A DNA stretch of 64,000 nt from Polyangia bacterium (GTDB lineage: Bacteria > Myxococcota_A > Polyangia > Fen-1088). Shown here in pieces: positions 1-64,000 of this stretch (its first letter is position 1; each line of letters opens with the position of its first letter). The stretch lies in contig DATAVR010000099.1 in the NCBI GenBank assembly GCA_036267635.1, positions 54,244-118,243 of the forward strand, written 5' to 3'. Below the pieces are notes generated by a model. That model saw nothing but the letters and a program-made list of their open reading frames with translations, was not told where the DNA came from and did no database searches. Made by a program: the position numbers and the translations under genes.

Positions 1-603
1 CTGCCCCTGCACGATCTGCACGGTCTCGGCCAGCGCGCCCGCCTCGATCCGGCCCTGGCGCTGCGCCAGCGGATGCGCGCGGGCGGCGACCGGGATCAGG
101 CGGACGTCGGCGACAGGCCGGCTGTCGAGATCGCTGAGGTCGGCGTCTTCGATGGCGATGCCCCAGGCCGAGCGCTTCTCGCGCACGTGCGCCGTGACGC
201 CGGAGAGAATTTCGGTGAAGAGCAACAGCCCGACGTCGGGGTGCTCGCGGGCGAAGTCCTTGGCGAACGCCACCAGCGACTCGGTCGGAAACATGACGTC
301 CACCACGATGTGCAGCGTCCGCTCGGCGCCCCGCTTCAAGCTGGCCACCAGCTCGTCGAGGGCGCCCACACCGTCCTCCACCTTGACCGCGGCCGCGACG
401 ACCGCCTCGCCGTGCGCGGTCAGCACCGGGACCCGCCCGGTGCGATCGAAGAGGCGGAGCCCCAGCTGCGCCTCCAGCCGATCGATCGACTGGCTGACCG
501 CCGCCTGAACGCGCCCCAGCTTGCGCGCCGCCGCCGAGAAGTTGCCCGCCTCCGCCACCGCCCTCAGCGTCCGGAGCTGCTCGATCGTCACGCCCTCCAA
601 CAT
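1..603 (-). CDS. LysR-family transcriptional regulator. The start codon is at 603 and the gene runs off the window edge, so about 200 aa are visible and the C-terminus is missing.
   Basis: The reverse-strand translation begins MLEGVTIEQLRTLRAVAEAGNFSAAARKLGRVQAAVSQSIDRLEAQLGLRLFDRTGR. This is the classic LysR N-terminal winged helix-turn-helix (HTH), followed by a co-inducer-domain-like sequence. It is absent from the ORF track only because no stop codon falls inside the window. Confidence 0.8.
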   Translation of the reverse strand, partial: MLEGVTIEQLRTLRAVAEAGNFSAAARKLGRVQAAVSQSIDRLEAQLGLRLFDRTGRVPVLTAHGEAVVAAAVKVEDGVGALDELVASLKRGAERTLHIVVDVMFPTESLVAFAKDFAREHPDVGLLLFTEILSGVTAHVREKRSAWGIAIEDADLSDLDSRPVADVRLIPVAARAHPLAQRQGRIEAGALAETVQIVQGQ

Positions 604-637
604 CGAGCCGAGGATACCCCACGGTGAGCGGCGCTTT

Positions 638-2968
638 TCAAGGCGCGTTCCGGCCGAGCTGGCGCCGCAGCACCGCCGGATCGTTGGTGGGAAGCTGGCA
701 GTGTCCGCGCTCGCAGACATACGCGGTGCTGCGGCCACGGAGCGCCCGCTTCCCTTCGACGATAGGCGCCACCGTCGCCAGCGCGGCCAGGTCGTCTCCC
801 TCGCCGCTCGCGGCCAGCGCTCTATTCGGCAGGAAGGTGTGCCGCAAGACGGAAAGCAGAGGCGCGGCCGAGGCCTCTCCCGCATTGGCTCCGGCCTCCT
901 TGGGCCAAACCACCACGACCTCGCGGGCGTCGTCGGTGCGGAAGTCGAGCGCGAGCAGCGCGTCGCCGAGCGACGTCGGTCGCTGCGACAGGGCATCGTG
1001 GAGGACGGCGAGCGCCCGATCGGCGATCGCCCGCCAGTGGTCGTCGCCGGTGAAAGTGGCGGCGCGGAGCGCGTTCATGAGGGCCACCGACGCGCCCGAC
1101 GGCGTGGCCCCGTCGGCGCGGGGGCGCTCGCGCGCGATCAGCTTCTCTTGATCGGCGGCGGTCGTGAACCATCCACCCTCTGCCGGATCGGCGAACAGCC
1201 GCTCGGTCTCCCGACACAGGCCCAGCGCTTCGCGCAGCCAGCGCGGATCGAACGACGCCTCGTAGAGGTCGAACAGGCCGGCGGCCACAAAGGCGTAGTC
1301 CTCCAGATAGCCCGGTTGCACGGCGCGACCGTCCTTGAAGCTGCGCATGAGGCGACCGCCGACCCGCAGCCTGGTCAGCACCAGATCGGCCGCGCGGGCC
1401 GCGGCGCGGACGTAGCGGACCTCATCGAGGACCCGGCCGCCGGTCGCCAGGGCGGAGATCGCCAGACCGTTCCAGGCGGCCAGGATCTTCTCGTCGCGAG
1501 CGGGAGCGACCCGGCGGGCGCGGACCGCGAAGAGCTGCTTTCGCGCGCCGTCGAGCGCCGCCCGCTCGGTCTCGTCAGGGCGCGGCACATGGAGGATGTT
1601 GCGCCCCTGAAAGTTGCCGGCCGGCGTGACGCCGTAATAGCGGGCAAATCGCTCGGCGCCGGCCCCCAGCGCCGCTTGGATCTCGGCCTCCGACCAGAGG
1701 AAGAACTTCCCCTCCTCGCCCTCCGAGTCGGCGTCGGTCGCCGAATAGAAACCACCTTCGGGCGAGGTCATCTCGGCGAGGAGGTAGTCGAGCGTCTCGC
1801 GCGCGACCCGCGCAAAGTCGGACCGGCCGGTGACCTGATAGGCCTCGAGGTAGTCGACCGCCAGGAGCGCGTTGTCGTAGAGCATCTTCTCGAAGTGCGG
1901 CACCAGCCACGCGGCGTCGGTCGCGTAGCGGTGAAACCCGCCGCCGACCTGATCGCAGAGGCCACCGGCGGCCATCTTCTCCAGGGTGGAGGTGGCCATC
2001 CGCAGCGCCTCCGGATCGCCGGTGCGGCGGTAGTCGCGCAGGAGAAGCCGGATCGAGAGGCTCGAGGGGAACTTCGGCGCGCCGCGAAGGCCGCCGTTCC
2101 GGTCGTCGTACCCCCGCTTGAAGTTGCTCACCGCCTCGGCGATCGGCCCGGCGTCCGGGGGTCCGCCGGAGAGCATCGACGCCGACGCGGTCGCCGCCCC
2201 ACCCTCCAGATCGCGCCTCACCGCCGTGGTCAGCGCCGCCGTTTGTTGCGCGATGCGGGCCGGGTCCTGGAGATACGCTTCGCTCATCCGCTGCAGCAAC
2301 GTGAGGAACCCCTGGCTGGCGCCCCGGCTGCCGTCTCGCGGCGGGAAATAGGTCCCGCCGAAGAACGGCGCCCGATCGGGCGTGAGCCAGAGGCTCATCG
2401 GCCACCCTCCGGACCCGGTCAGCGCCTCGACCGCGCTCATGTAGACGGCGTCGACGTCGGGCCGCTCTTCGCGATCGACCTTGATGCAGACGTAGTGGCC
2501 GTTCATGTAGCGCGCGATCTCCTCGTCCTCGAACGACTCGACCTCCATGACGTGACACCAGTGGCAGGTGGAGTAGCCGATCGAGACGAAGAGAGGCACA
2601 CCCCGCCGCCGGGCCTCGGCGAACGCTTCGTCGCCCCAGGGGTGCCAGTCGACAGGATTGTGGGCGTGCTGCAAGAGGTACGGGCTGGTCTCGAGGATGA
2701 GACGGTTGGTGTACTTCGGGGCGTTGCCGACCAGGTGGCGGGTCCGGGGAACGTAGGCCGGGGCGGCCGCCTGCCGCTCCGCCAGCGCGGCGCGCAATCG
2801 CGCGTTCAACCCCGGCGGCGGAGGCGGCGCCCCCGGAAGCCACCCGACCGGCGATCCGTCGCCGTCGCTCGCCTGGTCGCGCCCGTGGGCGGTGGGCGCG
2901 TGAATCCGGCAGCCCGCCGCCAGCGCGAACAGCACCAGCAGCTGCCACCTTGCGCCAGGCCCCTTCAT
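638..2968 (-). CDS. Thioredoxin-domain protein of the DUF255 / YyaL family (N-terminal thioredoxin-like domain plus a six-hairpin-glycosidase-like domain), secreted.
   Basis: The 776-aa ORF carries the DUF255 signature [26 protein letters not shown]. An N-terminal hydrophobic signal ([20 protein letters not shown]) is present. The long C-terminal alpha-rich region is typical of YyaL-like proteins. Confidence 0.8.
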
Positions 2969-3190
2969 CGCGCGAAGCTACCTCATCGCGGCAGCGGCCG
3001 ATCGGCCGTCAACCTGAGCCGGCCCGCCGCCTCAGCGGCAGGGCCAAATCGCGCCAGAAATGAGAGGGCGATGCCCAAGGATGCGAGGACGCGGGGGAGA
3101 AGCGGGGTGCAATGTGCCCGCATGCACGCTCCTGCCTCTCAGAATCGCCTCCTGAAGATCGTTTTCGGCGCGGCCGGGAATCCTTCTGCC

Positions 3191-5395
3191 ATGAAGACAG
3201 CTCGCGTATGGACCTTAGGACTTGGCCTGGCGTTCCTCGCCGCAGCTTGCGCGAAGGGGAATGGCGGAACGACCGGGGCTGGCGGCGGCAGCGGGTCCTG
3301 CGGCTCCGGTCAGATGGAGTGCAACGGCTCCTGCACCGACATCGAGGCCGACAGCCAGAACTGCGGCACCTGCGGCTACGTCTGCGACACGGGGACGATC
3401 TGCCAGGGCGCCACCTGCGTCTGCGCGACCGGGTTCGTCTCCTGCAGCGGCCAGTGCGTTTCGTCGAACACCGATCACTGCGGGACCACCTGCGCGGCCT
3501 GCCCGAGCGGCAACGTCTGTAACAACGGCCAGTGCTCGTCGTCGTGTGCCTCGGGCAGCACGATGTGCATGGACGGCGCGTGCAGCTCGGACACCGACAC
3601 GGGGCACTGCGGGTCCAGCTGCACCTCCTGCGCCGGCGGCGCCACCTGCAACAGCGGCACTTGCACCTGCAGCGTGTCGGGTCAGCAGAACTGCAGCGGC
3701 ACCTGCATCGACACCTCGTCAAACCCCAGCAACTGCGGGAGCTGCGGCAACGTCTGCGGGTCCGGACAGTCGTGCACGAACGGCGCCTGCGTGGGCGGCG
3801 GGAGCACCGGCGGGACGACCGGCAGCGGTGGCTCCGGCACCGGCGGGACGACCGGCACCGGCGGCTCGGGCACCGGCGGCACCACCGGCAGCGGCGGCTC
3901 CGGCACCGGCGGCGCCACCGGCACGGGTGGGACCGGGACGACGAATCAGCCGCTGGTGGTCACCTCCGCCAACAACGCCTTCTGGAAGACGAACGGGACG
4001 CTGACCACCTCGACCGCGAACGCCACCGTCACCGTCAACGACACCACCGTCAAGCAGAACTGGGAGGGCTTTGGCGGCGCGTTCAACGAGCTGGGCTGGA
4101 GCTACATCCAGATGCTGAGCGCCAGCGACCAGACCAAGGTCATGGACCTGCTGTTCGGCACCGACGCCGCTCACTTCGCCATCGGGCGCATCCCAATCGG
4201 CGCCAGCGACTACGCGCTCTCGCGCTACACCGACGACGAGACGTCGGGCGACACCAGCCTCAACAGCTTCTCGATCACCGAGGACATGAAGTACCTGATC
4301 CCCTACGTGCAGGCGGCGCAGAAGGTCAACAGCGGCCTCCGATTTTGGGCCAGTCCCTGGACGCCGCCGACCTGGATGAAGACGTTCACCGGCAACGACT
4401 CCAACGGCACCGCGTGCAAGCTGGTCGGCAGCACCAACTTCGACGGCGGCTGCATGAACGCGACGAGCGCGAACCTGACGGCCTTCGCGAACTACCTCTC
4501 GAAGTGGGTCACGGCGTACAACGGGCTGCAGATCAAGATCGACACCATTTCGCCGCAGAACGAGCCGAACTACGCGCAAGGCTACCCGTCCTGCCTCTGG
4601 AACACGGCGGACTACGTCACCTTCTTCAAGGGGGCGCTGACGACGGCGTTTCCAAGCTCCGGCAGCACCAAGGTCATGCTGGGTACGATGTCGAACGGCG
4701 ACAACGGCGCCAGCAGCTTCGATCTCAAGGTGGTCCAGGCCGTCGAGGCAGACTCGACCGCCAAGACGATCCCCAAGGTCATGGGCCTGCAGTGGGGGAT
4801 GCTGGACCTCTACAATGGGCTCACGAGCGGCATCGGGCCCTCGAACTTCATGACCGGCAGCCTTCCCGTCTGGGCGACCGAGCACAAGTGCGGCAACTAT
4901 CCGTGGATCACGAACACCTCGACCAGCAACCCGGCGACCGGCACGAACTTCCCGGCTTACGCCGCGACCGCGCCCAACGATCAGGCTTACGGCGTCGAAT
5001 CCTGGGCCTACATCCGCAACGCCATCAACAAGGGTGGCGTGACCGCGTACAACGCCTGGAACATGGTCCTCGACACGGTCGGAAAGGGGAACGACACGAC
5101 CCGGGCCTGGGCGCAGGACGCGCTGCTGGTGGTGAACACCTCCTCGAAGACGCTGACGGTGACGCCGGCCTACTACGTCTTCCGCCACTGCTCGCAATAC
5201 GTTCAGGTGGGCGCGACGGTCGTCACCACCACCGGCGGCGACGCGATCGCCTGGAAGAACCCGGACGGCAGCGAGGTGGCGGTCATGTACAACTCCGGAA
5301 GCGCGTCGACCTATACGATCGCCATCGCCGGCAAGAAGATGCAGTTCGCCATGCCGGCGGCCGGCTGGGCGACCGTCTACATCCCCGCCAGCTGA
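3191..5395 (+). CDS. Glycoside hydrolase family 30 lipoprotein (glucosylceramidase / xylanase / beta-1,6-glucanase type). Its N-terminus carries a Cys-rich repeat module and a Gly/Thr/Ser linker.
   Basis: The start was set at the in-frame ATG that has a lipoprotein signal (MKTARVWTLGLGLAFLAAAC) inside the 1624-aa track ORF. The upstream part of that ORF is antisense to the DUF255 gene. There are four repeats of the form CxGxCxDxxxDxxNCGxCGxxC, then (GGSGTGGTTG)n. The catalytic domain shows GH30 hallmarks: WEGFGGAFNE, ISPQNEPNY (acid/base Glu in the NEP motif) and a beta-sandwich C-terminus. Confidence 0.8.
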   Translation: MKTARVWTLGLGLAFLAAACAKGNGGTTGAGGGSGSCGSGQMECNGSCTDIEADSQNCGTCGYVCDTGTICQGATCVCATGFVSCSGQCVSSNTDHCGTTCAACPSGNVCNNGQCSSSCASGSTMCMDGACSSDTDTGHCGSSCTSCAGGATCNSGTCTCSVSGQQNCSGTCIDTSSNPSNCGSCGNVCGSGQSCTNGACVGGGSTGGTTGSGGSGTGGTTGTGGSGTGGTTGSGGSGTGGATGTGGTGTTNQPLVVTSANNAFWKTNGTLTTSTANATVTVNDTTVKQNWEGFGGAFNELGWSYIQMLSASDQTKVMDLLFGTDAAHFAIGRIPIGASDYALSRYTDDETSGDTSLNSFSITEDMKYLIPYVQAAQKVNSGLRFWASPWTPPTWMKTFTGNDSNGTACKLVGSTNFDGGCMNATSANLTAFANYLSKWVTAYNGLQIKIDTISPQNEPNYAQGYPSCLWNTADYVTFFKGALTTAFPSSGSTKVMLGTMSNGDNGASSFDLKVVQAVEADSTAKTIPKVMGLQWGMLDLYNGLTSGIGPSNFMTGSLPVWATEHKCGNYPWITNTSTSNPATGTNFPAYAATAPNDQAYGVESWAYIRNAINKGGVTAYNAWNMVLDTVGKGNDTTRAWAQDALLVVNTSSKTLTVTPAYYVFRHCSQYVQVGATVVTTTGGDAIAWKNPDGSEVAVMYNSGSASTYTIAIAGKKMQFAMPAAGWATVYIPAS
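3790..3950 (+). repeat. In-frame tandem repeat of roughly 30 bp (about five copies) that encodes a (GGSGTGGTTG)n flexible linker inside the GH30 gene.
   Basis: The unit ggcggctccggcaccggcgggacgaccggc repeats directly in the sequence. The translation is GSGTGGTTGSGGSGTGGTTGTGGSGTGGTTGSGGSGTGGATG. Confidence 0.7.
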
Positions 5396-5445
5396 GCGCG
5401 CGACCTTGAGCCCGGGCGTGGACCTCGTCGCGGCGCCGCCGCGGC

Positions 5446-5482
5446 GGGGCCACAAATCATGATTTCCGATATTGTGGGCCCC
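5446..5482 (+). other. Imperfect stem-loop (GGGGCCACA ... TGTGGGCCCC) in the GH30-GH3 intergenic spacer. No trailing U-run follows it.
   Basis: The inverted repeat is read directly: ggggccacaaatcatgatttccgatattgtgggcccc. Confidence 0.3.
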
Positions 5483-5620
5483 GGCTCACGTTCGGGCCGC
5501 CGTTCGGCGCCGCGACATGGCTCCATTGCCGCGCGGAGGGCCGTGATACGGTACTTTCCTTTCAGGCAGTGGCCGGGCGCCGTCGAGATTCATCGAAAAA
5601 AGAGCTCGTTAGGAGTTTCA

Positions 5621-8233
5621 ATGCGTAATGTGACAATGCTCAAATCGTTGCTTTGGCCGGCTCTCGGTTGTTTGTTTGCGTCGGCTTGCTCGCTCCCCGC
5701 GCTGAAGGGCGGCGATGCTTCCATTGTCGTCCAAGGCTGCGGCGCCGATGACGCCGGCGTCGCCGACGCTGGCAGCACCGTCATGGCCACCGGGGACGTC
5801 GAGAACGTCATCACGCCCCAGGCCTGCGCGGCGGTGGGCGCCAACCCCAACGCGATCGACAAGTACACGCAGGGCTACGCCTACGCCGACCCGATGATCG
5901 TGAACGAGGTCGAGGCCACGATGACGACCATCAGCGTCGCCGACGAGGCCACGCAGATGCGTGGCATGCCCTACGGCTCGGCGGGGGCGACTCAGTTCAA
6001 CGACATTCAGCGCAGCGAAGACACCGCCACGATTCGCGGCTATCGGTATCGGGACGCCTCGCGCGGCATGAACCTGGGCGAGGACATCGACGGCGCCTTC
6101 GCCACCGCCGGCCTCGTGAACAATTCCCACGTCGGATACTCGACCGCGTTCCCGGTCAGCATGGCCCGCGGCGCCGCCTTCGACCTCGACCTCGAGTACG
6201 CGGTCGGCGAGGCGATCGGCGACGAGATGCAGGCGGCCCAGCAGACGCTGCTGCTGGCCCCCTGTATGAACCTGCTCCGTCATCCCTACTGGGGCCGCGC
6301 GCAGGAGACCTACGGCGAGGATCCCTATCAAATCGGCCGTCTGGCCTCGGCGATGGTGGTCGGCGTCCAGGAGCACATCGCCGCCAACGCCAAGCACTAC
6401 ATGGGTTACGACGTCGAGAACGGCCGCAACACCAACGATGCCGAGATGGTCGACGAGCAGACGCTGCGGGAGATCTACGGCCGCCATTTCCGGATGGTGG
6501 TCCAGGACTCCGGCGTGGCGTCGGTGATGGCCTCCTACAACGAGGTGGACGGCACGAAGTCGACACAGAACCAGCACACGCTGACCGACGTGTTGCGCAC
6601 CGACTTCGGGTTCAAGGGGTTCGTCCTCAGCGACTGGTGGGCGATGCCGGGCGGTCTGACGATCGCCGACTCGAGCTTGCTCAAGAATCAGGCGCTCCAG
6701 GCCCTCCAGGCCGGCCTGGATGTCGAGCTCCCCTGGGGGCTGAACTACGGCCAGCTGGAGAGCCTCTCGAGCTCGCACGCCCTGACGAAGGACCAGCTCG
6801 ATACCTCCGTGAGGCGAATCCTCTACGAGAAGTACCGCTTCAACTCCGACAAGACCACCGGCAACATCGGCCTCAAGGCGCCGGTCACGATCTACGCGAA
6901 CAGCCGGATCAACTGTGACTCGAGCCACCTGGCCCTGGCCAAGCGCGCCGCGCTCGAGAGCATGGTCCTGCTCAAGAACCAGGGCGCTCTCCCCATCAGC
7001 CCGACGGTGAAGAAGATCGCGGTGGTGGGCGCGACGGTTCCCTATCGAACCACCGACGGGGGCTCGACCAACACCGGCGGCAGCATCAACTTCGCCACCG
7101 ACCTGCGCACGGGCGATCTCGGGTCGAGCCGGGTGTTCCCCGACCCGGCCAAGAGCGTGGGCCCCTTCGCCGGCATCTGCGTCGCCTCGGGCGGGATGCC
7201 GAACGGGAGCTCTTGTAGCGGCTCCACGGTCACCGTCACCACGGCCACCAACAACCTCGGCGATCTGGCGCCGATCATGACCGAGATCGCCGATGCCGAC
7301 TTCGTCGTCGTCGTGGCGGGCCTCACCGCCCAGGACGAGGGCGAGGAGTACACCCTGGCCGGCGATCGCAACAGCAACTGCGTCAACGGCGTCAACGGAA
7401 CCGGCAACTGTTTGCTGCTCGATTCCAAGCAGCCCGACTCGAACTACGCCGGGATTCAAAACAAGCTGATCTCCGCGGTGGCTGGCGCGGGGAAACCGAT
7501 GGTGGTCGTGCTCGAGGGGGGCAGCGTGATCGACATGACCCCCTGGCTCTCCTCCGTCCCCGCGGTGGTCATGGCCTGGTACCCGGGACAGCGGGGTGGC
7601 GAGGCGCTGGGCGATCTGCTGTGGGGAGAGGTCGGCGGGACCTCGTACAACTTCGGCGGCAAGCTGCCGTTCACCTGGGGGCACATGAACGACTACTTCC
7701 CGTTCACCGGTCCCAACGGCGCGACGACGTTCGATTACTACGTCGGCTATCGCTACTTCGACAAGAACAACATCGCCCCGGTGTTTCCCTTCGGGTACGG
7801 GCTCAGCTACACGACGTTCGCGCTCAGCAACCTGCAGCTCGGGTGCAGCACCATGACCCAGGGAGCGGTGCTGCCGGTGGTGGTCAACGTCCAGAACACG
7901 GGCACGGTGGCCGGTGACGAGACGCTGATGGTCTTCGTCTCATTCCCCAACACCACCGCGCGCCGGGCGGCCAAGGAGCTGAAGGGCTTCGCGCGCGTGA
8001 GCCTGGCCGCCGGCGAGGCGAAGCAGGTCACGATCCCGGTCCGTCTTTCGGACCTCGACTACTTCCAGGTCGACGCCAACGACCCGACCACCGGCAAATG
8101 GGTGGTGGAGAGCGGACAGGTCAACATCATGGTGACCGACGGCTCCCTCAATCCCAGCGACGGAACCACGCAATTCCCCCTCACGGGAACGGTGAACGTC
8201 ACCGGATACAGCACCGCCGGATCGTCTCAATGA
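5621..8233 (+). CDS. Glycoside hydrolase family 3 lipoprotein (beta-glucosidase / beta-xylosidase type) with a C-terminal fibronectin-III-like domain.
   Basis: An aggag Shine-Dalgarno sits 6 nt upstream of the ATG at 5621. The signal is MRNVTMLKSLLWPALGCLFASAC. GH3 motifs are present: KHYMGYD and GFKGFVLSDWWAM (the nucleophile Asp in SDW). The C-terminal region resembles the GH3 FnIII-like domain. Confidence 0.85.
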   Translation: MRNVTMLKSLLWPALGCLFASACSLPALKGGDASIVVQGCGADDAGVADAGSTVMATGDVENVITPQACAAVGANPNAIDKYTQGYAYADPMIVNEVEATMTTISVADEATQMRGMPYGSAGATQFNDIQRSEDTATIRGYRYRDASRGMNLGEDIDGAFATAGLVNNSHVGYSTAFPVSMARGAAFDLDLEYAVGEAIGDEMQAAQQTLLLAPCMNLLRHPYWGRAQETYGEDPYQIGRLASAMVVGVQEHIAANAKHYMGYDVENGRNTNDAEMVDEQTLREIYGRHFRMVVQDSGVASVMASYNEVDGTKSTQNQHTLTDVLRTDFGFKGFVLSDWWAMPGGLTIADSSLLKNQALQALQAGLDVELPWGLNYGQLESLSSSHALTKDQLDTSVRRILYEKYRFNSDKTTGNIGLKAPVTIYANSRINCDSSHLALAKRAALESMVLLKNQGALPISPTVKKIAVVGATVPYRTTDGGSTNTGGSINFATDLRTGDLGSSRVFPDPAKSVGPFAGICVASGGMPNGSSCSGSTVTVTTATNNLGDLAPIMTEIADADFVVVVAGLTAQDEGEEYTLAGDRNSNCVNGVNGTGNCLLLDSKQPDSNYAGIQNKLISAVAGAGKPMVVVLEGGSVIDMTPWLSSVPAVVMAWYPGQRGGEALGDLLWGEVGGTSYNFGGKLPFTWGHMNDYFPFTGPNGATTFDYYVGYRYFDKNNIAPVFPFGYGLSYTTFALSNLQLGCSTMTQGAVLPVVVNVQNTGTVAGDETLMVFVSFPNTTARRAAKELKGFARVSLAAGEAKQVTIPVRLSDLDYFQVDANDPTTGKWVVESGQVNIMVTDGSLNPSDGTTQFPLTGTVNVTGYSTAGSSQ

Positions 8234-9708
8234 AAACATCTCTCCTGGCCGCCTTCGTTCTTTTGGGATCGTCTTTGGAATCTTCGACGGCCGCCCTCGC
8301 TCAGCAAGCGGCCCCGACACCTCCACCGGCCGCCGCCGCGCCCGCCGACGGGCAACCGGGGCAGCCAGCGCCGGCGCCTCCGTTGATCCTGGTCGTGCCG
8401 CCCCCGACCGCCACCGTGGCGCCCGCGCGCGAGGCCACCGCGGTGATCGGTTCGATTCCGCCACCGCCGGTGCCGGCTGCCGAGGCGGACCCGGTCACCG
8501 AGATCGGCCTCGAGCGGCTCCCCGGGTCGGCCTACCCGGAGCCGCAGACCCGCGGCCTCAAGTACGGTTCGTTGTGGCTGACCTTCCACGGTCTGCAATG
8601 GCCCTACCTGCCCGCCAAGGCCGGCCGCGAACGCTTCGTGATTGGTCTGTCCGGGTGGGGGTGGTTGGACACCGCCTATGAGAAGTTCGCCCCCTGGGGG
8701 CAGAATTCCAATCTGGATTTGAGCCGGATCGCTTACTGGAAACAGCAGGGGCGCATGCTGTTGCGGGTCACGCCCACCTACTCCTTCGAAGATTGGTTCG
8801 TCCAGGGGCAGGTCGAGCTGGTCGGCACCGAGGATCAGACCATCCAGAGAGGGGAAGTCGGCGGCGCCGACACCGACGATCTCTGGCTGCGCCTCGGCCA
8901 GTGGAACCGGTGGGACTTCCAGGTGGGCCGCTTCGAGGGCTGGGAGGTGTTCCACCTCGGGATGGGCCTCGACCAGAACACGTTCGAACGTTCGGGCGCG
9001 GTCGGCAACGGCGAGAACAGCCTTCCGATTTCGTTCTACGGCCTGACCGACAATCAGTTTCGGCCCCAGGGCGCCGCCGGGAACATGGCCGTCCACTACT
9101 ACCCGTTGCCCTTTCTTCGCTTCGAGGTGCTGGGGATGGCGGGGAGCCTGAGCGGGCCGGCCATCGCCACCCGTCCGGTGGCCATCGTCGACCTCGGGTG
9201 GCTCAAGCTCAAAGGGGGCGTGGAGTGGCAGCGCATCACCGGGCAGCAGGCCGACGACCAGACCAACAAGACCTCGAAGGGGGTCGGGGGCGCCATCCAG
9301 TTCGTCTTCGAGCCGCACATCGAGCTCGGCCTCAACGCCGCGCAGGGGACCGTGGTCAGCGTCGACAACTTTGGACGAGCGAATCCCAGCGGGACCTTCA
9401 CCCGCACCAGCTACGGCGGGTTCGCGAACGTCTCCAACGGCAGCGCCCGATATCCTCTGTTGTTCGGCGTGGGCGGTCTCTTCACCCGCAACGTCGATCA
9501 AAACAACGTCGCCAATCCCAATGTCGTGGACAACTACTGGCTCTGGCAAAGCTTCGCCGCCGTCCAGTACGTGGTCTTCAATCAGCTCTACATCAAGCTG
9601 GTCGGCGGTTACTCGCGAGGCCACTGGTTGAACGCCAGCATGAGCCCCGCGCTCCAGTACGACGACGAGATGTACAGCATCCGGCTACGGTTTTCGTTCT
9701 ATTTCTAG
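8230..9708 (+). CDS. Outer-membrane beta-barrel protein (putative porin) with a Pro/Ala-rich N-terminal extension.
   Basis: Its ATG overlaps the GH3 stop codon (ATGA). The signal peptide is MKTSLLAAFVLLGSSLESSTAALA. A Pro-rich stretch comes next, then amphipathic beta-strands that alternate aromatic and Gly residues. The terminus ...SIRLRFSFYF ends in Phe, the OMP signature. Confidence 0.7.
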   Translation: MKTSLLAAFVLLGSSLESSTAALAQQAAPTPPPAAAAPADGQPGQPAPAPPLILVVPPPTATVAPAREATAVIGSIPPPPVPAAEADPVTEIGLERLPGSAYPEPQTRGLKYGSLWLTFHGLQWPYLPAKAGRERFVIGLSGWGWLDTAYEKFAPWGQNSNLDLSRIAYWKQQGRMLLRVTPTYSFEDWFVQGQVELVGTEDQTIQRGEVGGADTDDLWLRLGQWNRWDFQVGRFEGWEVFHLGMGLDQNTFERSGAVGNGENSLPISFYGLTDNQFRPQGAAGNMAVHYYPLPFLRFEVLGMAGSLSGPAIATRPVAIVDLGWLKLKGGVEWQRITGQQADDQTNKTSKGVGGAIQFVFEPHIELGLNAAQGTVVSVDNFGRANPSGTFTRTSYGGFANVSNGSARYPLLFGVGGLFTRNVDQNNVANPNVVDNYWLWQSFAAVQYVVFNQLYIKLVGGYSRGHWLNASMSPALQYDDEMYSIRLRFSFYF

Positions 9709-9733
9709 CCGCCCGCGGAATGAGAGAAAACAG

Positions 9734-10414
9734 ATGCGCACAGTAAGCACCCTGGTTGGTCTGACGTTGGTCGCGCTCTCGGCCGGGGCCCGCGCGGACG
9801 ATCGCCCCCCCCCGGCTGCGCCCGTTCCGGCGGCCGAGGCGGCCGCCGTGGCGCCGGCCCCTGTCATGCTGGAGCTCCCGCCCTCGCCGCGCCAGCACTG
9901 GCTGGTCGGCCTCTCGTTCCTGCCGATGGGCGCCGGCAGGCTCACGATTCCGGTCGGCGCCATGGAGGTGACCTCGGACGCCTCGTTTGCCTACGGCTTC
10001 AGCCTGTCGGCGAGCTACCTCATCATCGGTGGCTTGAGCGTCGGCGTCGCACCGCAGGCGATCTACAACGTCCAAGACAAGGTGAACCCCAGCCAGCTGG
10101 CCGCCCCGCCGGCGGCCAAGGAATACGACCTGATGGCGCGGGTGGCCTACACCTTTCCGGTCGTGGAGACGATCGGGATCTATCTCGAGGCGCTGCCCGG
10201 GTACTCGCTCATCACGCTGGCCAAAACCGCCACCGCCAAGGGATTTGTCCTCGGCTTCGGCGGCGGCGTCGCCATGGCCGTCTCGGAGCGCACCTTCGCC
10301 AATCTGGGAGTCGGCTATCAGATCGGCTTTCAGTCGATCTCCAACGGCGCCATGAACGTGGATGACCGGTCCAGATACCTTCGCGTGGAGCTGGGCGGCG
10401 GGGTGAAGTTCTAG
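9734..10414 (+). CDS. Small outer-membrane beta-barrel protein (OmpW / OmpA-barrel-like).
   Basis: The signal peptide is MRTVSTLVGLTLVALSAGARA. A Pro/Ala-rich segment follows. The beta-barrel-like body ends in ...LGGGVKF, a C-terminal Phe. Confidence 0.65.
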   Translation: MRTVSTLVGLTLVALSAGARADDRPPPAAPVPAAEAAAVAPAPVMLELPPSPRQHWLVGLSFLPMGAGRLTIPVGAMEVTSDASFAYGFSLSASYLIIGGLSVGVAPQAIYNVQDKVNPSQLAAPPAAKEYDLMARVAYTFPVVETIGIYLEALPGYSLITLAKTATAKGFVLGFGGGVAMAVSERTFANLGVGYQIGFQSISNGAMNVDDRSRYLRVELGGGVKF

Positions 10415-10468
10415 CGCCCCACTGTTTGACACTCCTTCCAGGAGGCGTGTCGGGTTGGCACAAGCTTC

Positions 10469-12106
10469 GTGTCCCATCGTAACGTCGCAACTGTCGTCCT
10501 TTTGCAATTTACCGCCCTCGTTGTCGTTTGCCTGCTCGTCGGAGACAACGGATGGGACGACGGCGCGATCACTCTGGCCTTTTCCAGGACCTTTGCGCGC
10601 TACGGCCGGATCGCGCTCACGCCGCGCTCTCAAATCGTCGAGGGTTTCTCCTCTGTCTCGTGGTTCCTGCTCAATTCAGCGGCGGCACTGGCCAGGCTGT
10701 CGTACCGCTCGGCGATCGCCGTCGCTCAGGTTCTTTCGGCGCTCTGCATCTGCGCCTCCACGGTGTTGCTGGCCAGGACCTGCGCCCTCCTTCGATTCGA
10801 CCGGCTCTTCGCCACGCTGACCGTGGTCTCCTTTGCGGCCTGGGGCTGCTCCTTCTCAGAGGCCAGCAACGGAATGGAGATGGGCCTCTTGGCCGCGGCC
10901 TTTCTGGTGATGGTCAACGAGCTGCTTTCGCCACGGCCGCGGATGTTCTGGTTGGGGGCCGGCGTCGTCCTGGCCGTGACGACACGCTTCGAGGCGGCGC
11001 TCCCCGTCGCGCTGCTTGCCGGGAGCGTCTTCTCCGTTCCAGGGCGCCGAGCCTTCCGGGTGCTGGCCTCGACCTGCCTGGGCACCGTCCTCCTGCTGTC
11101 CCTCTGGCGGCTCGCCGTTTTCTCGGACGTTCTACCCAACACGTTTTGGGCGAAGCGGTGGCCGCCTTATGCGGCGTTCGGTCTCGCGGACCGGCTGACC
11201 GGCGCCTTGGAGTTACCGGCCTTCTTCCTTTTGCCGCTCCTGGCGGCCGCGATCGCGCGACGCCTGGGTTTCAACCTCGCCGGCGCGCTGCGGCCCCGCC
11301 GCCACGCTTTGATGATTCTCGCTGGTCCGATCTGGGGAGCCATGCTGATCGGCGGTCTGATCGGGAAACACTGGGGCTACCACGGACGAATGCCGTATTT
11401 CGCCTTCCCGCTGGCGTTGTGTCTCTGTTCGCTCGCGCTCTCGTCCTGGGTGGACGCCAAGCGGACCGGGCTTCGGGTCGTGGTTGCGACTGGTCTGTGC
11501 GTCCTCACGGTCGCCGTGTCGATGATCGGGTTCCCCACAGGCTCGCTGAGCGCCGCCTTCGAGGGAGGCGCCTTCGGCGTCACGCCTCACACCTATGCGG
11601 AATCCGGTCGGGTCTTCCGGAGGTTCACCTCCGCCGCCGGGCTGCAACAGGCGACCATTCTCACCGCGGACGTCGGGGGCCTCGCGCTCTGTTGTGACGA
11701 GCTCGCCATCGTCGACCTCGGTTTCCTCTCCAATCGCCAGCTGGCTCACCAGGGGCCCGGGGCGCTGGCAGAGGTCCTCGAAGCCGAGTCGCCCGAGCTC
11801 GTCGAGGCGCACTGGGAATGGGCCGCCGCAGGGAAGCTGTACGACTTGCCCTACTTCCGCGCTCGCTACCGGCCGGCGTTTGCCGGCAGAACCAAACTGT
11901 GGATTCGACGCGACGTCGCCGGCGCCATTGAACGCGCCGGACGGGGATGCAGCGTGGCCGTGGAGAGAGAGGACGTTCGAGAGGCGCTGCACACCCATCG
12001 CTACGCAGGTCACGACTTGCCTGAGGACCGAAGAAGCTTCGAGGCCTCGGGGATCATCCTCACTCTCAACGAGGGCGGGTCACTCGCCGGGAACCCATGC
12101 GAGTAG
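10469..12106 (+). CDS. Polytopic inner-membrane protein, a possible GT-C-fold glycosyltransferase (about 10 transmembrane helices plus a C-terminal soluble domain).
   Basis: The 545-aa ORF has multiple hydrophobic helices (LLQFTALVVVCLLVG, LLAAAFLVMVNELL, FFLLPLLAAAIARRL, and others). A soluble C-terminal domain of about 130 aa follows. It sits next to GT-C genes. Confidence 0.45.
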   Translation: MSHRNVATVVLLQFTALVVVCLLVGDNGWDDGAITLAFSRTFARYGRIALTPRSQIVEGFSSVSWFLLNSAAALARLSYRSAIAVAQVLSALCICASTVLLARTCALLRFDRLFATLTVVSFAAWGCSFSEASNGMEMGLLAAAFLVMVNELLSPRPRMFWLGAGVVLAVTTRFEAALPVALLAGSVFSVPGRRAFRVLASTCLGTVLLLSLWRLAVFSDVLPNTFWAKRWPPYAAFGLADRLTGALELPAFFLLPLLAAAIARRLGFNLAGALRPRRHALMILAGPIWGAMLIGGLIGKHWGYHGRMPYFAFPLALCLCSLALSSWVDAKRTGLRVVVATGLCVLTVAVSMIGFPTGSLSAAFEGGAFGVTPHTYAESGRVFRRFTSAAGLQQATILTADVGGLALCCDELAIVDLGFLSNRQLAHQGPGALAEVLEAESPELVEAHWEWAAAGKLYDLPYFRARYRPAFAGRTKLWIRRDVAGAIERAGRGCSVAVEREDVREALHTHRYAGHDLPEDRRSFEASGIILTLNEGGSLAGNPCE

Positions 12107-12108
12107 CC

Positions 12109-13653
12109 TCACGGATTGGCCGGATGGGTCTGAACCGGAAAGTAGAACAGCCCGTCGTGGGTTGCGTAGTTGCTCCGGACGAAGCGCAGGAAACGAGGCC
12201 CGAGGGCAATCAGCTCGACGTCCAGCGCAATGAGCGCAGGTTTGACCTTCCCGCTTTCCAGCGCGCCCAAATAGGCGTCCTTGTCACTCTCGGAGAGCAT
12301 GGCCAGCAGCTCTCCATGCATGAAGAAGTAATAGAGCGGATGCGGACGAAATACGTCGGTCCCCAGCCAGCCGTCCAGCACCGGGTCGGTCGGTCCGGTG
12401 TGCTCGAAGACATAGCGCAGCCTCGCCGCCTGTCGGTCGTCTCGCCGGGTAAAGACCGACCTGGCCAGATCGACCACCGGCCATACGGAGAGCAGCAGAA
12501 TCGCCCAGACGAGCAAGCGCGCGGCGCGCCCGCGATCTTGCACCAATCCTGCCAGGAAGGAGAGGCCCTGCCCGGCAAGCAGGCAGGCGATCGTGAGCGG
12601 CATGAGGTAATACTGTCGATACAGGGCCGGCACGATCGGAACTCCGGCGATGAGCCCGCCCAGGATGCAGAGCAGCAGGAGATCGCCGTGGCGGCGCGCC
12701 CTGGACGCTCCGACGATCGAGAAGAGCAGCATGGGCCAACTGGTCGCCAGCGTCACCAGGAGGTGTCTGTCCGAACGCAACCGCCACCTCGCGTTGAGGA
12801 GGAAGTTGTTGTAAATGAATTGATTGCCGACCCCGTTAGCGGCGAAACCGATCCAGGTGACGACCGCTGGAATGGCGACGCCCGCGAAGACGGCCAGCAG
12901 GGCGCGCACCCGGGCGGTCAACAGCCGCCGACGGCCGGCCAACGCCCAGAGCCCGAGGCCCAGGAACGCACCGGGAAGAACGAAGAGCACCTTCTGGGTG
13001 CACATGATTGCGGCCCCGAGGCAGAGGCCGCCGCCCAGAAACCAGCCCAGGCTCGGCGTCGCCGACTCCTCACCCTCGAGGAGCGCGCGCAGAAGAAACC
13101 AGAGTGCGCCAATGAAGAACAGAAGCGCGGGCACGTCGGGGCGGATCTCCAGGGTCTTCTGGATAATGACGGGCTGCCCCACGAAGAAGAACGCGGCCAG
13201 GAGGCCCACTCTGCGATTGGCCACCAGGCGCCCGAGGCGGAAGACCAGAGCCGCGCAGAGCGCGCTCAACACGAACGAGAGGACACGACCGAAGATCAGG
13301 AAGCGCCGGGCAGATTCGAAGGACTGATCGACCGCGAAGCAATGAAAGAACGGCGAGAGCGCGAAGTAGTACCAGGGCGTGTGATGCTCGAAGAAGTCCC
13401 GGTAGGGAAGCAGCCCCTTGAACAGGCTCCAGGCCGCGTGGGAATGCTCGAGCTCGTCGGGATCGAAGAACCGAACGGGAATCGCCGGGAGGCGGGCGAT
13501 CAAGAGACCGACGGTCGCCACCAGCAGAAACGTATCCAGGCGCGATCCGGTCTCTCCGCGCGAGGGCGTGCCACGAACTGCCGCAGTTGGCCGTCCGTCG
13601 TCATCGAGGTGCATTGCGGGTCGTTTTTTACATCGGACCGCCATCGGACGCAC
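12109..13653 (-). CDS. GT-C-fold glycosyltransferase of the PMT / ArnT type (GT39/GT83-like, polyprenyl-phosphate-sugar dependent).
   Basis: The 514-aa ORF has the first-loop acidic motif FFDPDELEHSHAAWSLFKG (the DE motif). About 11 transmembrane helices and a C-terminal periplasmic domain follow. Confidence 0.65.
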   Translation of the reverse strand: MRPMAVRCKKRPAMHLDDDGRPTAAVRGTPSRGETGSRLDTFLLVATVGLLIARLPAIPVRFFDPDELEHSHAAWSLFKGLLPYRDFFEHHTPWYYFALSPFFHCFAVDQSFESARRFLIFGRVLSFVLSALCAALVFRLGRLVANRRVGLLAAFFFVGQPVIIQKTLEIRPDVPALLFFIGALWFLLRALLEGEESATPSLGWFLGGGLCLGAAIMCTQKVLFVLPGAFLGLGLWALAGRRRLLTARVRALLAVFAGVAIPAVVTWIGFAANGVGNQFIYNNFLLNARWRLRSDRHLLVTLATSWPMLLFSIVGASRARRHGDLLLLCILGGLIAGVPIVPALYRQYYLMPLTIACLLAGQGLSFLAGLVQDRGRAARLLVWAILLLSVWPVVDLARSVFTRRDDRQAARLRYVFEHTGPTDPVLDGWLGTDVFRPHPLYYFFMHGELLAMLSESDKDAYLGALESGKVKPALIALDVELIALGPRFLRFVRSNYATHDGLFYFPVQTHPANP

Positions 13654-13712
13654 CCGTTCGAGGCGGTCCCAACCGACGGTGGCCGGGTGACCGGTCGAGG
13701 TAGATTCCCCTC

Positions 13713-15380
13713 GTGAGCGACAGCCCGCGCACGGCGCTTGCAGCGGCCGCTCCGGCGACGCCCCGTGATCCGGTGGGCGCCCTCGCCGGTCTCACCGACA
13801 CGCGCTTGACCCTGTTCGTCGCGGCGGCGTTGTTCGCCTTGGCCGCCTGGCCACTGCTGCTGGTGAGCCTGCCGCCTTTTCAAGATCTCCCGAATCACGT
13901 GGCCACCGCGCACATCGTGGCGCATCCCGACCTCTATCCTCAATTCGCCTTCAACGGCCTCCTCAAATCGAATTGCCTGCTCACGCTCTGGTTCTGCGTC
14001 TTCGGCGGTCACGGCCTGTTCGGAGCCGCCCGGGCCTTCACCGCCTTGGTCTTGGCCGCGAATGCGCTCGCCCTCCCTCTGTTCGTGCTTCGGTTTTCCG
14101 GCCGGCCCCACCTGCCCGTCGCGGCGCTCTTTGTGTGGCCCCTGGTGCACAGCTTTTCGGTCTCCATGGGATTTCTGAATTTCGCGTTCGCCTTTGCGCT
14201 GTCGTTGATCTTGTTGACGGTGATCGACCGACAGCGGGAGCACCCGACCCAAGGACGTGCCTGGGGAATCGCCGCCCTCTCGGTGGTGATCTGGTACGCG
14301 CATCCGTTCCCGTTGGCGGTGGTGGGCGCGCTGGTCGCGTTGCACGCCGCGAGCCGCGCCACCTGGCCGGCGCGAATCACGGCCGGGCTCACCCTGCTGC
14401 TGCCTCTCGCTCCGGCGGGGATCTTGTCCCTGCTCTCGGCACAGCGGCACCTCATCAAGACGGAGCATTCTTCGGCGGCGGCCGCCACGTTCCTCTACCT
14501 CAACCCGTGGGAAACGGCCGAGCACCTCTGGCTCGACGTCTCGGGCGCTCTCACCCGCTGGGGCGGCATGACGGTCATTCCGGCGCTGCTGTTGCCGTAC
14601 TTCGCCTGGAGGCAACGGCGGGTGGCCCGCCCTTTCCTGTCGGCTCCCGCAATGGCGATCCTCGCCGCCGCCTACTTCGCCCTGCCGGTGATGCTGAGCA
14701 ATTGGAATTACCTCAACTGTCGGTTGGTGCCGTTCTTGTGGGTCGGGCTGGCATTGCGGCTCCCCAACAATCTGCCACGGCCGGTGGTGGTCGTGCTGGC
14801 GGTTTGCGCGCTCGCGTTTTCGGCGATCCTGGGCGTCGACTACCTCAGGCTGGACCGTGACCGGGCCGAGTTCACCGCCGGAATTGACGCCGTACCGGAG
14901 GGGGCCACGTTGCTTCCCTTGATGTTCCAGCGGCGCAAGACCAGTTATTTCACCGCCAGCCTGACCCACGCCTGGGGTTACTACACGGTCGCCAAAGACA
15001 CCTCGGCGCCGCTGGTGTTCGGGGTGGAACGCTCCTACCCCATCACCTACCGCGAGTTTCCGCCGCGCAAGCTGATCCCGCCCGCCCTCGATCGATTCGC
15101 CGAGCGCTACGGAGCTCCCGCCCAGGTGTGCAAAATGCTCGGCCAGGCCCCGGCCGACGCGGCCTGTACCGCGGCCTGGCGTGAGCTCTGGGCTGGTTTC
15201 TGGCAGGAGGCAGAGCCCCGCTTCAGCCATTTGCTCACCTGGGCCATTCCACCCGAAGCGCGATCGATGATTCCCGGGCGTTTCCATCGCGTCTTCGCCG
15301 CCGGCGCGCTAGAGATCTACGCGCGAGAGGCTTCGGCGGCCTCGTCTACCCGGCAATTGGAGGGGAGGGCCGCAATGTGA
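13713..15380 (+). CDS. Polytopic membrane protein with a C-terminal soluble domain (GT-C-like, family unassigned).
   Basis: The 555-aa ORF has at least nine hydrophobic helices in the first ~370 aa. A C-terminal hydrophilic domain of about 170 aa follows. It is co-directional with, and immediately upstream of, the GT4 gene. Confidence 0.45.
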   Translation: MSDSPRTALAAAAPATPRDPVGALAGLTDTRLTLFVAAALFALAAWPLLLVSLPPFQDLPNHVATAHIVAHPDLYPQFAFNGLLKSNCLLTLWFCVFGGHGLFGAARAFTALVLAANALALPLFVLRFSGRPHLPVAALFVWPLVHSFSVSMGFLNFAFAFALSLILLTVIDRQREHPTQGRAWGIAALSVVIWYAHPFPLAVVGALVALHAASRATWPARITAGLTLLLPLAPAGILSLLSAQRHLIKTEHSSAAAATFLYLNPWETAEHLWLDVSGALTRWGGMTVIPALLLPYFAWRQRRVARPFLSAPAMAILAAAYFALPVMLSNWNYLNCRLVPFLWVGLALRLPNNLPRPVVVVLAVCALAFSAILGVDYLRLDRDRAEFTAGIDAVPEGATLLPLMFQRRKTSYFTASLTHAWGYYTVAKDTSAPLVFGVERSYPITYREFPPRKLIPPALDRFAERYGAPAQVCKMLGQAPADAACTAAWRELWAGFWQEAEPRFSHLLTWAIPPEARSMIPGRFHRVFAAGALEIYAREASAASSTRQLEGRAAM

Positions 15381-15477
15381 ACGCAACCAGTGATCCGCGC
15401 GTTATGGACGCGTCAAAATGTGGACATTTGCGTCGAGCTCGACCGCTTGACCAGCATGAAGTGCTGAGGTAACCGCC

Positions 15478-16656
15478 ATGGATCCAATGCGTCGTCTGCG
15501 CGTCGGTATCGTAGCCGAGAGCTACTACCCAACCCTGGGAGGCATTCAGGAGCACGTGCGCCATCTGCGCAACCTCCTCCGGCGACAGGGCGTGGAGGTC
15601 ACGATTCTGACCGGACGTCCGACCGCCTCGGCCGGGTCGGCCGTGCTTGGGCCCGAAGACGCCGACCAGGACGTGATTCGGGTCGGGCGCGCCCGCACCT
15701 ACCGCACCGGCGGGACCTTCAGCCAGGCGACGATCGGCCCACGGGTCGCCTACAACTTCCATCGCGCCCTCCGCCAGGGGCAGTTCGATCTCCTCAACAT
15801 TCACGGGCCCTGCGACTTCGGCCTGGCGTTCCTGGCGCTCGCCATGTTTCGCGGGCCCAAGGTCTTGACGCTGCACAACGCCAGCTTTCCCGACGCGCGT
15901 TGGCGACATCGCGTGGCACCCTACTACCGCTGGGTTTTCCGTCGAGCCGCCGCGGTCATCGCCGTTTCCGAGGCGACCGCACAATCGATGGGTCGCTATG
16001 CCGACTTCCAATCGACCATCATTCCCAACGGCATCGACGTCCCCTACTGGCGCTCGCGCCCGAGCGCCGCGCGCGTTCACCCCGGAACGCGGAACCTCGT
16101 CTATCTCGGGCGGCTCGAGCAGCGCAACGGACCGGAAATAGCAATCGAGGCGTTCAGCCGCATCGCCTCCTCATTGCCGGACGTCCGACTGGTCGTGGCC
16201 GGCGACGGCCCCATGCGGCCTGCTCTGCAGGCGCAGGTACCGCCGCACCTGCGGGCGCGCGTCGATTTCCTCGGCGCCGTCTACGACCAGCGCCCGGAGA
16301 TCCTGGCCTCGTCGTCGGTGTTCCTGCTGCCGGCGCGCGCGGTCGGATTTTCAATCATGGTGCTGGAGGCTTTTGCCGCCGGCCTACCGGTGGTGGCGCT
16401 TCCCGCGCTCGGCGCAGATCGCGCGGGCGATCATTGGTCGAACGTCATCATGACCAAGGAGAACAGCGCCTCGGCGTTCGCCGATGCCGTGTTCGACACG
16501 CTCCGGCAGGATCAGGGCGCGCGCATCGCGCGCGGGCGAGCCATCGCCGAGGCGTTCGACTGGCAGAAGATCGGTGGTCGAATCCTCGACGTCTTCCACC
16601 GCGTCGCTGGGACGCCCACCGAGCGAGCGATCTCCCGCTCGAAGGCCGCGGCGTAG
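15478..16656 (+). CDS. GT4-family glycosyltransferase (GT-B fold, PimA/PimB-like).
   Basis: The sequence reads MDPMRRLRVGIVAESYYPTLGGIQEHV... and then VLEAFAAGLPVVA (the EX7E motif region). The N- and C-terminal Rossmann halves are typical of GT4. Confidence 0.8.
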   Translation: MDPMRRLRVGIVAESYYPTLGGIQEHVRHLRNLLRRQGVEVTILTGRPTASAGSAVLGPEDADQDVIRVGRARTYRTGGTFSQATIGPRVAYNFHRALRQGQFDLLNIHGPCDFGLAFLALAMFRGPKVLTLHNASFPDARWRHRVAPYYRWVFRRAAAVIAVSEATAQSMGRYADFQSTIIPNGIDVPYWRSRPSAARVHPGTRNLVYLGRLEQRNGPEIAIEAFSRIASSLPDVRLVVAGDGPMRPALQAQVPPHLRARVDFLGAVYDQRPEILASSSVFLLPARAVGFSIMVLEAFAAGLPVVALPALGADRAGDHWSNVIMTKENSASAFADAVFDTLRQDQGARIARGRAIAEAFDWQKIGGRILDVFHRVAGTPTERAISRSKAAA

Positions 16657-16696
16657 ACGCGCATGGGCCCGAGGCGCGCGCAGGGATGAATCGCCC

Positions 16697-17629
16697 GTGA
16701 AGCACCGCGCCTGGAAGACCGCCCTGCGCTCGCTTCCGCTCCTCTTGCTGGGCGTCGTTCTGTGGCGCGAGAAGCCCTGGACAGTCCGACTCTCGCCGAA
16801 CGCTCCCTGGGCGGTGGCGGCGGCCGTCCTGCTGAACTTCGCAGTTTTTCTACCGCTCAAGGCGGCCCGCTGGCGGGTGGTCTTGAGAGATCCGCCGCCC
16901 TTCCGCAGGGTGTGGGCCGCGACGATCGAAGGCCTGCTGGCCAACGCCGCCCTGGGGTTCGGCAGCGGAGACGTGGTTCGCGCAGCCCGTTTGCGGGAAG
17001 AGGGAGCCCAGCTGGCGGTCGACTACGGTTGCATCTGGGCGGAGCGCGGCGCCGAGCTGCTCGCTTTCGCCGTCCTGATCTTCATCACCGCGTTGGCGAC
17101 GAAGCTCGGGACTTTCGGCTTCGGTCTCTCCGGCCTGGCCACCGCGGCCTATGCCGCGCTGCTGGGCGCCGGCCGCTTTCTCGTCCCCCGTTTGGGCCGC
17201 TGGCCACGGGTGCAGCGGGCGCTGTCGTCGGGGTTGCAGGCCTCCACACCTCGGCGGGTGACGGCGATGGTTGCGCTCTCCCTGCTCGGGTGGTCGAGCG
17301 AGATCGTGATGCTGGTGCTGTTCCAGGGCGCCTTTCATCTGGCGCCCAGCTTCGGCATGGCTCTCCTGACCCTGGTGGGCATCAACGCCGCCATCGCCAT
17401 TCCGACCCTGCCGGGAAATTTTGGGACCTACGAGGCCGGCGCCACGACGGCGCTGGTCATGTCAGGCGCACCGCGCGAGGTGGCCGTCTCTTACGCTCTC
17501 GTCTTTCACCTGACCCACGTAATCCCGGTCGCCGTGGTGGCGACGGTGGTCTATCTCGTCCGCTCTCACGGCCGCTCCGCCAACCGCCGATACAAGACCA
17601 CGCCCGCGCGAACCTCCGCCGGCCGATAG
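16697..17629 (+). CDS. UPF0104 membrane protein resembling the lysyl-phosphatidylglycerol-synthase transmembrane region (a 'flippase-like' domain).
   Basis: I put the start at the in-frame GTG after the GT4 stop. The upstream track ORF overlaps GT4. There are about eight transmembrane helices. The conserved motif RAARLREEG... reads like the LPG_synthase_TM family. This family often accompanies glycosyltransferases. Confidence 0.55.
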   Translation: MKHRAWKTALRSLPLLLLGVVLWREKPWTVRLSPNAPWAVAAAVLLNFAVFLPLKAARWRVVLRDPPPFRRVWAATIEGLLANAALGFGSGDVVRAARLREEGAQLAVDYGCIWAERGAELLAFAVLIFITALATKLGTFGFGLSGLATAAYAALLGAGRFLVPRLGRWPRVQRALSSGLQASTPRRVTAMVALSLLGWSSEIVMLVLFQGAFHLAPSFGMALLTLVGINAAIAIPTLPGNFGTYEAGATTALVMSGAPREVAVSYALVFHLTHVIPVAVVATVVYLVRSHGRSANRRYKTTPARTSAGR

Positions 17630-19218
17630 TGCGCGTCGACGTAGGCGCGCAGGCGCGGGTATCGCGCCAGCGGATATTTTTGGTAGCCGTCCCAGCCGGC
17701 GGCGGCGGCGTCGACGAACAGCACCGGGCGACGTCGTTCGAGGTCGGCGAACAACATCTCCCAGGCTGCCGGCAATTGATTGGCGTCGGCGTTCCGCGCC
17801 CCGGTCTCGGTGGGTGTCCCCGGGCTCTCGCCGGTCAGGTAGTTGCAGAACGAAAACCGCGCGCCCATCGGGCGCCGCGCCAACACGTAAAGCTGCGGGG
17901 AGTTTCCCCACACGAAGACGCGTTCGTCGACGGCGGTCAGGTCGGCGATGCGGGCCGCGACCTCGCGGTAGCTCGGCTCACCTTCGTCCAGCGCGGCGGC
18001 GAGTGGTCTGCCGACGGTCGCCAGCAGAAAGAAAAGCAGAGCCGGCAGCGCGCAGAGCACCACCAGGGGCGCCCGATACGACCAGCCCTTGCTCCAGAGC
18101 CGACAGAAACCGGGCGCGGCCAGCAGGCAGAGCGGCGCCAGGATCAGGTGGAAGTAGTGCCCGAAGAAACGACCGCCGGCCGTCACGGAGACGGTCGAGG
18201 TCACCAGCCAGAGCAGGCCCAACACCACCGACGGTGAAGGCTGGTCGGTATCGACCGCAGGCGCTCCGGCGAGCCGGCGGCGTATCGCCCGAACGACCCT
18301 CGTCGCCGCCGAGAGCGCGGCCGAGAGGCCGAGGGCGTAGGGAACGAGGGCCACCCCGCCGATGAGCGCCGTTCGGCGCACGCCGCGCGCAATGGCCGCG
18401 AGCCCGGTCAGGCCAGCCTGGAGGTACGAAAAGTTGAACTTGAACCAATAGATCGCGGCCGCGGCGTTGCCGGCGCCGCGGCACCACAAAAGGTAGAGCG
18501 CGGGCGGAAGCAGGGCCCCGGCGATCTGACAGAGCGCCATGGCCACGGCCCACCTCGCCGACGCCCGTCCGAGGATCACCCACCAGACGAGGAGACCGAT
18601 CGAAGCGCCGAGGAAACTGAGCCCCTGATACTTGAACAGGGCCGAGGTTCCAATCAGCACGCCGACCACCAGCTGGGTCGCCCATCCGCGCGCGCCGTGA
18701 GGCAGCGCTTCGTCGACGCCAAGATCTCGCAGACCAAGATCTCGCAATAGCAGCCAGGCGGCGATCGCCTGGGGCGCCAGCAGGAACAGCTCGCAATTCG
18801 CCGCCAGCGCGTCGTAGTCGTGCCAGGTCGTCCCGAAAACCAAAAACAGTCCGGCCGACGCCAGGGCTATGCCTCCGGAAGGCCCGGCGCCCGGGGCGGC
18901 CCCGGCCCCCTCGCGCCACTTGATGGCAAAGAGAAATCCCGCCGTGAGCAGCACCGCCAGGATGACCAGCGCATGAGCCCCCTGCGTGTTGTACGGCCCG
19001 AGGGCCGCGAAGCCGGCCTGATAGACGTGATAGATGAGCGGCGGTTTGTGATCGACGACGTCGCGGTAGAGCAGATCGCCGCGCATCAACGCGTCGGCGG
19101 TCGTCGCGTAGATCGCTTCGTCGTCAGAGAGAAGCGGTCGACCAAAGGTCGGCACGCGCAGGAAAACCCCCAAAACGAAGGTCGCCAGCACGAACGCCTT
19201 GAACGTCCGCATGGGCAT
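17566..19218 (-). CDS. GT-C glycosyltransferase, ArnT/PMT-like (GT83/GT39).
   Basis: The sequence reads MPMRTFKAFVLATFVLGVF...RPLLSDDEAIYATTADALMRG. This places the DE motif in the first periplasmic loop. About 12 transmembrane helices and a C-terminal periplasmic domain follow. The gene is divergent from the GT2 gene. Confidence 0.65.
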   Translation of the reverse strand: MPMRTFKAFVLATFVLGVFLRVPTFGRPLLSDDEAIYATTADALMRGDLLYRDVVDHKPPLIYHVYQAGFAALGPYNTQGAHALVILAVLLTAGFLFAIKWREGAGAAPGAGPSGGIALASAGLFLVFGTTWHDYDALAANCELFLLAPQAIAAWLLLRDLGLRDLGVDEALPHGARGWATQLVVGVLIGTSALFKYQGLSFLGASIGLLVWWVILGRASARWAVAMALCQIAGALLPPALYLLWCRGAGNAAAAIYWFKFNFSYLQAGLTGLAAIARGVRRTALIGGVALVPYALGLSAALSAATRVVRAIRRRLAGAPAVDTDQPSPSVVLGLLWLVTSTVSVTAGGRFFGHYFHLILAPLCLLAAPGFCRLWSKGWSYRAPLVVLCALPALLFFLLATVGRPLAAALDEGEPSYREVAARIADLTAVDERVFVWGNSPQLYVLARRPMGARFSFCNYLTGESPGTPTETGARNADANQLPAAWEMLFADLERRRPVLFVDAAAAGWDGYQKYPLARYPRLRAYVDAHYRPAEVRAGVVLYRRLAERP

Positions 19219-19246
19219 GGAGCGCGATGATATACAGGGGAAGTCG

Positions 19247-20233
19247 ATGGCGGCTCCCATCCTTTCGTTGGTTCTTCCCATCTACAACGAGGAGGCGATC
19301 ATCCCCGAGCTCGACCGCCGGCTGCGCGCATTCCTGGCCGATGTGGGGAGCGGCGTCGGCGAAGCGTGGGAGGTCATCTTCGTCGACGACGGCTCGCAGG
19401 ATCGGTCGCTGCCGCTGTTGAAAGAGCTGGCGGCGGCCGAGCCGCGCTACAAGGTCCTCTCGCTCTCCCGCAACTTCGGGCATCAGATGGCGATCACCGC
19501 CGGTCTCGATCGCGCCAACGGCGACGCGGTGGTGGTGATGGACGCCGATCTGCAGGATCCGCCGGAGGTGGTCCGCCAGATGGTGGCCAGGTGGCGGGAA
19601 GGGTTCGACGTGGTGTTCGCCGTTCGCTCGCGGCGACACGGAGAGACCGCCTTCAAGAGGTTCACCGCCGCGCTTTACTATCGCCTGCTGCGCGTGCTGC
19701 TGGGAGGCGCTCAGATTCCGGTCGACGCGGGGGACTTTCGGCTGATGAGCCGCCCCGTCGTGCTGACGCTGCGGGCCCTGCGCGAGCAACACCGGTTCGT
19801 GCGCGGTCTCGTCTGGTGGGTCGGCTTTCGCCAGACCTCCGTCGCCTACGAACGCCCGGCCCGCTTCGCGGGCGAGACGAAGTATCCGTTGCGCCGGATG
19901 TTCCGCTTCGCCGTCGACGGAATCACCTCCTTCTCCACGGTGCCGCTGCGCATGGCGACCTGGTTCGGCGTGCTGGCCGGCGTGACGGCGATGGGCGGCG
20001 GCGTCTGGGCGGTGTGGGAGAAGCTCTTCGGGACGGGCGTCGTCAAGGGATGGACGACGATCATGATCCTCGTCGGCCTCGGCTCGTCGGCGCAGCTGCT
20101 GATGACCGGGATCCTGGGCGAATACATCGGACGCATCTACGAAGAGGTGAAGCGCCGGCCGCTCTACGTGGTGCAGGACGAGATCAACCTGCCCAGTCTC
20201 CAACCCGCGCGCGACAGAGACGCGCGCGGGTAG
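19247..20233 (+). CDS. GT2-family polyprenyl-phosphate glycosyltransferase (ArnC / GtrB / dolichyl-phosphate-mannose-synthase-like).
   Basis: The sequence has MAAPILSLVLPIYNEEAIIPEL and a DxD motif in VVVMDADLQDPPEV. Two C-terminal transmembrane helices are present (MATWFGVLAGVTAMGGGVWAV; TTIMILVGLGSSAQLLMTGILG). This architecture is typical of ArnC/GtrB-type enzymes. Confidence 0.8.
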   Translation: MAAPILSLVLPIYNEEAIIPELDRRLRAFLADVGSGVGEAWEVIFVDDGSQDRSLPLLKELAAAEPRYKVLSLSRNFGHQMAITAGLDRANGDAVVVMDADLQDPPEVVRQMVARWREGFDVVFAVRSRRHGETAFKRFTAALYYRLLRVLLGGAQIPVDAGDFRLMSRPVVLTLRALREQHRFVRGLVWWVGFRQTSVAYERPARFAGETKYPLRRMFRFAVDGITSFSTVPLRMATWFGVLAGVTAMGGGVWAVWEKLFGTGVVKGWTTIMILVGLGSSAQLLMTGILGEYIGRIYEEVKRRPLYVVQDEINLPSLQPARDRDARG

Positions 20234-20239
20234 CATCGG

Positions 20240-21316
20240 TCAGCTCCCGGCCAGCGCGGCGGCGATGCCCGCGGCCATCGGCTTCGGGCGGTAGTCGGCG
20301 TCGAAGGGCAACGGGTAGTGCGGCCGCCGCCCGCGCAAGCCGCTCCAATCGGGATCGTTGAGCCAGGAGTAGCGATCGGTGAAGCCCCAGAACGTGACGC
20401 CGGAACAGGCGGAGACGGCGACGCAGGCCGCGACGATGTCGTGTGTGAGGCGCTTCTGCTCCTCCAGCTTCTGCGCGCGTGTCCCCGACATCTCACCGAC
20501 GGGGACGTCCATCTCGGTGAGCTCGACGGCCAGGCCCAGCGCGGCGAACCGCTCGAGGTTTTGCCGGATGATCTCTGCGGGCGGCCAGTGCCGCGGGTCG
20601 ACGTGCATCTGAAATCCGACCCCGCCGAGCGGAACGCCCGCCGCCTTCAGGCGCTGCGCCAGCTGGTAGACCGCCTCCGCCTTCGGCGTCCCCAGCCCCT
20701 CGATCTCGTAGTCGTTGTAGAAGAGGAGCGCGTCCGGATCGGCGGCGTGCGCCGCCCGGAAGGCATCCTCGATGAACGCCGGCCCCAGCGCCGTGAACGG
20801 AGAATCGTGGCGCAGCTCGCCGCCCGGTCCATCGGCGAAGGCCTCGTTGACCACGTCCCACTGGCGGACCTTCCCTTTGAAGTGCGCCACCACGTTGGTC
20901 ACGTGTCGGATCATCGCCGCGTGCAGCGCCTCGCCCGGAAGGCCGCTGACCCACGGGGCCAGCTGGGTGTGCCAGACCAAGGTGTGGCCGCGGACGCGCA
21001 TGTCGTTCTGCTGGGCGAACGCCACCAGGGCGTCACCGGAGTGAAAGGCGAACTGGCCCGGGCTCGGCTCGACGTTCACCCACTTCATGTCGTTCTCGGG
21101 CGTGAGTGAATTGAAGTTCGCCGCCAGCACCTTGGCGAACGTCGCCTCGCGCAGCCGTTGCGCCTCGACCGCGGCGCCGATCCGGCGCGCGCCCGCGACG
21201 CTCCGAAGCGGAGGGATCTGGGGCGCGGCAGCCATCGCCCCACCCGCCGGCGCCCGCGCCGGAACGATGCAACCAGAGAGGAGAAGGACCAGGAGGCCGC
21301 CAAGTCGCCGGTTCAC
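20240..21316 (-). CDS. GH10 endo-1,4-beta-xylanase lipoprotein.
   Basis: The start is GTG. The signal is MNRRLGGLLVLLLSGC. GH10 motifs are present: TPENDMKW, WDVVNEAF (the acid/base Glu) and ELTEMDV (the nucleophile Glu). Confidence 0.85.
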   Translation of the reverse strand: MNRRLGGLLVLLLSGCIVPARAPAGGAMAAAPQIPPLRSVAGARRIGAAVEAQRLREATFAKVLAANFNSLTPENDMKWVNVEPSPGQFAFHSGDALVAFAQQNDMRVRGHTLVWHTQLAPWVSGLPGEALHAAMIRHVTNVVAHFKGKVRQWDVVNEAFADGPGGELRHDSPFTALGPAFIEDAFRAAHAADPDALLFYNDYEIEGLGTPKAEAVYQLAQRLKAAGVPLGGVGFQMHVDPRHWPPAEIIRQNLERFAALGLAVELTEMDVPVGEMSGTRAQKLEEQKRLTHDIVAACVAVSACSGVTFWGFTDRYSWLNDPDWSGLRGRRPHYPLPFDADYRPKPMAAGIAAALAGS

Positions 21317-21388
21317 GGCGGCGATGATACGTCGGTCCGCGCGTGGTCGAGCGCAGAACGTGGCCGTCGCGAACGGCGGGTTCGCCGA

Positions 21389-21727
21389 CTAGATGGCGTC
21401 GTCGCCGCGTTCGCCGGTCCGGATGCGGACGACGTCGTCGATCGGCGAGACGAAGATCTTACCGTCGCCGATCTTGTCGGTCTTGGCGGCGAGCTTGATG
21501 GTCTCGACCGCCGTCGCCGCCAGGGCGTCGGGGACGATCACCACCACCATGACCTTGGGGACGAAGTCCACCACGTAGGCCGACCCGCGGTAGACCTCCG
21601 TCTTGCCACCGGTGCGGCCGAACCCCTTGACCTCAACGACCGTCATGCCGGTGACGCCGGCCTGCTTCAGTCGATCCTTCACCTCATCGAGGCGATGCGG
21701 TCTGATGACGGCTTCGATTCTCTTCAT
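21389..21727 (-). CDS. glnB: Nitrogen regulatory protein P-II.
   Basis: The 112-aa protein reads [49 protein letters not shown]...[26 protein letters not shown]. The P-II signature and the T-loop Tyr are present. Confidence 0.85.
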
Positions 21728-21902
21728 GACTCCGTTCCCTTTCACTGAGGCGCAAAAGGGCGCCCGCCTTTTTGGGGTGGCTTCCACCTCTTAGCGCATC
21801 GGCATTTTTTTTGCTGGGAATCGTGAACCGGCACTGAAAAGCCAAATTGCCACGGTAGTCTGCAGCCGAGCGGAGCGTCCGCCGTTCTCCCGATCCCACC
21901 CC

Positions 21903-22760
21903 ATGTCCATCAACTGGTACCCCGGCCACATGGTCACCGCCCGGACCAAGGCGGCCGAGACCATGCGGAAGACCGACCTCGTCATCGAGCTGCTCGACGC
22001 GCGAGCGCCGCAGGCGAGCTGCAATCCCGTGTTCGAGCGGCTGCGCCTCGCCGGGCAGCGCCCCGCGCTCAAGCTTCTGAACAAATCGGACGTCGCCGAC
22101 GCGGAGCAGACGCGGCGCTGGCTACAGCACTACAACCAACAGCCCGGGGTGCAGGCCCTCGCGCTTTGCGCGAAAAAGCAGGGGGAGCTCGAGCGTGTCC
22201 TCGCCGCCTGTCGCGCGCTGCGTCCCGATCGCGGCGCCGCCGACAAGCCGCTGCGCATGATGATCCTCGGCATCCCCAACGTCGGGAAGTCGACCCTGAT
22301 GAACGCGATCCTCAAGCGCCACGTCGCGCACGTCGGCGACGAGCCGGCCATCACCAAGGTGCAGATGTTCCATCGCCTCGGCCCCGGGATGAGCCTGGTC
22401 GACACGCCCGGGATGCTGTGGCCGGGGATGGCGCAGGAGACCGCGTCCAAGCTGGCCGCGCTGCACAGCATCGGGCGCGGGGCCTACGACGACGAAGAGG
22501 TCGCGCTGACCCTGGGGCGATATCTGCTGCGGCACTACCCGGAGCTGTTGGCGCGGCGGTTCGGGGTGCTCCCGCGCCCCTGCGACGAGCACACGCTGCT
22601 GGCGCTCATCGCCGCGGGGCGCTCTCTGGCGAAGAAAGCCGGCGGCGCGCCGGACGTCGCCCGAGCTTCGGTCTTGCTGCTCAACGATTTTCGCACCGGC
22701 ACGCTCGGGCGGATCACCCTCGAGACCGTCGAGGAGGCGCAGAGTATGCTCGGCGCGTGA
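21903..22760 (+). CDS. rbgA: Ribosome biogenesis GTPase A (YlqF / RbgA), a circularly permuted GTPase.
   Basis: The sequence has MSINWYPGHMVTARTK...DARAP (the G4 motif precedes G1), GIPNVGKSTLMN and DTPGMLWP. Confidence 0.85.
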   Translation: MSINWYPGHMVTARTKAAETMRKTDLVIELLDARAPQASCNPVFERLRLAGQRPALKLLNKSDVADAEQTRRWLQHYNQQPGVQALALCAKKQGELERVLAACRALRPDRGAADKPLRMMILGIPNVGKSTLMNAILKRHVAHVGDEPAITKVQMFHRLGPGMSLVDTPGMLWPGMAQETASKLAALHSIGRGAYDDEEVALTLGRYLLRHYPELLARRFGVLPRPCDEHTLLALIAAGRSLAKKAGGAPDVARASVLLLNDFRTGTLGRITLETVEEAQSMLGA

Positions 22761-23416
22761 AGACCGCGCTCATGATCGGAGGGACCGGGCTGGTCGGATC
22801 GCAGCTCCTCGGTCAGCTGCTGGACGACGCGCGGTTCGACAAGGTGACCGCGTTCGGTCGGAAGAAGACCGGGCGGTCTCATCCCCAGCTCGAAGAGCAG
22901 CTGGTCGACTTCGACGCGCCCGAGTCGTGGTCGTCGCTGGTGAAGGGGGATGTGGCGTTCTCGTCGCTGGGGACGACCCGAAAGCAGGCCGGCAGCCTGG
23001 CCGCGCAGAAGAAGGTCGACTACGACTACCAGCTGGCCTTCGCCAAGGCGGCGGCCGGCAACGCGGTGGCGACCTACGTGCTGGTCTCGTCGTCTTCGGC
23101 CAACCCGGACTCCAGCATCTTCTACACGCGCATCAAGGGGGAGCTCGATCGCGACGTGCAGCAACTCGGCTTCGAACGCGTCCGGATCATGCGGCCCAGC
23201 CTGCTCGGTGGGGACCGCCCCCAGGCGCGCGCCGGGGAGAAACTGGGGAGCGCGCTGCTGGGCGCCGTCAATGCCCTCGGCCTCGCCCGCAAGTACCGCG
23301 AGATCCCCGGCGGCGTGGTGGCCAAGGCGATGATCAACGCCGCGCTCGATCCGGAGCCGGGGATCCGCATCTACACGCTCGACGAGCTGTTCGTCGAGGC
23401 CGAACGCGCGCGCTGA
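22757..23416 (+). CDS. NAD(P)H-binding protein, an atypical short-chain dehydrogenase (YbjT / HTATIP2-like).
   Basis: The GTG start overlaps the rbgA stop codon (GTGA). The sequence reads VKTALMIGGTGLVGSQLLGQLL, a Rossmann GxxGxxG motif. The total length is 219 aa. Confidence 0.65.
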   Translation: MKTALMIGGTGLVGSQLLGQLLDDARFDKVTAFGRKKTGRSHPQLEEQLVDFDAPESWSSLVKGDVAFSSLGTTRKQAGSLAAQKKVDYDYQLAFAKAAAGNAVATYVLVSSSSANPDSSIFYTRIKGELDRDVQQLGFERVRIMRPSLLGGDRPQARAGEKLGSALLGAVNALGLARKYREIPGGVVAKAMINAALDPEPGIRIYTLDELFVEAERAR

Positions 23417-23427
23417 TTCGTCGAGCC

Positions 23428-24240
23428 TCAGACAGTGACGGTGACCCGCAGGAAGGTCGCGGGAATCGAGGTCAGGTCGCTGCGGGAGCTCTGGTTTTGG
23501 CTGCTGAAGAGGGCGTCGAGCTCCCTGGTCAGATCGGCCGCTCGACCGGTTTTCTCTGCCGCTTCGAACGCATTCATCGTCGGCCCGTAGTACCTCCGAA
23601 ACTCGGCAACCAACGCCGGCGGCGCGGCGGGAAAATCGAACCTGTAGCTGTCCCGTACGGAGGAGATGTTGTCTCTCGGCACGCCGGCGCCCATGAATCG
23701 CTCGATCACGTTGGCCTCCACTCCCCAGGTCATCGGGCTGACGAAGCCTTCCGGCGGCGGCGGCGAGTAGGTCGAGCTGATCTTCAGGATCTGCGCCACC
23801 AGCGTCGGATCGTTGGGAATCCAGTTCCCCATGACGATCCGGCCTCCGGGCCGCGTCACCCGCACCATCTCCTTGGCCACGTCGAAGGGCTTGGGCGCGA
23901 ACATCGCCCCGAAGATGCTGACCACCAGGTCGAAGGCCCGATCCTGCAGCTCGTTCAGGTTGCAGGCGTCGCCCTGCTGAAATCGGCAGCTGGTGAGCCC
24001 CTCGGCGCGCGCGCGGCTGTTCCCGGCCTCCACGAGGTTGCTGGCGATGTCGACGCCGAGCACGTCGGCGCCCAGCCGCGCCGCGGGTAAGGCCGTCGTC
24101 CCGTCGCCGCATCCGAGGTCGAGAACCTTGAGCCCCTTCGAGATGCCGAGCCCGCGAACGAGCGCCTCGCCGCTCTCTCTCATGCTGGCCGCGATGCGCG
24201 TGAAGTCGCCTTTTTCCCACAGTGCTTGGTTTGGATTCAT
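23428..24240 (-). CDS. Class I SAM-dependent methyltransferase.
   Basis: Motif I reads VLDLGCGDGTTAL. The later motifs are VVSIFGAMF and TRPGGRIVMGNW. Confidence 0.8.
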   Translation of the reverse strand: MNPNQALWEKGDFTRIAASMRESGEALVRGLGISKGLKVLDLGCGDGTTALPAARLGADVLGVDIASNLVEAGNSRARAEGLTSCRFQQGDACNLNELQDRAFDLVVSIFGAMFAPKPFDVAKEMVRVTRPGGRIVMGNWIPNDPTLVAQILKISSTYSPPPPEGFVSPMTWGVEANVIERFMGAGVPRDNISSVRDSYRFDFPAAPPALVAEFRRYYGPTMNAFEAAEKTGRAADLTRELDALFSSQNQSSRSDLTSIPATFLRVTVTV

Positions 24241-24350
24241 GCTCGCTCCTCTTGCTCGATACTAGACAACGCGCGCCCTCCCCGGCGGTGGCACATTCGC
24301 CATCCTTCGGGGGCGATTCGGACACAACCGGCGGAATGCCGCCCCCGAGG

Positions 24351-25763
24351 TCAGCCGAAGGCCGCGGGCTGGCCGGTCGATTCGATGACCGACATCCAGA
24401 GATCGTCGTCGAGGTCGACCTGTTTGCGGAAGCGCGTGGCCAGTGGAAAAGGAACGTGCACGAATCGCCCGTGCCAGCGGCCGACCAGCATCTCGGTGTT
24501 GCCGGCCATCGCGGCGTGGACCGCGTTGCGCGCCATGTTCCAGCAGTAGACGCTGTCCGACGGCGAGGCGGGGACGCTGCGTATCTGATAGCTGGGATCG
24601 ATGTACTTGAGGGTGATCTCGAGGCCCCGTCCGGCGAAGTGCTGCACGATCCGCTCGCGCAGCACGAGGCCGATGTCCTTGAGACGGGTGTTTCCACTGG
24701 CGTCGGTCGCCGAAGCGGCCGCGCCGCTCGCCGCGGCGGCGCAGAGCTCCTGGCCCGCCCCTTCCGCGACGACGATGACCGCGTGCGACCGCTCTTCGAG
24801 CCGGCGCTCGAGGTGCCGCAGGAACCCGCGCTCTCCCTCGAGCTGCAGCGGCACTTCGGGGATGAGGACGAAGTTCGCGTCGGGGCAGGCCAGCGACGCG
24901 TGGCAGGCGATGAACCCCGAGTGCCGCCCCATCACCTTGACCAGCCCGATGCCGTTGTTGGCGCCAATCGCCTCGACGTGGGCGCTGCGAATGGCCTCGG
25001 CGGCGGCCGCCGCCGCGCTCTCGAAGCCGAAGCTGCGGTCGATGAAGTGGATGTCGTTGTCGATCGTCTTCGGGATCCCCACCACGGCGATCGAGAGCCG
25101 CCGGCGCTCGATTTCGGCGACGAGCTTGGTCGCGCCCCGCAACGTCCCGTCGCCGCCGATGACGAACAGCGCGCCGATGCCCAGCCGCTCGAGCTCGTCG
25201 ACCATCTCACCGGGATCTTGTCCGCCCCGCGAGGTCCCAAGGATGGTCCCACCCTGTTGGTGGACCGAGCCCACCATCGCCGGCCCGAGCCGCAGCGGCT
25301 CGTGACCAAACCGCGGGACCAATCCTTCGAAGCCGTAGCGAAAGCCGAGGATCTCCCGGACGCTGTAGGCGTGCGTCAGCTCGAGGACCAGGCCGCGCAC
25401 CACGTTGTTGATGCCGGGACAAAGCCCGCCGCAGGTGACGATCCCGGCGCGGAGGGTGGCCGGATCGAAGAAGATCCGATCGCGCGGCCCCGCCAGCTCG
25501 AACGTCGGCAGCGCGGCGAGGCCCGCGGCGCCCGCTTCGGTCACCCGCGAAGACCGATCGTCGAGCAGGACGCGATCCGCCTCTCCGACGTGATGCAGGA
25601 CCCGATCGCCCAGCCGGGCGGCGAGCGGCGACCGGTGACGACAGGGGCCGAGCGCCTTGATCTGAAGGTCGGCGCTCTCGACCCGCTCGGTCCGCTCGGG
25701 GATGGTCAGATTTTCGGCGCCCCACTCGGCGGCGTCGGGGGGCGACTGTTGGACCTCGGTCAT
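24351..25763 (-). CDS. pfk: 6-phosphofructokinase (470 aa; mixed ATP/PPi sequence signature).
   Basis: The motifs are IVTCGGLCPGINNVVRG, VIGGDGTLRGA, GIPKTIDNDI and MGRHSGF. I chose the start MTEVQQ..., whose ATG overlaps the pyk stop codon (ATGA). Confidence 0.8.
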   Translation of the reverse strand: MTEVQQSPPDAAEWGAENLTIPERTERVESADLQIKALGPCRHRSPLAARLGDRVLHHVGEADRVLLDDRSSRVTEAGAAGLAALPTFELAGPRDRIFFDPATLRAGIVTCGGLCPGINNVVRGLVLELTHAYSVREILGFRYGFEGLVPRFGHEPLRLGPAMVGSVHQQGGTILGTSRGGQDPGEMVDELERLGIGALFVIGGDGTLRGATKLVAEIERRRLSIAVVGIPKTIDNDIHFIDRSFGFESAAAAAAEAIRSAHVEAIGANNGIGLVKVMGRHSGFIACHASLACPDANFVLIPEVPLQLEGERGFLRHLERRLEERSHAVIVVAEGAGQELCAAAASGAAASATDASGNTRLKDIGLVLRERIVQHFAGRGLEITLKYIDPSYQIRSVPASPSDSVYCWNMARNAVHAAMAGNTEMLVGRWHGRFVHVPFPLATRFRKQVDLDDDLWMSVIESTGQPAAFG

Positions 25764-27184
25764 GGCGAAGGGGCCGGGATCTGTCGAAGTTGGAGCGTGT
25801 CGATGACCTTGTCGTGGGCGAGCGCGTTCGTGATGACGACCAGCCAGGTGCCGTCCTTGCACCACTGTCGTCGCCTCAGATAGGCGAGCGCATTGTCGAC
25901 CGTGGCCTCCGGATCCTCGCTGAAGGGCATCAGAAACGGCTCCACCCCCCAGGGGAGCAGGAGCTGCCGGAACAGCACCTCGTCGTCGGTAAAGGCGTAG
26001 ATCGGGACGCCGACCGCCCGCAAGGCGGCCAGGGTGTAGGCCAAAAAGCCGCTGCGCGTGAAGACCACGATCCCCGACTCTCCGAGCTCTTGCGCCAAGA
26101 TCGCCGCCGCCCGAAGCATTTTGGCCTTCGGTTCGTGGAGCTCGAGCACCTCGTTGAAGCGGCGCTTCTCCGTCGGCTCGATGCTGTTCACGATGTTGGT
26201 CATGACCTCCACGCACTGGAGGGGATAAAGCCCGGTCGTCGTCTCGCCGGAGAGCATCACCGCGTCGGCCCGCTCCCGCACGGCGGTGGAGATGTCTGAG
26301 ATCTCGGCGCGGGTCGGCATCGGCGCGCTGATCATCGACTCCAGGAGGTGGGTGGCGATGATGACCGGCCGCCCCTCGGTCAAGCAGAGGTCGACGATCT
26401 GCGTCTGCACGATCGGCAGCGTGTGGTAGTCGATCTCGATCCCCAGATCGCCGCGCGCCACCATCACCGCGTCCGAGGCCTTGACGATGCTGTGAAGGTT
26501 GCGCAGGCCGCCCTGGTCTTCAATCTTGGAGATGATGCGGGCCTTCGAGCCGAGCCGATCGAGCAGGCGCCGAAGCGCGACGACGTCCTGGCTCTTGCGA
26601 ACGAAGGAGAGCGCCACGAAGTCGAGCCCGGCCTCGACGCCGGCGCGGACGTCCTGCTCGTCCTTCTCGGTCAGCGAGGGGAGGCCGACGTCGACCCCCG
26701 GCAGATTGATGTGCCGCCGCGAGCCGAGCTTGCCCGGGGTGAGCACGCGGCAGCGGACGTGGGTCGGGTCGAGCTCCACGACCACCAGGCGGATGAGGCC
26801 GCTGTCGAGGAGGATGGTGGCGCCGACCTTCACATCGGTCGGCAGCCCGGGATAGTTTACGAACACGCTGCGCACGCCATCGGTGGCTGTCACGGTGTGC
26901 AACTCGAGGATCTCCCCCACCCGCAAGTCGATGGGCTCCGCCAGCGGGCCGGTGCGGATCTCCGGCCCTTTGACGTCCATCATCACGGCGACGTGCCGCC
27001 CGAGCCGATTCGACACCTCCCGGATGCGCTTGATCAGCGACCCCGCCCACTCGCCCGTCCCGTGGGCCATGTTGAGCCGGAGGACGTCGACCCCCGCCGT
27101 GATGAGCTGCCCAATCCGCTCCGGGCTCTCGGTCGAGGGTCCGACCGTCGCGATGATCTTCGTATGTCTGTAGTGGCCGCGCAT
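25760..27184 (-). CDS. pyk: Pyruvate kinase.
   Basis: The sequence has MRGHYRHTKIIATVGPS, MVARGDLGIEI and the MLSGETTTG motif. The upstream track extension was rejected because it is antisense to the GH8 leader region. Confidence 0.85.
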   Translation of the reverse strand: MRGHYRHTKIIATVGPSTESPERIGQLITAGVDVLRLNMAHGTGEWAGSLIKRIREVSNRLGRHVAVMMDVKGPEIRTGPLAEPIDLRVGEILELHTVTATDGVRSVFVNYPGLPTDVKVGATILLDSGLIRLVVVELDPTHVRCRVLTPGKLGSRRHINLPGVDVGLPSLTEKDEQDVRAGVEAGLDFVALSFVRKSQDVVALRRLLDRLGSKARIISKIEDQGGLRNLHSIVKASDAVMVARGDLGIEIDYHTLPIVQTQIVDLCLTEGRPVIIATHLLESMISAPMPTRAEISDISTAVRERADAVMLSGETTTGLYPLQCVEVMTNIVNSIEPTEKRRFNEVLELHEPKAKMLRAAAILAQELGESGIVVFTRSGFLAYTLAALRAVGVPIYAFTDDEVLFRQLLLPWGVEPFLMPFSEDPEATVDNALAYLRRRQWCKDGTWLVVITNALAHDKVIDTLQLRQIPAPSP

Positions 27185-27332
27185 GAGGTCGACGCGAAAC
27201 CCCGCCCTGCGTCGCCAAACTACCGCGAGTCCTGTTGCGCGCAGGTTTCGCGACGTCGAGGATTTCGTCGACTTCATGCTCCGGCGACGCATCCGCCTGC
27301 CGCCCCGGTCGTATAGTCGGGGGGCGAAGTCC

Positions 27333-28859
27333 ATGTCCATCTCGCCGCGACCCTCTTGTCGAGCCGACACGGTCATCGCCCTGCTGGCAGGCGCGCTGGC
27401 CGTCGCCGCTTGCTCGGCGCCGGGCCGAGGCCTGGGCAGCACCACCGGCTCCGGCGGCAGCGGCGGAACCGGTCAAGGGGGGAGCGGCGGCGGAACGGGC
27501 GGCAGCGGTGCGGGCGGCCGCGCGGGCAACGGCGGCAGCGGCCCCGCGGGCAACGGCGGCAGCGGTCCCGCGGGCAACGGCGGCAGCGGAACCGCCGGCA
27601 GCGGCGGCAGCGGAACCGCCGGCAGTGGAGGGGTGAGCGCGTCGGGCGGCAGCACCGCCACGGGGGGCAGCGCCGGCGTCTCGGGCACGGGCGGCGCCGG
27701 CGGCACGACCGGCGCGGCCGGGTCGGGCGCCGCGCCCCCGACCATTCCCGGCTCCGGCAACTGCGCCGCGCCGGCCGGCGCCAACCCCGCCGACGCGATG
27801 GCCGCCTACGCCAAATGGAAGTCGGACCTGGTCGTCAGCAGTGGCGCCCACGGATTCCTGCGCGTGCAACGCCCGAACTCGTCGGGCGCCGAGGTCGACT
27901 CCTCCAACTCGGAGGGGATCGGCTACGGGATGTTGCTGGCCGTGTTCGCCAACGACCAGAATACCTTCGACAACCTCTGGAAGTACTCGCAACAGTTTCT
28001 CGACAACCACGGGCTCATGAACTGGTACATCAGCGCCGACGGAAACTCCGTGCTCGGCACCGGCGCGGCCACCGACGGCGACGAGGACATGGCCTTCGCG
28101 CTGCTGATGGCCGACAAGCGCTGGGGCGGACAGGGGAGCCTCGCCACCAGCTACCTGGCGGCGGCGAAGACCCAGATCGGGCTCATTTGGCAGTACGAGG
28201 TCGACCCGAACCACGCCTACGTGCTGACCTCGGGTGACCAGTCCGACGGCTCGGTGATCAACATTTCGTACTTCGCCCCGGCCTACTACCGGGAGTTCGG
28301 TCTGGCGACGGGCGCCGCGGCCAACTGGAAGAAGGTGATCGACGAGTCCTACACGGTCATCTCGGCCACCCTCGACGCGCAGAACGGAAACCTGAACAAC
28401 GGCCTCGTTCCAGCCTGGTCGACGCCGGCCGGCGTGCCGATGACGCCGCCCAACACCAGCATGCCGCTCTACCATCAGCTCGATTCCTGTCGAACTCCGT
28501 TCCGGCTCGGCGAGGACTACTGCTGGAACGCCGAGGCCCGTGCCCTCGCCTACCTCACCAAGATCACCGGCTTCTATTCGGGCGTCGGCGTCGCGAACAT
28601 GGTCGATGGCTATGACCTCGACGGCACGCCGCACCCCCAGTTCGTGACGGCGGGCGGGCCGCGCGCGGCCTCGTTCGTGGGCCCCGCCGGCGTCGGCGCC
28701 ATGGCGACCGGAACGAGCTACCTGAAGCTGCGCGACGACGCCTACGCCAGCGTGGCGACGCTGGCGGACCTCGCCGGTAGCACCTACTACCAGGAGTCGT
28801 GGACGGTGCTGTCGCTGCAGATGATGACCGGCCTCTTGCGAGATCTCGACGCGCCCTAG
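27333..28859 (+). CDS. GH8 lipoprotein (endoglucanase / xylanase / reducing-end xylose-releasing exo-oligoxylanase type) with an N-terminal Gly-rich tandem-repeat linker.
   Basis: The signal is MSISPRPSCRADTVIALLAGALAVAAC. Repeats of the form (GNGGSGPA / GSGGSGTA)n follow. The GH8 blocks are SEGIGYGMLL (catalytic Glu), ATDGDEDMAFALLMADKRW and YHQLDSCR. Confidence 0.75.
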   Translation: MSISPRPSCRADTVIALLAGALAVAACSAPGRGLGSTTGSGGSGGTGQGGSGGGTGGSGAGGRAGNGGSGPAGNGGSGPAGNGGSGTAGSGGSGTAGSGGVSASGGSTATGGSAGVSGTGGAGGTTGAAGSGAAPPTIPGSGNCAAPAGANPADAMAAYAKWKSDLVVSSGAHGFLRVQRPNSSGAEVDSSNSEGIGYGMLLAVFANDQNTFDNLWKYSQQFLDNHGLMNWYISADGNSVLGTGAATDGDEDMAFALLMADKRWGGQGSLATSYLAAAKTQIGLIWQYEVDPNHAYVLTSGDQSDGSVINISYFAPAYYREFGLATGAAANWKKVIDESYTVISATLDAQNGNLNNGLVPAWSTPAGVPMTPPNTSMPLYHQLDSCRTPFRLGEDYCWNAEARALAYLTKITGFYSGVGVANMVDGYDLDGTPHPQFVTAGGPRAASFVGPAGVGAMATGTSYLKLRDDAYASVATLADLAGSTYYQESWTVLSLQMMTGLLRDLDAP

Positions 28860-28960
28860 CTGCGGACCTTCCCGCTCGGGGAGCGCATCCACCGATTGTG
28901 CCTCGAACGGCCCGCCGGCTGCTAACATCGCCCGAGCCGCGCCTCCCGCACGAGCGACCC

Positions 28961-30400
28961 ATGGCTCAGCAGCTCAGAATCCTCCCGAACAGCCCCGGCG
29001 CAGCGGCGCCGACCGGCTCCGCTGCCGGCGTGGCGGCTCGTTCCCGCCCGCGCCCCTCGCCGACGCCGCTCGCGGGGTGGGGCAACAACCTGCGCGCCGA
29101 CTGCCAGCTGGCCGAGCCGGAGCTTCCAGGCGAAGCGACGGCCTGGCTCGATCGCGCCGGAACGGTGGCACGCGGCCTCGGGCGCAGCTACGGCGACGCC
29201 GCGCTCAACGGCGGCGGCCAGGTGCTGGGCCTGCGCAAGCTCGACCGCTACCTGGCGTTCGACGAGGCGACCGGTACCCTGACCTGCGAGGCGGGGGTGA
29301 GCCTCGAGGCGATCATTCGCGACTTCGCGCCGCGCGGCTGGTTCCCGATGGTGACGCCGGGGACCAAGTTCGTGACCGTCGGTGGTTGCATCGCCAACGA
29401 CGTGCACGGCAAGGCGCACCACGTCCAGGGCTGCTTCAGCGCCTCGGTCGACGCGCTGGCGGTGCTGCTGGCCAGCGGCGCCGTCGTCGAGGCCACCCGC
29501 GAGACCAACAGCGATCTCTTTTGGGCCACGTTCGGCGGGATGGGGCTCCTCGGCGTCGTGCTGACCGCGACCCTCCGGCTGCGGCGGATCGAGACGACCT
29601 ATTTTCGCCAGCGCTCCCTCAAGGTGGGCGACCTCGCCGAGATGCTCGCCGCGCTCGACGAGCAGGATAAGTCCTTCCCCTACTCGGTGGCGACCATCGA
29701 CGTCCTCGCCACCGGGGCACGGCTCGGGCGCGGCGTCATCACCGTCGGCGATCACGCGCCGAGAGACGAGCTGCCGCCAAGCCTCGCCGCCGACCCGTTG
29801 CGCGTCTCGGGGCCCCCGAAGCTGACGGTGCCGTTCGAGCTGCCGGAGCTGACCTTGAACCGGCTCACCATCCGCGCGGTGAACGCCTTCGTCCAGCGGA
29901 CGCAGGCGCGCGCCGCCCCGTTCGGGCACTACGAAAAGTTCTTCTACCCGCTCGACATGCTGGCGCACTGGAACCGCGGCTACGGCCGGCGCGGGTTCGC
30001 CCAGTACCAGTTCGTCATCCCCTTCTCCGACGGCCTGCCCCGCATGCGCGAGATCCTGGGCGCCATCTTGTCGGCGGGCGAGCTGCCGTTTCTCAACGTG
30101 CTCAAGCGGTTCGGCAAGGAGAGCGGCGGCGTGCTGTCGTTTCCGCGCGAGGGCTACACGCTGGCGATCGACTTCCCGATCCGCGCCAACACGGTGGCGC
30201 TGCTGCGGCGGCTCGATGGGATGGTCCTCGCCGCCGGCGGGCGCGTCTACCTCGGCAAGGACTCGTACCTCGAGGCCGCCACCTTCGGCGCCATGTACCC
30301 GGCGCTCGAGCGCTGGCTGGCGATCAAGGCCAAGTACGATCCGGAGGGCGTCTTCACCTCCGACCTCGGACGGCGCGTGGGCCTGGCGCCGGCATTGTGA
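28961..30400 (+). CDS. FAD-binding oxidoreductase of the FAD-PCMH fold, DprE1 / alditol-oxidase-like.
   Basis: The FAD_binding_4 blocks are GLGRSYGDAALNGGGQVL, VTPGTKFVTVGGCIANDVHG and LFWATFGGMGLLGVVLTATLRL. The C-terminal substrate domain ends in YDPEGVFTSDLGRRVGL. The overall length is DprE1-like. Confidence 0.7.
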   Translation: MAQQLRILPNSPGAAAPTGSAAGVAARSRPRPSPTPLAGWGNNLRADCQLAEPELPGEATAWLDRAGTVARGLGRSYGDAALNGGGQVLGLRKLDRYLAFDEATGTLTCEAGVSLEAIIRDFAPRGWFPMVTPGTKFVTVGGCIANDVHGKAHHVQGCFSASVDALAVLLASGAVVEATRETNSDLFWATFGGMGLLGVVLTATLRLRRIETTYFRQRSLKVGDLAEMLAALDEQDKSFPYSVATIDVLATGARLGRGVITVGDHAPRDELPPSLAADPLRVSGPPKLTVPFELPELTLNRLTIRAVNAFVQRTQARAAPFGHYEKFFYPLDMLAHWNRGYGRRGFAQYQFVIPFSDGLPRMREILGAILSAGELPFLNVLKRFGKESGGVLSFPREGYTLAIDFPIRANTVALLRRLDGMVLAAGGRVYLGKDSYLEAATFGAMYPALERWLAIKAKYDPEGVFTSDLGRRVGLAPAL

Positions 30401-30404
30401 CGCC

Positions 30405-30872
30405 ATGCTTCGACTACACGACAACGCCTCCTCGGGAAACGCCTACATGGTGCGGCTGCTCCTCTCGCGGCTCGGGATCCCGTTCGAGCGCATCGAGTAC
30501 GACATCGATCGCGGCGCGACGCGAACGCCCGAATTTCTGCGCAACAAGAACGCCAACGGGCGCATCCCGGTGCTGGAGCTCGACGACGGGCGCTGCCTGG
30601 CGGAGTCGAACGCCATCCTCTGGTTCCTCGCCGAAGGGACGCCATTGCTGCCCGCGGCGGACGGTGAGGCCGGGCGCTGGCTGCGCGCGCAGGTGCAGCT
30701 GCGGGGGCGGGCGTTCTTCGTCGGTGACAGCTATTCGATCGCCGACATCGCGCTCTATGCCTACACGCACGTGGCGGCCGAGGGGGGCTTCGATCTCGGC
30801 CCCTTCCCCGCCGTGCGCGCCTGGCTCGGGCGCGTCGCGGCCGAGCACAAACACCTCGCGATCACCGACTGA
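30405..30872 (+). CDS. Glutathione S-transferase, an unusually compact 155-aa form.
   Basis: The sequence reads MLRLHDNASSGNAYMVRLLLSRLGIPFERIEY...RIPVLELDDGRCLAESNAILWFLAEG, a GST N-terminal thioredoxin-like domain. A C-terminal FFVGDSYSIADIALY follows. The gene starts 5 nt after the FAD-oxidase stop codon. Confidence 0.6.
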   Translation: MLRLHDNASSGNAYMVRLLLSRLGIPFERIEYDIDRGATRTPEFLRNKNANGRIPVLELDDGRCLAESNAILWFLAEGTPLLPAADGEAGRWLRAQVQLRGRAFFVGDSYSIADIALYAYTHVAAEGGFDLGPFPAVRAWLGRVAAEHKHLAITD

Positions 30873-30946
30873 CCGCGACCGCCGGCGGCCTGCTGCCGCG
30901 CTTGCCTCGGCGGCAGCCGGAACCACACTGCAGTTGGGGGTGGCTC

Positions 30947-31396
30947 ATGACGATTCTGAGGCGGTTGGGATTGGCGGGAGCTCTGGCGTCGACGTTGGCG
31001 TTCGGCGTCGGCTGCTCGGAGACGAACAGGATACTCGGCCGGAATCAACAGACCTGGACCATGCAACCGGCGGCGGCGGTCCAAGCCGCGGAAGGGAAGG
31101 TCCAGGTAGCGACCGAGAAGGATGGAAACCACGATCTCCAGTTGAAGGTCGAGCACATGTCGCCAGCCGACATGGTCTTCGCGGGAAAATCGACCTACGT
31201 GGTGTGGCTGAAACCGGAGAACGGCCACGCGCAAAACGTCGGCGTCCTGCCGATCGACAAGGATCTGAAAGGGGAGCTCGACACCAAAACGTCGTTCGGT
31301 ACGTTCGAGGTGAAGGTGACGGCGGAGCAGAGCGCCTCCGCGACCACGCCGAGCGGGGCCGAAGTCATGCAGGCGAGCGTCGTCGTCGCTTCCTGA
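30947..31396 (+). CDS. Small lipoprotein of unknown function.
   Basis: The lipobox reads MTILRRLGLAGALASTLAFGVGC. The protein is 149 aa and is followed by an intrinsic terminator. Confidence 0.55.
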   Translation: MTILRRLGLAGALASTLAFGVGCSETNRILGRNQQTWTMQPAAAVQAAEGKVQVATEKDGNHDLQLKVEHMSPADMVFAGKSTYVVWLKPENGHAQNVGVLPIDKDLKGELDTKTSFGTFEVKVTAEQSASATTPSGAEVMQASVVVAS

Positions 31397-31436
31397 CAGC
31401 GGCGACCTCATGACACGGCGAGGTCCACTCGCCGAC

Positions 31437-31472
31437 GGAGGCGGCGTCTCTGACGCGCGCCTCCTTTTTTTT
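31437..31472 (+). terminator. Rho-independent terminator.
   Basis: The stem GGAGGCG...CGCCTCC is followed by TTTTTTTT, about 40 nt after the stop codon of the 30947-31396 gene. Confidence 0.7.
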
Positions 31473-31600
31473 GGTTCCGATTGTCGGCGTTTGGTCAACG
31501 CTGAGGTTCGCGGTTCTCCTCGGTGCGAATCGCTCTTGTCGTAGTGGCCGGAGCAACATTACGATGATGCGCCGATTTCTAACCGAGGAGATCCGAGTAC

Positions 31601-33253
31601 ATGCTCAGACGGTCTGCGCCCGCCCGTAACTCGTTCCTGTTCGTCGGGGCGGTGGTTTCGTTGGCCTGTTCGTCGAGCCCGAGCGGGCCCGTCGCGGTGA
31701 CGGTGACGCCGACGCCCATCAACGTGCTCACCTGCTCGACCACGCCGTTCACCGCCACGCTCACCGGCACCACGGAGACGGCCGTCGACTGGTCGATCAC
31801 GCCGGCGACCGGCGCCGGGACCATCGGCATCGAGGGCGACTACAGCGCGCCGACCACCGCGCCGACGGCGCCCAACAACAGCGTGACGGTGACCGCCCTG
31901 ACCGAGGGCAACCCGTCGCAGGGCAACACCACGCCGCCGTTCATTGTCGCGACGGCCTTCCCCGGCGCCCCGATCCCCGTCCCGGGCTCGACAGGCGTTG
32001 GCGAGATCGGCGATCCGTCGATCGGTGTCTACCAACATCTGGCCGCCGCCAGTGGAAACCGGGTCTACGCCACCTGGGTCGACAACCCCGCGCCGCCGGC
32101 CACCGAGATCAAGCAGATGGTCGCCCGCAGCGACGACGGCGGCGCGACCTGGACCACACCCGTCCCGGCGATCGACGCCACGATCCTCGGTGGCTCCACG
32201 ACCAACGACGGGTCGATGGACTGTCCGGCGATCGCCGTCGATCCCGGCAACCCCGACGTCGTCTACACCACGGCGACCGCGGATCTCGGCAACTCGCTCG
32301 GCGCTTCCGCCGGCGATCCGACCGGCCCCGCGGTCGTCTTCAGCGTCAGCGTCGACGGGGGAAAGACCTTCACCCCCACCGTCCTGTCGACTGCGTTCGC
32401 GGCATTCGACCCCTGCCAGGACATCGCCTCGCCTGCGCCGAACACCGTCGTCGTCACGGTGCCCGGGACCGGTTGCAACCAACTGACGACCACCGCGATG
32501 GACATTTACGTCTGGTCGGATGCCAACCGCGGCGCCGGCTTCGCGTCCGGCAGCCTCGACTCGAAACAGGCGTTTTGGGCGAGCGGGCTCACCGGCGCCC
32601 TCGACGTACTGCGCGGCGATCCCAGTTGCAGCACCGATCTCATCGCCTACGACAACGGGGGCGACAACGACTCGGCGCAGGCGATCGAATCGCCACGGAT
32701 GTTCGTCGACGGGCACGGACGGCTCTGCCTGGTTTACGCCGCCACCAGCCAGACCGGGGCGATCGAGAACAGCTACGTGCAGTGCAGCGCCGACGCCGGC
32801 CACAGCTTCACGCAGCCGTCCGAGCTCGATCCCGCGCTCGCCACCGACAACCAGCCGTCGGGGACGTTCGGGCCCGGCAACGCCGCCGCGATCGCCTGGA
32901 CGACGAACGTCGCCGGCGCCGACCAACAGACGCTCTACATCGTGCTCAGCAACGACGGGGGTGCCACCTTCGGCGCGCCGATCGTGGTCCCGACGCTCGC
33001 CAAGCCCTTCAGCCCCTCGATCCTCTACGACGCCTCGGGCGTCATCTGGATCGCCTATCGCATCGACGGCGGCAGCGCCTTGGTGGTGGACAAGAGCTGC
33101 GACGAGGGCCTGACCTTCAGCGGCCCGGTGTCGGCCAGCGTGGCCGCGGACGACAGCCTCATGGGTCCGAGCCTGCTCGACACCGGCGCGCCGGCGCCGC
33201 GGCTGTTCGGGGCCGCCGAGATGAATCTCGCCTCGTTCTCACTGTCGCCGTAA
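31601..33253 (+). CDS. Lipoprotein with BNR / Asp-box repeats (a sialidase / glycosidase-like beta-propeller).
   Basis: A gaggag RBS is present. The lipobox is MLRRSAPARNSFLFVGAVVSLAC. The Asp-box-like repeats are SDDGGATW, SVDGGKTF and SNDGGATF. Confidence 0.6.
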   Translation: MLRRSAPARNSFLFVGAVVSLACSSSPSGPVAVTVTPTPINVLTCSTTPFTATLTGTTETAVDWSITPATGAGTIGIEGDYSAPTTAPTAPNNSVTVTALTEGNPSQGNTTPPFIVATAFPGAPIPVPGSTGVGEIGDPSIGVYQHLAAASGNRVYATWVDNPAPPATEIKQMVARSDDGGATWTTPVPAIDATILGGSTTNDGSMDCPAIAVDPGNPDVVYTTATADLGNSLGASAGDPTGPAVVFSVSVDGGKTFTPTVLSTAFAAFDPCQDIASPAPNTVVVTVPGTGCNQLTTTAMDIYVWSDANRGAGFASGSLDSKQAFWASGLTGALDVLRGDPSCSTDLIAYDNGGDNDSAQAIESPRMFVDGHGRLCLVYAATSQTGAIENSYVQCSADAGHSFTQPSELDPALATDNQPSGTFGPGNAAAIAWTTNVAGADQQTLYIVLSNDGGATFGAPIVVPTLAKPFSPSILYDASGVIWIAYRIDGGSALVVDKSCDEGLTFSGPVSASVAADDSLMGPSLLDTGAPAPRLFGAAEMNLASFSLSP

Positions 33254-33263
33254 CCAGCGACGT

Positions 33264-33932
33264 TCAGACCGAGGGGCGCGGCCAGGGGATCTGCGGCGAC
33301 GGCGGGAGTGGTCGGCCCGCCGCCGCCAAGAGGCCGCGGCAGCGAGCGCAAAAGTCGTATTCCCGGTCGCAGGTGGCGACCTGCCCCTCGGCGTCCTCCA
33401 TCAGACAGCCGCGATTCGGACAGTGCGCGAGGCCCAGCGTGTGGCCGGCCTCGTGGACGGCGACCTTGGCCAGCCGCTCGCGCGCGTTGACCGCGCCGCT
33501 CGACTTCTTTCGACAGCGAAACTCGGAGATGACGCTCGACGCGCCGTCGATCCGCCCGAGACCGAGCAGCCCCCAGTCGACGACGGTCCCCTTGGTGGTC
33601 GAGATGTCGACCCCCGTGAGCCCGAGAATGCGCGCGCCGTCGGGCGGCAATCGGGTGTCGAGAAAGTCGAGCAGCTTCTCGGCCCGGTAGCGACGGCGCG
33701 GGGGATAGAACGCGGCAGCCGGCAGCGCCGCGCGCGGCAAGAGGCGCGTCTCCATGCCGATGAGCGCGGTGAGCGCCCGGCGAACCAGCTCGACGTCCTC
33801 GGCCGGCAGCTCACCGCCGAGCGGCTGCAGGTAGAGAAGGCTCCGCCTCGATGCGCCGGCGGCGCGCCGTTGGCCGAACGTCGCGAGCGCGCCCAGCCCC
33901 AGCCCGAGCAGCGCCCGACGCGTCACGCCCAT
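33264..33932 (-). CDS. Archaemetzincin-like zinc metallopeptidase (M54 family) with a Tat signal peptide.
   Basis: The motif is HEAGHTLGLAHCPNRGCLMEDAEG, which is HExxHxxGxxH followed by CPxxxCxM. The N-terminal MGVTRRALLGLGLGALATFG carries a twin-arginine motif. Confidence 0.7.
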   Translation of the reverse strand: MGVTRRALLGLGLGALATFGQRRAAGASRRSLLYLQPLGGELPAEDVELVRRALTALIGMETRLLPRAALPAAAFYPPRRRYRAEKLLDFLDTRLPPDGARILGLTGVDISTTKGTVVDWGLLGLGRIDGASSVISEFRCRKKSSGAVNARERLAKVAVHEAGHTLGLAHCPNRGCLMEDAEGQVATCDREYDFCARCRGLLAAAGRPLPPSPQIPWPRPSV

Positions 33933-33974
33933 CGAAGGGATGATCCCACTTGTGCCCGGCAACCGAGCGGCCGC

Positions 33975-35639
33975 CTACGCCCGGGAGGTGGCCAGCGCGG
34001 CGCTGACGATCGCCCGGGCCTCGTCGAGGATCGCCGCCAGGTGGTCGGCGCTCTTCAGGCTCTCGGCGTAGATCTTGTAGATGTTCTCCGTCCCCGACGG
34101 ACGGGCGGCGAACCAGCCGCTCGCGCTCGCGACCTTGAGGCCCCCGATCGAGGCGCCGTTGCCGGGCGCGCGGGTCAGCTTGGCGACGATCGGATCGCCG
34201 GCGAGTGTCGACGCCTTGACCGCCGCCGGATCGAGCCGCTTCAACGCCTCTTTCTCGGCCGGCGACGCCGGCGCGTCGACGCGCGTGTAGTACGGCGTCC
34301 CGAACTTGGCGCGCAGGTCGTCAAAGTGACGCCCAGGATCGCGCCCGGTGACCGCCGTGATCTCCGCGGCCAGCAGATCCAGGATCAGGCCGTCCTTGTC
34401 GGTGGTGTGGACCCGGCCGTCGCGGCGCAGGAAGCTGGCGCCGGCGCTCTCCTCGCCGCCGAAGCCGAGGCTGCCATCGAGCAACCCGGCGACGAACCAC
34501 TTGAAGCCGACCGGCACCTCGCGCAGCGTGCGACCGAGGTCGGCGGCGACGCGGTCGATAAGCGTGCTCGACACCAGCGTCTTGCCGACGGCGGCCGCCG
34601 CCGGCCAGCCCGGGCGGTGCGCGAACAGATACCCGATCGCCACCGCCAGGTAGTGGTTGGGGTTCATGAGACCCGCCGGCGTGACGATGCCGTGGCGATC
34701 GGCGTCGGTGTCGTTGCCGAAGGCCACGGCGAACTGGTCCTTGAGGTGCAGCAGATTCGCCATCGCGTAGGGGCTCGAGCAATCCATGCGGATCTTGCCG
34801 TCGTGATCGACCGGCATGAAAGCGAAGCGCGGATCGACCGTCTTGTTGACGACCGTCAGATCGAGCCGGTAGCGCTCGGCGATGCGCGGCCAGTACTGCA
34901 CGCTCGCGCCCCCCATGGGATCGGCGCCGATCTTGATCCCCGCCCGCGCGATCGCCTCGAGGTCGACCACGCCCGCCAGATCCTCTACGTAGGGCGAGAG
35001 AAAATCGTACTCGCGCGTCGTCGCCGCCTGGCGCGCCTTTGCATACGGCAGCCGCCGCACCTCGGCCCGCGCGCGCAGGAGCTCGTTCGCGCGCGCCTGG
35101 ATCCCGTCGGTGACGTCGCTGTCGGCCGGACCGCCGTTGGGCGGGTTGTACTTGAAGCCGCCGTCGCGCGGCGGGTTGTGTGACGGCGTGATGATGATGC
35201 CGTCGGCGAGCCCGTCCTTGCCGGCTGAGCCGTCTGGGCGCCCCTCGTTGTAGGTCAGGATCGCGCGCGACAGCGCGGGCGTCGGCGTGAAGTCCCCCTC
35301 GCTCGAGACGCGCGTCTCCACGCCCGCCGCCGCCAGCACCTCGAGCGCGGTCTTCAGCGCCGGGGCCGACGCCGCGTGCGTGTCGGCGCCGATGAACAGC
35401 GGCCCGGTGATCCCCACGCGCGCCCGATGCTCGCAGATCGCCTGCGTGATCGTCAGGATGTGCGCTTCGTTGAACGCGCCGTCCTCGGGCGCGCCACGGT
35501 GGCCGCTGGTCCCGAAGGCGACCTCTTCGCGCGGGTTCGCCGGATCGGGGCGGCGGTCGTAGTAGGCCGCGACCAGACGGTCGGGATCGATCAGCAGATC
35601 AGGCGGCGCGGGTTTTCCGGCGAGCGGCGAAACGGGCAT
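33975..35639 (-). CDS. pgm: Phosphoglucomutase, alpha-D-glucose-phosphate specific.
   Basis: The phosphoserine loop is [11 protein letters not shown] and the sugar-binding loop is GGEESAG. The protein is 554 aa. Confidence 0.85.
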
Positions 35640-35702
35640 GGGGGGACGGTAAGCCCGGTCGCCTCCGGTTGGAAGCGGCTGCCTGCCGTTTCAGGGCGCG
35701 CG

Positions 35703-36113
35703 CTATCTGAGGCTGGCGCGCTGGAAACCGGCCGGGATCGACATGTGCCGCGCGTGCCAGGAGACGCGCGCGTCGTGAACGACCGCCACGCAGACCGACT
35801 CGCCCGATTGCACGTAGAGATCCGATTCGCCGTCCCAGGCCAGCGGCGCGCCGCTCCCGCAGTCGGGCATCGCCCCTTCGCGGTTCGGAACGCGGATGAA
35901 CCGCGCCCCCGCCTTCTTGTCGACGTTGACGTGAAGAAGCTCCACCGGCCCCGCCACGAGAAACCTCGGCGCCGGCGTCGACACGCGCGTGCTCCCGCGG
36001 AGATCGGCGGCATGAACGCGCGCCGTCGTCTGGCTCGCCGCGCATCCCCCCAACCCCAACGCCAACCCCAATGTCGCTACGACGATCTGCCGTGATGTGT
36101 GCGATGTAGTCAT
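35703..36113 (-). CDS. Small lipoprotein of unknown function.
   Basis: The lipobox is MTTSHTSRQIVVATLGLALGLGGC. The protein is 136 aa and lies downstream of an AT-rich spacer. Confidence 0.5.
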   Translation of the reverse strand: MTTSHTSRQIVVATLGLALGLGGCAASQTTARVHAADLRGSTRVSTPAPRFLVAGPVELLHVNVDKKAGARFIRVPNREGAMPDCGSGAPLAWDGESDLYVQSGESVCVAVVHDARVSWHARHMSIPAGFQRASLR

Positions 36114-36270
36114 GTGTACTTTTTTGGCTACCGTACACCGACACTCGTCTACATACAATCACGTTGATGAAAACTGTATGTAACTTCACGTTGACGATCT
36201 GCTGCGGCATTTCAATCCTTGCAATCATTCTGAATCTTTATGGTTTTTAGTGATCGAATTACCTGACTCT
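36114..36270. promoter_or_regulatory. AT-rich intergenic island, much lower in GC than its flanks, carrying the direct repeat TCACGTTGA twice (27 bp start to start).
   Basis: The region reads ...tacaatcacgttgatgaaaactgtatgtaacttcacgttgacgatctgctgcggcatttcaatccttgcaatcattctgaatctttatggtttttagtgatcgaatt... It lies between the RND stop codon and the downstream lipoprotein start codon. Confidence 0.5.
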
Positions 36271-39200
36271 TACGGAACCTGGACTGGCGTCAACGGTGCG
36301 GCCGGCTGCTCCTCCCCCACCGACGTCCGCTTCGCTATCAGCAAAAACATCACCGGCACCAGGAACAGAGAGAGGACCGTCGACGAGGTCAGGCCGCCGA
36401 CCACCGCCAGCGCGAGCGGTTGATTCGCCGCCGAGCCGCGATCGAGACCGAGCGCCGTCGGCAGCAGGCCGATGATCGTCGCCAGGCTGGTCATGGCGAT
36501 GGGGACGAACCGCGAGCGGGCGGCGGCGAGGACCGCGGCAACCTTGTCGGACCCCTCGTTGAAGCGCCGGGTGGCGTCGTCGACCAGCAGGATTCCGTTC
36601 GAGACGGCGATGCCGATCACCATCAGGATCCCCATGAGCGCGGTGATGGAGAACCCCTGGCCGGCGGCTACCAGCGCCAGGACGATGCCGACCAGCGAGA
36701 CGGGGATCGTGAACAGCATGACGAACGGGAGCCGCAGTGACTTGAACTGCGACGCCATGATCATGAACACCACCATGACGGCGAGCCCCAGCGCCAGCCC
36801 CAGCCCCGAGAAGGTCGTCCGCATCAAGTCGACCTGCCCCACGAAGCCGAACTTGATGTCGCGCGTCCGCGGGTCGCTCCTGAGCGCCTGTTCGAGATCA
36901 CGTGCGACGCTGCCGATGTCGCGCCCTTCGGTCTGCATGTAGACATGAGCCGCGCGTTCGAGCTGGTTTCGCTCGACGGCGATCGGGCCGACCGAGCGCT
37001 TCACCGAACCGTAGGCCCCCAGGCGGACCTGCTTTCCGTCGGGGCCGATGCGCACCGGGAGCTGGGAGAGCGCATTGATGTCGGCGACGGCGGCCCCGTC
37101 GTACGACGAGACCACGTAGTACGACTGTCCGTTGTTGGGATCGATCCAGACGCTCGGCGTGTTGATGTTGCCGAGCGTCGCCTCGAGGGTCGTCTGCGCG
37201 GCGTCGCGCGCGGTGATCCCGACCAGCCCCGCCTTGCTGCGATCGGTCTCCACGCGGATCTCCGGGTAGTCCATCTCCAGCGTCGGGTAGATGTCGCGCA
37301 CCCCCGGTACGGTGGCCGCAACCTCGGCGATGGCCTTGGAATCGGCGTCGAGCGCCGCCAGATTGTCGCCGCGAACCTCGATCACCACCGGCGCGTTGTA
37401 GCCGTTCGCGAAGACGCTGGCGACGAGGCCGCCCGGCCACTGCAGACAATCGACGCCCGGATAGTCGCGCACCAGGATTTTTCGGATGTGATCGGCGATC
37501 TCGCGTTGAGTCGCCTTTCGCCTTTCAGGGGAGACCAGCGCCAGCCGGATGAAGCCCATGTGCGGCCCCTGGTTCGGGCTGGTCATGGCGCTGCGGGCGT
37601 TGTTGGGCGAGCCGACGTTGGTCAGGACCAGCTCGACCAGACCGTCGCCCAGCTCGTGGCGCAGATCGGCCCCCATCTCGTTGATCAGCTTGGACGATTC
37701 CTGCAGCGAAACGCCGGGGGCGAGCCGGACGTAGATGCGCTCCATCGACTCGTCGATCTCGGGGAAGAACGTGCTCGGTAAGAGGGTCGCCGCCCAGCCG
37801 CTGGCAGCGATCAGCACCGCTGACCCGACGACGATCGTGCTCCGGAAGGGGAGCGCGCGGCGAAGAAGGGCCGCGTAGCGCTCGGCAACGCCGTCGATGA
37901 AGGCCTCCACCCGCGATCCAATCCGTCCGTGCTTGGTGTGACGCAAGAAATGCCGGCAGGCGACCGGCGTGACGCAGATGCTGACGAAGTAGGAGGCGGT
38001 CATGGCGACGGCGACGGTCAGCGCGAGCGGCGCAAACAGTTTTTGGGCCAGCCCCGCCAGCAGCAGCACCGGCAACAGCACCGCCATCGTCGTCAGCGTC
38101 GAGGCCAGAACCGGCAACGCGACGGCGTTCGTGCCCCGCAGCGCCGCCTGGTAGGCGTTGAGCCCCATCCGCTGGTGGCGGTGAATCGACTCCAGGACCA
38201 CGACGGCGTCGTCGATCAGCCGCCCCATCGCCAGCGTCAGCCCGCCCAGGGTGAAGGCGTTGAGCGTCTGACCGCTGGCGTAAAGGGCGATGAGCGTGAT
38301 GGCGAACGAGAGCGGAATCGCCACCGACACGATCAGGGTCCCGCGCGTGCTCTGCAGAAACAGCAAGATGACGACGGCGATCAATACCAGCGCCTGAACG
38401 ACCTCTCTCTTGAGACCGTCGTAGGTGGCGCGAACGAACGTTGATTGATCGAAGACCGGGACCACCCGCAGCCCCGGCGGAAGATCCCGCAGGTCGCGAA
38501 CCTTCTGTTTGACCGCGTCGACGATCTGCAACGTGTTGCCGCCAGGCACGCGCAGCACGTTCAGGTAGACAGCGTTCTGGCCCGCCACCGACACCGCCTG
38601 CGTCTCCGGCACGCCCCCGTCCTCGACGCGGGCCACGTCCCGGATCATGACCGGCGCTGCGCCGTTCTTCTTGATGACGGCATCCCCGATCTCGCGCACC
38701 TGGGGCGGCACCGCGTTGGTGTAGACGTTGGCGTCGAACCCCGGCGAGATGAACTCGCCCGACGGCAGGAGCGCATTCGCGTCGCGGACCGCCGCGGCCA
38801 CGTCGCCCGAGGTGATCCCGCGCGCCTGTGATTTGACCGGATCGACGACCACGTTGATCTGCCGCTGGCGTCCGCCGTTGATGGAGGCGCTGGCCACGCC
38901 GGGAATCCCTTCCAGCAACGGCTCTATGTTGTTGAGCGCGTAGTCGTAGAGCCGGGGTCCGCCGAGGCCGCCGCCGGTCACCGCCACCTGAACGACCGGC
39001 GCGTTCGACGGATCGTACTGCAGCACGAACGGCGGCAGCACGCCGAGCGACTTGGGGACCGCGGACATGGCGAACGCCACCTGCTCTTGAACCAGGGTTT
39101 GGGCGCCGTTGAGATCGGTCCCCCACTTCAGCCAGACGTAGACGACACTGAGGTTGTTGCGCGACACGCTCTGTACGTGGTCCACGCCGGGCGTCGCGCT

Positions 39201-39407
39201 GACGTACTTCTCGATCCGCCAGGAGAGCGTCTTCTCCACGTCCTTGGGACCGAGTCCGGGGGCCATCGTCCCGACGACCAGCACCGGCGGGGTCAGCTCC
39301 GGGAACGTGTCGACGCTCATCCGCGGCGTGACAACGCCGGCGAAGACCACGACAGCGATGGCCGCCATGAGCACCGCGATCGGGTTCCTGAGCGCGAGAC
39401 CGGTCAT
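36270..39407 (-). CDS. RND efflux transporter permease (AcrB / CzcA superfamily).
   Basis: The 1045-aa ORF begins MTGLALRNPIAVLMAAIAVVVFAGVVTP... It has 12 transmembrane helices and two large periplasmic loops. Confidence 0.85.
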   Translation of the reverse strand: MTGLALRNPIAVLMAAIAVVVFAGVVTPRMSVDTFPELTPPVLVVGTMAPGLGPKDVEKTLSWRIEKYVSATPGVDHVQSVSRNNLSVVYVWLKWGTDLNGAQTLVQEQVAFAMSAVPKSLGVLPPFVLQYDPSNAPVVQVAVTGGGLGGPRLYDYALNNIEPLLEGIPGVASASINGGRQRQINVVVDPVKSQARGITSGDVAAAVRDANALLPSGEFISPGFDANVYTNAVPPQVREIGDAVIKKNGAAPVMIRDVARVEDGGVPETQAVSVAGQNAVYLNVLRVPGGNTLQIVDAVKQKVRDLRDLPPGLRVVPVFDQSTFVRATYDGLKREVVQALVLIAVVILLFLQSTRGTLIVSVAIPLSFAITLIALYASGQTLNAFTLGGLTLAMGRLIDDAVVVLESIHRHQRMGLNAYQAALRGTNAVALPVLASTLTTMAVLLPVLLLAGLAQKLFAPLALTVAVAMTASYFVSICVTPVACRHFLRHTKHGRIGSRVEAFIDGVAERYAALLRRALPFRSTIVVGSAVLIAASGWAATLLPSTFFPEIDESMERIYVRLAPGVSLQESSKLINEMGADLRHELGDGLVELVLTNVGSPNNARSAMTSPNQGPHMGFIRLALVSPERRKATQREIADHIRKILVRDYPGVDCLQWPGGLVASVFANGYNAPVVIEVRGDNLAALDADSKAIAEVAATVPGVRDIYPTLEMDYPEIRVETDRSKAGLVGITARDAAQTTLEATLGNINTPSVWIDPNNGQSYYVVSSYDGAAVADINALSQLPVRIGPDGKQVRLGAYGSVKRSVGPIAVERNQLERAAHVYMQTEGRDIGSVARDLEQALRSDPRTRDIKFGFVGQVDLMRTTFSGLGLALGLAVMVVFMIMASQFKSLRLPFVMLFTIPVSLVGIVLALVAAGQGFSITALMGILMVIGIAVSNGILLVDDATRRFNEGSDKVAAVLAAARSRFVPIAMTSLATIIGLLPTALGLDRGSAANQPLALAVVGGLTSSTVLSLFLVPVMFLLIAKRTSVGEEQPAAPLTPVQVP

Positions 39408-40645
39408 CGGGCCTCGCGCGCCATCACCGCGCCGTCGCGCCCCTGTTCGGCCGTCGGCGCGCGATCGCCGCGCGCGGCGCTCTGGCCAATCTCGCCCATC
39501 TCCTTGGCCTCCACGCGGTCCCCGTCCTCCAGTTGCGCCCGGCCCTCCGCGACGACGGCCGCGCCGGGTGGCAGCGAGGAATCGACGAACAGCGCGCCGC
39601 CCTCTTCGCCTTTGACGGCCACGGTCGCGGCGCGGGCCACGTCATGATCGACGACGAACACCTTCGCAGTTTCGCCGCGGACGGTCGCCGCGTAGAGCGG
39701 CAGTTGGGTGACCTCGGTCGGCGTCCCGACACCGATGTGCACCTCTGCTGTCGTTCCGACCGGCATGCTGCGCGCCGGGTCGGGAACGTCGATCTCGAAG
39801 TGCACCGTCCGGGTGGCGGGATCTGCAGCCGGTGCGCGGCGGGTGATGGTGGCCTGGAAATCCCGGTTCGTCGCGTAGATGTGGACCTTCACCGCAGCCC
39901 CGGGCGGGATGAGGGCGAAGTCGATCTCGGGAGCGTCGGCCGTCATCCGCACGGTGCTGCGATCGACGACGGTGACGATCGCGGAGCCGGGACGTACGAA
40001 GGCCCCCGGGTCGACGAAGCGCTGCGCCACCTCTCCGGCAAACGGCGAACGGAGGATGCAATCGTTGACCTGCAACGAGCTGCGGGCCAGGGTCGCTCGC
40101 TCGGACTCGAGCTGCGCCTCTTCGGAGACGCTCTGCGAATTCTTCTGCTCGGCCTCGTTGGGCGAGACGAAGCCGCCGTTCAGCAAACCTTGTGTCCGCG
40201 ATGCCTCGTCGGCGATCGCCTTCTGGTGCGCGTCGATGGAGCGGGCACGCGCGGCGATGGCCTTGGTCGAGGCGCTGGCATCGCGACAGTCGAGCGTCGC
40301 CAGCACGTCACCGCGCTTGACGACGGCGCCTGGGCGCACCAGCACCGTGTCGACGTAGGCGGAAACCAGCTGCGGCCCGACGTTGGCCTGCACCCACGGC
40401 TCCAGCGTCCCCACGTAGGTCCGCGATGGTCGGTAGGTCGCCGCGCGCGCGCGCACGATGGTGACCGGCTTGGGACGGGAAGCGAGCGCGACCTTGTTCG
40501 TGCGGCTGTCCGCCCGCCACAGCATCAACCCGCCGAGGAGAAGGACCAGCGCCACGCCAGCGCCGATCGCCAGGGGAATCCTCGAATCCCCGGAGGGTGC
40601 GTTCGATTCCGGTTCGGTCTCGTTCGTCATTTGCTTTCCATTCAC
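39404..40645 (-). CDS. RND efflux periplasmic adaptor (membrane fusion protein, HlyD family).
   Basis: An N-terminal transmembrane anchor is followed by coiled-coil, lipoyl and beta-barrel domains. The 4-nt overlaps with its neighbours indicate an operon. Confidence 0.8.
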   Translation of the reverse strand: MNGKQMTNETEPESNAPSGDSRIPLAIGAGVALVLLLGGLMLWRADSRTNKVALASRPKPVTIVRARAATYRPSRTYVGTLEPWVQANVGPQLVSAYVDTVLVRPGAVVKRGDVLATLDCRDASASTKAIAARARSIDAHQKAIADEASRTQGLLNGGFVSPNEAEQKNSQSVSEEAQLESERATLARSSLQVNDCILRSPFAGEVAQRFVDPGAFVRPGSAIVTVVDRSTVRMTADAPEIDFALIPPGAAVKVHIYATNRDFQATITRRAPAADPATRTVHFEIDVPDPARSMPVGTTAEVHIGVGTPTEVTQLPLYAATVRGETAKVFVVDHDVARAATVAVKGEEGGALFVDSSLPPGAAVVAEGRAQLEDGDRVEAKEMGEIGQSAARGDRAPTAEQGRDGAVMAREAR

Positions 40646-42048
40646 AAACCTTCGCCGATCGCGCGGCCGAACGTGGCCCGCGCCTTGGCCAGCTCGAATG
40701 TGCCGAGCGCCATCCGAATTTCAGCGTCGGTGCGCAATGACTCCGCGTCGGCCAGCTCGACGCTGGTGCCGAGCCCGGCCTTGAAGCGCGCGTCGGCCTG
40801 CGCGTAGTTGGCGCCCGCAGCTTCCTGTTCGCGCTGCAAGGCGGGGAGCGCCTGTCTGGCCACGTCGACCGCCAGGTAGGCCCGCTCCACGTCGGAGACG
40901 ACCGCCTGGCGCGAAAGATCGATCTCGTCTCGGCGGACCTCCTCGCCGGCCTTCGAGGCGCGCGCACGGGCGCCCACCGTCGGATCGAGGAGCGGCCAGC
41001 TCAGAATCAACCCCGCGTCCCAGTTGGGGACGCTGGGGAGAAAGCCGCCGCCGGTCGGAATCTCGGCCACCCCCCCGCCCGCCGGGCGCGAGGGGTCGGC
41101 GCCGCCCGCGCGCCCCGACAGCGTGGCGGTCAGGCGCAGGTCGGGGCGTTCCAGCGCGGAGATGGCGCGGGTCTGCTCTTCTTGCGCGCGCAGCCGTGCC
41201 ACCGCCTCGGCAAGGCGCGGATCCTTCGCCTCGGCGCGCGCCAGCGCCTCCCCAATCGCGGGGAGATCCGGCGGCATCGCCGGCGCGTCCGCCGCGTCGA
41301 GCGCCGGCTCCGGCGAGCCGATCGCCGCCGCCAACACCACTTCGGCCGCCGACAATCCGCCGCGTGCCCGGATACGCCCAGTGTCGAATCGGGTCAGGTC
41401 GGCCTCGGCGCGCGTCAGGTCGATCGGCGAACGGAGTCCCGACCTGACGCCAGCCTGCGCGAAGTCGCGGTGGACCTTCGCTCTTTGATAGGCCTCCTCC
41501 GCCGCGCGCAAGATCGACTTCGCGGCGTTGACCGCGAAGTACGCCTCGCCGACGCCGAGCTCGACGTCGAGGCGGATCGCGTCGGCCGCATGCGCGGCGA
41601 CCGTGATCGCGGCATCCGCCGCAGCCTCTTCCGCGGCGATCCGTCCGAAGTCGAACAGCTCCTGCTTGGCGCCGATGCCGGCCAGGGTCGACGGATGCGG
41701 GGCCCAGGAGGCGCTGCTGGCGGTCGTGCTCGGCGTCCCGCCGATGCGTGGAATGTCGAGCGCGCCGGTGGTGATGTACGAGGCAGTCGTGTTATTGGCC
41801 GTCCCCTCGAAGAGCTCCCCGACCAGACCAGCGGACGGATACCACGCGGCGCGCGGCACGCTGGCGCTTGCCTGCTGCTCCGCCAGCCCGGCCAGTGCGG
41901 CGCGCACCGCAGGTTGATGGGCACGCGCGTAGGCGAGCGCCTGAGGGAGCGTGACCACCGGGATCCCGTTTTGGGCCAGAGCCTGAGCCGAGACACCGAA
42001 AACCATGACTGCCCCGAGCACAACCCGCCGACAATTAGGGACCCACAT
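40642..42048 (-). CDS. TolC-family outer membrane efflux protein.
   Basis: The signal peptide is MWVPNCRRVVLGAVMVFGVSAQALAQ. Two repeats of alpha-helical plus beta-barrel TolC-like sequence follow (...AYARAHQPAVRAA...). The upstream track extension was rejected. Confidence 0.8.
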   Translation of the reverse strand: MWVPNCRRVVLGAVMVFGVSAQALAQNGIPVVTLPQALAYARAHQPAVRAALAGLAEQQASASVPRAAWYPSAGLVGELFEGTANNTTASYITTGALDIPRIGGTPSTTASSASWAPHPSTLAGIGAKQELFDFGRIAAEEAAADAAITVAAHAADAIRLDVELGVGEAYFAVNAAKSILRAAEEAYQRAKVHRDFAQAGVRSGLRSPIDLTRAEADLTRFDTGRIRARGGLSAAEVVLAAAIGSPEPALDAADAPAMPPDLPAIGEALARAEAKDPRLAEAVARLRAQEEQTRAISALERPDLRLTATLSGRAGGADPSRPAGGGVAEIPTGGGFLPSVPNWDAGLILSWPLLDPTVGARARASKAGEEVRRDEIDLSRQAVVSDVERAYLAVDVARQALPALQREQEAAGANYAQADARFKAGLGTSVELADAESLRTDAEIRMALGTFELAKARATFGRAIGEGL

Positions 42049-42125
42049 GCCTTTCGCCCGAGGTATCGAGCACGTCCCATGCCAGTGACGATCCCGGTGC
42101 TTGACCGGGCCGACATCGCGCCGCT

Positions 42126-42162
42126 GGGAAGAATTCCCTCCGCCGCCGGGAAAAAATTCCCG
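42126..42162. promoter_or_regulatory. Two adjacent palindromes, GGGAAgaaTTCCC and cGGGAAaaaaTTCCCg, in the divergent promoter between the TolC operon and the TPR gene.
   Basis: Both are read directly at 42126-42138 and 42147-42162. Confidence 0.5.
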
Positions 42163-42224
42163 CTTGTTCGACCAGGTCGCGAGCCCAGCCGCGCGCCCCC
42201 CGTGGCGTGGTACCAATTTCGCTG

Positions 42225-43775
42225 ATGCGCGCGCTCGGCCGATGCCTGTTGATCGCGGCGATTCTCGCCTCCGCGCAAGGCGCCTCGGCCGTCGAAAAGC
42301 GACCGACCGCGGCCGAGGAGGCGGAGATTCGCGGGCTCGAGAAGGAGCTCACCGGCCTTCAGATCAAGCAGGCCTACCTCGCCGCCATCCCGATCGCGCG
42401 CAAGCTCTACGAGCTGCAACGCGAAGCGACCGGCGCCGACTCACGGGCCGCGCGCTCCCGCCAGAACGTCCTCGGGACGATGCTCCAGAGCGCAGGCCGC
42501 ACCACCGACGCATTGGTGATCTACGAAGAGATGTTACGCACCGCCGAGGCCCAGTACGGCCGCGCGTCACGCGAGACGATGCAGTCGCTCGGTTCCATCA
42601 ACAGCGTCTACTGGTCCCAGAGCCGCTACGACGACGCCTATCCGGTGATGCAGCGGATGCTGGAGATCACCAGGAAGCTCGACGGCGAGCAGAGCCAGAT
42701 GTACGCGAACCAGCTCTCCCAGCTCGGGACCCTGTTCAACATGCGCAGCGAGTTCTCGGCGGCGCACACGGCGGTGTTCCAGCAGGCGATCAAGGACTCG
42801 ACGAAGCTGCTCGACCCGTCGGTCCTGACCCACGTGACCCGGCTGCACGAGATCGAGGCCGATCGCGAGGGGATGGTGATGGCCTTCCTGGCCGGCTACC
42901 AGCCGCGCGGCGGGATCGAGTTCATGGAGCTGATGGGGAAACAGAGGGAGATCCCCAAGCACCTCGATCACCCGACGTTCCAGGAGCGAATCGACTACCT
43001 GACCGATTTTTGGACCAACGACGTGAGGTACGCCTTCGTCTCGTTCAAGCTCGGCGTGGCGGCGATGGATCGCGGCGACCAGCTGGAAGAGAGCGACCTG
43101 CCGGCGGCGGTCGCCGCGTACCAGGCAGCCACCGAGCACTTCAAGCGCTTTCACACCATGCTGCCGTCGCTGAAGGAGGCGATGAACGATCTCGGCGTCG
43201 CTTACACCAAGCTCGGCGTGCTGGCGATGGACCGCAACGACTCGCCGCTTGGCCGCTGGCAGACCCGCTTCTCGCTCGAGCGCGAGTCGTCGGTGAAGTA
43301 CGCCGACCTGGTCGGCGACGAAGGGGCGCGCCACTCGCGCCGGCTCGACCGGGCACGACTGCCGTCGCAGCTGCGCGACGCCATCGCCTCTTTCAAGGAG
43401 GCGCTGGCCGACGACGAGGACTACAACAAGGCGCGGCTCAACCTGGCGGCCGCCTACCTGGCCGCCGGTCAGCTCGACAACGCCAGCGCCATGCTCGGCA
43501 AGATCGTGGCGCAGCCCGACGTCACCTCGGGGGACGTCGAGCTCCTGCGCGGGGTGGCGTTCGCCGAAGCGAAGGAGTACGAGGCGGCCCGGCTGGCCTT
43601 CGAGCACGCCGAGGGATTCCCCGCCAACCGGCGCGCCGCGCTCTACAACCGCGCCAAGGCCATGGAGCTCGGCGGCAAGAAGGCCGACGCCAAGAAGGCC
43701 TATCAGCAGTACGCGGTCGTCTTCCCCGGCGGCCCCTGGGCCAAGGCCGCCGAGACGGCGGCCGCCAAGCTCTGA
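42225..43775 (+). CDS. Secreted tetratricopeptide-repeat (TPR) protein.
   Basis: The signal peptide is MRALGRCLLIAAILASAQGASA. TPR-like helical repeats run through the whole 516-aa protein. Confidence 0.6.
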   Translation: MRALGRCLLIAAILASAQGASAVEKRPTAAEEAEIRGLEKELTGLQIKQAYLAAIPIARKLYELQREATGADSRAARSRQNVLGTMLQSAGRTTDALVIYEEMLRTAEAQYGRASRETMQSLGSINSVYWSQSRYDDAYPVMQRMLEITRKLDGEQSQMYANQLSQLGTLFNMRSEFSAAHTAVFQQAIKDSTKLLDPSVLTHVTRLHEIEADREGMVMAFLAGYQPRGGIEFMELMGKQREIPKHLDHPTFQERIDYLTDFWTNDVRYAFVSFKLGVAAMDRGDQLEESDLPAAVAAYQAATEHFKRFHTMLPSLKEAMNDLGVAYTKLGVLAMDRNDSPLGRWQTRFSLERESSVKYADLVGDEGARHSRRLDRARLPSQLRDAIASFKEALADDEDYNKARLNLAAAYLAAGQLDNASAMLGKIVAQPDVTSGDVELLRGVAFAEAKEYEAARLAFEHAEGFPANRRAALYNRAKAMELGGKKADAKKAYQQYAVVFPGGPWAKAAETAAAKL

Positions 43776-43793
43776 CGGCGGCCGCTCGGCAGC

Positions 43794-44270
43794 TCACCCT
43801 GGCGCGGCGTCGAGCAGCGACACGGCGGGGAAGCCGGCGGTCATCACCGCGTCCATCGTCTTCACCAGCGTGTCGAACACGATCCCGTCCTCCGAGATGA
43901 TCTGCACGTCGGTCTTGTCGGGGTACGAGCGCTTGACCGCGCGCAGCTCGTCCTCGAGACGCGCGTAGTCGAGCGAGGGCCGGACGCCGCCGGTCTTGAG
44001 CGGGATCGGCTTTTGGTTCGCCTTCACGATCAAGTTGAACCCGCCGTCGTGAACGGCCACGGCGATCCGGGTCTCGTCGACCGCGGTCTGCGAGTCGAGC
44101 TCGCCCTGCCCCTTCTGCTCGACCTGCAGGCGGGCAAGCTGCGTCCAGACGGCGGTGATCAGGAGAAACGCCACCATGCAGGTGAGCAGATCGATGTACG
44201 GGACCAGGTTCAGATCGGCGTGGAGCGGCTTTTTTCGGTCGCCGCCCCCGCCGTCGATGATGACAGCCAT
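43794..44270 (-). CDS. exbD: Biopolymer transport protein ExbD / TolR.
   Basis: The sequence reads MAVIIDGGGGDRKKPLHADLNLVPYIDLLTCMVAFLLI, the typical ExbD N-terminus and transmembrane segment. A periplasmic domain follows. Confidence 0.7.
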   Translation of the reverse strand: MAVIIDGGGGDRKKPLHADLNLVPYIDLLTCMVAFLLITAVWTQLARLQVEQKGQGELDSQTAVDETRIAVAVHDGGFNLIVKANQKPIPLKTGGVRPSLDYARLEDELRAVKRSYPDKTDVQIISEDGIVFDTLVKTMDAVMTAGFPAVSLLDAAPG

Positions 44271-44509
44271 GGGGACCTCCGAAGTTGAAAACGCGGCGCC
44301 GCTGATTTCCCGGGGACTACTGATGAAGAGACACCGCGCCACGGTCGGGGTTCCCACTTCTCCCCGCGGCCCCTCCTCTGTTCGCCTACACAGCGTCACC
44401 GAGCCGTGGCGGGGGTCGGATGCGACGTAACGGATCCTGACGGTGGCGCCCTCAACCGCCGCCTCCACGTGGGCACCGGCTTTGCTTTTGTCGAACGGTT
44501 GAGGGACGC

Positions 44510-45994
44510 ATGCAACGCACGCCTTTGGCCTGGAAGACCCTGTTCGTCTTGGGAGCCGTCTGCTTCAGCTGCGGCGGGTCATCAGCTCGCGTGGGCGGGG
44601 TCGACCCGCCGCCCAGTCAGGAGACAGGAAACGGAGGCGCCGGCGCAACCCAAGGCGACGCCGGCGCGGCGGGAACTGGCGGCGCCAGCGGCGGGGCGGC
44701 CGACGCCGGGAATCCTCTCGCCTGCTCGGATCTCTTCGACCAGGGGAGCCTCCAGACCTACGACTTCGACATCAGCGCCGATCAGCTGGCGGCCATCGAC
44801 ACCGAGTTCCACAATCTGACCGCGCTCGAGAGCGGGATCGACTTCGCGACCTATCATCCGATCACCTTTCACCTCAACGGCGAGACGGTCTCGAACGCCG
44901 AGATCAAGCTGCACGGGCAGTCGTCCTGGGACCAGACCGTCACGCTCGACGGCGACCGCGCCAAGATGCAGTTCGACGTGTCGTTCGATCAGATCGACCC
45001 GATGGGCGCGTTCCACGGGGTCAGCAAGCTGGTCTTCGACATGCCGCGCGACGACTGGACCTTCATGCACGATCGGCTGTCGCAAGCCTGGCTGCGGCAG
45101 GTCGGGGTCATGGCCCCCTGCTCGGCCAGCGCGTTGCTGAACGTCAACGGCAGCTACTACGGCCTCTACGTGCTGGAGCAGGGGGTGGGGAACGGGACGG
45201 TGGCCGCCTTCTTCCCCGCCAACCCGAGCGGCGATCTCTGGAAGGGGGGCGTTCAGGCGGAGACCAACACCGCCAGCCCGAACACCAAGCGGCTCAAGAT
45301 GTTCGACAGCGCCAAGGATCTCGCGACGCTGGCGACGATCATGGACATCCCCAATTCGCTCACCTCGTGGGCCGCGGAGGCGATGATCAACGACGCCGAC
45401 GGCTACTACAACGGCTCGCACAACTTCTATCTCTATGACCAGGGCGCGGCGGGCTATCTCTTTCAGCCGCAGGACACCGACTCGACGTGGGACTGGCTGG
45501 ACACCTTCGACCTCCCCGGCGCCAAGGACCACCCGATCTACTGGTGGTCGAGCCGCGGGCAGCCGGCGCCGACGCCGGGGGACAAGTGGCTGATCGTCCT
45601 CGGCGACGCGAGCGAACGGGTCCACTACGCCGACGCGATCGCGGGACTGCTCGCCAAGTGGGACGTGACGCAGATTCAGGCGTGGATCGACAGCTGGTCG
45701 CAGCAGATCAACGCCGCCGCCACCAGCGACCCACACGCCTGGGCGACTGCCGCCCAGATCCAGAAAGCGACCCAGACCGCCCGCGACATCGTCCCGCAGC
45801 GTGCGGCCTATCTGCAGAGCTTCGTCGACTGCGAGCACGGCGTCGCCGGCGCCGCCACGGACGCCGACGGCGACGGCTACAACTGGTGCGACGAGTGCGA
45901 CGACAGCGATCCCAACGTTCACCCGGGCGCCCAGGAGATCTGCGGCAACGGCATCGACGACGACTGCAACGGCTTCGTCGACGACGGCTGCTGA
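44510..45994 (+). CDS. CotH-like (spore-coat protein H kinase fold) lipoprotein with a C-terminal MopE-like Cys/Asp-rich 'putative metal-binding motif'.
   Basis: The lipobox is LFVLGAVCFSC. The central domain carries SHNFYLYDQ, which reads as CotH-like. The C-terminus is YNWCDECDDSDPNVHPGAQEICGNGIDDDCNGFVDDGC. Confidence 0.5.
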   Translation: MQRTPLAWKTLFVLGAVCFSCGGSSARVGGVDPPPSQETGNGGAGATQGDAGAAGTGGASGGAADAGNPLACSDLFDQGSLQTYDFDISADQLAAIDTEFHNLTALESGIDFATYHPITFHLNGETVSNAEIKLHGQSSWDQTVTLDGDRAKMQFDVSFDQIDPMGAFHGVSKLVFDMPRDDWTFMHDRLSQAWLRQVGVMAPCSASALLNVNGSYYGLYVLEQGVGNGTVAAFFPANPSGDLWKGGVQAETNTASPNTKRLKMFDSAKDLATLATIMDIPNSLTSWAAEAMINDADGYYNGSHNFYLYDQGAAGYLFQPQDTDSTWDWLDTFDLPGAKDHPIYWWSSRGQPAPTPGDKWLIVLGDASERVHYADAIAGLLAKWDVTQIQAWIDSWSQQINAAATSDPHAWATAAQIQKATQTARDIVPQRAAYLQSFVDCEHGVAGAATDADGDGYNWCDECDDSDPNVHPGAQEICGNGIDDDCNGFVDDGC

Positions 45995-46030
45995 GCCCCG
46001 CCCGCCCGTTCTACGACCGCCCGCGGTGGC

Positions 46031-47473
46031 CTATGGAAAAGAGGCCGGCTGGAACAGATCCGAAAGATCGTTGTTGCCCGTCACCGTCGGCAAGATGGGC
46101 AGCCCGAAGATCTCGTCGATCGACTTGGTGAACGATCCGTGGGTGTAGGTTACCGAGCCGGTGTACCCCGTCTTGACGCCGGGACCGATGGCGACGAAGG
46201 GCATGAGCGGGCCCCCCCCTTCGGGCTCGTCCCACATGATGAACAGGACGCCCTGGTGCGCGTTCACGAAGTCGACGATCGGCGGCAGGTTGGCCGACAG
46301 CCAGGCGTCGCCCGCGGCGATCACGTTGGACGACGGGCAGCTCGAGTCGCCGTGCATGTCGTTGCAGACGTTGGGGGTGACGAAGTTGTATTGCGCGACC
46401 GACCCCGCAGCCAGCGCCTGACCGAAGGCGGCCGTCGTATAGGCCTGATGGTGGGCGGCGCAGGCGGCGTTGCTCGCCGACGGTGGGCTGCCCGACACGT
46501 CCTGGAAGAAGACGAATGGATCGTGCTTGGCGGCGTAGAACCCAGACGAATGAACCGGGCAGGCGCCGGTCGAGCCGTTCAGCCCTTCCTGAAAGCTCAT
46601 CCAGCTGACCGCGGGCGACGCGGCCGCCATCTGGGTGACGAGGTGCGCGGTCGACTTGGTGCTGTTGCTGGCCGATGGATCGCTGTCGGTGGTGAACGTG
46701 GCGTCGGAGAACGTGTTGGTCCCGGCCTCCATCCAGACGTAGTGCGGCTCGCTGGGGATGGCGTCCGGCAGCGGATCGTTGAACGCCGCCGCGTGCGCGT
46801 ACTTGGAGATGAGCCCGTTGAGGTAGGGGGCGTCGCTGCTGCCGTAGACGGACTGCGCCGCCTCGTTCTCCATCGCCACCACGAAGACGTACTTGATCGG
46901 TCCGCCGGCCGGATTGGTGGTCACCGGCGTTCCCCCAGCGCCGGTCGCGCTGCCAGCGCCGGTCGCGCTGCCGGCTCCGGTCGCGCCGCCCGCTCCGGTC
47001 GCGCCGCCCGTGCTGATCGGCGGCGTGGTGGTCGTCGCGGTCCCCCCGCTGCCTGTCGTGCTGCCGGTGCCGATCGTGCTACCCGCGCCGGTCGTGCCGC
47101 CCATGCTGGTCGGCGGCGTGGTCGTCGTCGTGGTTCCCCCGCTGCCGGTCGATCCCGCGGATGCCGCGCCGCCGCTCCCCGGCGCTCCAGCTTCGGACGA
47201 GGGCGCGCCAGAGCCCGCCGCGCCTCCCTCGGATGAGGTCGGTGCGGTCGGTCGCCCGGCAGCGCCGCCGGTGGCGGCCGTCTGCTTGCTCGAGCTGCCC
47301 CCCGAGCCGCCGCTGGCCCCCGGATCGATCTCGCTGTCGCCCGAACCGCCGTCGAGCGCCCCTCCCGCGCCCGCGCCCGAGCTGCAGCTCATCGTCAGCG
47401 ATAGGCCGACCGGGAGCAGCGTGGACAGGAGAAGAGAGAGGACATTGCTGTGCTTCGCTTTGGAGCGTGACAT
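46031..47473 (-). CDS. Phosphoesterase-family (PF04185, phospholipase C / acid phosphatase-like) lipoprotein with a long Gly/Ser/Thr low-complexity linker.
   Basis: The signal is MSRSKAKHSNVLSLLLSTLLPVGLSLTMSC. IKYVFVVAMENEAAQSVYG matches the phosphoesterase N-terminal block. Confidence 0.6.
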   Translation of the reverse strand: MSRSKAKHSNVLSLLLSTLLPVGLSLTMSCSSGAGAGGALDGGSGDSEIDPGASGGSGGSSSKQTAATGGAAGRPTAPTSSEGGAAGSGAPSSEAGAPGSGGAASAGSTGSGGTTTTTTPPTSMGGTTGAGSTIGTGSTTGSGGTATTTTPPISTGGATGAGGATGAGSATGAGSATGAGGTPVTTNPAGGPIKYVFVVAMENEAAQSVYGSSDAPYLNGLISKYAHAAAFNDPLPDAIPSEPHYVWMEAGTNTFSDATFTTDSDPSASNSTKSTAHLVTQMAAASPAVSWMSFQEGLNGSTGACPVHSSGFYAAKHDPFVFFQDVSGSPPSASNAACAAHHQAYTTAAFGQALAAGSVAQYNFVTPNVCNDMHGDSSCPSSNVIAAGDAWLSANLPPIVDFVNAHQGVLFIMWDEPEGGGPLMPFVAIGPGVKTGYTGSVTYTHGSFTKSIDEIFGLPILPTVTGNNDLSDLFQPASFP

Positions 47474-47535
47474 GTCCTTGGGTACGGACGGGGACCGCGG
47501 GTCGGACGTATCGGCCGCCCGCGCCGCTCGAGCGC

Positions 47536-48231
47536 CTAGAAGAGCTCGCCGAGCTTCGTGATCTGGTCGAAGGAGCTCTGCAACCAGACCTTCACCCGCT
47601 GGCGTTCGATCCGCGAAAACGTCTCGGGCGTCGTGGTCCCGTGGATGGCCGCCCAGAAGCTGACGTCGAAACGATCGATCTTCTGCATCACCGCCGGGTT
47701 GAGCTCGGGGAGCTCGAGGATGGCGGCGCCCAACCGCTCCGCCTCCGCGCGGGTCGGCGACTGGTCGAACAACGTGAAGGCCGTCCCGCGCCCGGCGTTC
47801 TTCACCACGCAATACTTGGCCTTGTCTCGGTAGCGGGCCAGCTGGCGCCCGAGCGTGATCACCGCGTCCTTGCCGTCGTCGATGACGTGCCAGAACACCA
47901 CCTTCACCCCGCTCTCGGCGGCGAGCTCGAAGATCCCCGCCTCGTCGATCCAGGCGCCCAGCAGCCGGTCGCTCTGGGCGGGCATGTCGACCACCACCCG
48001 CCGCTCCGTTTCGGTCGCCAGCTCCAGGAGCTGATCGGCGCTGGCGAAGTCGGTCAGATCGATGGGCCGGACGTAGTCGGCGTAGAAACGGACCAGCGCG
48101 CCGTGCGAGCCGTCGGCGTCAGCCAGCGCGAACGGCATCGCGCGGTCGATGCAGTACTGCGCGCAGAGGCGCGCCACCACCGATTTTCCGACGCCGCCTT
48201 TCTCGCCACCGATGAAATGAATCGTGCTCAT
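47536..48231 (-). CDS. ParA / MinD-superfamily P-loop ATPase (deviant Walker A), 231 aa.
   Basis: The sequence reads MSTIHFIGGEKGGVGKSVVARL (KGGxGKS). Confidence 0.6.
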   Translation of the reverse strand: MSTIHFIGGEKGGVGKSVVARLCAQYCIDRAMPFALADADGSHGALVRFYADYVRPIDLTDFASADQLLELATETERRVVVDMPAQSDRLLGAWIDEAGIFELAAESGVKVVFWHVIDDGKDAVITLGRQLARYRDKAKYCVVKNAGRGTAFTLFDQSPTRAEAERLGAAILELPELNPAVMQKIDRFDVSFWAAIHGTTTPETFSRIERQRVKVWLQSSFDQITKLGELF

Positions 48232-48298
48232 GGGGCGGCAGTCTACCCGCGGTCTATTTCCGGCGGAGGACGATAATGTTTCGATTCGACGGAGGAGG

Positions 48299-48739
48299 CT
48301 ACCGGCCGGGCGCAGGCGCCGGGAGATCGGCCTCGCTCAACCCCAACGCCTTCAGCCATTCGGGCGTCGGGGGGATGAGCTTGCGCGCGGCCAGATCAAA
48401 AAGCGCGATGGTGAACAGGGCCTCGCAGCAGAGGTTGCCGTCGGGGTCGTGGATCTGTTGCACCACCCGGCCGATCTTCCCGAGGTACGACTCCATCCAG
48501 GTCTTGATGACGATCCGCTGGCGATTCCGGAGCTCGCGTTGAAACTTCAGGTTGATCTCGAGGATGGTGGGACCGATCCGCCGCCGCACCACTTCGTCCA
48601 GGCCGTAGCCGTTGCGGGTGACGAGATCCCACCGTGCCTCTTCGAAGATCTCGAGGTACTTGGCGTTGTTGACGTGCCCAAAGGTGTCGAGGTGCTGCTC
48701 GCGGATGACGAGCTCGTAATCGTGTGCGCGGCCGAGCAT
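48299..48739 (-). CDS. Acyl-CoA thioesterase, a 4HBT hotdog of the YbgC type.
   Basis: The motif is HLDTFGHVNNAKYLEIFEEARW. Confidence 0.8.
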   Translation of the reverse strand: MLGRAHDYELVIREQHLDTFGHVNNAKYLEIFEEARWDLVTRNGYGLDEVVRRRIGPTILEINLKFQRELRNRQRIVIKTWMESYLGKIGRVVQQIHDPDGNLCCEALFTIALFDLAARKLIPPTPEWLKALGLSEADLPAPAPGR

Positions 48740-48787
48740 GGCGAATCCTCCAGCCGCGAGCTTAGCGTCCTCGGCCTCCCGACCGGA

Positions 48788-49540
48788 TCAGAACTGCGCG
48801 GCGCCGGCGAGGGAAATGACCTTGATGCCGTCGTCGCCCGCGGTGCAGTCCCCCTGGTTGCTGCTGCACCACTCTTCTTTCAGGTAGTCGAAGTTGACCA
48901 GTCCACCCAGCGACAGGGCATCGGAGAGACGGAAGAACGCCCCCAGATTGGCTCCGACCAAGAAGCCCTCGCCACCGACGCTGACGTCCACGTTGTAGTA
49001 CGCAGAGCTCGCCGACACGCTCTCGGAGTCATAAAAGAAGCCCAGCTTCGGACCCACCACTATCTCCGCCGTGGGTGCCACCTGCAGGTGGTAGAGGGGA
49101 GCGGCCGAGACCTGAATGACGTAAGCACTCACGCTCGCGCCGTCCGGAACGTTGCTGAAGTTCCAGAGATCGAACAGCGCCTCGGCATTGAAGGAGACCT
49201 GCTCGTTCAGTCGGGCGCCGATGAGGCCACCGACCCGCAGCCCGGGGCCCGTGCCGGAGTTGTCGTTCTGGATGGAATGAATGCCGATGAACGGCATCGC
49301 CAAGAACGGTTTGTAGGGTGCCATAGCCGGCTGGGCGGCCGGCGTGTACTGCGGGGGAGCGCCCGGCGGCGGTGTGGCCACGTACGCACCAGGCGGCGGC
49401 GCGTTTGGATCCGCGGCGGGGGGATATCCCGCGGGCGGCGCGGCGTCCTGCGCCCACGCGGCCGAAAGGCCGGCGATACCGGAAACCAGCAGTCCAGCTA
49501 CGAACGACCCGAATCTAATCGAGCGATTGCGAGAGATCAT
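48788..49540 (-). CDS. Small outer-membrane beta-barrel protein with a Pro-rich N-terminal extension.
   Basis: The signal peptide is ...FVAGLLVSGIAGLSAAWA. A Pro-rich stretch is followed by beta-strands. The C-terminus is ...SLAGAAQF. Confidence 0.6.
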   Translation of the reverse strand: MISRNRSIRFGSFVAGLLVSGIAGLSAAWAQDAAPPAGYPPAADPNAPPPGAYVATPPPGAPPQYTPAAQPAMAPYKPFLAMPFIGIHSIQNDNSGTGPGLRVGGLIGARLNEQVSFNAEALFDLWNFSNVPDGASVSAYVIQVSAAPLYHLQVAPTAEIVVGPKLGFFYDSESVSASSAYYNVDVSVGGEGFLVGANLGAFFRLSDALSLGGLVNFDYLKEEWCSSNQGDCTAGDDGIKVISLAGAAQF

Positions 49541-49720
49541 GAGGGGATCCTTTCTCAGAGAGGCCCGTCTGCCATTGCCGTTTCAAACAGAGTTGCAGCG
49601 GGAAGAACGTCCGAACTGCTGATAGTTCCTCGTCCGCGGCAGGTAGCGTAACGCACGTCGCAATTTCGGTAAACTATCGTCACTCTGCGATGCGATGCGA
49701 TGCGGGCCAGCGCGGCGCGC

Positions 49721-50683
49721 TCAGCCGGCGACCAGGCGGCCCGAGCGGTAGTCGTCGACCGCCTGACGAATCTCGTCGTCGGTGTTCATCACGAACGGAC
49801 CGTAGCGCGCGACCGGCTCACCGAGCGGTCGGCCGGCGAGACAGAGCATCCGGCCGCCCGCGTCCGAGCGCAGCGCCAGGAGATCGCCCGGTCCGAGCAC
49901 GGCGAGCTGCCCCGCCCCGACCGTCGTGCGCGCGCCGCCGATCTGGACGCTCCCCTCGATGACGTAGACGAACGCGTTGTGCGCGGTCGGCAGCGCGCGC
50001 GACATTGCGCCACGCGGCGGCAAGCTGACGTCGAGCATCTCGGGCGCGGTGACGATCCCTTCCACCGGTCCGCGCTTGCCGTCGACCTCGCCGGCGACCA
50101 GGCGCACCGCCGCGTCGTCGACCATCGTCTCGACCACCCGGCCGGGGGCGATGTCCTGATAGCGTGGCCGGATCATCTTGTTCGCCGCGGGGAGGTTCAC
50201 CCACAGCTGAAAGCCCCACATCCGACCCTTTTCCTGTTGCGGCATCTCCGAATGAACGATGCCGTGCCCAGCGGTCATCCATTGCGCGCTGCCCGGGCCG
50301 AGGTGGCCGTGGTTGCCCATGCTGTCCCGGTGCTCCATCGCGCCGTCGAGCACGTAGGTCACCGTCTCGAAGCCGCGGTGCGGGTGGGTCGGGAAACCGG
50401 GCAGGTAGTCGTCGGGGTTCTCGGAGTGGATCTCGTCGAGCAGCAGGAACGGATCGAGCATCGGCAGCAGGCGCGAGCCGAGCGCGCGGCGCAGCCGAAC
50501 CCCCGCCCCCTCGACGGTCGGTTGCGCGTCGACCAGGTTGGCCACCTCGCGCGGGCGCGGCGGACCGAGGGCGGCGGCGCGCGGCGCGTCCATCCGGCAG
50601 GCGGCGAGCGCGCCGGCCGGAATACCGAGGGCCAGCGCTTTGACGACGTCGCGGCGATCGAGGTCGTCCGGGCCACGCCGCAT
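49721..50683 (-). CDS. Pirin-family cupin protein with a Tat / lipoprotein-like signal.
   Basis: The pirin N-terminal domain has HPHRGFETVTYVLDG and ...QLWVNLP. The N-terminal DRRDVVKALALGIPAGALAAC reads as twin-arginine followed by a lipobox. Confidence 0.75.
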   Translation of the reverse strand: MRRGPDDLDRRDVVKALALGIPAGALAACRMDAPRAAALGPPRPREVANLVDAQPTVEGAGVRLRRALGSRLLPMLDPFLLLDEIHSENPDDYLPGFPTHPHRGFETVTYVLDGAMEHRDSMGNHGHLGPGSAQWMTAGHGIVHSEMPQQEKGRMWGFQLWVNLPAANKMIRPRYQDIAPGRVVETMVDDAAVRLVAGEVDGKRGPVEGIVTAPEMLDVSLPPRGAMSRALPTAHNAFVYVIEGSVQIGGARTTVGAGQLAVLGPGDLLALRSDAGGRMLCLAGRPLGEPVARYGPFVMNTDDEIRQAVDDYRSGRLVAG

Positions 50684-50706
50684 ACTGAAATGCTACCATG
50701 CTGCCC

Positions 50707-50760
<54 letters not shown>

Positions 50761-50848
50761 CGGACGAATGCTTCTCGGGCTGGAGTTGGAGATCGACGGA
50801 TAGACCGTCTGTTCTGGCGCCGTGGAGTTCCTGATATAAACGACGGAC

Positions 50849-52051
50849 GTGGCACGGCCCTGTTGGCGGATCGGGTTCTGGTTGGCGTCCGCGTTGGCGC
50901 TGTCGCTGAACGGGGCCTGCGGCGGCTCATCCGACACGCCGGCCTCTGATGCCGGTCGCGACGTGAAGCCGGCGCCGAGCGACGGCGGCGACGACGCGGC
51001 CAGTCCCGATGTGAGGCGCGACGCCGCCAGCGACACCACGGAGAAGGACGCCACGGCGACCGACGCCGTCGATGCCCTCGCGGCCGACTGCATGACCGGC
51101 CCGTCCGGCGAGCCGACCGAGCTCCGCTGCTCGGGGCTCTACGCCGACTGGGCGAGCAAGACCGTCGCCTCCGACGTGCGCCAATACGATCCTGGCCTGC
51201 ACCTCTGGAGCGACGGCGCCAGCAAGACGCGCTGGATCTACCTGCCGCCGGGCACGAAGATCGACAGCTCGAACATGGACCAGTGGACGTTCAGCCCTGG
51301 CACCAAGGTCTGGAAAGAGTTCGTGGTCGGCGGCGTGCGGATCGAGACGCGCCTCATCTGGAAACGGCCGTCCGGGGCCTGGTACCTCACGACCTACCGC
51401 TGGTCGGCCGACGGGACGAGCACCACCGAGCTCCTCACCGGCGAGCTCGACGCCGACGGGAACGGCTACGAGGTGCCGACGCAGGGCGCCTGCCACGACT
51501 GCCACGACGGCCGCATCGATTCGATCCTCGGCTTCGAGGCGGTGGCGCTGTCGTCGCCGCAGGCCTCCGGCGTCACGATGGCGACCCTCACCGCCGGCAA
51601 TCTCCTCACCGATCCGCCCGCAAGCCCGATCACCATCCCCGGCAACGCCACCGCCGCCGCCGCGCTCGGCTATCTCCACATGAACTGCGGCACCTCCTGC
51701 CACAACGGCGACACGGGCGAGGCGGGCTACACCGGTCTGCTCATGCGGCTCGACGTGGCGACCCTGGCGAGCGTCCAGACCACCAACACCTGGACCACCG
51801 GCGTAGGCGTGAACGCCCTCTTCCAGGTCGCGGGCCTGGCGGACCCGAGCCCGCTGATCTTCGCCCCCTGCGATCCCGACGACAGCGCCGCCTACTACCG
51901 CATGGACCATCGCGACGACGTCGACGGCACGCCCGAAGGCACCCAGATGCCGCCCGAGGTCACACACAAGGTCGACACCGACGGCGTGGCGATGATCGCC
52001 GCCTGGCTGAACGGCCTCTCCCAGTGCGGCACGACCACCGCCGCGCCGTAG
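50849..52051 (+). CDS. Lipoprotein of unknown function with one canonical CXXCH and one CX3CH motif, a possible c-type haem protein.
   Basis: The lipobox is MARPCWRIGFWLASALALSLNGAC. The cysteine motifs are GACHDCHDG and NCGTSCHNG. Confidence 0.5.
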   Translation: MARPCWRIGFWLASALALSLNGACGGSSDTPASDAGRDVKPAPSDGGDDAASPDVRRDAASDTTEKDATATDAVDALAADCMTGPSGEPTELRCSGLYADWASKTVASDVRQYDPGLHLWSDGASKTRWIYLPPGTKIDSSNMDQWTFSPGTKVWKEFVVGGVRIETRLIWKRPSGAWYLTTYRWSADGTSTTELLTGELDADGNGYEVPTQGACHDCHDGRIDSILGFEAVALSSPQASGVTMATLTAGNLLTDPPASPITIPGNATAAAALGYLHMNCGTSCHNGDTGEAGYTGLLMRLDVATLASVQTTNTWTTGVGVNALFQVAGLADPSPLIFAPCDPDDSAAYYRMDHRDDVDGTPEGTQMPPEVTHKVDTDGVAMIAAWLNGLSQCGTTTAAP

Positions 52052-52099
52052 CACAGCCGCCATCATCGCCCGCCGAGACCACGTGCTAGCCTCGGCGGC

Positions 52100-52369
52100 A
52101 TGTGCCGGAACATCAAGACGCTGTTCAACTTCGCGCCGCCCGCGACGGACGAAGAGATCCGCTCGGCCAGCGAGCAGTTCGTGCGCAAGCTGAGCGGGTT
52201 CGCCCACCCGTCGCACGAGAACGAGAAGGCCTTCGCGCGCGCCGTCGACGACACCTTTCGTGTCGCCCGCCGTCTGGTCGATCAGCTGGTGACGCACGCT
52301 CCGCCGCGCGATCGCGAAATCGAGGCGGCCAAGGCCAAGGCCCGGTCGATCAAGCGCTTCGGCGCCTGA
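52100..52369 (+). CDS. DUF2277-family small protein.
   Basis: The conserved N-terminus of this family is MCRNIKTLFNFAPPATDEEI. The protein is 89 aa. Confidence 0.6.
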   Translation: MCRNIKTLFNFAPPATDEEIRSASEQFVRKLSGFAHPSHENEKAFARAVDDTFRVARRLVDQLVTHAPPRDREIEAAKAKARSIKRFGA

Positions 52370-52391
52370 GACGCCCGGGCCCTAGACGTCG

Positions 52392-53360
52392 ATGATCGTC
52401 TCCTTCGTCCTGCCGGCGCTCTTCGCCGCATCGATCGCACTGCCCGGCGGACCGCCGGTGGGGATGGACTACCTCGCCTGCGACGCGGCCCACGGCCGGG
52501 TCTGGGTGCCGGCCGGGAACACCGGCAACGTCGACGTCGTCGAGGTGGCGACCGGCAAGGTGACGACGGTCGGCGGTTTCCCCACCGCTCCCCCCCGTCG
52601 ACCCGGCCGCCCGCGGATGGGGCCCAGCTCGGCGAGCGCCGGGGATGGCGTGGTCTGGATCGGCAACCGCGCCGACGGAACGATCTGCGCGGTCGATTCT
52701 CGCACCTTGGCGCGCGGCGCCTGTGTCCGGCTGCCGTCGATGCCCGACGGCCTGGCGTACGTCCCGACCACGCACGAGCTCTGGGTGACGACGCCGCGCG
52801 ATCAGACGATCACCATCGTCGACGTCTTGGCGAAAAAACCGGCTGCGCCCGCGACGATCAAGATCGACGGGGATCCCGAAGGGCTGACGGTCGATCCCGC
52901 GCGGGGGATTTTCTACACCAACGTCGAGGACAAGGACCGCACGCTGGCCATCGACGTCAAGACGCGGAAGATCGTGGCCAGCTGGCCGGCCGGCTGCGGC
53001 GCCGACGGGCCGCGCGGGCTGGCCATCGACGAAGCGCGAGGGCTGCTGTTCGTCGCCTGCACCGACGGCGCGGTCGCGCGCGATCTGCGCCACGACGGCA
53101 AGGAGGTGGGGCGGCTCAAGACGGCGGCCGGCGTCGACAACATCGCCTATTCCCCCAAGCGCGGCCTCTTGTTCGTCGCTTCGGGGAAAGACGGAACGCT
53201 CACCATCGCCCGGGTCGATCCGAAGGGCGCACTCAGGGCGATCGGTTCCTTCCCGACGGCGCCCGGCGCGCGCTGCGTGGTGGTCGACGGCGACGGCACC
53301 GCCTACGTCGCCGATTCGGCGGGCGGGCGGTTGATCGTGGTGAAGCCACCGTCCCCGTAG
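52392..53360 (+). CDS. Secreted beta-propeller repeat protein (YVTN / PQQ-like repeats).
   Basis: A signal peptide is followed by repeated units of the form G..VWV... / LAY.P....LWVT. Confidence 0.5.
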   Translation: MIVSFVLPALFAASIALPGGPPVGMDYLACDAAHGRVWVPAGNTGNVDVVEVATGKVTTVGGFPTAPPRRPGRPRMGPSSASAGDGVVWIGNRADGTICAVDSRTLARGACVRLPSMPDGLAYVPTTHELWVTTPRDQTITIVDVLAKKPAAPATIKIDGDPEGLTVDPARGIFYTNVEDKDRTLAIDVKTRKIVASWPAGCGADGPRGLAIDEARGLLFVACTDGAVARDLRHDGKEVGRLKTAAGVDNIAYSPKRGLLFVASGKDGTLTIARVDPKGALRAIGSFPTAPGARCVVVDGDGTAYVADSAGGRLIVVKPPSP

Positions 53361-53393
53361 CGCGACGGCAATCGCCACGCGGAGGAGGCGACG

Positions 53394-54056
53394 CTACGGC
53401 GCGACGCCGGGGCGGCTGTCGATGCCGGTGTGCGTCCGACTGACGCCGGGCGGTTGACCGGGCAGCTGCAGCGCGGGCGGCGGCGGCGCGGCGGGCAGCG
53501 TGGCGACCAGCGCCATCGCATCGGCCTGCTGCTGCAGCAGCGTGGGGGCGATCTCCCGCAGCATCGCCGCCATCCCCGGGGCCCGCGCCAGCGCCTGCGC
53601 CTTCTGCGTCTGGTCGAGCGCCGCCTGGTTGACGTTCACCATCTTGCTGGCGAAGTCGGTGTCGAAGCGCTCGGGCGTCGAGCTCACCAGGTCGACCCGG
53701 GTCAGCGGGCCATTGGCCATCGCGCCGGCGCCCAGGCGGATCTCGTCGACGTTCATTCCTTGCTCGCGCGCGTAGTTCATTATCTTCGCGTCGGCGGCGG
53801 CGCGAGCCCTCAACACCGAGGTGCCGAAGTCCCGGACCTCGGCGGTCGTCCCCCGCAGCTCGGCGATCGCGGCGTCCGCGATCGCCGACTGATTTTCCCG
53901 GTGCAGCTCCGTCAAGACCGTCTGCTCGCCGCTCCCGCGCTCGTCGAAGCGAGACTCAGGGGCCGGCGCGGCGGTCTCTGCCGCCACCCCAGCCGAAACG
54001 AGCAGACAAACCGCCGCCCCCGCGGCCCACCAACTGCCGAGCTTGGCTCTTCCCAT
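53394..54056 (-). CDS. Secreted DUF4142-family protein.
   Basis: A signal peptide precedes a helical domain that contains the internal repeat 'F.......A...E...A..A'. Confidence 0.4.
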   Translation of the reverse strand: MGRAKLGSWWAAGAAVCLLVSAGVAAETAAPAPESRFDERGSGEQTVLTELHRENQSAIADAAIAELRGTTAEVRDFGTSVLRARAAADAKIMNYAREQGMNVDEIRLGAGAMANGPLTRVDLVSSTPERFDTDFASKMVNVNQAALDQTQKAQALARAPGMAAMLREIAPTLLQQQADAMALVATLPAAPPPPALQLPGQPPGVSRTHTGIDSRPGVAP

Positions 54057-54158
54057 CGCCCACCTCCCCCTCATCCTTGAAAGCTGATCCTCCCTGAATG
54101 CTTATCCTCGTGCCCCCGGCGTCAAGCCCGAGCGTCGATCGCGACGTATACTCGAGCT

Positions 54159-54377
54159 ATGAGCAAGTTTCGCGGGACGGTTCGCAGGAACGATCTCGAA
54201 GGCGGGCATTGGCAGCTGGTGGCCGACGACGGCACCACCTACGTGCTCGACGGCGCGACAGGCGGGATCGAGCAGGACGGCGCCAAGGTCGAAGTCGACG
54301 GCGCCGTCGATCGCGAGGCGATGGGCTTCGCGATGACCGGTCCGACGCTGCGCGTGAAGAGCGGAAAAAAGATCTGA
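54159..54377 (+). CDS. Small hypothetical protein of 72 aa.
   Basis: The ORF MSKFRGTVRRNDLEGGHWQLVADDGTTYVLDG... is a compact Gly-rich beta-like peptide. No family was recognised. Confidence 0.3.
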   Translation: MSKFRGTVRRNDLEGGHWQLVADDGTTYVLDGATGGIEQDGAKVEVDGAVDREAMGFAMTGPTLRVKSGKKI

Positions 54378-54402
54378 CCGTCCTGGTCTAAAGTACCGGC
54401 GG

Positions 54403-55488
54403 ATGGAGGACATTCGCCGGGCCACCCGCCGCTACGAGCAGTGGTTGGGCGGGCTGATTCCGCTGGTGCGCGCCGATCTGCGCGCCAAGCACGCACGCAT
54501 GAGCCTGGGCCCGTTCTTCTTCATGCGGGCCACGTTCTACCGCTGGTGCCAGCTCTGGCAGGCCAAGACCAAGGAGAGGGGAGAGGCGGCGCGCGGGGTT
54601 TTGGTCGGCGCGGTGGGCGATCTGCACCTCGAGAACTTCGGCACCTGGCGGGACACCGACGGGCGGCTCATCTGGGGAATCAACGACTTCGACGAGACGA
54701 CGCCGCTCCCCTGGACCCAGGATCTGGTGCGGCTGGCGGCCAGCGCGCACCTGGCGATCTTCACCGATCACATCGCGGTGCGCCGGCGCACCGCCTGCGA
54801 GGCGATCCTCGAGGGCTACCGCGACGGCGTCGAGGTGGGCGGGCGGCCGTTCGTGCTCGAGGAGACGCACGGGTGGCTGCGCGACGTCGCCACCAGCGAG
54901 CTGCGCGACCCGACGACGTTCTGGGAGAAGATGAACGGGCTGCGAACCGCGCCCGACGTCGATCGCGGGGCCGCCGCCGCCATCACGGCCGCCATGCCGG
55001 CGGGCGATCTGCCGATTCGCTTCGTCCGGCGGGTGGCCGGCATGGGGAGCCTCGGGCGGCCGCGCTTCGTCGGCATCGCCGACTGGCGCGGCGGGCGCGT
55101 CGCGCGCGAGGCGAAGGCGACCGCGCCGTCGGCCTGGGTCTGGGCGTGCGGCGCCACCGCCGACGGAACCGACCGCTACACCCAGATCATCGCCCGCGCC
55201 GTCCGCGTCCCCGATCCGACCGTCCGGATCGTGAACGGCTGGTTGGTGCGGCGCCTGGCGCCCCACTGCGCGCGCATCGAGCTGGTCGATCTTCCGTCGA
55301 GCCGCGACGAGGAACGGCTGCTCTACGCGATGGGATTCGAAACGGCGAACGTGCACCTGGGGACGCCGCGCATCCGCGCGATCTTGCGCAAGCAGATCGC
55401 CGCCCGCCGCGGCCACTGGCTGCACGAAACGGCCAAGGAGATGGCCGAGGCGGTCGCGCGCGACTGGCGGGAGTGGCGGGCGGCCTAG
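54403..55488 (+). CDS. DUF2252-family protein.
   Basis: VGDLHLENFGTWRD is the characteristic DUF2252 block. The protein is 361 aa. Confidence 0.6.
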   Translation: MEDIRRATRRYEQWLGGLIPLVRADLRAKHARMSLGPFFFMRATFYRWCQLWQAKTKERGEAARGVLVGAVGDLHLENFGTWRDTDGRLIWGINDFDETTPLPWTQDLVRLAASAHLAIFTDHIAVRRRTACEAILEGYRDGVEVGGRPFVLEETHGWLRDVATSELRDPTTFWEKMNGLRTAPDVDRGAAAAITAAMPAGDLPIRFVRRVAGMGSLGRPRFVGIADWRGGRVAREAKATAPSAWVWACGATADGTDRYTQIIARAVRVPDPTVRIVNGWLVRRLAPHCARIELVDLPSSRDEERLLYAMGFETANVHLGTPRIRAILRKQIAARRGHWLHETAKEMAEAVARDWREWRAA

Positions 55489-55512
55489 CGAGCGCCCCGA
55501 CGGATCGCCCGG

Positions 55513-55965
55513 CTAACCGCCGAGAATTTCCATCCGCACCGTCACCACGCCCTCCTTGATCATCCCCAGCTTGCGCGCCGCCCCTTCGGAGAGATCGACG
55601 ATCCGGCCGCCCGGGCAGCCGCAGCGGTCGTTGATCCGGACCGTCACCGAGTGCCCGTTGGCGCGGCTGACCCGCACGCGCGTGCCGAACGGCAGCGACG
55701 GAGAGGCGGCGGTCATGGCGTTCGGATCGAAGCGCTCGCCGGAGGCCGTCTTGCGCCCGGCGAAGCCGCGCCCGTAGTAGCTGGCGCGCCCCTCGGTCAC
55801 GCGCCCGGCCGGTGGGCCGCCGCGCCGCGCGCCGGCCGCGGTCGCGCAGCCGAGCGCCACGCCGGTCGCGGCCACCGCGGCCAAGACCACGATCCGCAGG
55901 CGCGCCGCCCGCCGCGCCTCAACGAGGACGTTCGTGACCGCCTCCGCCGCCACCGGGCGGGCCAT
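55513..55965 (-). CDS. rlpA: Septal-ring lytic transglycosylase RlpA (DPBB domain).
   Basis: The sequence reads [68 protein letters not shown]. Confidence 0.8.
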
Positions 55966-57424
55966 CGTCGAGCAACGTCTCGGCCTCCTCGGCCACCGCC
56001 GCCGGACCCTTGTCGCCGCGGCTCTCGATCGTGCCGATGCCGTACTTCTCGAGCTTGTAATAGAGCGCGCTGGTCTTGATGCCGAGCAGCCGCGCCGTCT
56101 CGGTCTTCACGCCGCCGCTCTTGTCGTAGGCGCGCTGGATGAGCTGCCGCTCCAGATCCTCGAGCAGCGCGGGGAGCGACATCTCGCCGCCGGGGAGCGC
56201 CAGCGCGTTCTCGGGCAGCCCGCCCCGCACCGAGGCCGGCAGCGCGCCGACGTCGATCGCCGTCCCCTCGGCGAACACCAGCGCCTGCTCGATGACGTTC
56301 TCCAACTCGCGCACGTTGCCGGGCCAGGCGTAGAGGCCGAGCCGCGCCAGCGCCCCGTCGCTGATCCCGTTTCGCGGGTCGATGGCGGCGTTGGTGCGCG
56401 GTCCCAGCTTGGCGATGAAGTGGGACACCAGGCGCGGGATGTCGTCCTTGCGCTCGCGCAGCGGGGGCACCTCGCACGGCACGACGTGCAGGCGGTAGAA
56501 GAGATCCTCGCGAAAGCGCCCGGCTGCCACCTCGCCGGCGATATTCCGGTGGGTCGCCGAGAGCACCCGCACGTCGACCTTGATCGTCTCCTCGCCGCCG
56601 ACCCGCTCGAAATTGCGCTCCTGCAGCACGTGCAGGAGCTTCAACTGCAGCGCCGGCGTCACGTCGCCGATCTCGTCGAGGAACAGCGTCCCCTTGTCGG
56701 CCAGCTCGAACCGCCCGAGCTTGCGCTTGATGGCGCCGGTGAAAGCCCCCTTCTCGTGCCCGAACAGCTCCGACTCCAGCAGCGTCTCGGTCAGCGCGCC
56801 GCAATTCACCTTGACGAATGGCCCTCCCGCCCGCTTCGACCGGGCGTGAATCGCGCGCGCCACCAGCTCCTTGCCGGTCCCCGACTCGCCGTGGATGTAG
56901 ATCGAGGCGTCGGTGGGGGCGACCTTCTCGATCAGCTGGAAGACCGCGCGCATCGGCGGCGTCTCCCCCACGATTTCGTCGAAGCGATACTGGCGCGCGG
57001 CGTCGTCGCGCAGCGCCGCGCTCTCCGCCTCGGCCCGCTCGCGGGCGCGCCGCTCGGCCCGCAGCTCGAGCGCCCGCGACACCTTGAGCCGGACGATCTC
57101 GGGCGCGAACGGCTTCTGGATGAAATCGTAGGCGCCGGTCCGCATCGCCTCGACGGCCGTCTCGACGGTGCCGAAGGCCGTCGCGATCATCACCGGGCAG
57201 TCGGGATCGCGTTCCGCCACGGTCTTCAGCACCTCGAGACCCCCTTTTCCTTCCATCTTGAGATCGGTGATCACGAAGTCGATCCCGCCCCGCCCGGCCG
57301 AGACGTGCTTGAGCCCCTCGTTACCGGAGGCCGCCAGCACCGCCTCGTGCCCCATCCGGCGGACGGTGGCGCCCAACCCCTCGCGCATCGTCTCGTTGTC
57401 GTCGATGATGAGGATGCGCGCCAT
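55919..57424 (-). CDS. Sigma-54-dependent response regulator (NtrC family: REC + AAA+ + Fis-type HTH).
   Basis: The receiver has [11 protein letters not shown]...ITDLKM (the receiver Asp). The AAA+ part has [15 protein letters not shown] and the GAFTGA motif. A C-terminal HTH reads [16 protein letters not shown]. Confidence 0.85.
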
Positions 57425-57450
57425 CTCGGCTAGCCTACCCCCGTCTCAAA

Positions 57451-58575
57451 ATGTCAGACAACCCCATCCCCAATTCGGGACCCTCGAAGGGTCCCGCTCC
57501 CCCCACGCGATCGCCCCTGGATCTGCTGCGCCCGGCCGTGCGGGCCATGCCCGGTTATACGCCCGGTGAGCAGATCGCCGATCTCACGAAGTTGAACACC
57601 AACGAGGGCGCGTTTCCCCCCTCGCCTCGCGTGCGGGCGGCGCTGAGCGCCATCGCCGACGAGTCGCTGCGCCTCTACCCGGATCCGACCAGCAGCGGCC
57701 TGCGCGCGGTGGCCGCCGCGCGGTTCGGCGTCGCGCCCGAAGAGGTGCTGGCCGGCAACGGCTCCGACGACTGCCTGACCGTTCTCTATCGCGGATTCCT
57801 CGACCCGGGCGAGCGGGTCGCTTGCCCCTGGCCCACCTATGGCCTCTACGCGACGCTGGCCGCGCTGCAAGGGGCGGAGCTGGTGCAGCTGCCGTTCGTG
57901 ACGAACGGGCGCCGGTTCGTGCTGCCGCGGGATCTGGCGCGCCAGCGGGCGAAGATGATCATCCTCGCCAACCCCAACAATCCGTCGGCGACGCTGGTCC
58001 CGGTCGACGAGCTGCGCGCGCTCTGCGACGAGGCGGCGGGGGCGATCGTCGTCGTCGACGAGGCCTACGTCGACTTCGCGCTCGGCGCCGGGATCGACGC
58101 CAGCATGCTCCCCTACCTCCACCAGCACCCGAACCTGGTCGTGCTGCGAACACTCTCCAAGAGCTACAGCCTGGCCGGCGCGCGCCTGGGGCTGCTGTTC
58201 GCCGCCGCGCCGGTCGTAGAAGCGCTCACCAAGGTCAAGGACAGCTACAACGTCAACGCCATCACCCAAGCGATCGGCATCGCCGCCCTCGAGGACCGCG
58301 CCTACCTCGACGACCGCGTCCGCCGCACGCTCGAGCAGCGCGCCCGCCTCGAGGCAGCGCTCGCCGCCCTCGGCCTCACCTGGCCCGAGTCCGCCGCCAA
58401 CTTCCTGCTCGTCGAAATCGGCGAGCGCGCCGAAGAGGTCTATCTGGCGCTCAAACAGACGGGTCTCTTGGTCCGCTGGTGGTCCGCCCCCGAGCTGCGC
58501 ACGAAGATCCGCATCAGCGTCGGCAAGCCCGACGACAACGACCGCCTGAGCGCCGCGCTGAAGAGCTTGATGTAG
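57451..58575 (+). CDS. hisC: Histidinol-phosphate aminotransferase (class II aminotransferase).
   Basis: The motifs are LNTNEGAFPPSP, YPDPTSSGLR and TLSKSYSLAGARLG (the PLP Lys). Confidence 0.8.
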   Translation: MSDNPIPNSGPSKGPAPPTRSPLDLLRPAVRAMPGYTPGEQIADLTKLNTNEGAFPPSPRVRAALSAIADESLRLYPDPTSSGLRAVAAARFGVAPEEVLAGNGSDDCLTVLYRGFLDPGERVACPWPTYGLYATLAALQGAELVQLPFVTNGRRFVLPRDLARQRAKMIILANPNNPSATLVPVDELRALCDEAAGAIVVVDEAYVDFALGAGIDASMLPYLHQHPNLVVLRTLSKSYSLAGARLGLLFAAAPVVEALTKVKDSYNVNAITQAIGIAALEDRAYLDDRVRRTLEQRARLEAALAALGLTWPESAANFLLVEIGERAEEVYLALKQTGLLVRWWSAPELRTKIRISVGKPDDNDRLSAALKSLM

Positions 58576-58608
58576 CGAGCTCGACCACCCGCCGACCGCG
58601 AACGACGG

Positions 58609-59439
58609 TCATGGCCGACCGACGGGGCTGTCCCGGACCACGCGGCCGGTCACGCTGGAGGTCCCGCCACTCGTGCACTGCACCTGCATGCTGGTGCAGC
58701 GTGTCTCGCCGTGGCCGATGGGGTGACAGCTCGGACGGGGGCCTACCCGCACGCAACCCTCCATGCGCGTTGCGCCTTCGTTTCCAGCGGCGTCGAGCGG
58801 CGTGATGAAGAGGGCGAGGGGCCGGTCGGTGGGGATCGCGAAGTCGTCGCAGCCGACGGTGCCGGTCACGATGGTGCCGTGGCGTCGGCGCCAAGGCTCC
58901 CCGTCGGGGACGATCCAGACCTGCCCGTCGAGCTCGACGCGGTAGGCCGGAGCCTGGGGATCGATCGACAGCAGAAACCCGTTCGAGGACGGACAACCCT
59001 CCCCGTAGAGGTACTGTGCCTCGGTGATTTCCGTTTGGACGAGCGCGGTCTCGCGGGCGCGCGCGCCGAGTCGGTACTTCGCCTCGCCGCTCTCGGTTCC
59101 CACCTGCCCGCGCACACTGACGGCGATGGCGCTGGCTTTGACGTCGAGCCGCACGACGCTGGCTGTCCCTTCGCTGTGCAAGTCGGCCCGCGTGAACGCC
59201 ACCGGTCGGCCGTCCCCGTCGGTCACCGTCAGCTCGTCGAGCTTGGCCGCGGTGCCGCCGGCCTGCTGTCGCACGAAAACGTAGATCGTCGGGTTCGCCG
59301 GCAAACGAGTCCCGGAGGGCGGCGCCCAGACGATCAGCGGCGGGACGCCGCAGCCGGCGTGCACAATCCTTGCCCCGGTCACGAGCAGCGCAGACGCCGC
59401 GACGCCGACCGTCGTCCACCGCCCGCGCCGTCTGCTCAC
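58609..59439 (-). CDS. Secreted hypothetical protein.
   Basis: The 276-aa ORF has an N-terminal signal (TTVGVAASALLVTGARIVHAGC). No family was recognised. Confidence 0.4.
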   Translation of the reverse strand: MSRRRGRWTTVGVAASALLVTGARIVHAGCGVPPLIVWAPPSGTRLPANPTIYVFVRQQAGGTAAKLDELTVTDGDGRPVAFTRADLHSEGTASVVRLDVKASAIAVSVRGQVGTESGEAKYRLGARARETALVQTEITEAQYLYGEGCPSSNGFLLSIDPQAPAYRVELDGQVWIVPDGEPWRRRHGTIVTGTVGCDDFAIPTDRPLALFITPLDAAGNEGATRMEGCVRVGPRPSCHPIGHGETRCTSMQVQCTSGGTSSVTGRVVRDSPVGRP

Positions 59440-59498
59440 GCCAACTCGGACAACGGAACCGATCAGTGGTTCCCTCCGATCGCGTAGAGTCTCGGCCC

Positions 59499-59915
59499 AT
59501 GCGGCCCGAAAGGATCTTCGCTCCCATGAGCGTGCTGGCGCTCTGGACCGGGTGCATGGTCTTCCTGGTCGGGTTCAATCGCGTTCGCGCCGCGCGCGCC
59601 GGGCGCATCCCGCGCGGGGCGTTCCGCCTCGGCGAGAGCGCCGAGGTCCCGGCCGACGTGGCGCTCTGGAACCGCAACCTGATGAACCTGCTCGAGATGC
59701 CGATGCTGTTCTACGTGGTGAGCATCGCCTTTTACGTCACCCACCAGGTGACCCCGCGGGTGGTGACGTTGGCCTGGATCTACCTGGCGCTCCGGCTGGC
59801 GCACTCGCTGGTGCACGTGACGTCGAACCGAATCGGCCTCCGCCTGCTGTTCTACGCGGCCAGCAACTTCGTCCTGCTCTCCCTTTGGTCCCGGTTCATC
59901 TCCCGCGTGCTGTAG
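59499..59915 (+). CDS. MAPEG-family membrane protein.
   Basis: The protein is about 138 aa with 3-4 transmembrane helices. NRNLMNLLEMPMLFYVVSIAFYV resembles the MAPEG core. Confidence 0.5.
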   Translation: MRPERIFAPMSVLALWTGCMVFLVGFNRVRAARAGRIPRGAFRLGESAEVPADVALWNRNLMNLLEMPMLFYVVSIAFYVTHQVTPRVVTLAWIYLALRLAHSLVHVTSNRIGLRLLFYAASNFVLLSLWSRFISRVL

Positions 59916-61191
59916 ACGCGAGCACGGGCTGCGTCGCGCGCCGCCGAACGACCGCGCTCGCGGCACCGGTAAAGATGGCCAATACGCCGAGCGCATGCAG
60001 GCCGAGCACCCAGCTGCTCGACGGAGAAAACGGGTGGTCGCCGGCGACCAGCAGGAAGGTCTCACGCGGGATCGTCAGCAGGACGATGCCGACAGCGGCC
60101 GCGTTGCGCGCCGCGGCCACCTCCTCACGCGCGACCAGCACGGCGGGCAACAGGGCGAAGACAGCATTGTGCGTGCAAGCGATTGGGTTGAGCAGAGGAA
60201 TGAGCGACGCCCAGAGCGCGAAGGTCGGCCCGTCGGGTGGGACGGGGCCGGTCGCCACCCGCAGCCTCGGCCAGGTCAGCCAGGCCGCCAGAGCGACCAG
60301 CAGCGCGCCCACCAGCGCGTTCAGCGCATGCGCCAGCGCCGGGTTGTGGAAGGGCGCCAGCACGGACGCGCCGCCCACGAAGAGTCGAGCGAAGACTCCG
60401 TTGAGCGAGACGGTGTTGTCCGGGTACGCCTCCCACTCGCGAACCGTGGCGCCCGAAGTGGCGAAGAAATAGCGCCACGCGCCGACTCCGCCCAGCGGCC
60501 AGACAGCGAGGACGATCAGGGCGAACACCAGGCAGACCCTGATCGCCGTCCGCCGCGATCGGAGCGCGAGGTAACCGATGACGATGGCCGGGGTGGTCTT
60601 GAAGGCGATCGCCGTCCCGAGCCAGAACGCCGCCCGCCGCCCCGAGCCCCGCTCGAGGCTCCACCAGACGGCCGCCACCAGCGCCGAAAGAAAGATCGAC
60701 CATTGACCGTAAGCCAGATTGAACAGCGTGGGCGGCCAGAGCAGCAGCACCAGCGCGAGCGGGGCTGCCTCCCGCCAACGGGGGAGCCGCTCGGCGTGCC
60801 GCCAGATCGCGAGCAGCAGCCGCGCCAGGATCGCCAGCGCGCCGAGCGACAGCCCGAACCAGACGAAGATCGCCAGCCGCAACCCGAGCGGCACCAGCGG
60901 CAGCACCGGGAGCGCGGCCGTGGGCGGATGTGGATAGGGGCTGCCCGAGCGGTCGGTGCTGTAGCTGCTGGCGGGGCGGCCCATCAACCGATCGGCCGTC
61001 GCGTTGTCGAGAGCGGCGATCGGCTTGCCTTGCGCTTGCCACCGCACGGCCACGAAGTCGTTCCGGAAGTCACAACTGTCGGGAATGACCTCGAACGCCC
61101 GCAGGTAGATCCCGCGCGAGGTCGCCGCCGCGGCCACCAGCCAGACCCCGAACACCAACCAGTTCCCGCGCGTCGGCCGCCCCCGGGTCAT
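59896..61191 (-). CDS. GT87 / DUF2029-family membrane glycosyltransferase (GT-C fold, polyprenyl-phosphate-mannose-type mannosyltransferase family).
   Basis: The protein is about 430 aa with at least ten transmembrane helices. The conserved early loop of DUF2029 is present (...IYLRAFEVIPDSCDFRNDF...). Confidence 0.6.
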   Translation of the reverse strand: MTRGRPTRGNWLVFGVWLVAAAATSRGIYLRAFEVIPDSCDFRNDFVAVRWQAQGKPIAALDNATADRLMGRPASSYSTDRSGSPYPHPPTAALPVLPLVPLGLRLAIFVWFGLSLGALAILARLLLAIWRHAERLPRWREAAPLALVLLLWPPTLFNLAYGQWSIFLSALVAAVWWSLERGSGRRAAFWLGTAIAFKTTPAIVIGYLALRSRRTAIRVCLVFALIVLAVWPLGGVGAWRYFFATSGATVREWEAYPDNTVSLNGVFARLFVGGASVLAPFHNPALAHALNALVGALLVALAAWLTWPRLRVATGPVPPDGPTFALWASLIPLLNPIACTHNAVFALLPAVLVAREEVAAARNAAAVGIVLLTIPRETFLLVAGDHPFSPSSSWVLGLHALGVLAIFTGAASAVVRRRATQPVLASTARGR

Positions 61192-61204
61192 CGAAACGCT
61201 TGAG

Positions 61205-61564
61205 TTGGCCACGCGGGTTCGACGTATCTTACGCCGCTCCATCATGCCCCGCCCTCCCCGACCGCGCCGGCAACAGCGCGAACAGCAGCGGGCCCTCCGC
61301 AAGACCGTCCGTCAGATCGAGCGCCTCGCCGGCGAGCTGCCCGGCGGCTCGGCCGAGCGCCCGCTCGACGTCACCTCGGCCTCGGTGGTCGAGACGCGGG
61401 CGCGCGCGACCGAGTGTATTCAGTGCGACGCGGTCGAGATGGAGATTCGGGGCGACCGGGCGACCTCGACGGCGCGCGGCGTGCTGCGGGAGGTGGCGAT
61501 GGTCTGCCGGCGATGTCACGCCGGACGAACGGTTTGGGTTCGCGTCGCAGCCGGGTCGAACTGA
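61205..61564 (+). CDS. Small basic protein with a putative Zn-ribbon (CxxC...CxxC).
   Basis: The sequence has ECIQCD...(27 aa)...CRRCH. The N-terminus is Arg-rich. Confidence 0.3.
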   Translation: MATRVRRILRRSIMPRPPRPRRQQREQQRALRKTVRQIERLAGELPGGSAERPLDVTSASVVETRARATECIQCDAVEMEIRGDRATSTARGVLREVAMVCRRCHAGRTVWVRVAAGSN

Positions 61565-61622
61565 CGGCCGCGAACGCAGGCGTGCCCCGCGCCGGCGCGA
61601 GGCAGGCCCCGCGCCGTCCCCT

Positions 61623-62267
61623 TCACGGCCGAACGAGCTTCAGGTGCACCACCCCGGCCCCCTGCACCGTCTTCACCAACGCGAGCCCGTGAAGGTCGTC
61701 GAGACCACCGTCGAACAGCCGCTCGCCGCGTCCGAGCAGAACCGGCACGAGGTGGAGCCACATCTCGTCGACCAGACCAGCCGTCAAAAACTGCCTCGCC
61801 GCGCTGGCGCCCCCGGCCAATGAAATATCGCGGTCTCCCGCCGCCCGACGCGCTTCGGTCAGCGCCGCCTCGATCCCGTCGGTCACGAAGTAGAACGTCG
61901 TCCCCCCTTTCGCCGCCAGCGGCGCTCGCTGATGGTGGGTGAGGACGAAGACGGGGTAGTGAAAGGGCGGGGCGTCGCCCCACCAGCCGTTCCAGGGCTG
62001 CTCCGGGTCCCAGGCGCCGGGGTGCCCACCGAACATGTTGCGTCCCATGATGCCGGCGCCGACATTGCTCGAGATCTCTTCGATGACGGGCGTGCTCGCC
62101 GTTGCCTCGCCCCCCTCGAGGCCATGCGCCGCGCGCCAGGCAGCGAGCGGGAAGATCCATTCGTGGAGGCGCATCCCGCCGACTCCCAGCGGGTTCGCCA
62201 CGCTCTGGTCGGGTCCCGCCCCGAATCCGTCCAACGAGATCGAGATCTGGAACCGCAGTCTGGGCAT
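61623..62267 (-). CDS. Dihydrofolate-reductase-family protein (RibD C-terminal domain-like, YwjB-type).
   Basis: The motifs are MPRLRFQISISLDGF...GRNMF...FVLTHH...GG. Confidence 0.75.
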   Translation of the reverse strand: MPRLRFQISISLDGFGAGPDQSVANPLGVGGMRLHEWIFPLAAWRAAHGLEGGEATASTPVIEEISSNVGAGIMGRNMFGGHPGAWDPEQPWNGWWGDAPPFHYPVFVLTHHQRAPLAAKGGTTFYFVTDGIEAALTEARRAAGDRDISLAGGASAARQFLTAGLVDEMWLHLVPVLLGRGERLFDGGLDDLHGLALVKTVQGAGVVHLKLVRP

Positions 62268-62295
62268 GCGTCTCTTTTACTGCGCCGAGCGCCCG

Positions 62296-63546
62296 TCAGG
62301 TAGCCTCGTCGAGGCGGTCGATCTTCCGCAGCGAGCCGAGCGCGAAGGTGTAGACCGCGACCACGATCAGCGTCCCCACGCCACCGACGAGCACCGCCGG
62401 CACCGCCCCCAGCCAGGCGGCGGTCAGGCCCGACTCGAGCTCGCCGAGATCGTTCGAGCTGCTGATGAACACCATGTTGACGGCGCTGACCCGGCCGCGC
62501 ATCTCGTGCGGGGTGCGGAGCTGCACCACCGTCGAGCGGACCACCACGCTCACCATGTCGGAGGCGCCGAGCACGACCAGCGCCGCCAGCGACAGGCCGA
62601 AGTGGCGCGACAGGCCGAACACGATCGTCGCCACCCCGAACAGCGCCACGCAGACGAGCAAGATCGGGCCGGCCCGGCGGGTGAGCGGCCGGTAAGCCAG
62701 ACCGACCGCCGTCAGCGCCGCGCCCGCCGCCGGCGCGCTGCGCAGGAGCCCGAGGCCGAGAGGCCCGACATGGAGGATGTCACTGGCGAAGATCGGCAAG
62801 AGCGCGGTCGCTCCGCCGAGCAGCACCGCGAACAGATCGAGCGAGATCGATTCGAGGATGACCGGCCGGGTCCAGACGAAACGCAGCCCCTCGGCGACGC
62901 GGGCCAACGTCCCGTGCTGGGGCTGCGTCTGGAGAGGCGCGTGTGGACGGATGGCGAACGCCGCCACCGCCGCCAGCGCCAGCAGCAGCGCCGCGCTCGC
63001 GTAGACCCAGGTCGGCCCCTTGGCCGCGCCGTAGAGAATGCCGCCCAGAGCCGGCCCCGCGATCGTCGAGACCTGCCAAGTCGTCGAGGTCCAGGTGACC
63101 GCGTTGGCGAAGTGCTCGGGCGGCACCAGCCCCGGGACGACCGCCTGGGCCGCCGGCGCCAAAAATGCGCGCGCCACCCCGACGAAGAACAGCACCGCGT
63201 AGATCGGCGCCGGGCCGGCGTGCCGGACAGCGAGGGCGCAGAGGGCCAGAATGCAGAGCGCCAGCGTGACGTTGCAGACGGCCACGATCCGCCCGCGATC
63301 GAACCGGTCGGCCACGTTCCCGCCCGGGAGCGTCAGCACCAGCACCGGCGCGAACTGCACCAGGCCCACCAGCCCGAGCGCAATCGCCCGGTGGGTGAGG
63401 GCGTAGATCTGCCAGCCGACCGCCACGGTCGTCATCTGCGCGCCCAGGTTCAGCGCCAGCGACGAGACGACGTAGCGACGGAAATCGCGGTGGGCGAACG
63501 CCGCGCCCGGCGAGACGGCGGCGGCGGCGGCGGTCGAAGCGTCCAT
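62296..63546 (-). CDS. MFS transporter (EntS / MFS_1-like).
   Basis: The protein is 416 aa with 12 transmembrane helices. I chose the start MDASTAAAAA. A G10 tract on the + strand (C10 on the coding strand) sits 8-17 nt upstream of this ATG, and inside the ORF if an upstream ATG is used. Confidence 0.7.
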   Translation of the reverse strand: MDASTAAAAAVSPGAAFAHRDFRRYVVSSLALNLGAQMTTVAVGWQIYALTHRAIALGLVGLVQFAPVLVLTLPGGNVADRFDRGRIVAVCNVTLALCILALCALAVRHAGPAPIYAVLFFVGVARAFLAPAAQAVVPGLVPPEHFANAVTWTSTTWQVSTIAGPALGGILYGAAKGPTWVYASAALLLALAAVAAFAIRPHAPLQTQPQHGTLARVAEGLRFVWTRPVILESISLDLFAVLLGGATALLPIFASDILHVGPLGLGLLRSAPAAGAALTAVGLAYRPLTRRAGPILLVCVALFGVATIVFGLSRHFGLSLAALVVLGASDMVSVVVRSTVVQLRTPHEMRGRVSAVNMVFISSSNDLGELESGLTAAWLGAVPAVLVGGVGTLIVVAVYTFALGSLRKIDRLDEAT

Positions 63547-63628
63547 TTGTGTTGGGGGGGGGGCCGCGGATGATGACACGGGGCGCGGGATTGACTCGCC
63601 AGACAATCGCGGCCTAACATTCGGCCCC

Positions 63629-64000
63629 ATGAGCGGTGGAAGTGGTGGGAAATGGGTGCTGTTGCTGGCGCTGTTCGGCTCCGCGGCCGGCTGCCACGAA
63701 GCGGGCTGGACGCAATGGTCGGGCAGCGGCGCGAACAATCACTGGTACAAGATCGACGCCACCCGGACAGACTGGGAGTCGGCCCAGGCCGCCGCCGCGA
63801 GCGCAGCGGGCCGCTCTCTGGCCACCATCACCAGCGCCGGCGAAGAGCAGTTCATCGTCTCGACCTTCCTGACCGGCGACAACATGCAGACGGTGTTCTG
63901 GATCGGGGGCACCGACAAGGCGGACGGGACCACCTGGACCTGGGTCACCAGCGAGCTCTTCACCTACACCAACTGGAAGGACCTCGAGCCGAGCGGCGAT
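63629..64000 (+). CDS. C-type-lectin-domain lipoprotein, 3'-truncated by the window end.
   Basis: The lipobox is MSGGSGGKWVLLLALFGSAAGC. WYKIDATRTDWESAQAAAASAAGRSLATITSAGEEQFIV...FWIGGTDKADGTTWTWVTSELFTYTNWKDLEPSGD matches the C-type lectin domain (CTLD) W...A...C / WIGL / W.W / NW..GEP pattern. Confidence 0.6.
   Translation, partial: MSGGSGGKWVLLLALFGSAAGCHEAGWTQWSGSGANNHWYKIDATRTDWESAQAAAASAAGRSLATITSAGEEQFIVSTFLTGDNMQTVFWIGGTDKADGTTWTWVTSELFTYTNWKDLEPSGD

Follow-up and report, generated by a model that had tools for sequence, protein, structure and literature searches.

The mycobacterial PIM-LM-LAM pathway combines the GT4 enzymes PimA and PimB', an unknown flippase, the synthase Ppm1 and a set of GT-C glycosyltransferases (PimE, MptA, MptB and MptC, as well as AftB, AftD and EmbC). 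In the established three-component scheme, a GT2, a flippase and a GT-C act together (PMC11127046). A pentofuranose version of this scheme consists of a polyprenyl-phosphoribose synthase (PPPRS) of HAD-UbiA type, a MATE flippase and a GT-C of family GT136 (Kelly et al. 2024, PMC11127046); in the GT136 enzyme ORF12, whose nearest sequence relative is ArnT, residues D31, E34 and Y35 were reported to be essential (PMC11127046). In archaea, UPF0104 proteins co-occur with PMT/STT3-like proteins and AglD-like GT2 enzymes (Makarova et al. 2015, PMC5898192), and in other phyla there are GT-B-PplT fusion proteins (preprint 10.1101/2022.03.11.483950), the functions of both systems being predicted only (PMC5898192; 10.1101/2022.03.11.483950).

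A syntenic seven-gene locus in Polyangia

We analyzed a 64,000-nucleotide stretch of DNA (the window) from an uncultured soil myxobacterium, in which positions 10469-20233 hold seven genes, for four GT-Cs (A, B, C and D), a GT4, a flippase-like protein and a GT2 (Table 1). A previous sequence-only reading had described the host as myxobacterium-like, and its membership of the class Polyangia was confirmed; all the genes listed there were found at the positions given, with coding-type GC3 in their open reading frames.

Table 1. Features of the locus and of the wider window
Feature	Position	Strand	Assignment
GH30 lipoprotein, Cys-rich repeats	3191..5395	+	Conserved cluster neighbor (block 1)
GH3 exo-glycosidase	5459..8233	+	Pfam GH3 N-terminal, GH3 C-terminal and Fn3-like; conserved neighbor (block 1)
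X8098	8230..9708	+	Putative large outer-membrane beta-barrel
OMP, small outer-membrane beta-barrel	9734..10414	+	Pfam OMP_b-brl below gathering score
GT-C A	10469..12106	+	Unclassified family, distantly AftB-like; candidate pentofuranosyltransferase
GT-C B	12109..13653	-	514 aa; PMT_2 family
GT-C C	13713..15380	+	Unclassified family
GT4	15478..16656	+	GT-B, retaining, PimA-like; Pfam Glyco_transf_4 and Glycos_transf_1
LPG_synthase_TM / UPF0104 / PplT	16697..17629	+	Stand-alone MprF-type flippase-like membrane protein; start (16697) set from N-termini of homologues
GT-C D	17566..19218	-	550 aa; remote paralogue of B
GT2	19199..20233 (probable start 19247)	+	GtrB-like polyprenyl-phosphate-hexose synthase, two C-terminal TM helices
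DprE1-like FAD oxidase	28961-30400		NCBIfam DprE1
GT87	59896-61191		GT87

Dozens of contigs from Polyangia MAGs and metagenomes contain the same genes in synteny. The order C-GT4-LPG-D-GT2, plus the A/B pair, was kept on dozens of independent contigs at protein identities of 55 to 88%, with the GT4 directly after C in 45 of the 63 loci with enough sequence. The set survived rearrangements such as inversion of A/B and relocation of the GH30/GH3 block; in some loci, the A/B pair was inverted or absent, and in one related contig (L125), the slot of A was occupied by a different GT-C with its own GT2. These data show that the seven genes are inherited together, and their recurrence in the same order on so many independent contigs indicates that the clustering is not due to chance. 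A fortuitous accumulation of membrane glycosyltransferases, neighbors without a joint function, would fit the alternation of strands between transcription units and a joint function that is predicted from the genes, but a set and order conserved over such divergence and through rearrangements make it very improbable.

Across loci, the cluster is accompanied by hydrolases of families GH30 and GH3 and by two proteins that are putative outer-membrane beta-barrels. The surroundings had been described as rich in glycoside hydrolases, and indeed GH30, GH3, GH10 and GH8 were all detected in the window. The GH30 gene (Pfam Glyco_hydro_30, E 1e-24, plus GH30C; best NCBIfam model endo-1,6-beta-glucanase, E 3e-33) carries a lipoprotein signal (MKTARVWTLGLGLAFLAAAC) and an MXAN_6577-like Cys-rich domain and adjoins the cluster on one side or the other in many loci. 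The GH3 gene matched NCBIfam beta-xylosidase and beta-glucosidase models, every score being below cut-off, and in 14 of the listed loci directly preceded X8098-OMP. X8098 had no matches in Pfam, NCBIfam or PDB; its signal peptide, Pro/Ala-rich linker and C-terminal beta-signal (...IRLRFSFYF) suggest a beta-barrel, syntenic with OMP and the cluster. OMP, also syntenic, combines a signal peptide and a Pro/Ala-rich linker with the C terminus ...GGGVKF (OMP_b-brl, E 1.2e-5, 26 bits versus a gathering score of 28.7). The linkers of both contain few Ser/Thr residues.

Four GT-C glycosyltransferases

Two of the polytopic proteins had been regarded as clear GT-Cs and two as probable ones; family and fold matches assigned all four to the GT-C fold and none to transporters. 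In all four families, a catalytic-type Asp is invariant at the tip of the first juxtamembrane helix, and the predicted models place it just ahead of juxtamembrane helix 1; an essential Asp occupies the same site in AftB and other GT-CA enzymes (PMC12041299). Among the GT-Cs, a hydropathy-based topology test was clear for B only.

B matched Pfam PMT_2 (E 9e-12, 45.9 bits versus a gathering score of 26.1), has the first-loop motif FFDPDELEH, with D64, D66 and E67 invariant after TM1, and was consistently paired tail-to-tail with A in the loci compared. D alone had no match in Pfam, one member of its family carries PF13231, and profile-profile alignment (hhalign) linked it to the B family with a probability of 95.4% (E 1.7e-8, 449 columns). 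Its first-loop motif is SDDEAIY (D32-D33-E34 invariant, 550-aa numbering), and an NCBI Polyangia MAG annotates a 550-aa protein identical to D. The locus is not a GT39 PMT system, and Pfam PMT (PF02366), MIR and PMT_4TMC domains had no matches.

PMT_2-family enzymes are also able to glycosylate proteins or lipid A. A rather unlikely alternative is protein O-glycosylation, in which the GT2 would make polyprenyl-P-sugar and the PMT_2-type B and D, perhaps together with A and C, would modify Ser/Thr in secreted or outer-membrane proteins, in a way resembling the actinobacterial Pmt/Ppm1 or S. mutans Pgf machinery. The adjacent beta-barrels with their Pro/Ala-rich linkers and the neighboring glycoside hydrolases would be the candidate targets. 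The PMT_2 membership of B and the paralogy of D, the co-inheritance of X8098 and OMP, the several adjoining secreted hydrolases and the best NCBIfam match of the GT2, namely, PgfS (E 3e-78) from the Pgf system of protein glycosylation, are consistent with it, but at 263 bits this match falls far short of the equivalog cut-off of 500, neither PMT nor MIR was matched, Ser/Thr are scarce in the linkers, and the operon-linked PimA-like GT4 and lipid flippase-like gene would be left unexplained.

No family model exists for either A or C. The sole sequence match of the family A profile in PDB was AftB, at a weak score (22 bits), and the first-loop motif of A is GWDDGAIT. In Acidobacteriaceae (L018) and Paraburkholderia (L025), A homologues form two-gene modules with HAD-UbiA fusions that have the PPPRS architecture (PMC11127046) and the NDxxDxxxD motif. 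This association with a polyprenyl-phosphoribose synthase in two other phyla suggests that A may transfer pentofuranose; PPPRS genes were missing at most distant A loci and were found neither in the window nor in the Polyangia loci compared. For C, a Foldseek search with the predicted model, which is of modest confidence (pLDDT 64.5), gave AftA and AftD as best fold matches, with E-values of >0.05, and its C-terminal domain, which would be periplasmic, contains two near-invariant cysteines.

Probable lipid-linked donors and proposed glycan assembly

The GT2 (Pfam Glycos_transf_2, E 2e-31) has a DADLQD motif and C-terminal hydrophobic helices. In PDB, it matched GtrB (sll0501) over its full length (E 2e-80), followed by ArnC (5e-48) and DPMS (5e-15), so that of the label "ArnC/Ppm1-like," the polyprenyl-phosphate sugar synthase family stands, while the enzyme is of the GtrB type and not of the ArnC or Ppm1 type. 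The ArnC similarity (NCBIfam E 7e-48) and the wider ArnT superfamily to which PMT_2 proteins belong are what a canonical arnBCADTEF lipid A aminoarabinose locus could invoke; this is extremely improbable, given 163 bits against an ArnC equivalog cut-off of 529, the far better match to GtrB and B and D profiles that did not match ArnT in PDB by sequence. Homologues of ArnA, ArnB, ArnD and ArnE/F are missing from the conserved block, since each open reading frame there was assigned to another family, and we rejected this candidate, in agreement with the earlier view that this is not a textbook Arn locus.

The GT4 had been called PimA/PimB-like, and PimA was in fact its best solved relative (E 2e-28, residues 6-382, ca. 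27% identity), with PimB' next (6e-11). PimA glycosylates a lipid, and the full-length match includes the acceptor-binding N-domain, which points to a lipid acceptor for the GT4. The adjoining gene encodes the UPF0104 flippase-like protein that had been proposed (LPG_synthase_TM, PF03706, E 7e-33, 114.8 bits; TIGR00374 flippase-like domain), with no aminoacyl-PG synthase domain; an activity of stand-alone UPF0104 proteins as flippases of glycolipids is putative. Flippases of the GtrA, SMR or MATE type were absent from the cluster.

GtrB being closest to the GT2, the three-component scheme could also apply as a Gtr/Arn-type decoration, in which the GT-Cs would attach single periplasmic side-chain sugars to a glycan of other origin, be it the LPS core or lipid A, O-antigen or exopolysaccharide, and the flippase-like protein would flip polyprenyl-P-sugar. 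The variable GT-C slot (the L125 cassette and the inverted or absent A/B pair) resembles serotype-converting modules. However, such modules are usually accessory, with one GT-C each, while here four GT-Cs and a cytoplasmic GT4 are kept as a unit at 55 to 88% identity in many lineages; no backbone genes (Wzx/Wzy, ABC transporter or initiating phosphoglycosyltransferase) adjoin the cluster, and the GT4-flippase pairing indicates a lipid-linked primer. We consider decoration improbable to a similar degree as protein O-glycosylation.

We favor, at roughly even odds, a locus that uses lipid-linked sugars to assemble an envelope glycan, best read as lipid-anchored, on the periplasmic side of the inner membrane. 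As four membrane GT-Cs using such sugars make extracytoplasmic assembly probable, the product is probably an undescribed envelope glycolipid or glycoconjugate built outside the cytoplasm. On the cytoplasmic face, the GT2 would transfer a hexose (or HexNAc) from a nucleotide sugar to undecaprenyl phosphate, and the PimA-like GT4 would glycosylate a membrane lipid acceptor. The flippase-like protein would carry either the product of the GT4 or the polyprenyl-P-sugar, or both of them, across the membrane to the outer leaflet, where B, C and D would extend or branch the lipid-anchored glycan using polyprenyl-P-hexose. For the residue that it adds, A would use a separate donor, probably polyprenyl-P-pentofuranose synthesized by enzymes encoded elsewhere in the genome, as suggested by the AftB-only profile match, the HAD-UbiA modules and the GT-C with its own GT2 in L125. 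The co-inherited beta-barrels and GH30/GH3 suggest that the product may be located at, or remodeled near, the outer membrane.

The sequence-only reading had seen an actinobacterial toolkit here, and the best matches (PimA, AftB for A, the AftA/AftD fold for C, DprE1 and GT87) bear this out. The DprE1-like oxidase (NCBIfam equivalog E 6e-140, 467 bits versus a cut-off of 500) and the GT87 (E 2.7e-21) are both real, but their link to the cluster is not demonstrable, since housekeeping genes stand between the cluster and the DprE1-like gene, the window contains neither a DprE2-like SDR-type NAD-binding protein nor a UbiA gene, and DprE1 is absent from the matching position in L125, the one related contig compared. 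The GT87 gene is ca. 40 kb from the cluster. The "second NAD-binding protein" claimed before probably corresponds to an NmrA-like gene that is present in the closest relative.

Comparison with described systems

By analogy, the logic of the locus is that of mycobacterial PIM/LM/LAM synthesis, although its parts are not orthologous. As in mycobacteria and corynebacteria, a cytoplasmic GT4 nearest PimA and a polyprenyl-P-sugar synthase accompany several periplasmic GT-Cs, A and C have their nearest sequence and fold relatives among the Aft enzymes, and a DprE1 near-equivalog and a GT87 occur elsewhere in the window. In contrast, the host is Gram-negative, orthologues are lacking (with DprE1 just under cut-off), the synthase of the donor is a GtrB-type protein with TM helices and not of the Ppm1/DPM1 type, there is an explicit flippase-like gene, no inositol or PI-synthesis, DprE2 or UbiA genes were seen in the window, and DprE1 and GT87 are not demonstrably linked to the cluster.

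The GtrB-like GT2, the putative flippase and the GT-Cs with a first-loop Asp recall the three-component systems GtrA/GtrB/GtrC, CsbB/GtcA/YfhO and ArnC/ArnEF/ArnT, but here there are four GT-Cs instead of one and an extra GT4, an MprF-type (UPF0104) protein takes the place of GtrA, SMR or MATE as flippase candidate, and the set is a conserved core locus, not an accessory module. With the pentofuranose system, the locus shares the HAD-UbiA fusions directly beside A homologues in L018 and L025, yet A itself has no PPPRS or MATE gene in the window or the Polyangia loci compared, and in its motif and its relative, AftB, it differs from the ArnT-related GT136 ORF12.

The PMT_2-family GT-Cs and the PgfS match of the GT2 are reminiscent of GT39 PMT/Ppm1 O-mannosylation and the S. 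mutans Pgf system, from which the cluster differs in lacking PMT, MIR and PMT_4TMC, in scores far below equivalog cut-offs and in its additional genes for a GT4 and a lipid flippase-like protein. Finally, as in the archaeal AglD-type GT2/UPF0104 neighborhoods with PMT/STT3-like proteins and in the GT-B-PplT fusions, UPF0104 is coupled to a glycosyltransferase and GT-C-like proteins, although the Polyangia locus is bacterial and encodes separate proteins, including four GT-Cs.

Gene content and conservation of the cluster

Since the window has a G+C content of ca. 68%, a coding-type codon-position GC pattern was demanded of every open reading frame (ORF) accepted. Seven genes stand out between positions 10469 and 20233: four coding for putative GT-C-fold glycosyltransferases (here A, B, C, and D), a GT4 glycosyltransferase, a flippase-like protein of the LPG_synthase_TM/UPF0104 type (LPG), and a GT2 enzyme. 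The ends of A and B are 2 nt apart, and the flippase gene and D overlap tail to tail by 64 nt (17566 to 17629).

Positions of the genes and loci considered here
Feature	Sequence	Positions	Strand	Assignment
DUF255 protein	window	638-2977	-	thioredoxin domain, YyaL-like
GH30 and GH3	window	3191-8233		glycoside hydrolases
X8098 and OMP	window	8230-10414		putative outer-membrane beta-barrels
A	window	10469-12106	+	GT-C
B	window	12109-13653	-	GT-C; Pfam PMT_2 (E 9e-12)
C	window	13713-15380	+	GT-C
GT4	window	15478-16656	+	Pfam Glyco_transf_4 and Glycos_transf_1
Flippase-like LPG	window	16697-17629	+	LPG_synthase_TM, PF03706 (E 7e-33); start refined against homologue N termini
D	window	17566-19218	-	GT-C; related to B by profile alignment
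GT2	window	19199/19247-20233	+	Pfam Glycos_transf_2
DprE1-like	window	28961-30400	+	FAD enzyme
CotH-kinase-like protein	window	44441-45994	+	MopE metal-binding motif
GT87	window	59896-61311	-	GT-C
A homologue and HAD-UbiA	L018	10001-13971		two-gene module
A homologue and HAD-UbiA	L025	2130-5264		two-gene module
A homologue and HAD-UbiA	L032	11745-12365		fragment
A homologue and neighbors	L030	9383-16503		multi-GT-C set
GT-C and GT2 in the A slot	L125	15534-18222		PMT_2-like GT-C
Second B copy and OMP homologue	L007	18990-21328		

Close homologues of A, C, and D number in the hundreds each (60 to 88% identity); their sources are almost exclusively metagenomes of soil and peat and metagenome-assembled genomes (MAGs) with the labels Polyangia, Myxococcales, or Labilithrix. 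They are annotated as hypothetical throughout, with a Pfam domain in just one. Family C comprises at least 814 clusters at 50% identity, and an identical copy of the D protein has been deposited from an NCBI Polyangia MAG. Exact-sequence look-ups of A and of this identical D retrieved no recorded contig, and gene context was taken from homologues. In tblastn comparisons of the window proteins with loci from Polyangia genomes (n = 16) and metagenomes (n = 80), the order C-GT4-LPG-D(-)-GT2 recurred, with the convergent A/B pair upstream in either orientation. Considering only loci with enough flanking sequence, GT4 followed C in 45 of 63, the flippase gene came next in 41 of 54, D in 32 of 45, and GT2 in 18 of 40, and A or B was found upstream in 39 of 62. 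The maintenance of the cluster through rearrangement counts against chance co-location. The A/B pair was inverted as a unit in about half of the related loci (L001 to L119).

A second block travels with the cluster and consists of GH30, GH3, and two putative outer-membrane proteins, X8098 and the small OMP. It lies upstream of A in the window, and its GH30/GH3 part is found downstream of GT2 in L002, L005, and L070; this adjacency hints at a functional link with the cluster, e.g., glycan trimming or turnover. X8098 (ca. 490 aa, without a family match) and OMP (226 aa, with an OMP_b-brl match near threshold) each start with a signal peptide followed by a Pro/Ala-rich linker and end in an aromatic beta-signal, features from which both are predicted to be outer-membrane beta-barrels. 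Pro/Ala-rich linkers after the signal peptide are unusual for such proteins. The GH30 of the window is a lipoprotein with MXAN_6577-like Cys-rich repeats (closest NCBIfam family, endo-1,6-beta-glucanase), and GH30 and GH3 adjoin the glycosyltransferase cluster on one side or the other in many contigs. In one Polyangia MAG locus with no C-GT4-LPG-D-GT2 nearby (L007), B has a diverged second copy (49% identity) 6 kb past the A/B pair, and an OMP homologue comes after it. Two other genes of the window, coding for the DUF255 protein upstream of GH30 and for the CotH-kinase-like protein, appear unrelated to the cluster.

Four GT-C families and their candidate catalytic residues

B exceeded the gathering threshold of Pfam PMT_2 (PF13231) with 45.9 bits (threshold, 26.1), and A, C, and D remained below it. 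Weak PMT_2 matches were found in one D-family member (a precomputed match) and in one distant A-family member. A, C, and D had no match in Pfam at an E value of ≤10 or in NCBIfam, and PDB searches (phmmer/hmmsearch) with B, D, their profiles, and the C profile gave none either. However, the profile of D homologues aligned with that of B homologues over 449 columns (hhalign probability of 95.4%; E value of 1.7e-8), and an independent local run linked the two as well. Together with the PMT_2 match in the D family, this alignment marks D, at the level of sequence, as a remote paralogue of B. Pairwise BLAST and hhalign linked no other pair among the four, A and C being related neither to one another nor to B/D, and therefore A and C are not recent paralogues of the latter.

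All four families have an invariant acidic residue directly after the first transmembrane helix. In A, it is found within the motif GWDDG (D30/D31 invariant), in B within D64-x-D66-E67, in C within PPxQDLPNH (with D58 invariant down to 25% identity), and in D within D32-D33-E34. In the models (D was not among the proteins modelled), these residues directly precede the first juxtamembrane helix (JM1), at its N-terminal tip. AftB and further GT-CA enzymes have their essential Asp at this JM1 tip (PMC12041299); thus, all four proteins were taken as GT-C enzymes, with the invariant Asp residues as candidate catalytic residues. The sequence-only reading had counted two clear and two probable GT-C transferases, a number that can now be set at four on the grounds of PMT_2 for B, hhalign to B for D, and the JM1-tip Asp for all the families. 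An orientation with the first loop and the C-terminal domain in the periplasm is predicted from the positive-inside K/R count, clear for B only (24 versus 12), from a near-invariant Cys pair in the C-terminal domain of C, and otherwise from the fold, crude hydropathy missing helices in A, C, and D.

The same proteins might glycosylate proteins rather than lipids, and PMT_2 is matched by B. The markers of GT39 protein O-mannosyltransferases (PF02366, MIR, and PMT_4TMC) were missing from A to D at an E value of ≤0.01 and from A, C, and D even at ≤10, and a GT39 system was rejected for that reason. Protein O-glycosylation by the cluster in general appears improbable.

Sugar donors and the wider window

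GT2 aligned over its full length (residues 11 to 331 versus 17 to 332) with the structure of GtrB from Synechocystis (sll0501; E value of 2e-80), the other structural matches being weaker (ArnC, 5e-48; archaeal DPM synthase, 5e-15). It has a DXD-type motif (DADLQD) and two C-terminal hydrophobic helices, and its top NCBIfam match was PgfS (263 bits; cut-off, 500). These features identify it as a predicted GtrB-type polyprenyl-phosphate hexose or HexNAc synthase. Against the ArnC equivalog NF007986, GT2 reached 163 bits (cut-off, 529). No ArnA, ArnB, ArnD, or ArnE/F was detected in the locus, where every ORF from 3191 to 21316 falls in other families, and no formyltransferase/decarboxylase, DegT aminotransferase, deformylase, or SMR gene was found among the ORFs scanned across the window. 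A canonical arnBCADTEF locus was therefore rejected, as anticipated from the sequence alone by the lack of ArnA, ArnB, and ArnD.

The context of A homologues elsewhere may point to a different donor for this enzyme. Two MAGs, one from Acidobacteriaceae (L018) and the other from Paraburkholderia (L025), code for an A homologue directly beside a HAD-UbiA fusion that carries an NDxxDxxxD motif. These fusions share 43% identity, and both two-gene modules have unrelated housekeeping genes on both flanks. The characterized polyprenyl-phosphoribose synthase (PPPRS) is likewise built from HAD plus UbiA (Kelly et al., PMC11127046), and the pair may be a minimal pentofuranose glycosylation module. Among the loci of 22 distant A homologues, the pair occurred in two, plus the fragment in a third, most having no PPPRS nearby, and all-against-all clustering of their neighbors revealed no widely recurrent family. 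No PPPRS was found in the window or in the Polyangia loci compared. In Epilithonimonas bovis (L030), an A homologue is found near a GT87, a GtrB-like GT2, a polysaccharide deacetylase, and a GT4. Finally, L125, a related Polyangia contig, has a different, PMT_2-like GT-C of 551 aa in the A slot, accompanied by a second GT2 with two C-terminal transmembrane helices; the arrangement resembles an exchange of cassettes, as with serotype-converting modules. Together, the PPPRS pairing, the Epilithonimonas context, and the slot swap suggest for A a donor that differs from the product of the cluster GT2, possibly polyprenyl-P-pentofuranose. Similarity to C. youngae ORF12 and co-location with a PPPRS and a flippase would mark a GT136 pentofuranosyltransferase; PPPRS-type genes adjoin the A homologues of L018 and L025 but not the A gene of the window. 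The link between family A and PPPRS in Acidobacteriota and Burkholderiales provides a testable donor prediction (pentofuranose). The Epilithonimonas locus is also a parallel multi-GT-C set in a cultured, tractable Bacteroidota species.

In the wider window, the sequence-only reading had also listed a DprE1-like FAD oxidase and a GT87 enzyme. The FAD enzyme gave a full-length match to the NCBIfam DprE1 equivalog NF053785 (E value of 6e-140; 467 bits; cut-off, 500), and therefore the label DprE1-like is accurate. Its gene is flanked by GH8 and GST genes and separated from the cluster by GH10, P-II, GTPase, small regulator, PFK, and pyruvate kinase genes. No DprE2-like SDR or UbiA motif was detected in any coding-type ORF of the window, nor were pentofuranose-pathway partners in Pfam scans of the remaining window ORFs; with a score below the cut-off and no partners, a complete DprE1/DprE2 plus UbiA system in the window was rejected. 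In the closest long-contig relative, the order of the window is kept only as far as GH8, and L125 has an unrelated oxidoreductase at the DprE1 position. The GT87 enzyme (Pfam E value of 2.7e-21) is 40 kb away from the cluster, across an RND efflux operon and numerous other, unrelated genes; its neighbors are a RibD_C-like gene and a 321-aa ORF assigned to no family. Both enzymes are present as the sequence-only reading had it, but only as possible contributors elsewhere in the same pathway. The glycoside hydrolase-rich setting that it described agrees with the presence of GH30, GH3, GH10, GH8, and a BNR protein. A literature search on DprE1 or arabinofuranose in Myxococcota, or on such a cluster, retrieved nothing relevant.

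A lipid-anchored glycan as a model for the cluster product

The best solved relative of GT4 was PimA (residues 6 to 382, N-terminal acceptor domain included; ca. 27% identity; E value of 2e-28), 17 orders of magnitude better than the runner-up, PimB'. The GGxQ and E-x7-E regions match up, and an Asn of GT4 aligns with K202 of PimA. Phosphatidylinositol (PI) synthesis genes were not seen in the window. The flippase-like protein has only PF03706 in its 310 aa and fell far below the cut-off for bifunctional MprF (NF033480; E value of 0.006; 14.8 bits; cut-off, 600); it is therefore a stand-alone MprF-type transmembrane domain (PplT). A full MprF (lysyl-PG synthase/flippase) was rejected in the absence of the aminoacyl-PG synthase domain (DUF2156). 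In the operon C-GT4-flippase, a cytoplasmic PimA-like GT-B enzyme, probably lipid directed, is paired immediately with a lipid flippase domain of the MprF type. Support for this coupling comes from the GT-B-PplT fusions found in Actinobacteria, Nitrospirae, Chloroflexi, and Acidobacteria and from the archaeal UPF0104/PMT-STT3-like/AglD neighborhood.

Both the GT2 and the GT-C enzymes of the cluster are explained by the known three-component scheme (PMC11127046), in which a GT2 synthesizes the polyprenyl-P-sugar, a flippase moves it across the membrane, and a GT-C acts in the periplasm; we assign a probability of ca. 85% to polyprenyl-P-sugar-dependent periplasmic glycosylation by GT-C enzymes as the enzymatic class. 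Under this scheme by itself, the cluster could also decorate a glycan made elsewhere, one of the two main alternatives, the other being protein O-glycosylation, and we consider either unlikely. When the coupling of GT4 and the flippase is added, a lipid-anchored glycan becomes the most economical model, and we give this version of the product an even chance. The lipid-anchored glycan would be primed in the cytoplasm and flipped across the membrane; in the periplasm, B, C, and D would elongate or branch it from polyprenyl-P-hexose, and A would add to it from another donor. Its fate would be tied to the outer membrane by the two putative beta-barrels and to trimming by GH30/GH3.

A more specific proposal is a mycobacterial-style lipoglycan: a hexan primed on PI, ceramide-phosphoinositol, or a glycolipid, with a pentofuranose cap. 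Its pathway would consist of a PimA-like primer enzyme, a glycolipid flippase of the MprF type, and four GT-C enzymes, of which two would found new families. Such a lipoglycan would be a major outer-membrane surface molecule that could partly replace or complement LPS. The cultured relative Sorangium has been reported to be LPS-less. We regard this proposal as quite doubtful.

The overall scheme is already known. Of the four GT-C families, A and C lack a model in both Pfam and NCBIfam, and the candidate flippase belongs to the MprF type. A and C are sizeable GT-C families with concrete candidate catalytic residues for each, and the locus offers a clean genetic context in which to ask whether stand-alone MprF-type (UPF0104/PplT) proteins flip glycolipids or polyprenyl-P-sugars. 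The mycobacterial cell wall is the best-known case in which several GT-C enzymes assemble extracytoplasmic glycans with polyprenyl-phosphate sugars as donors. If Gram-negative myxobacteria of the soil have a conserved, GT4-primed version with multiple GT-C enzymes, this route would extend to the construction of whole envelope glycoconjugates, beyond decoration. Although the cluster components do not appear to be orthologues of its enzymes and the host is a Gram-negative, uncultured member of the Polyangia, mycobacterial PIM/LM/LAM synthesis is the known system closest in logic.
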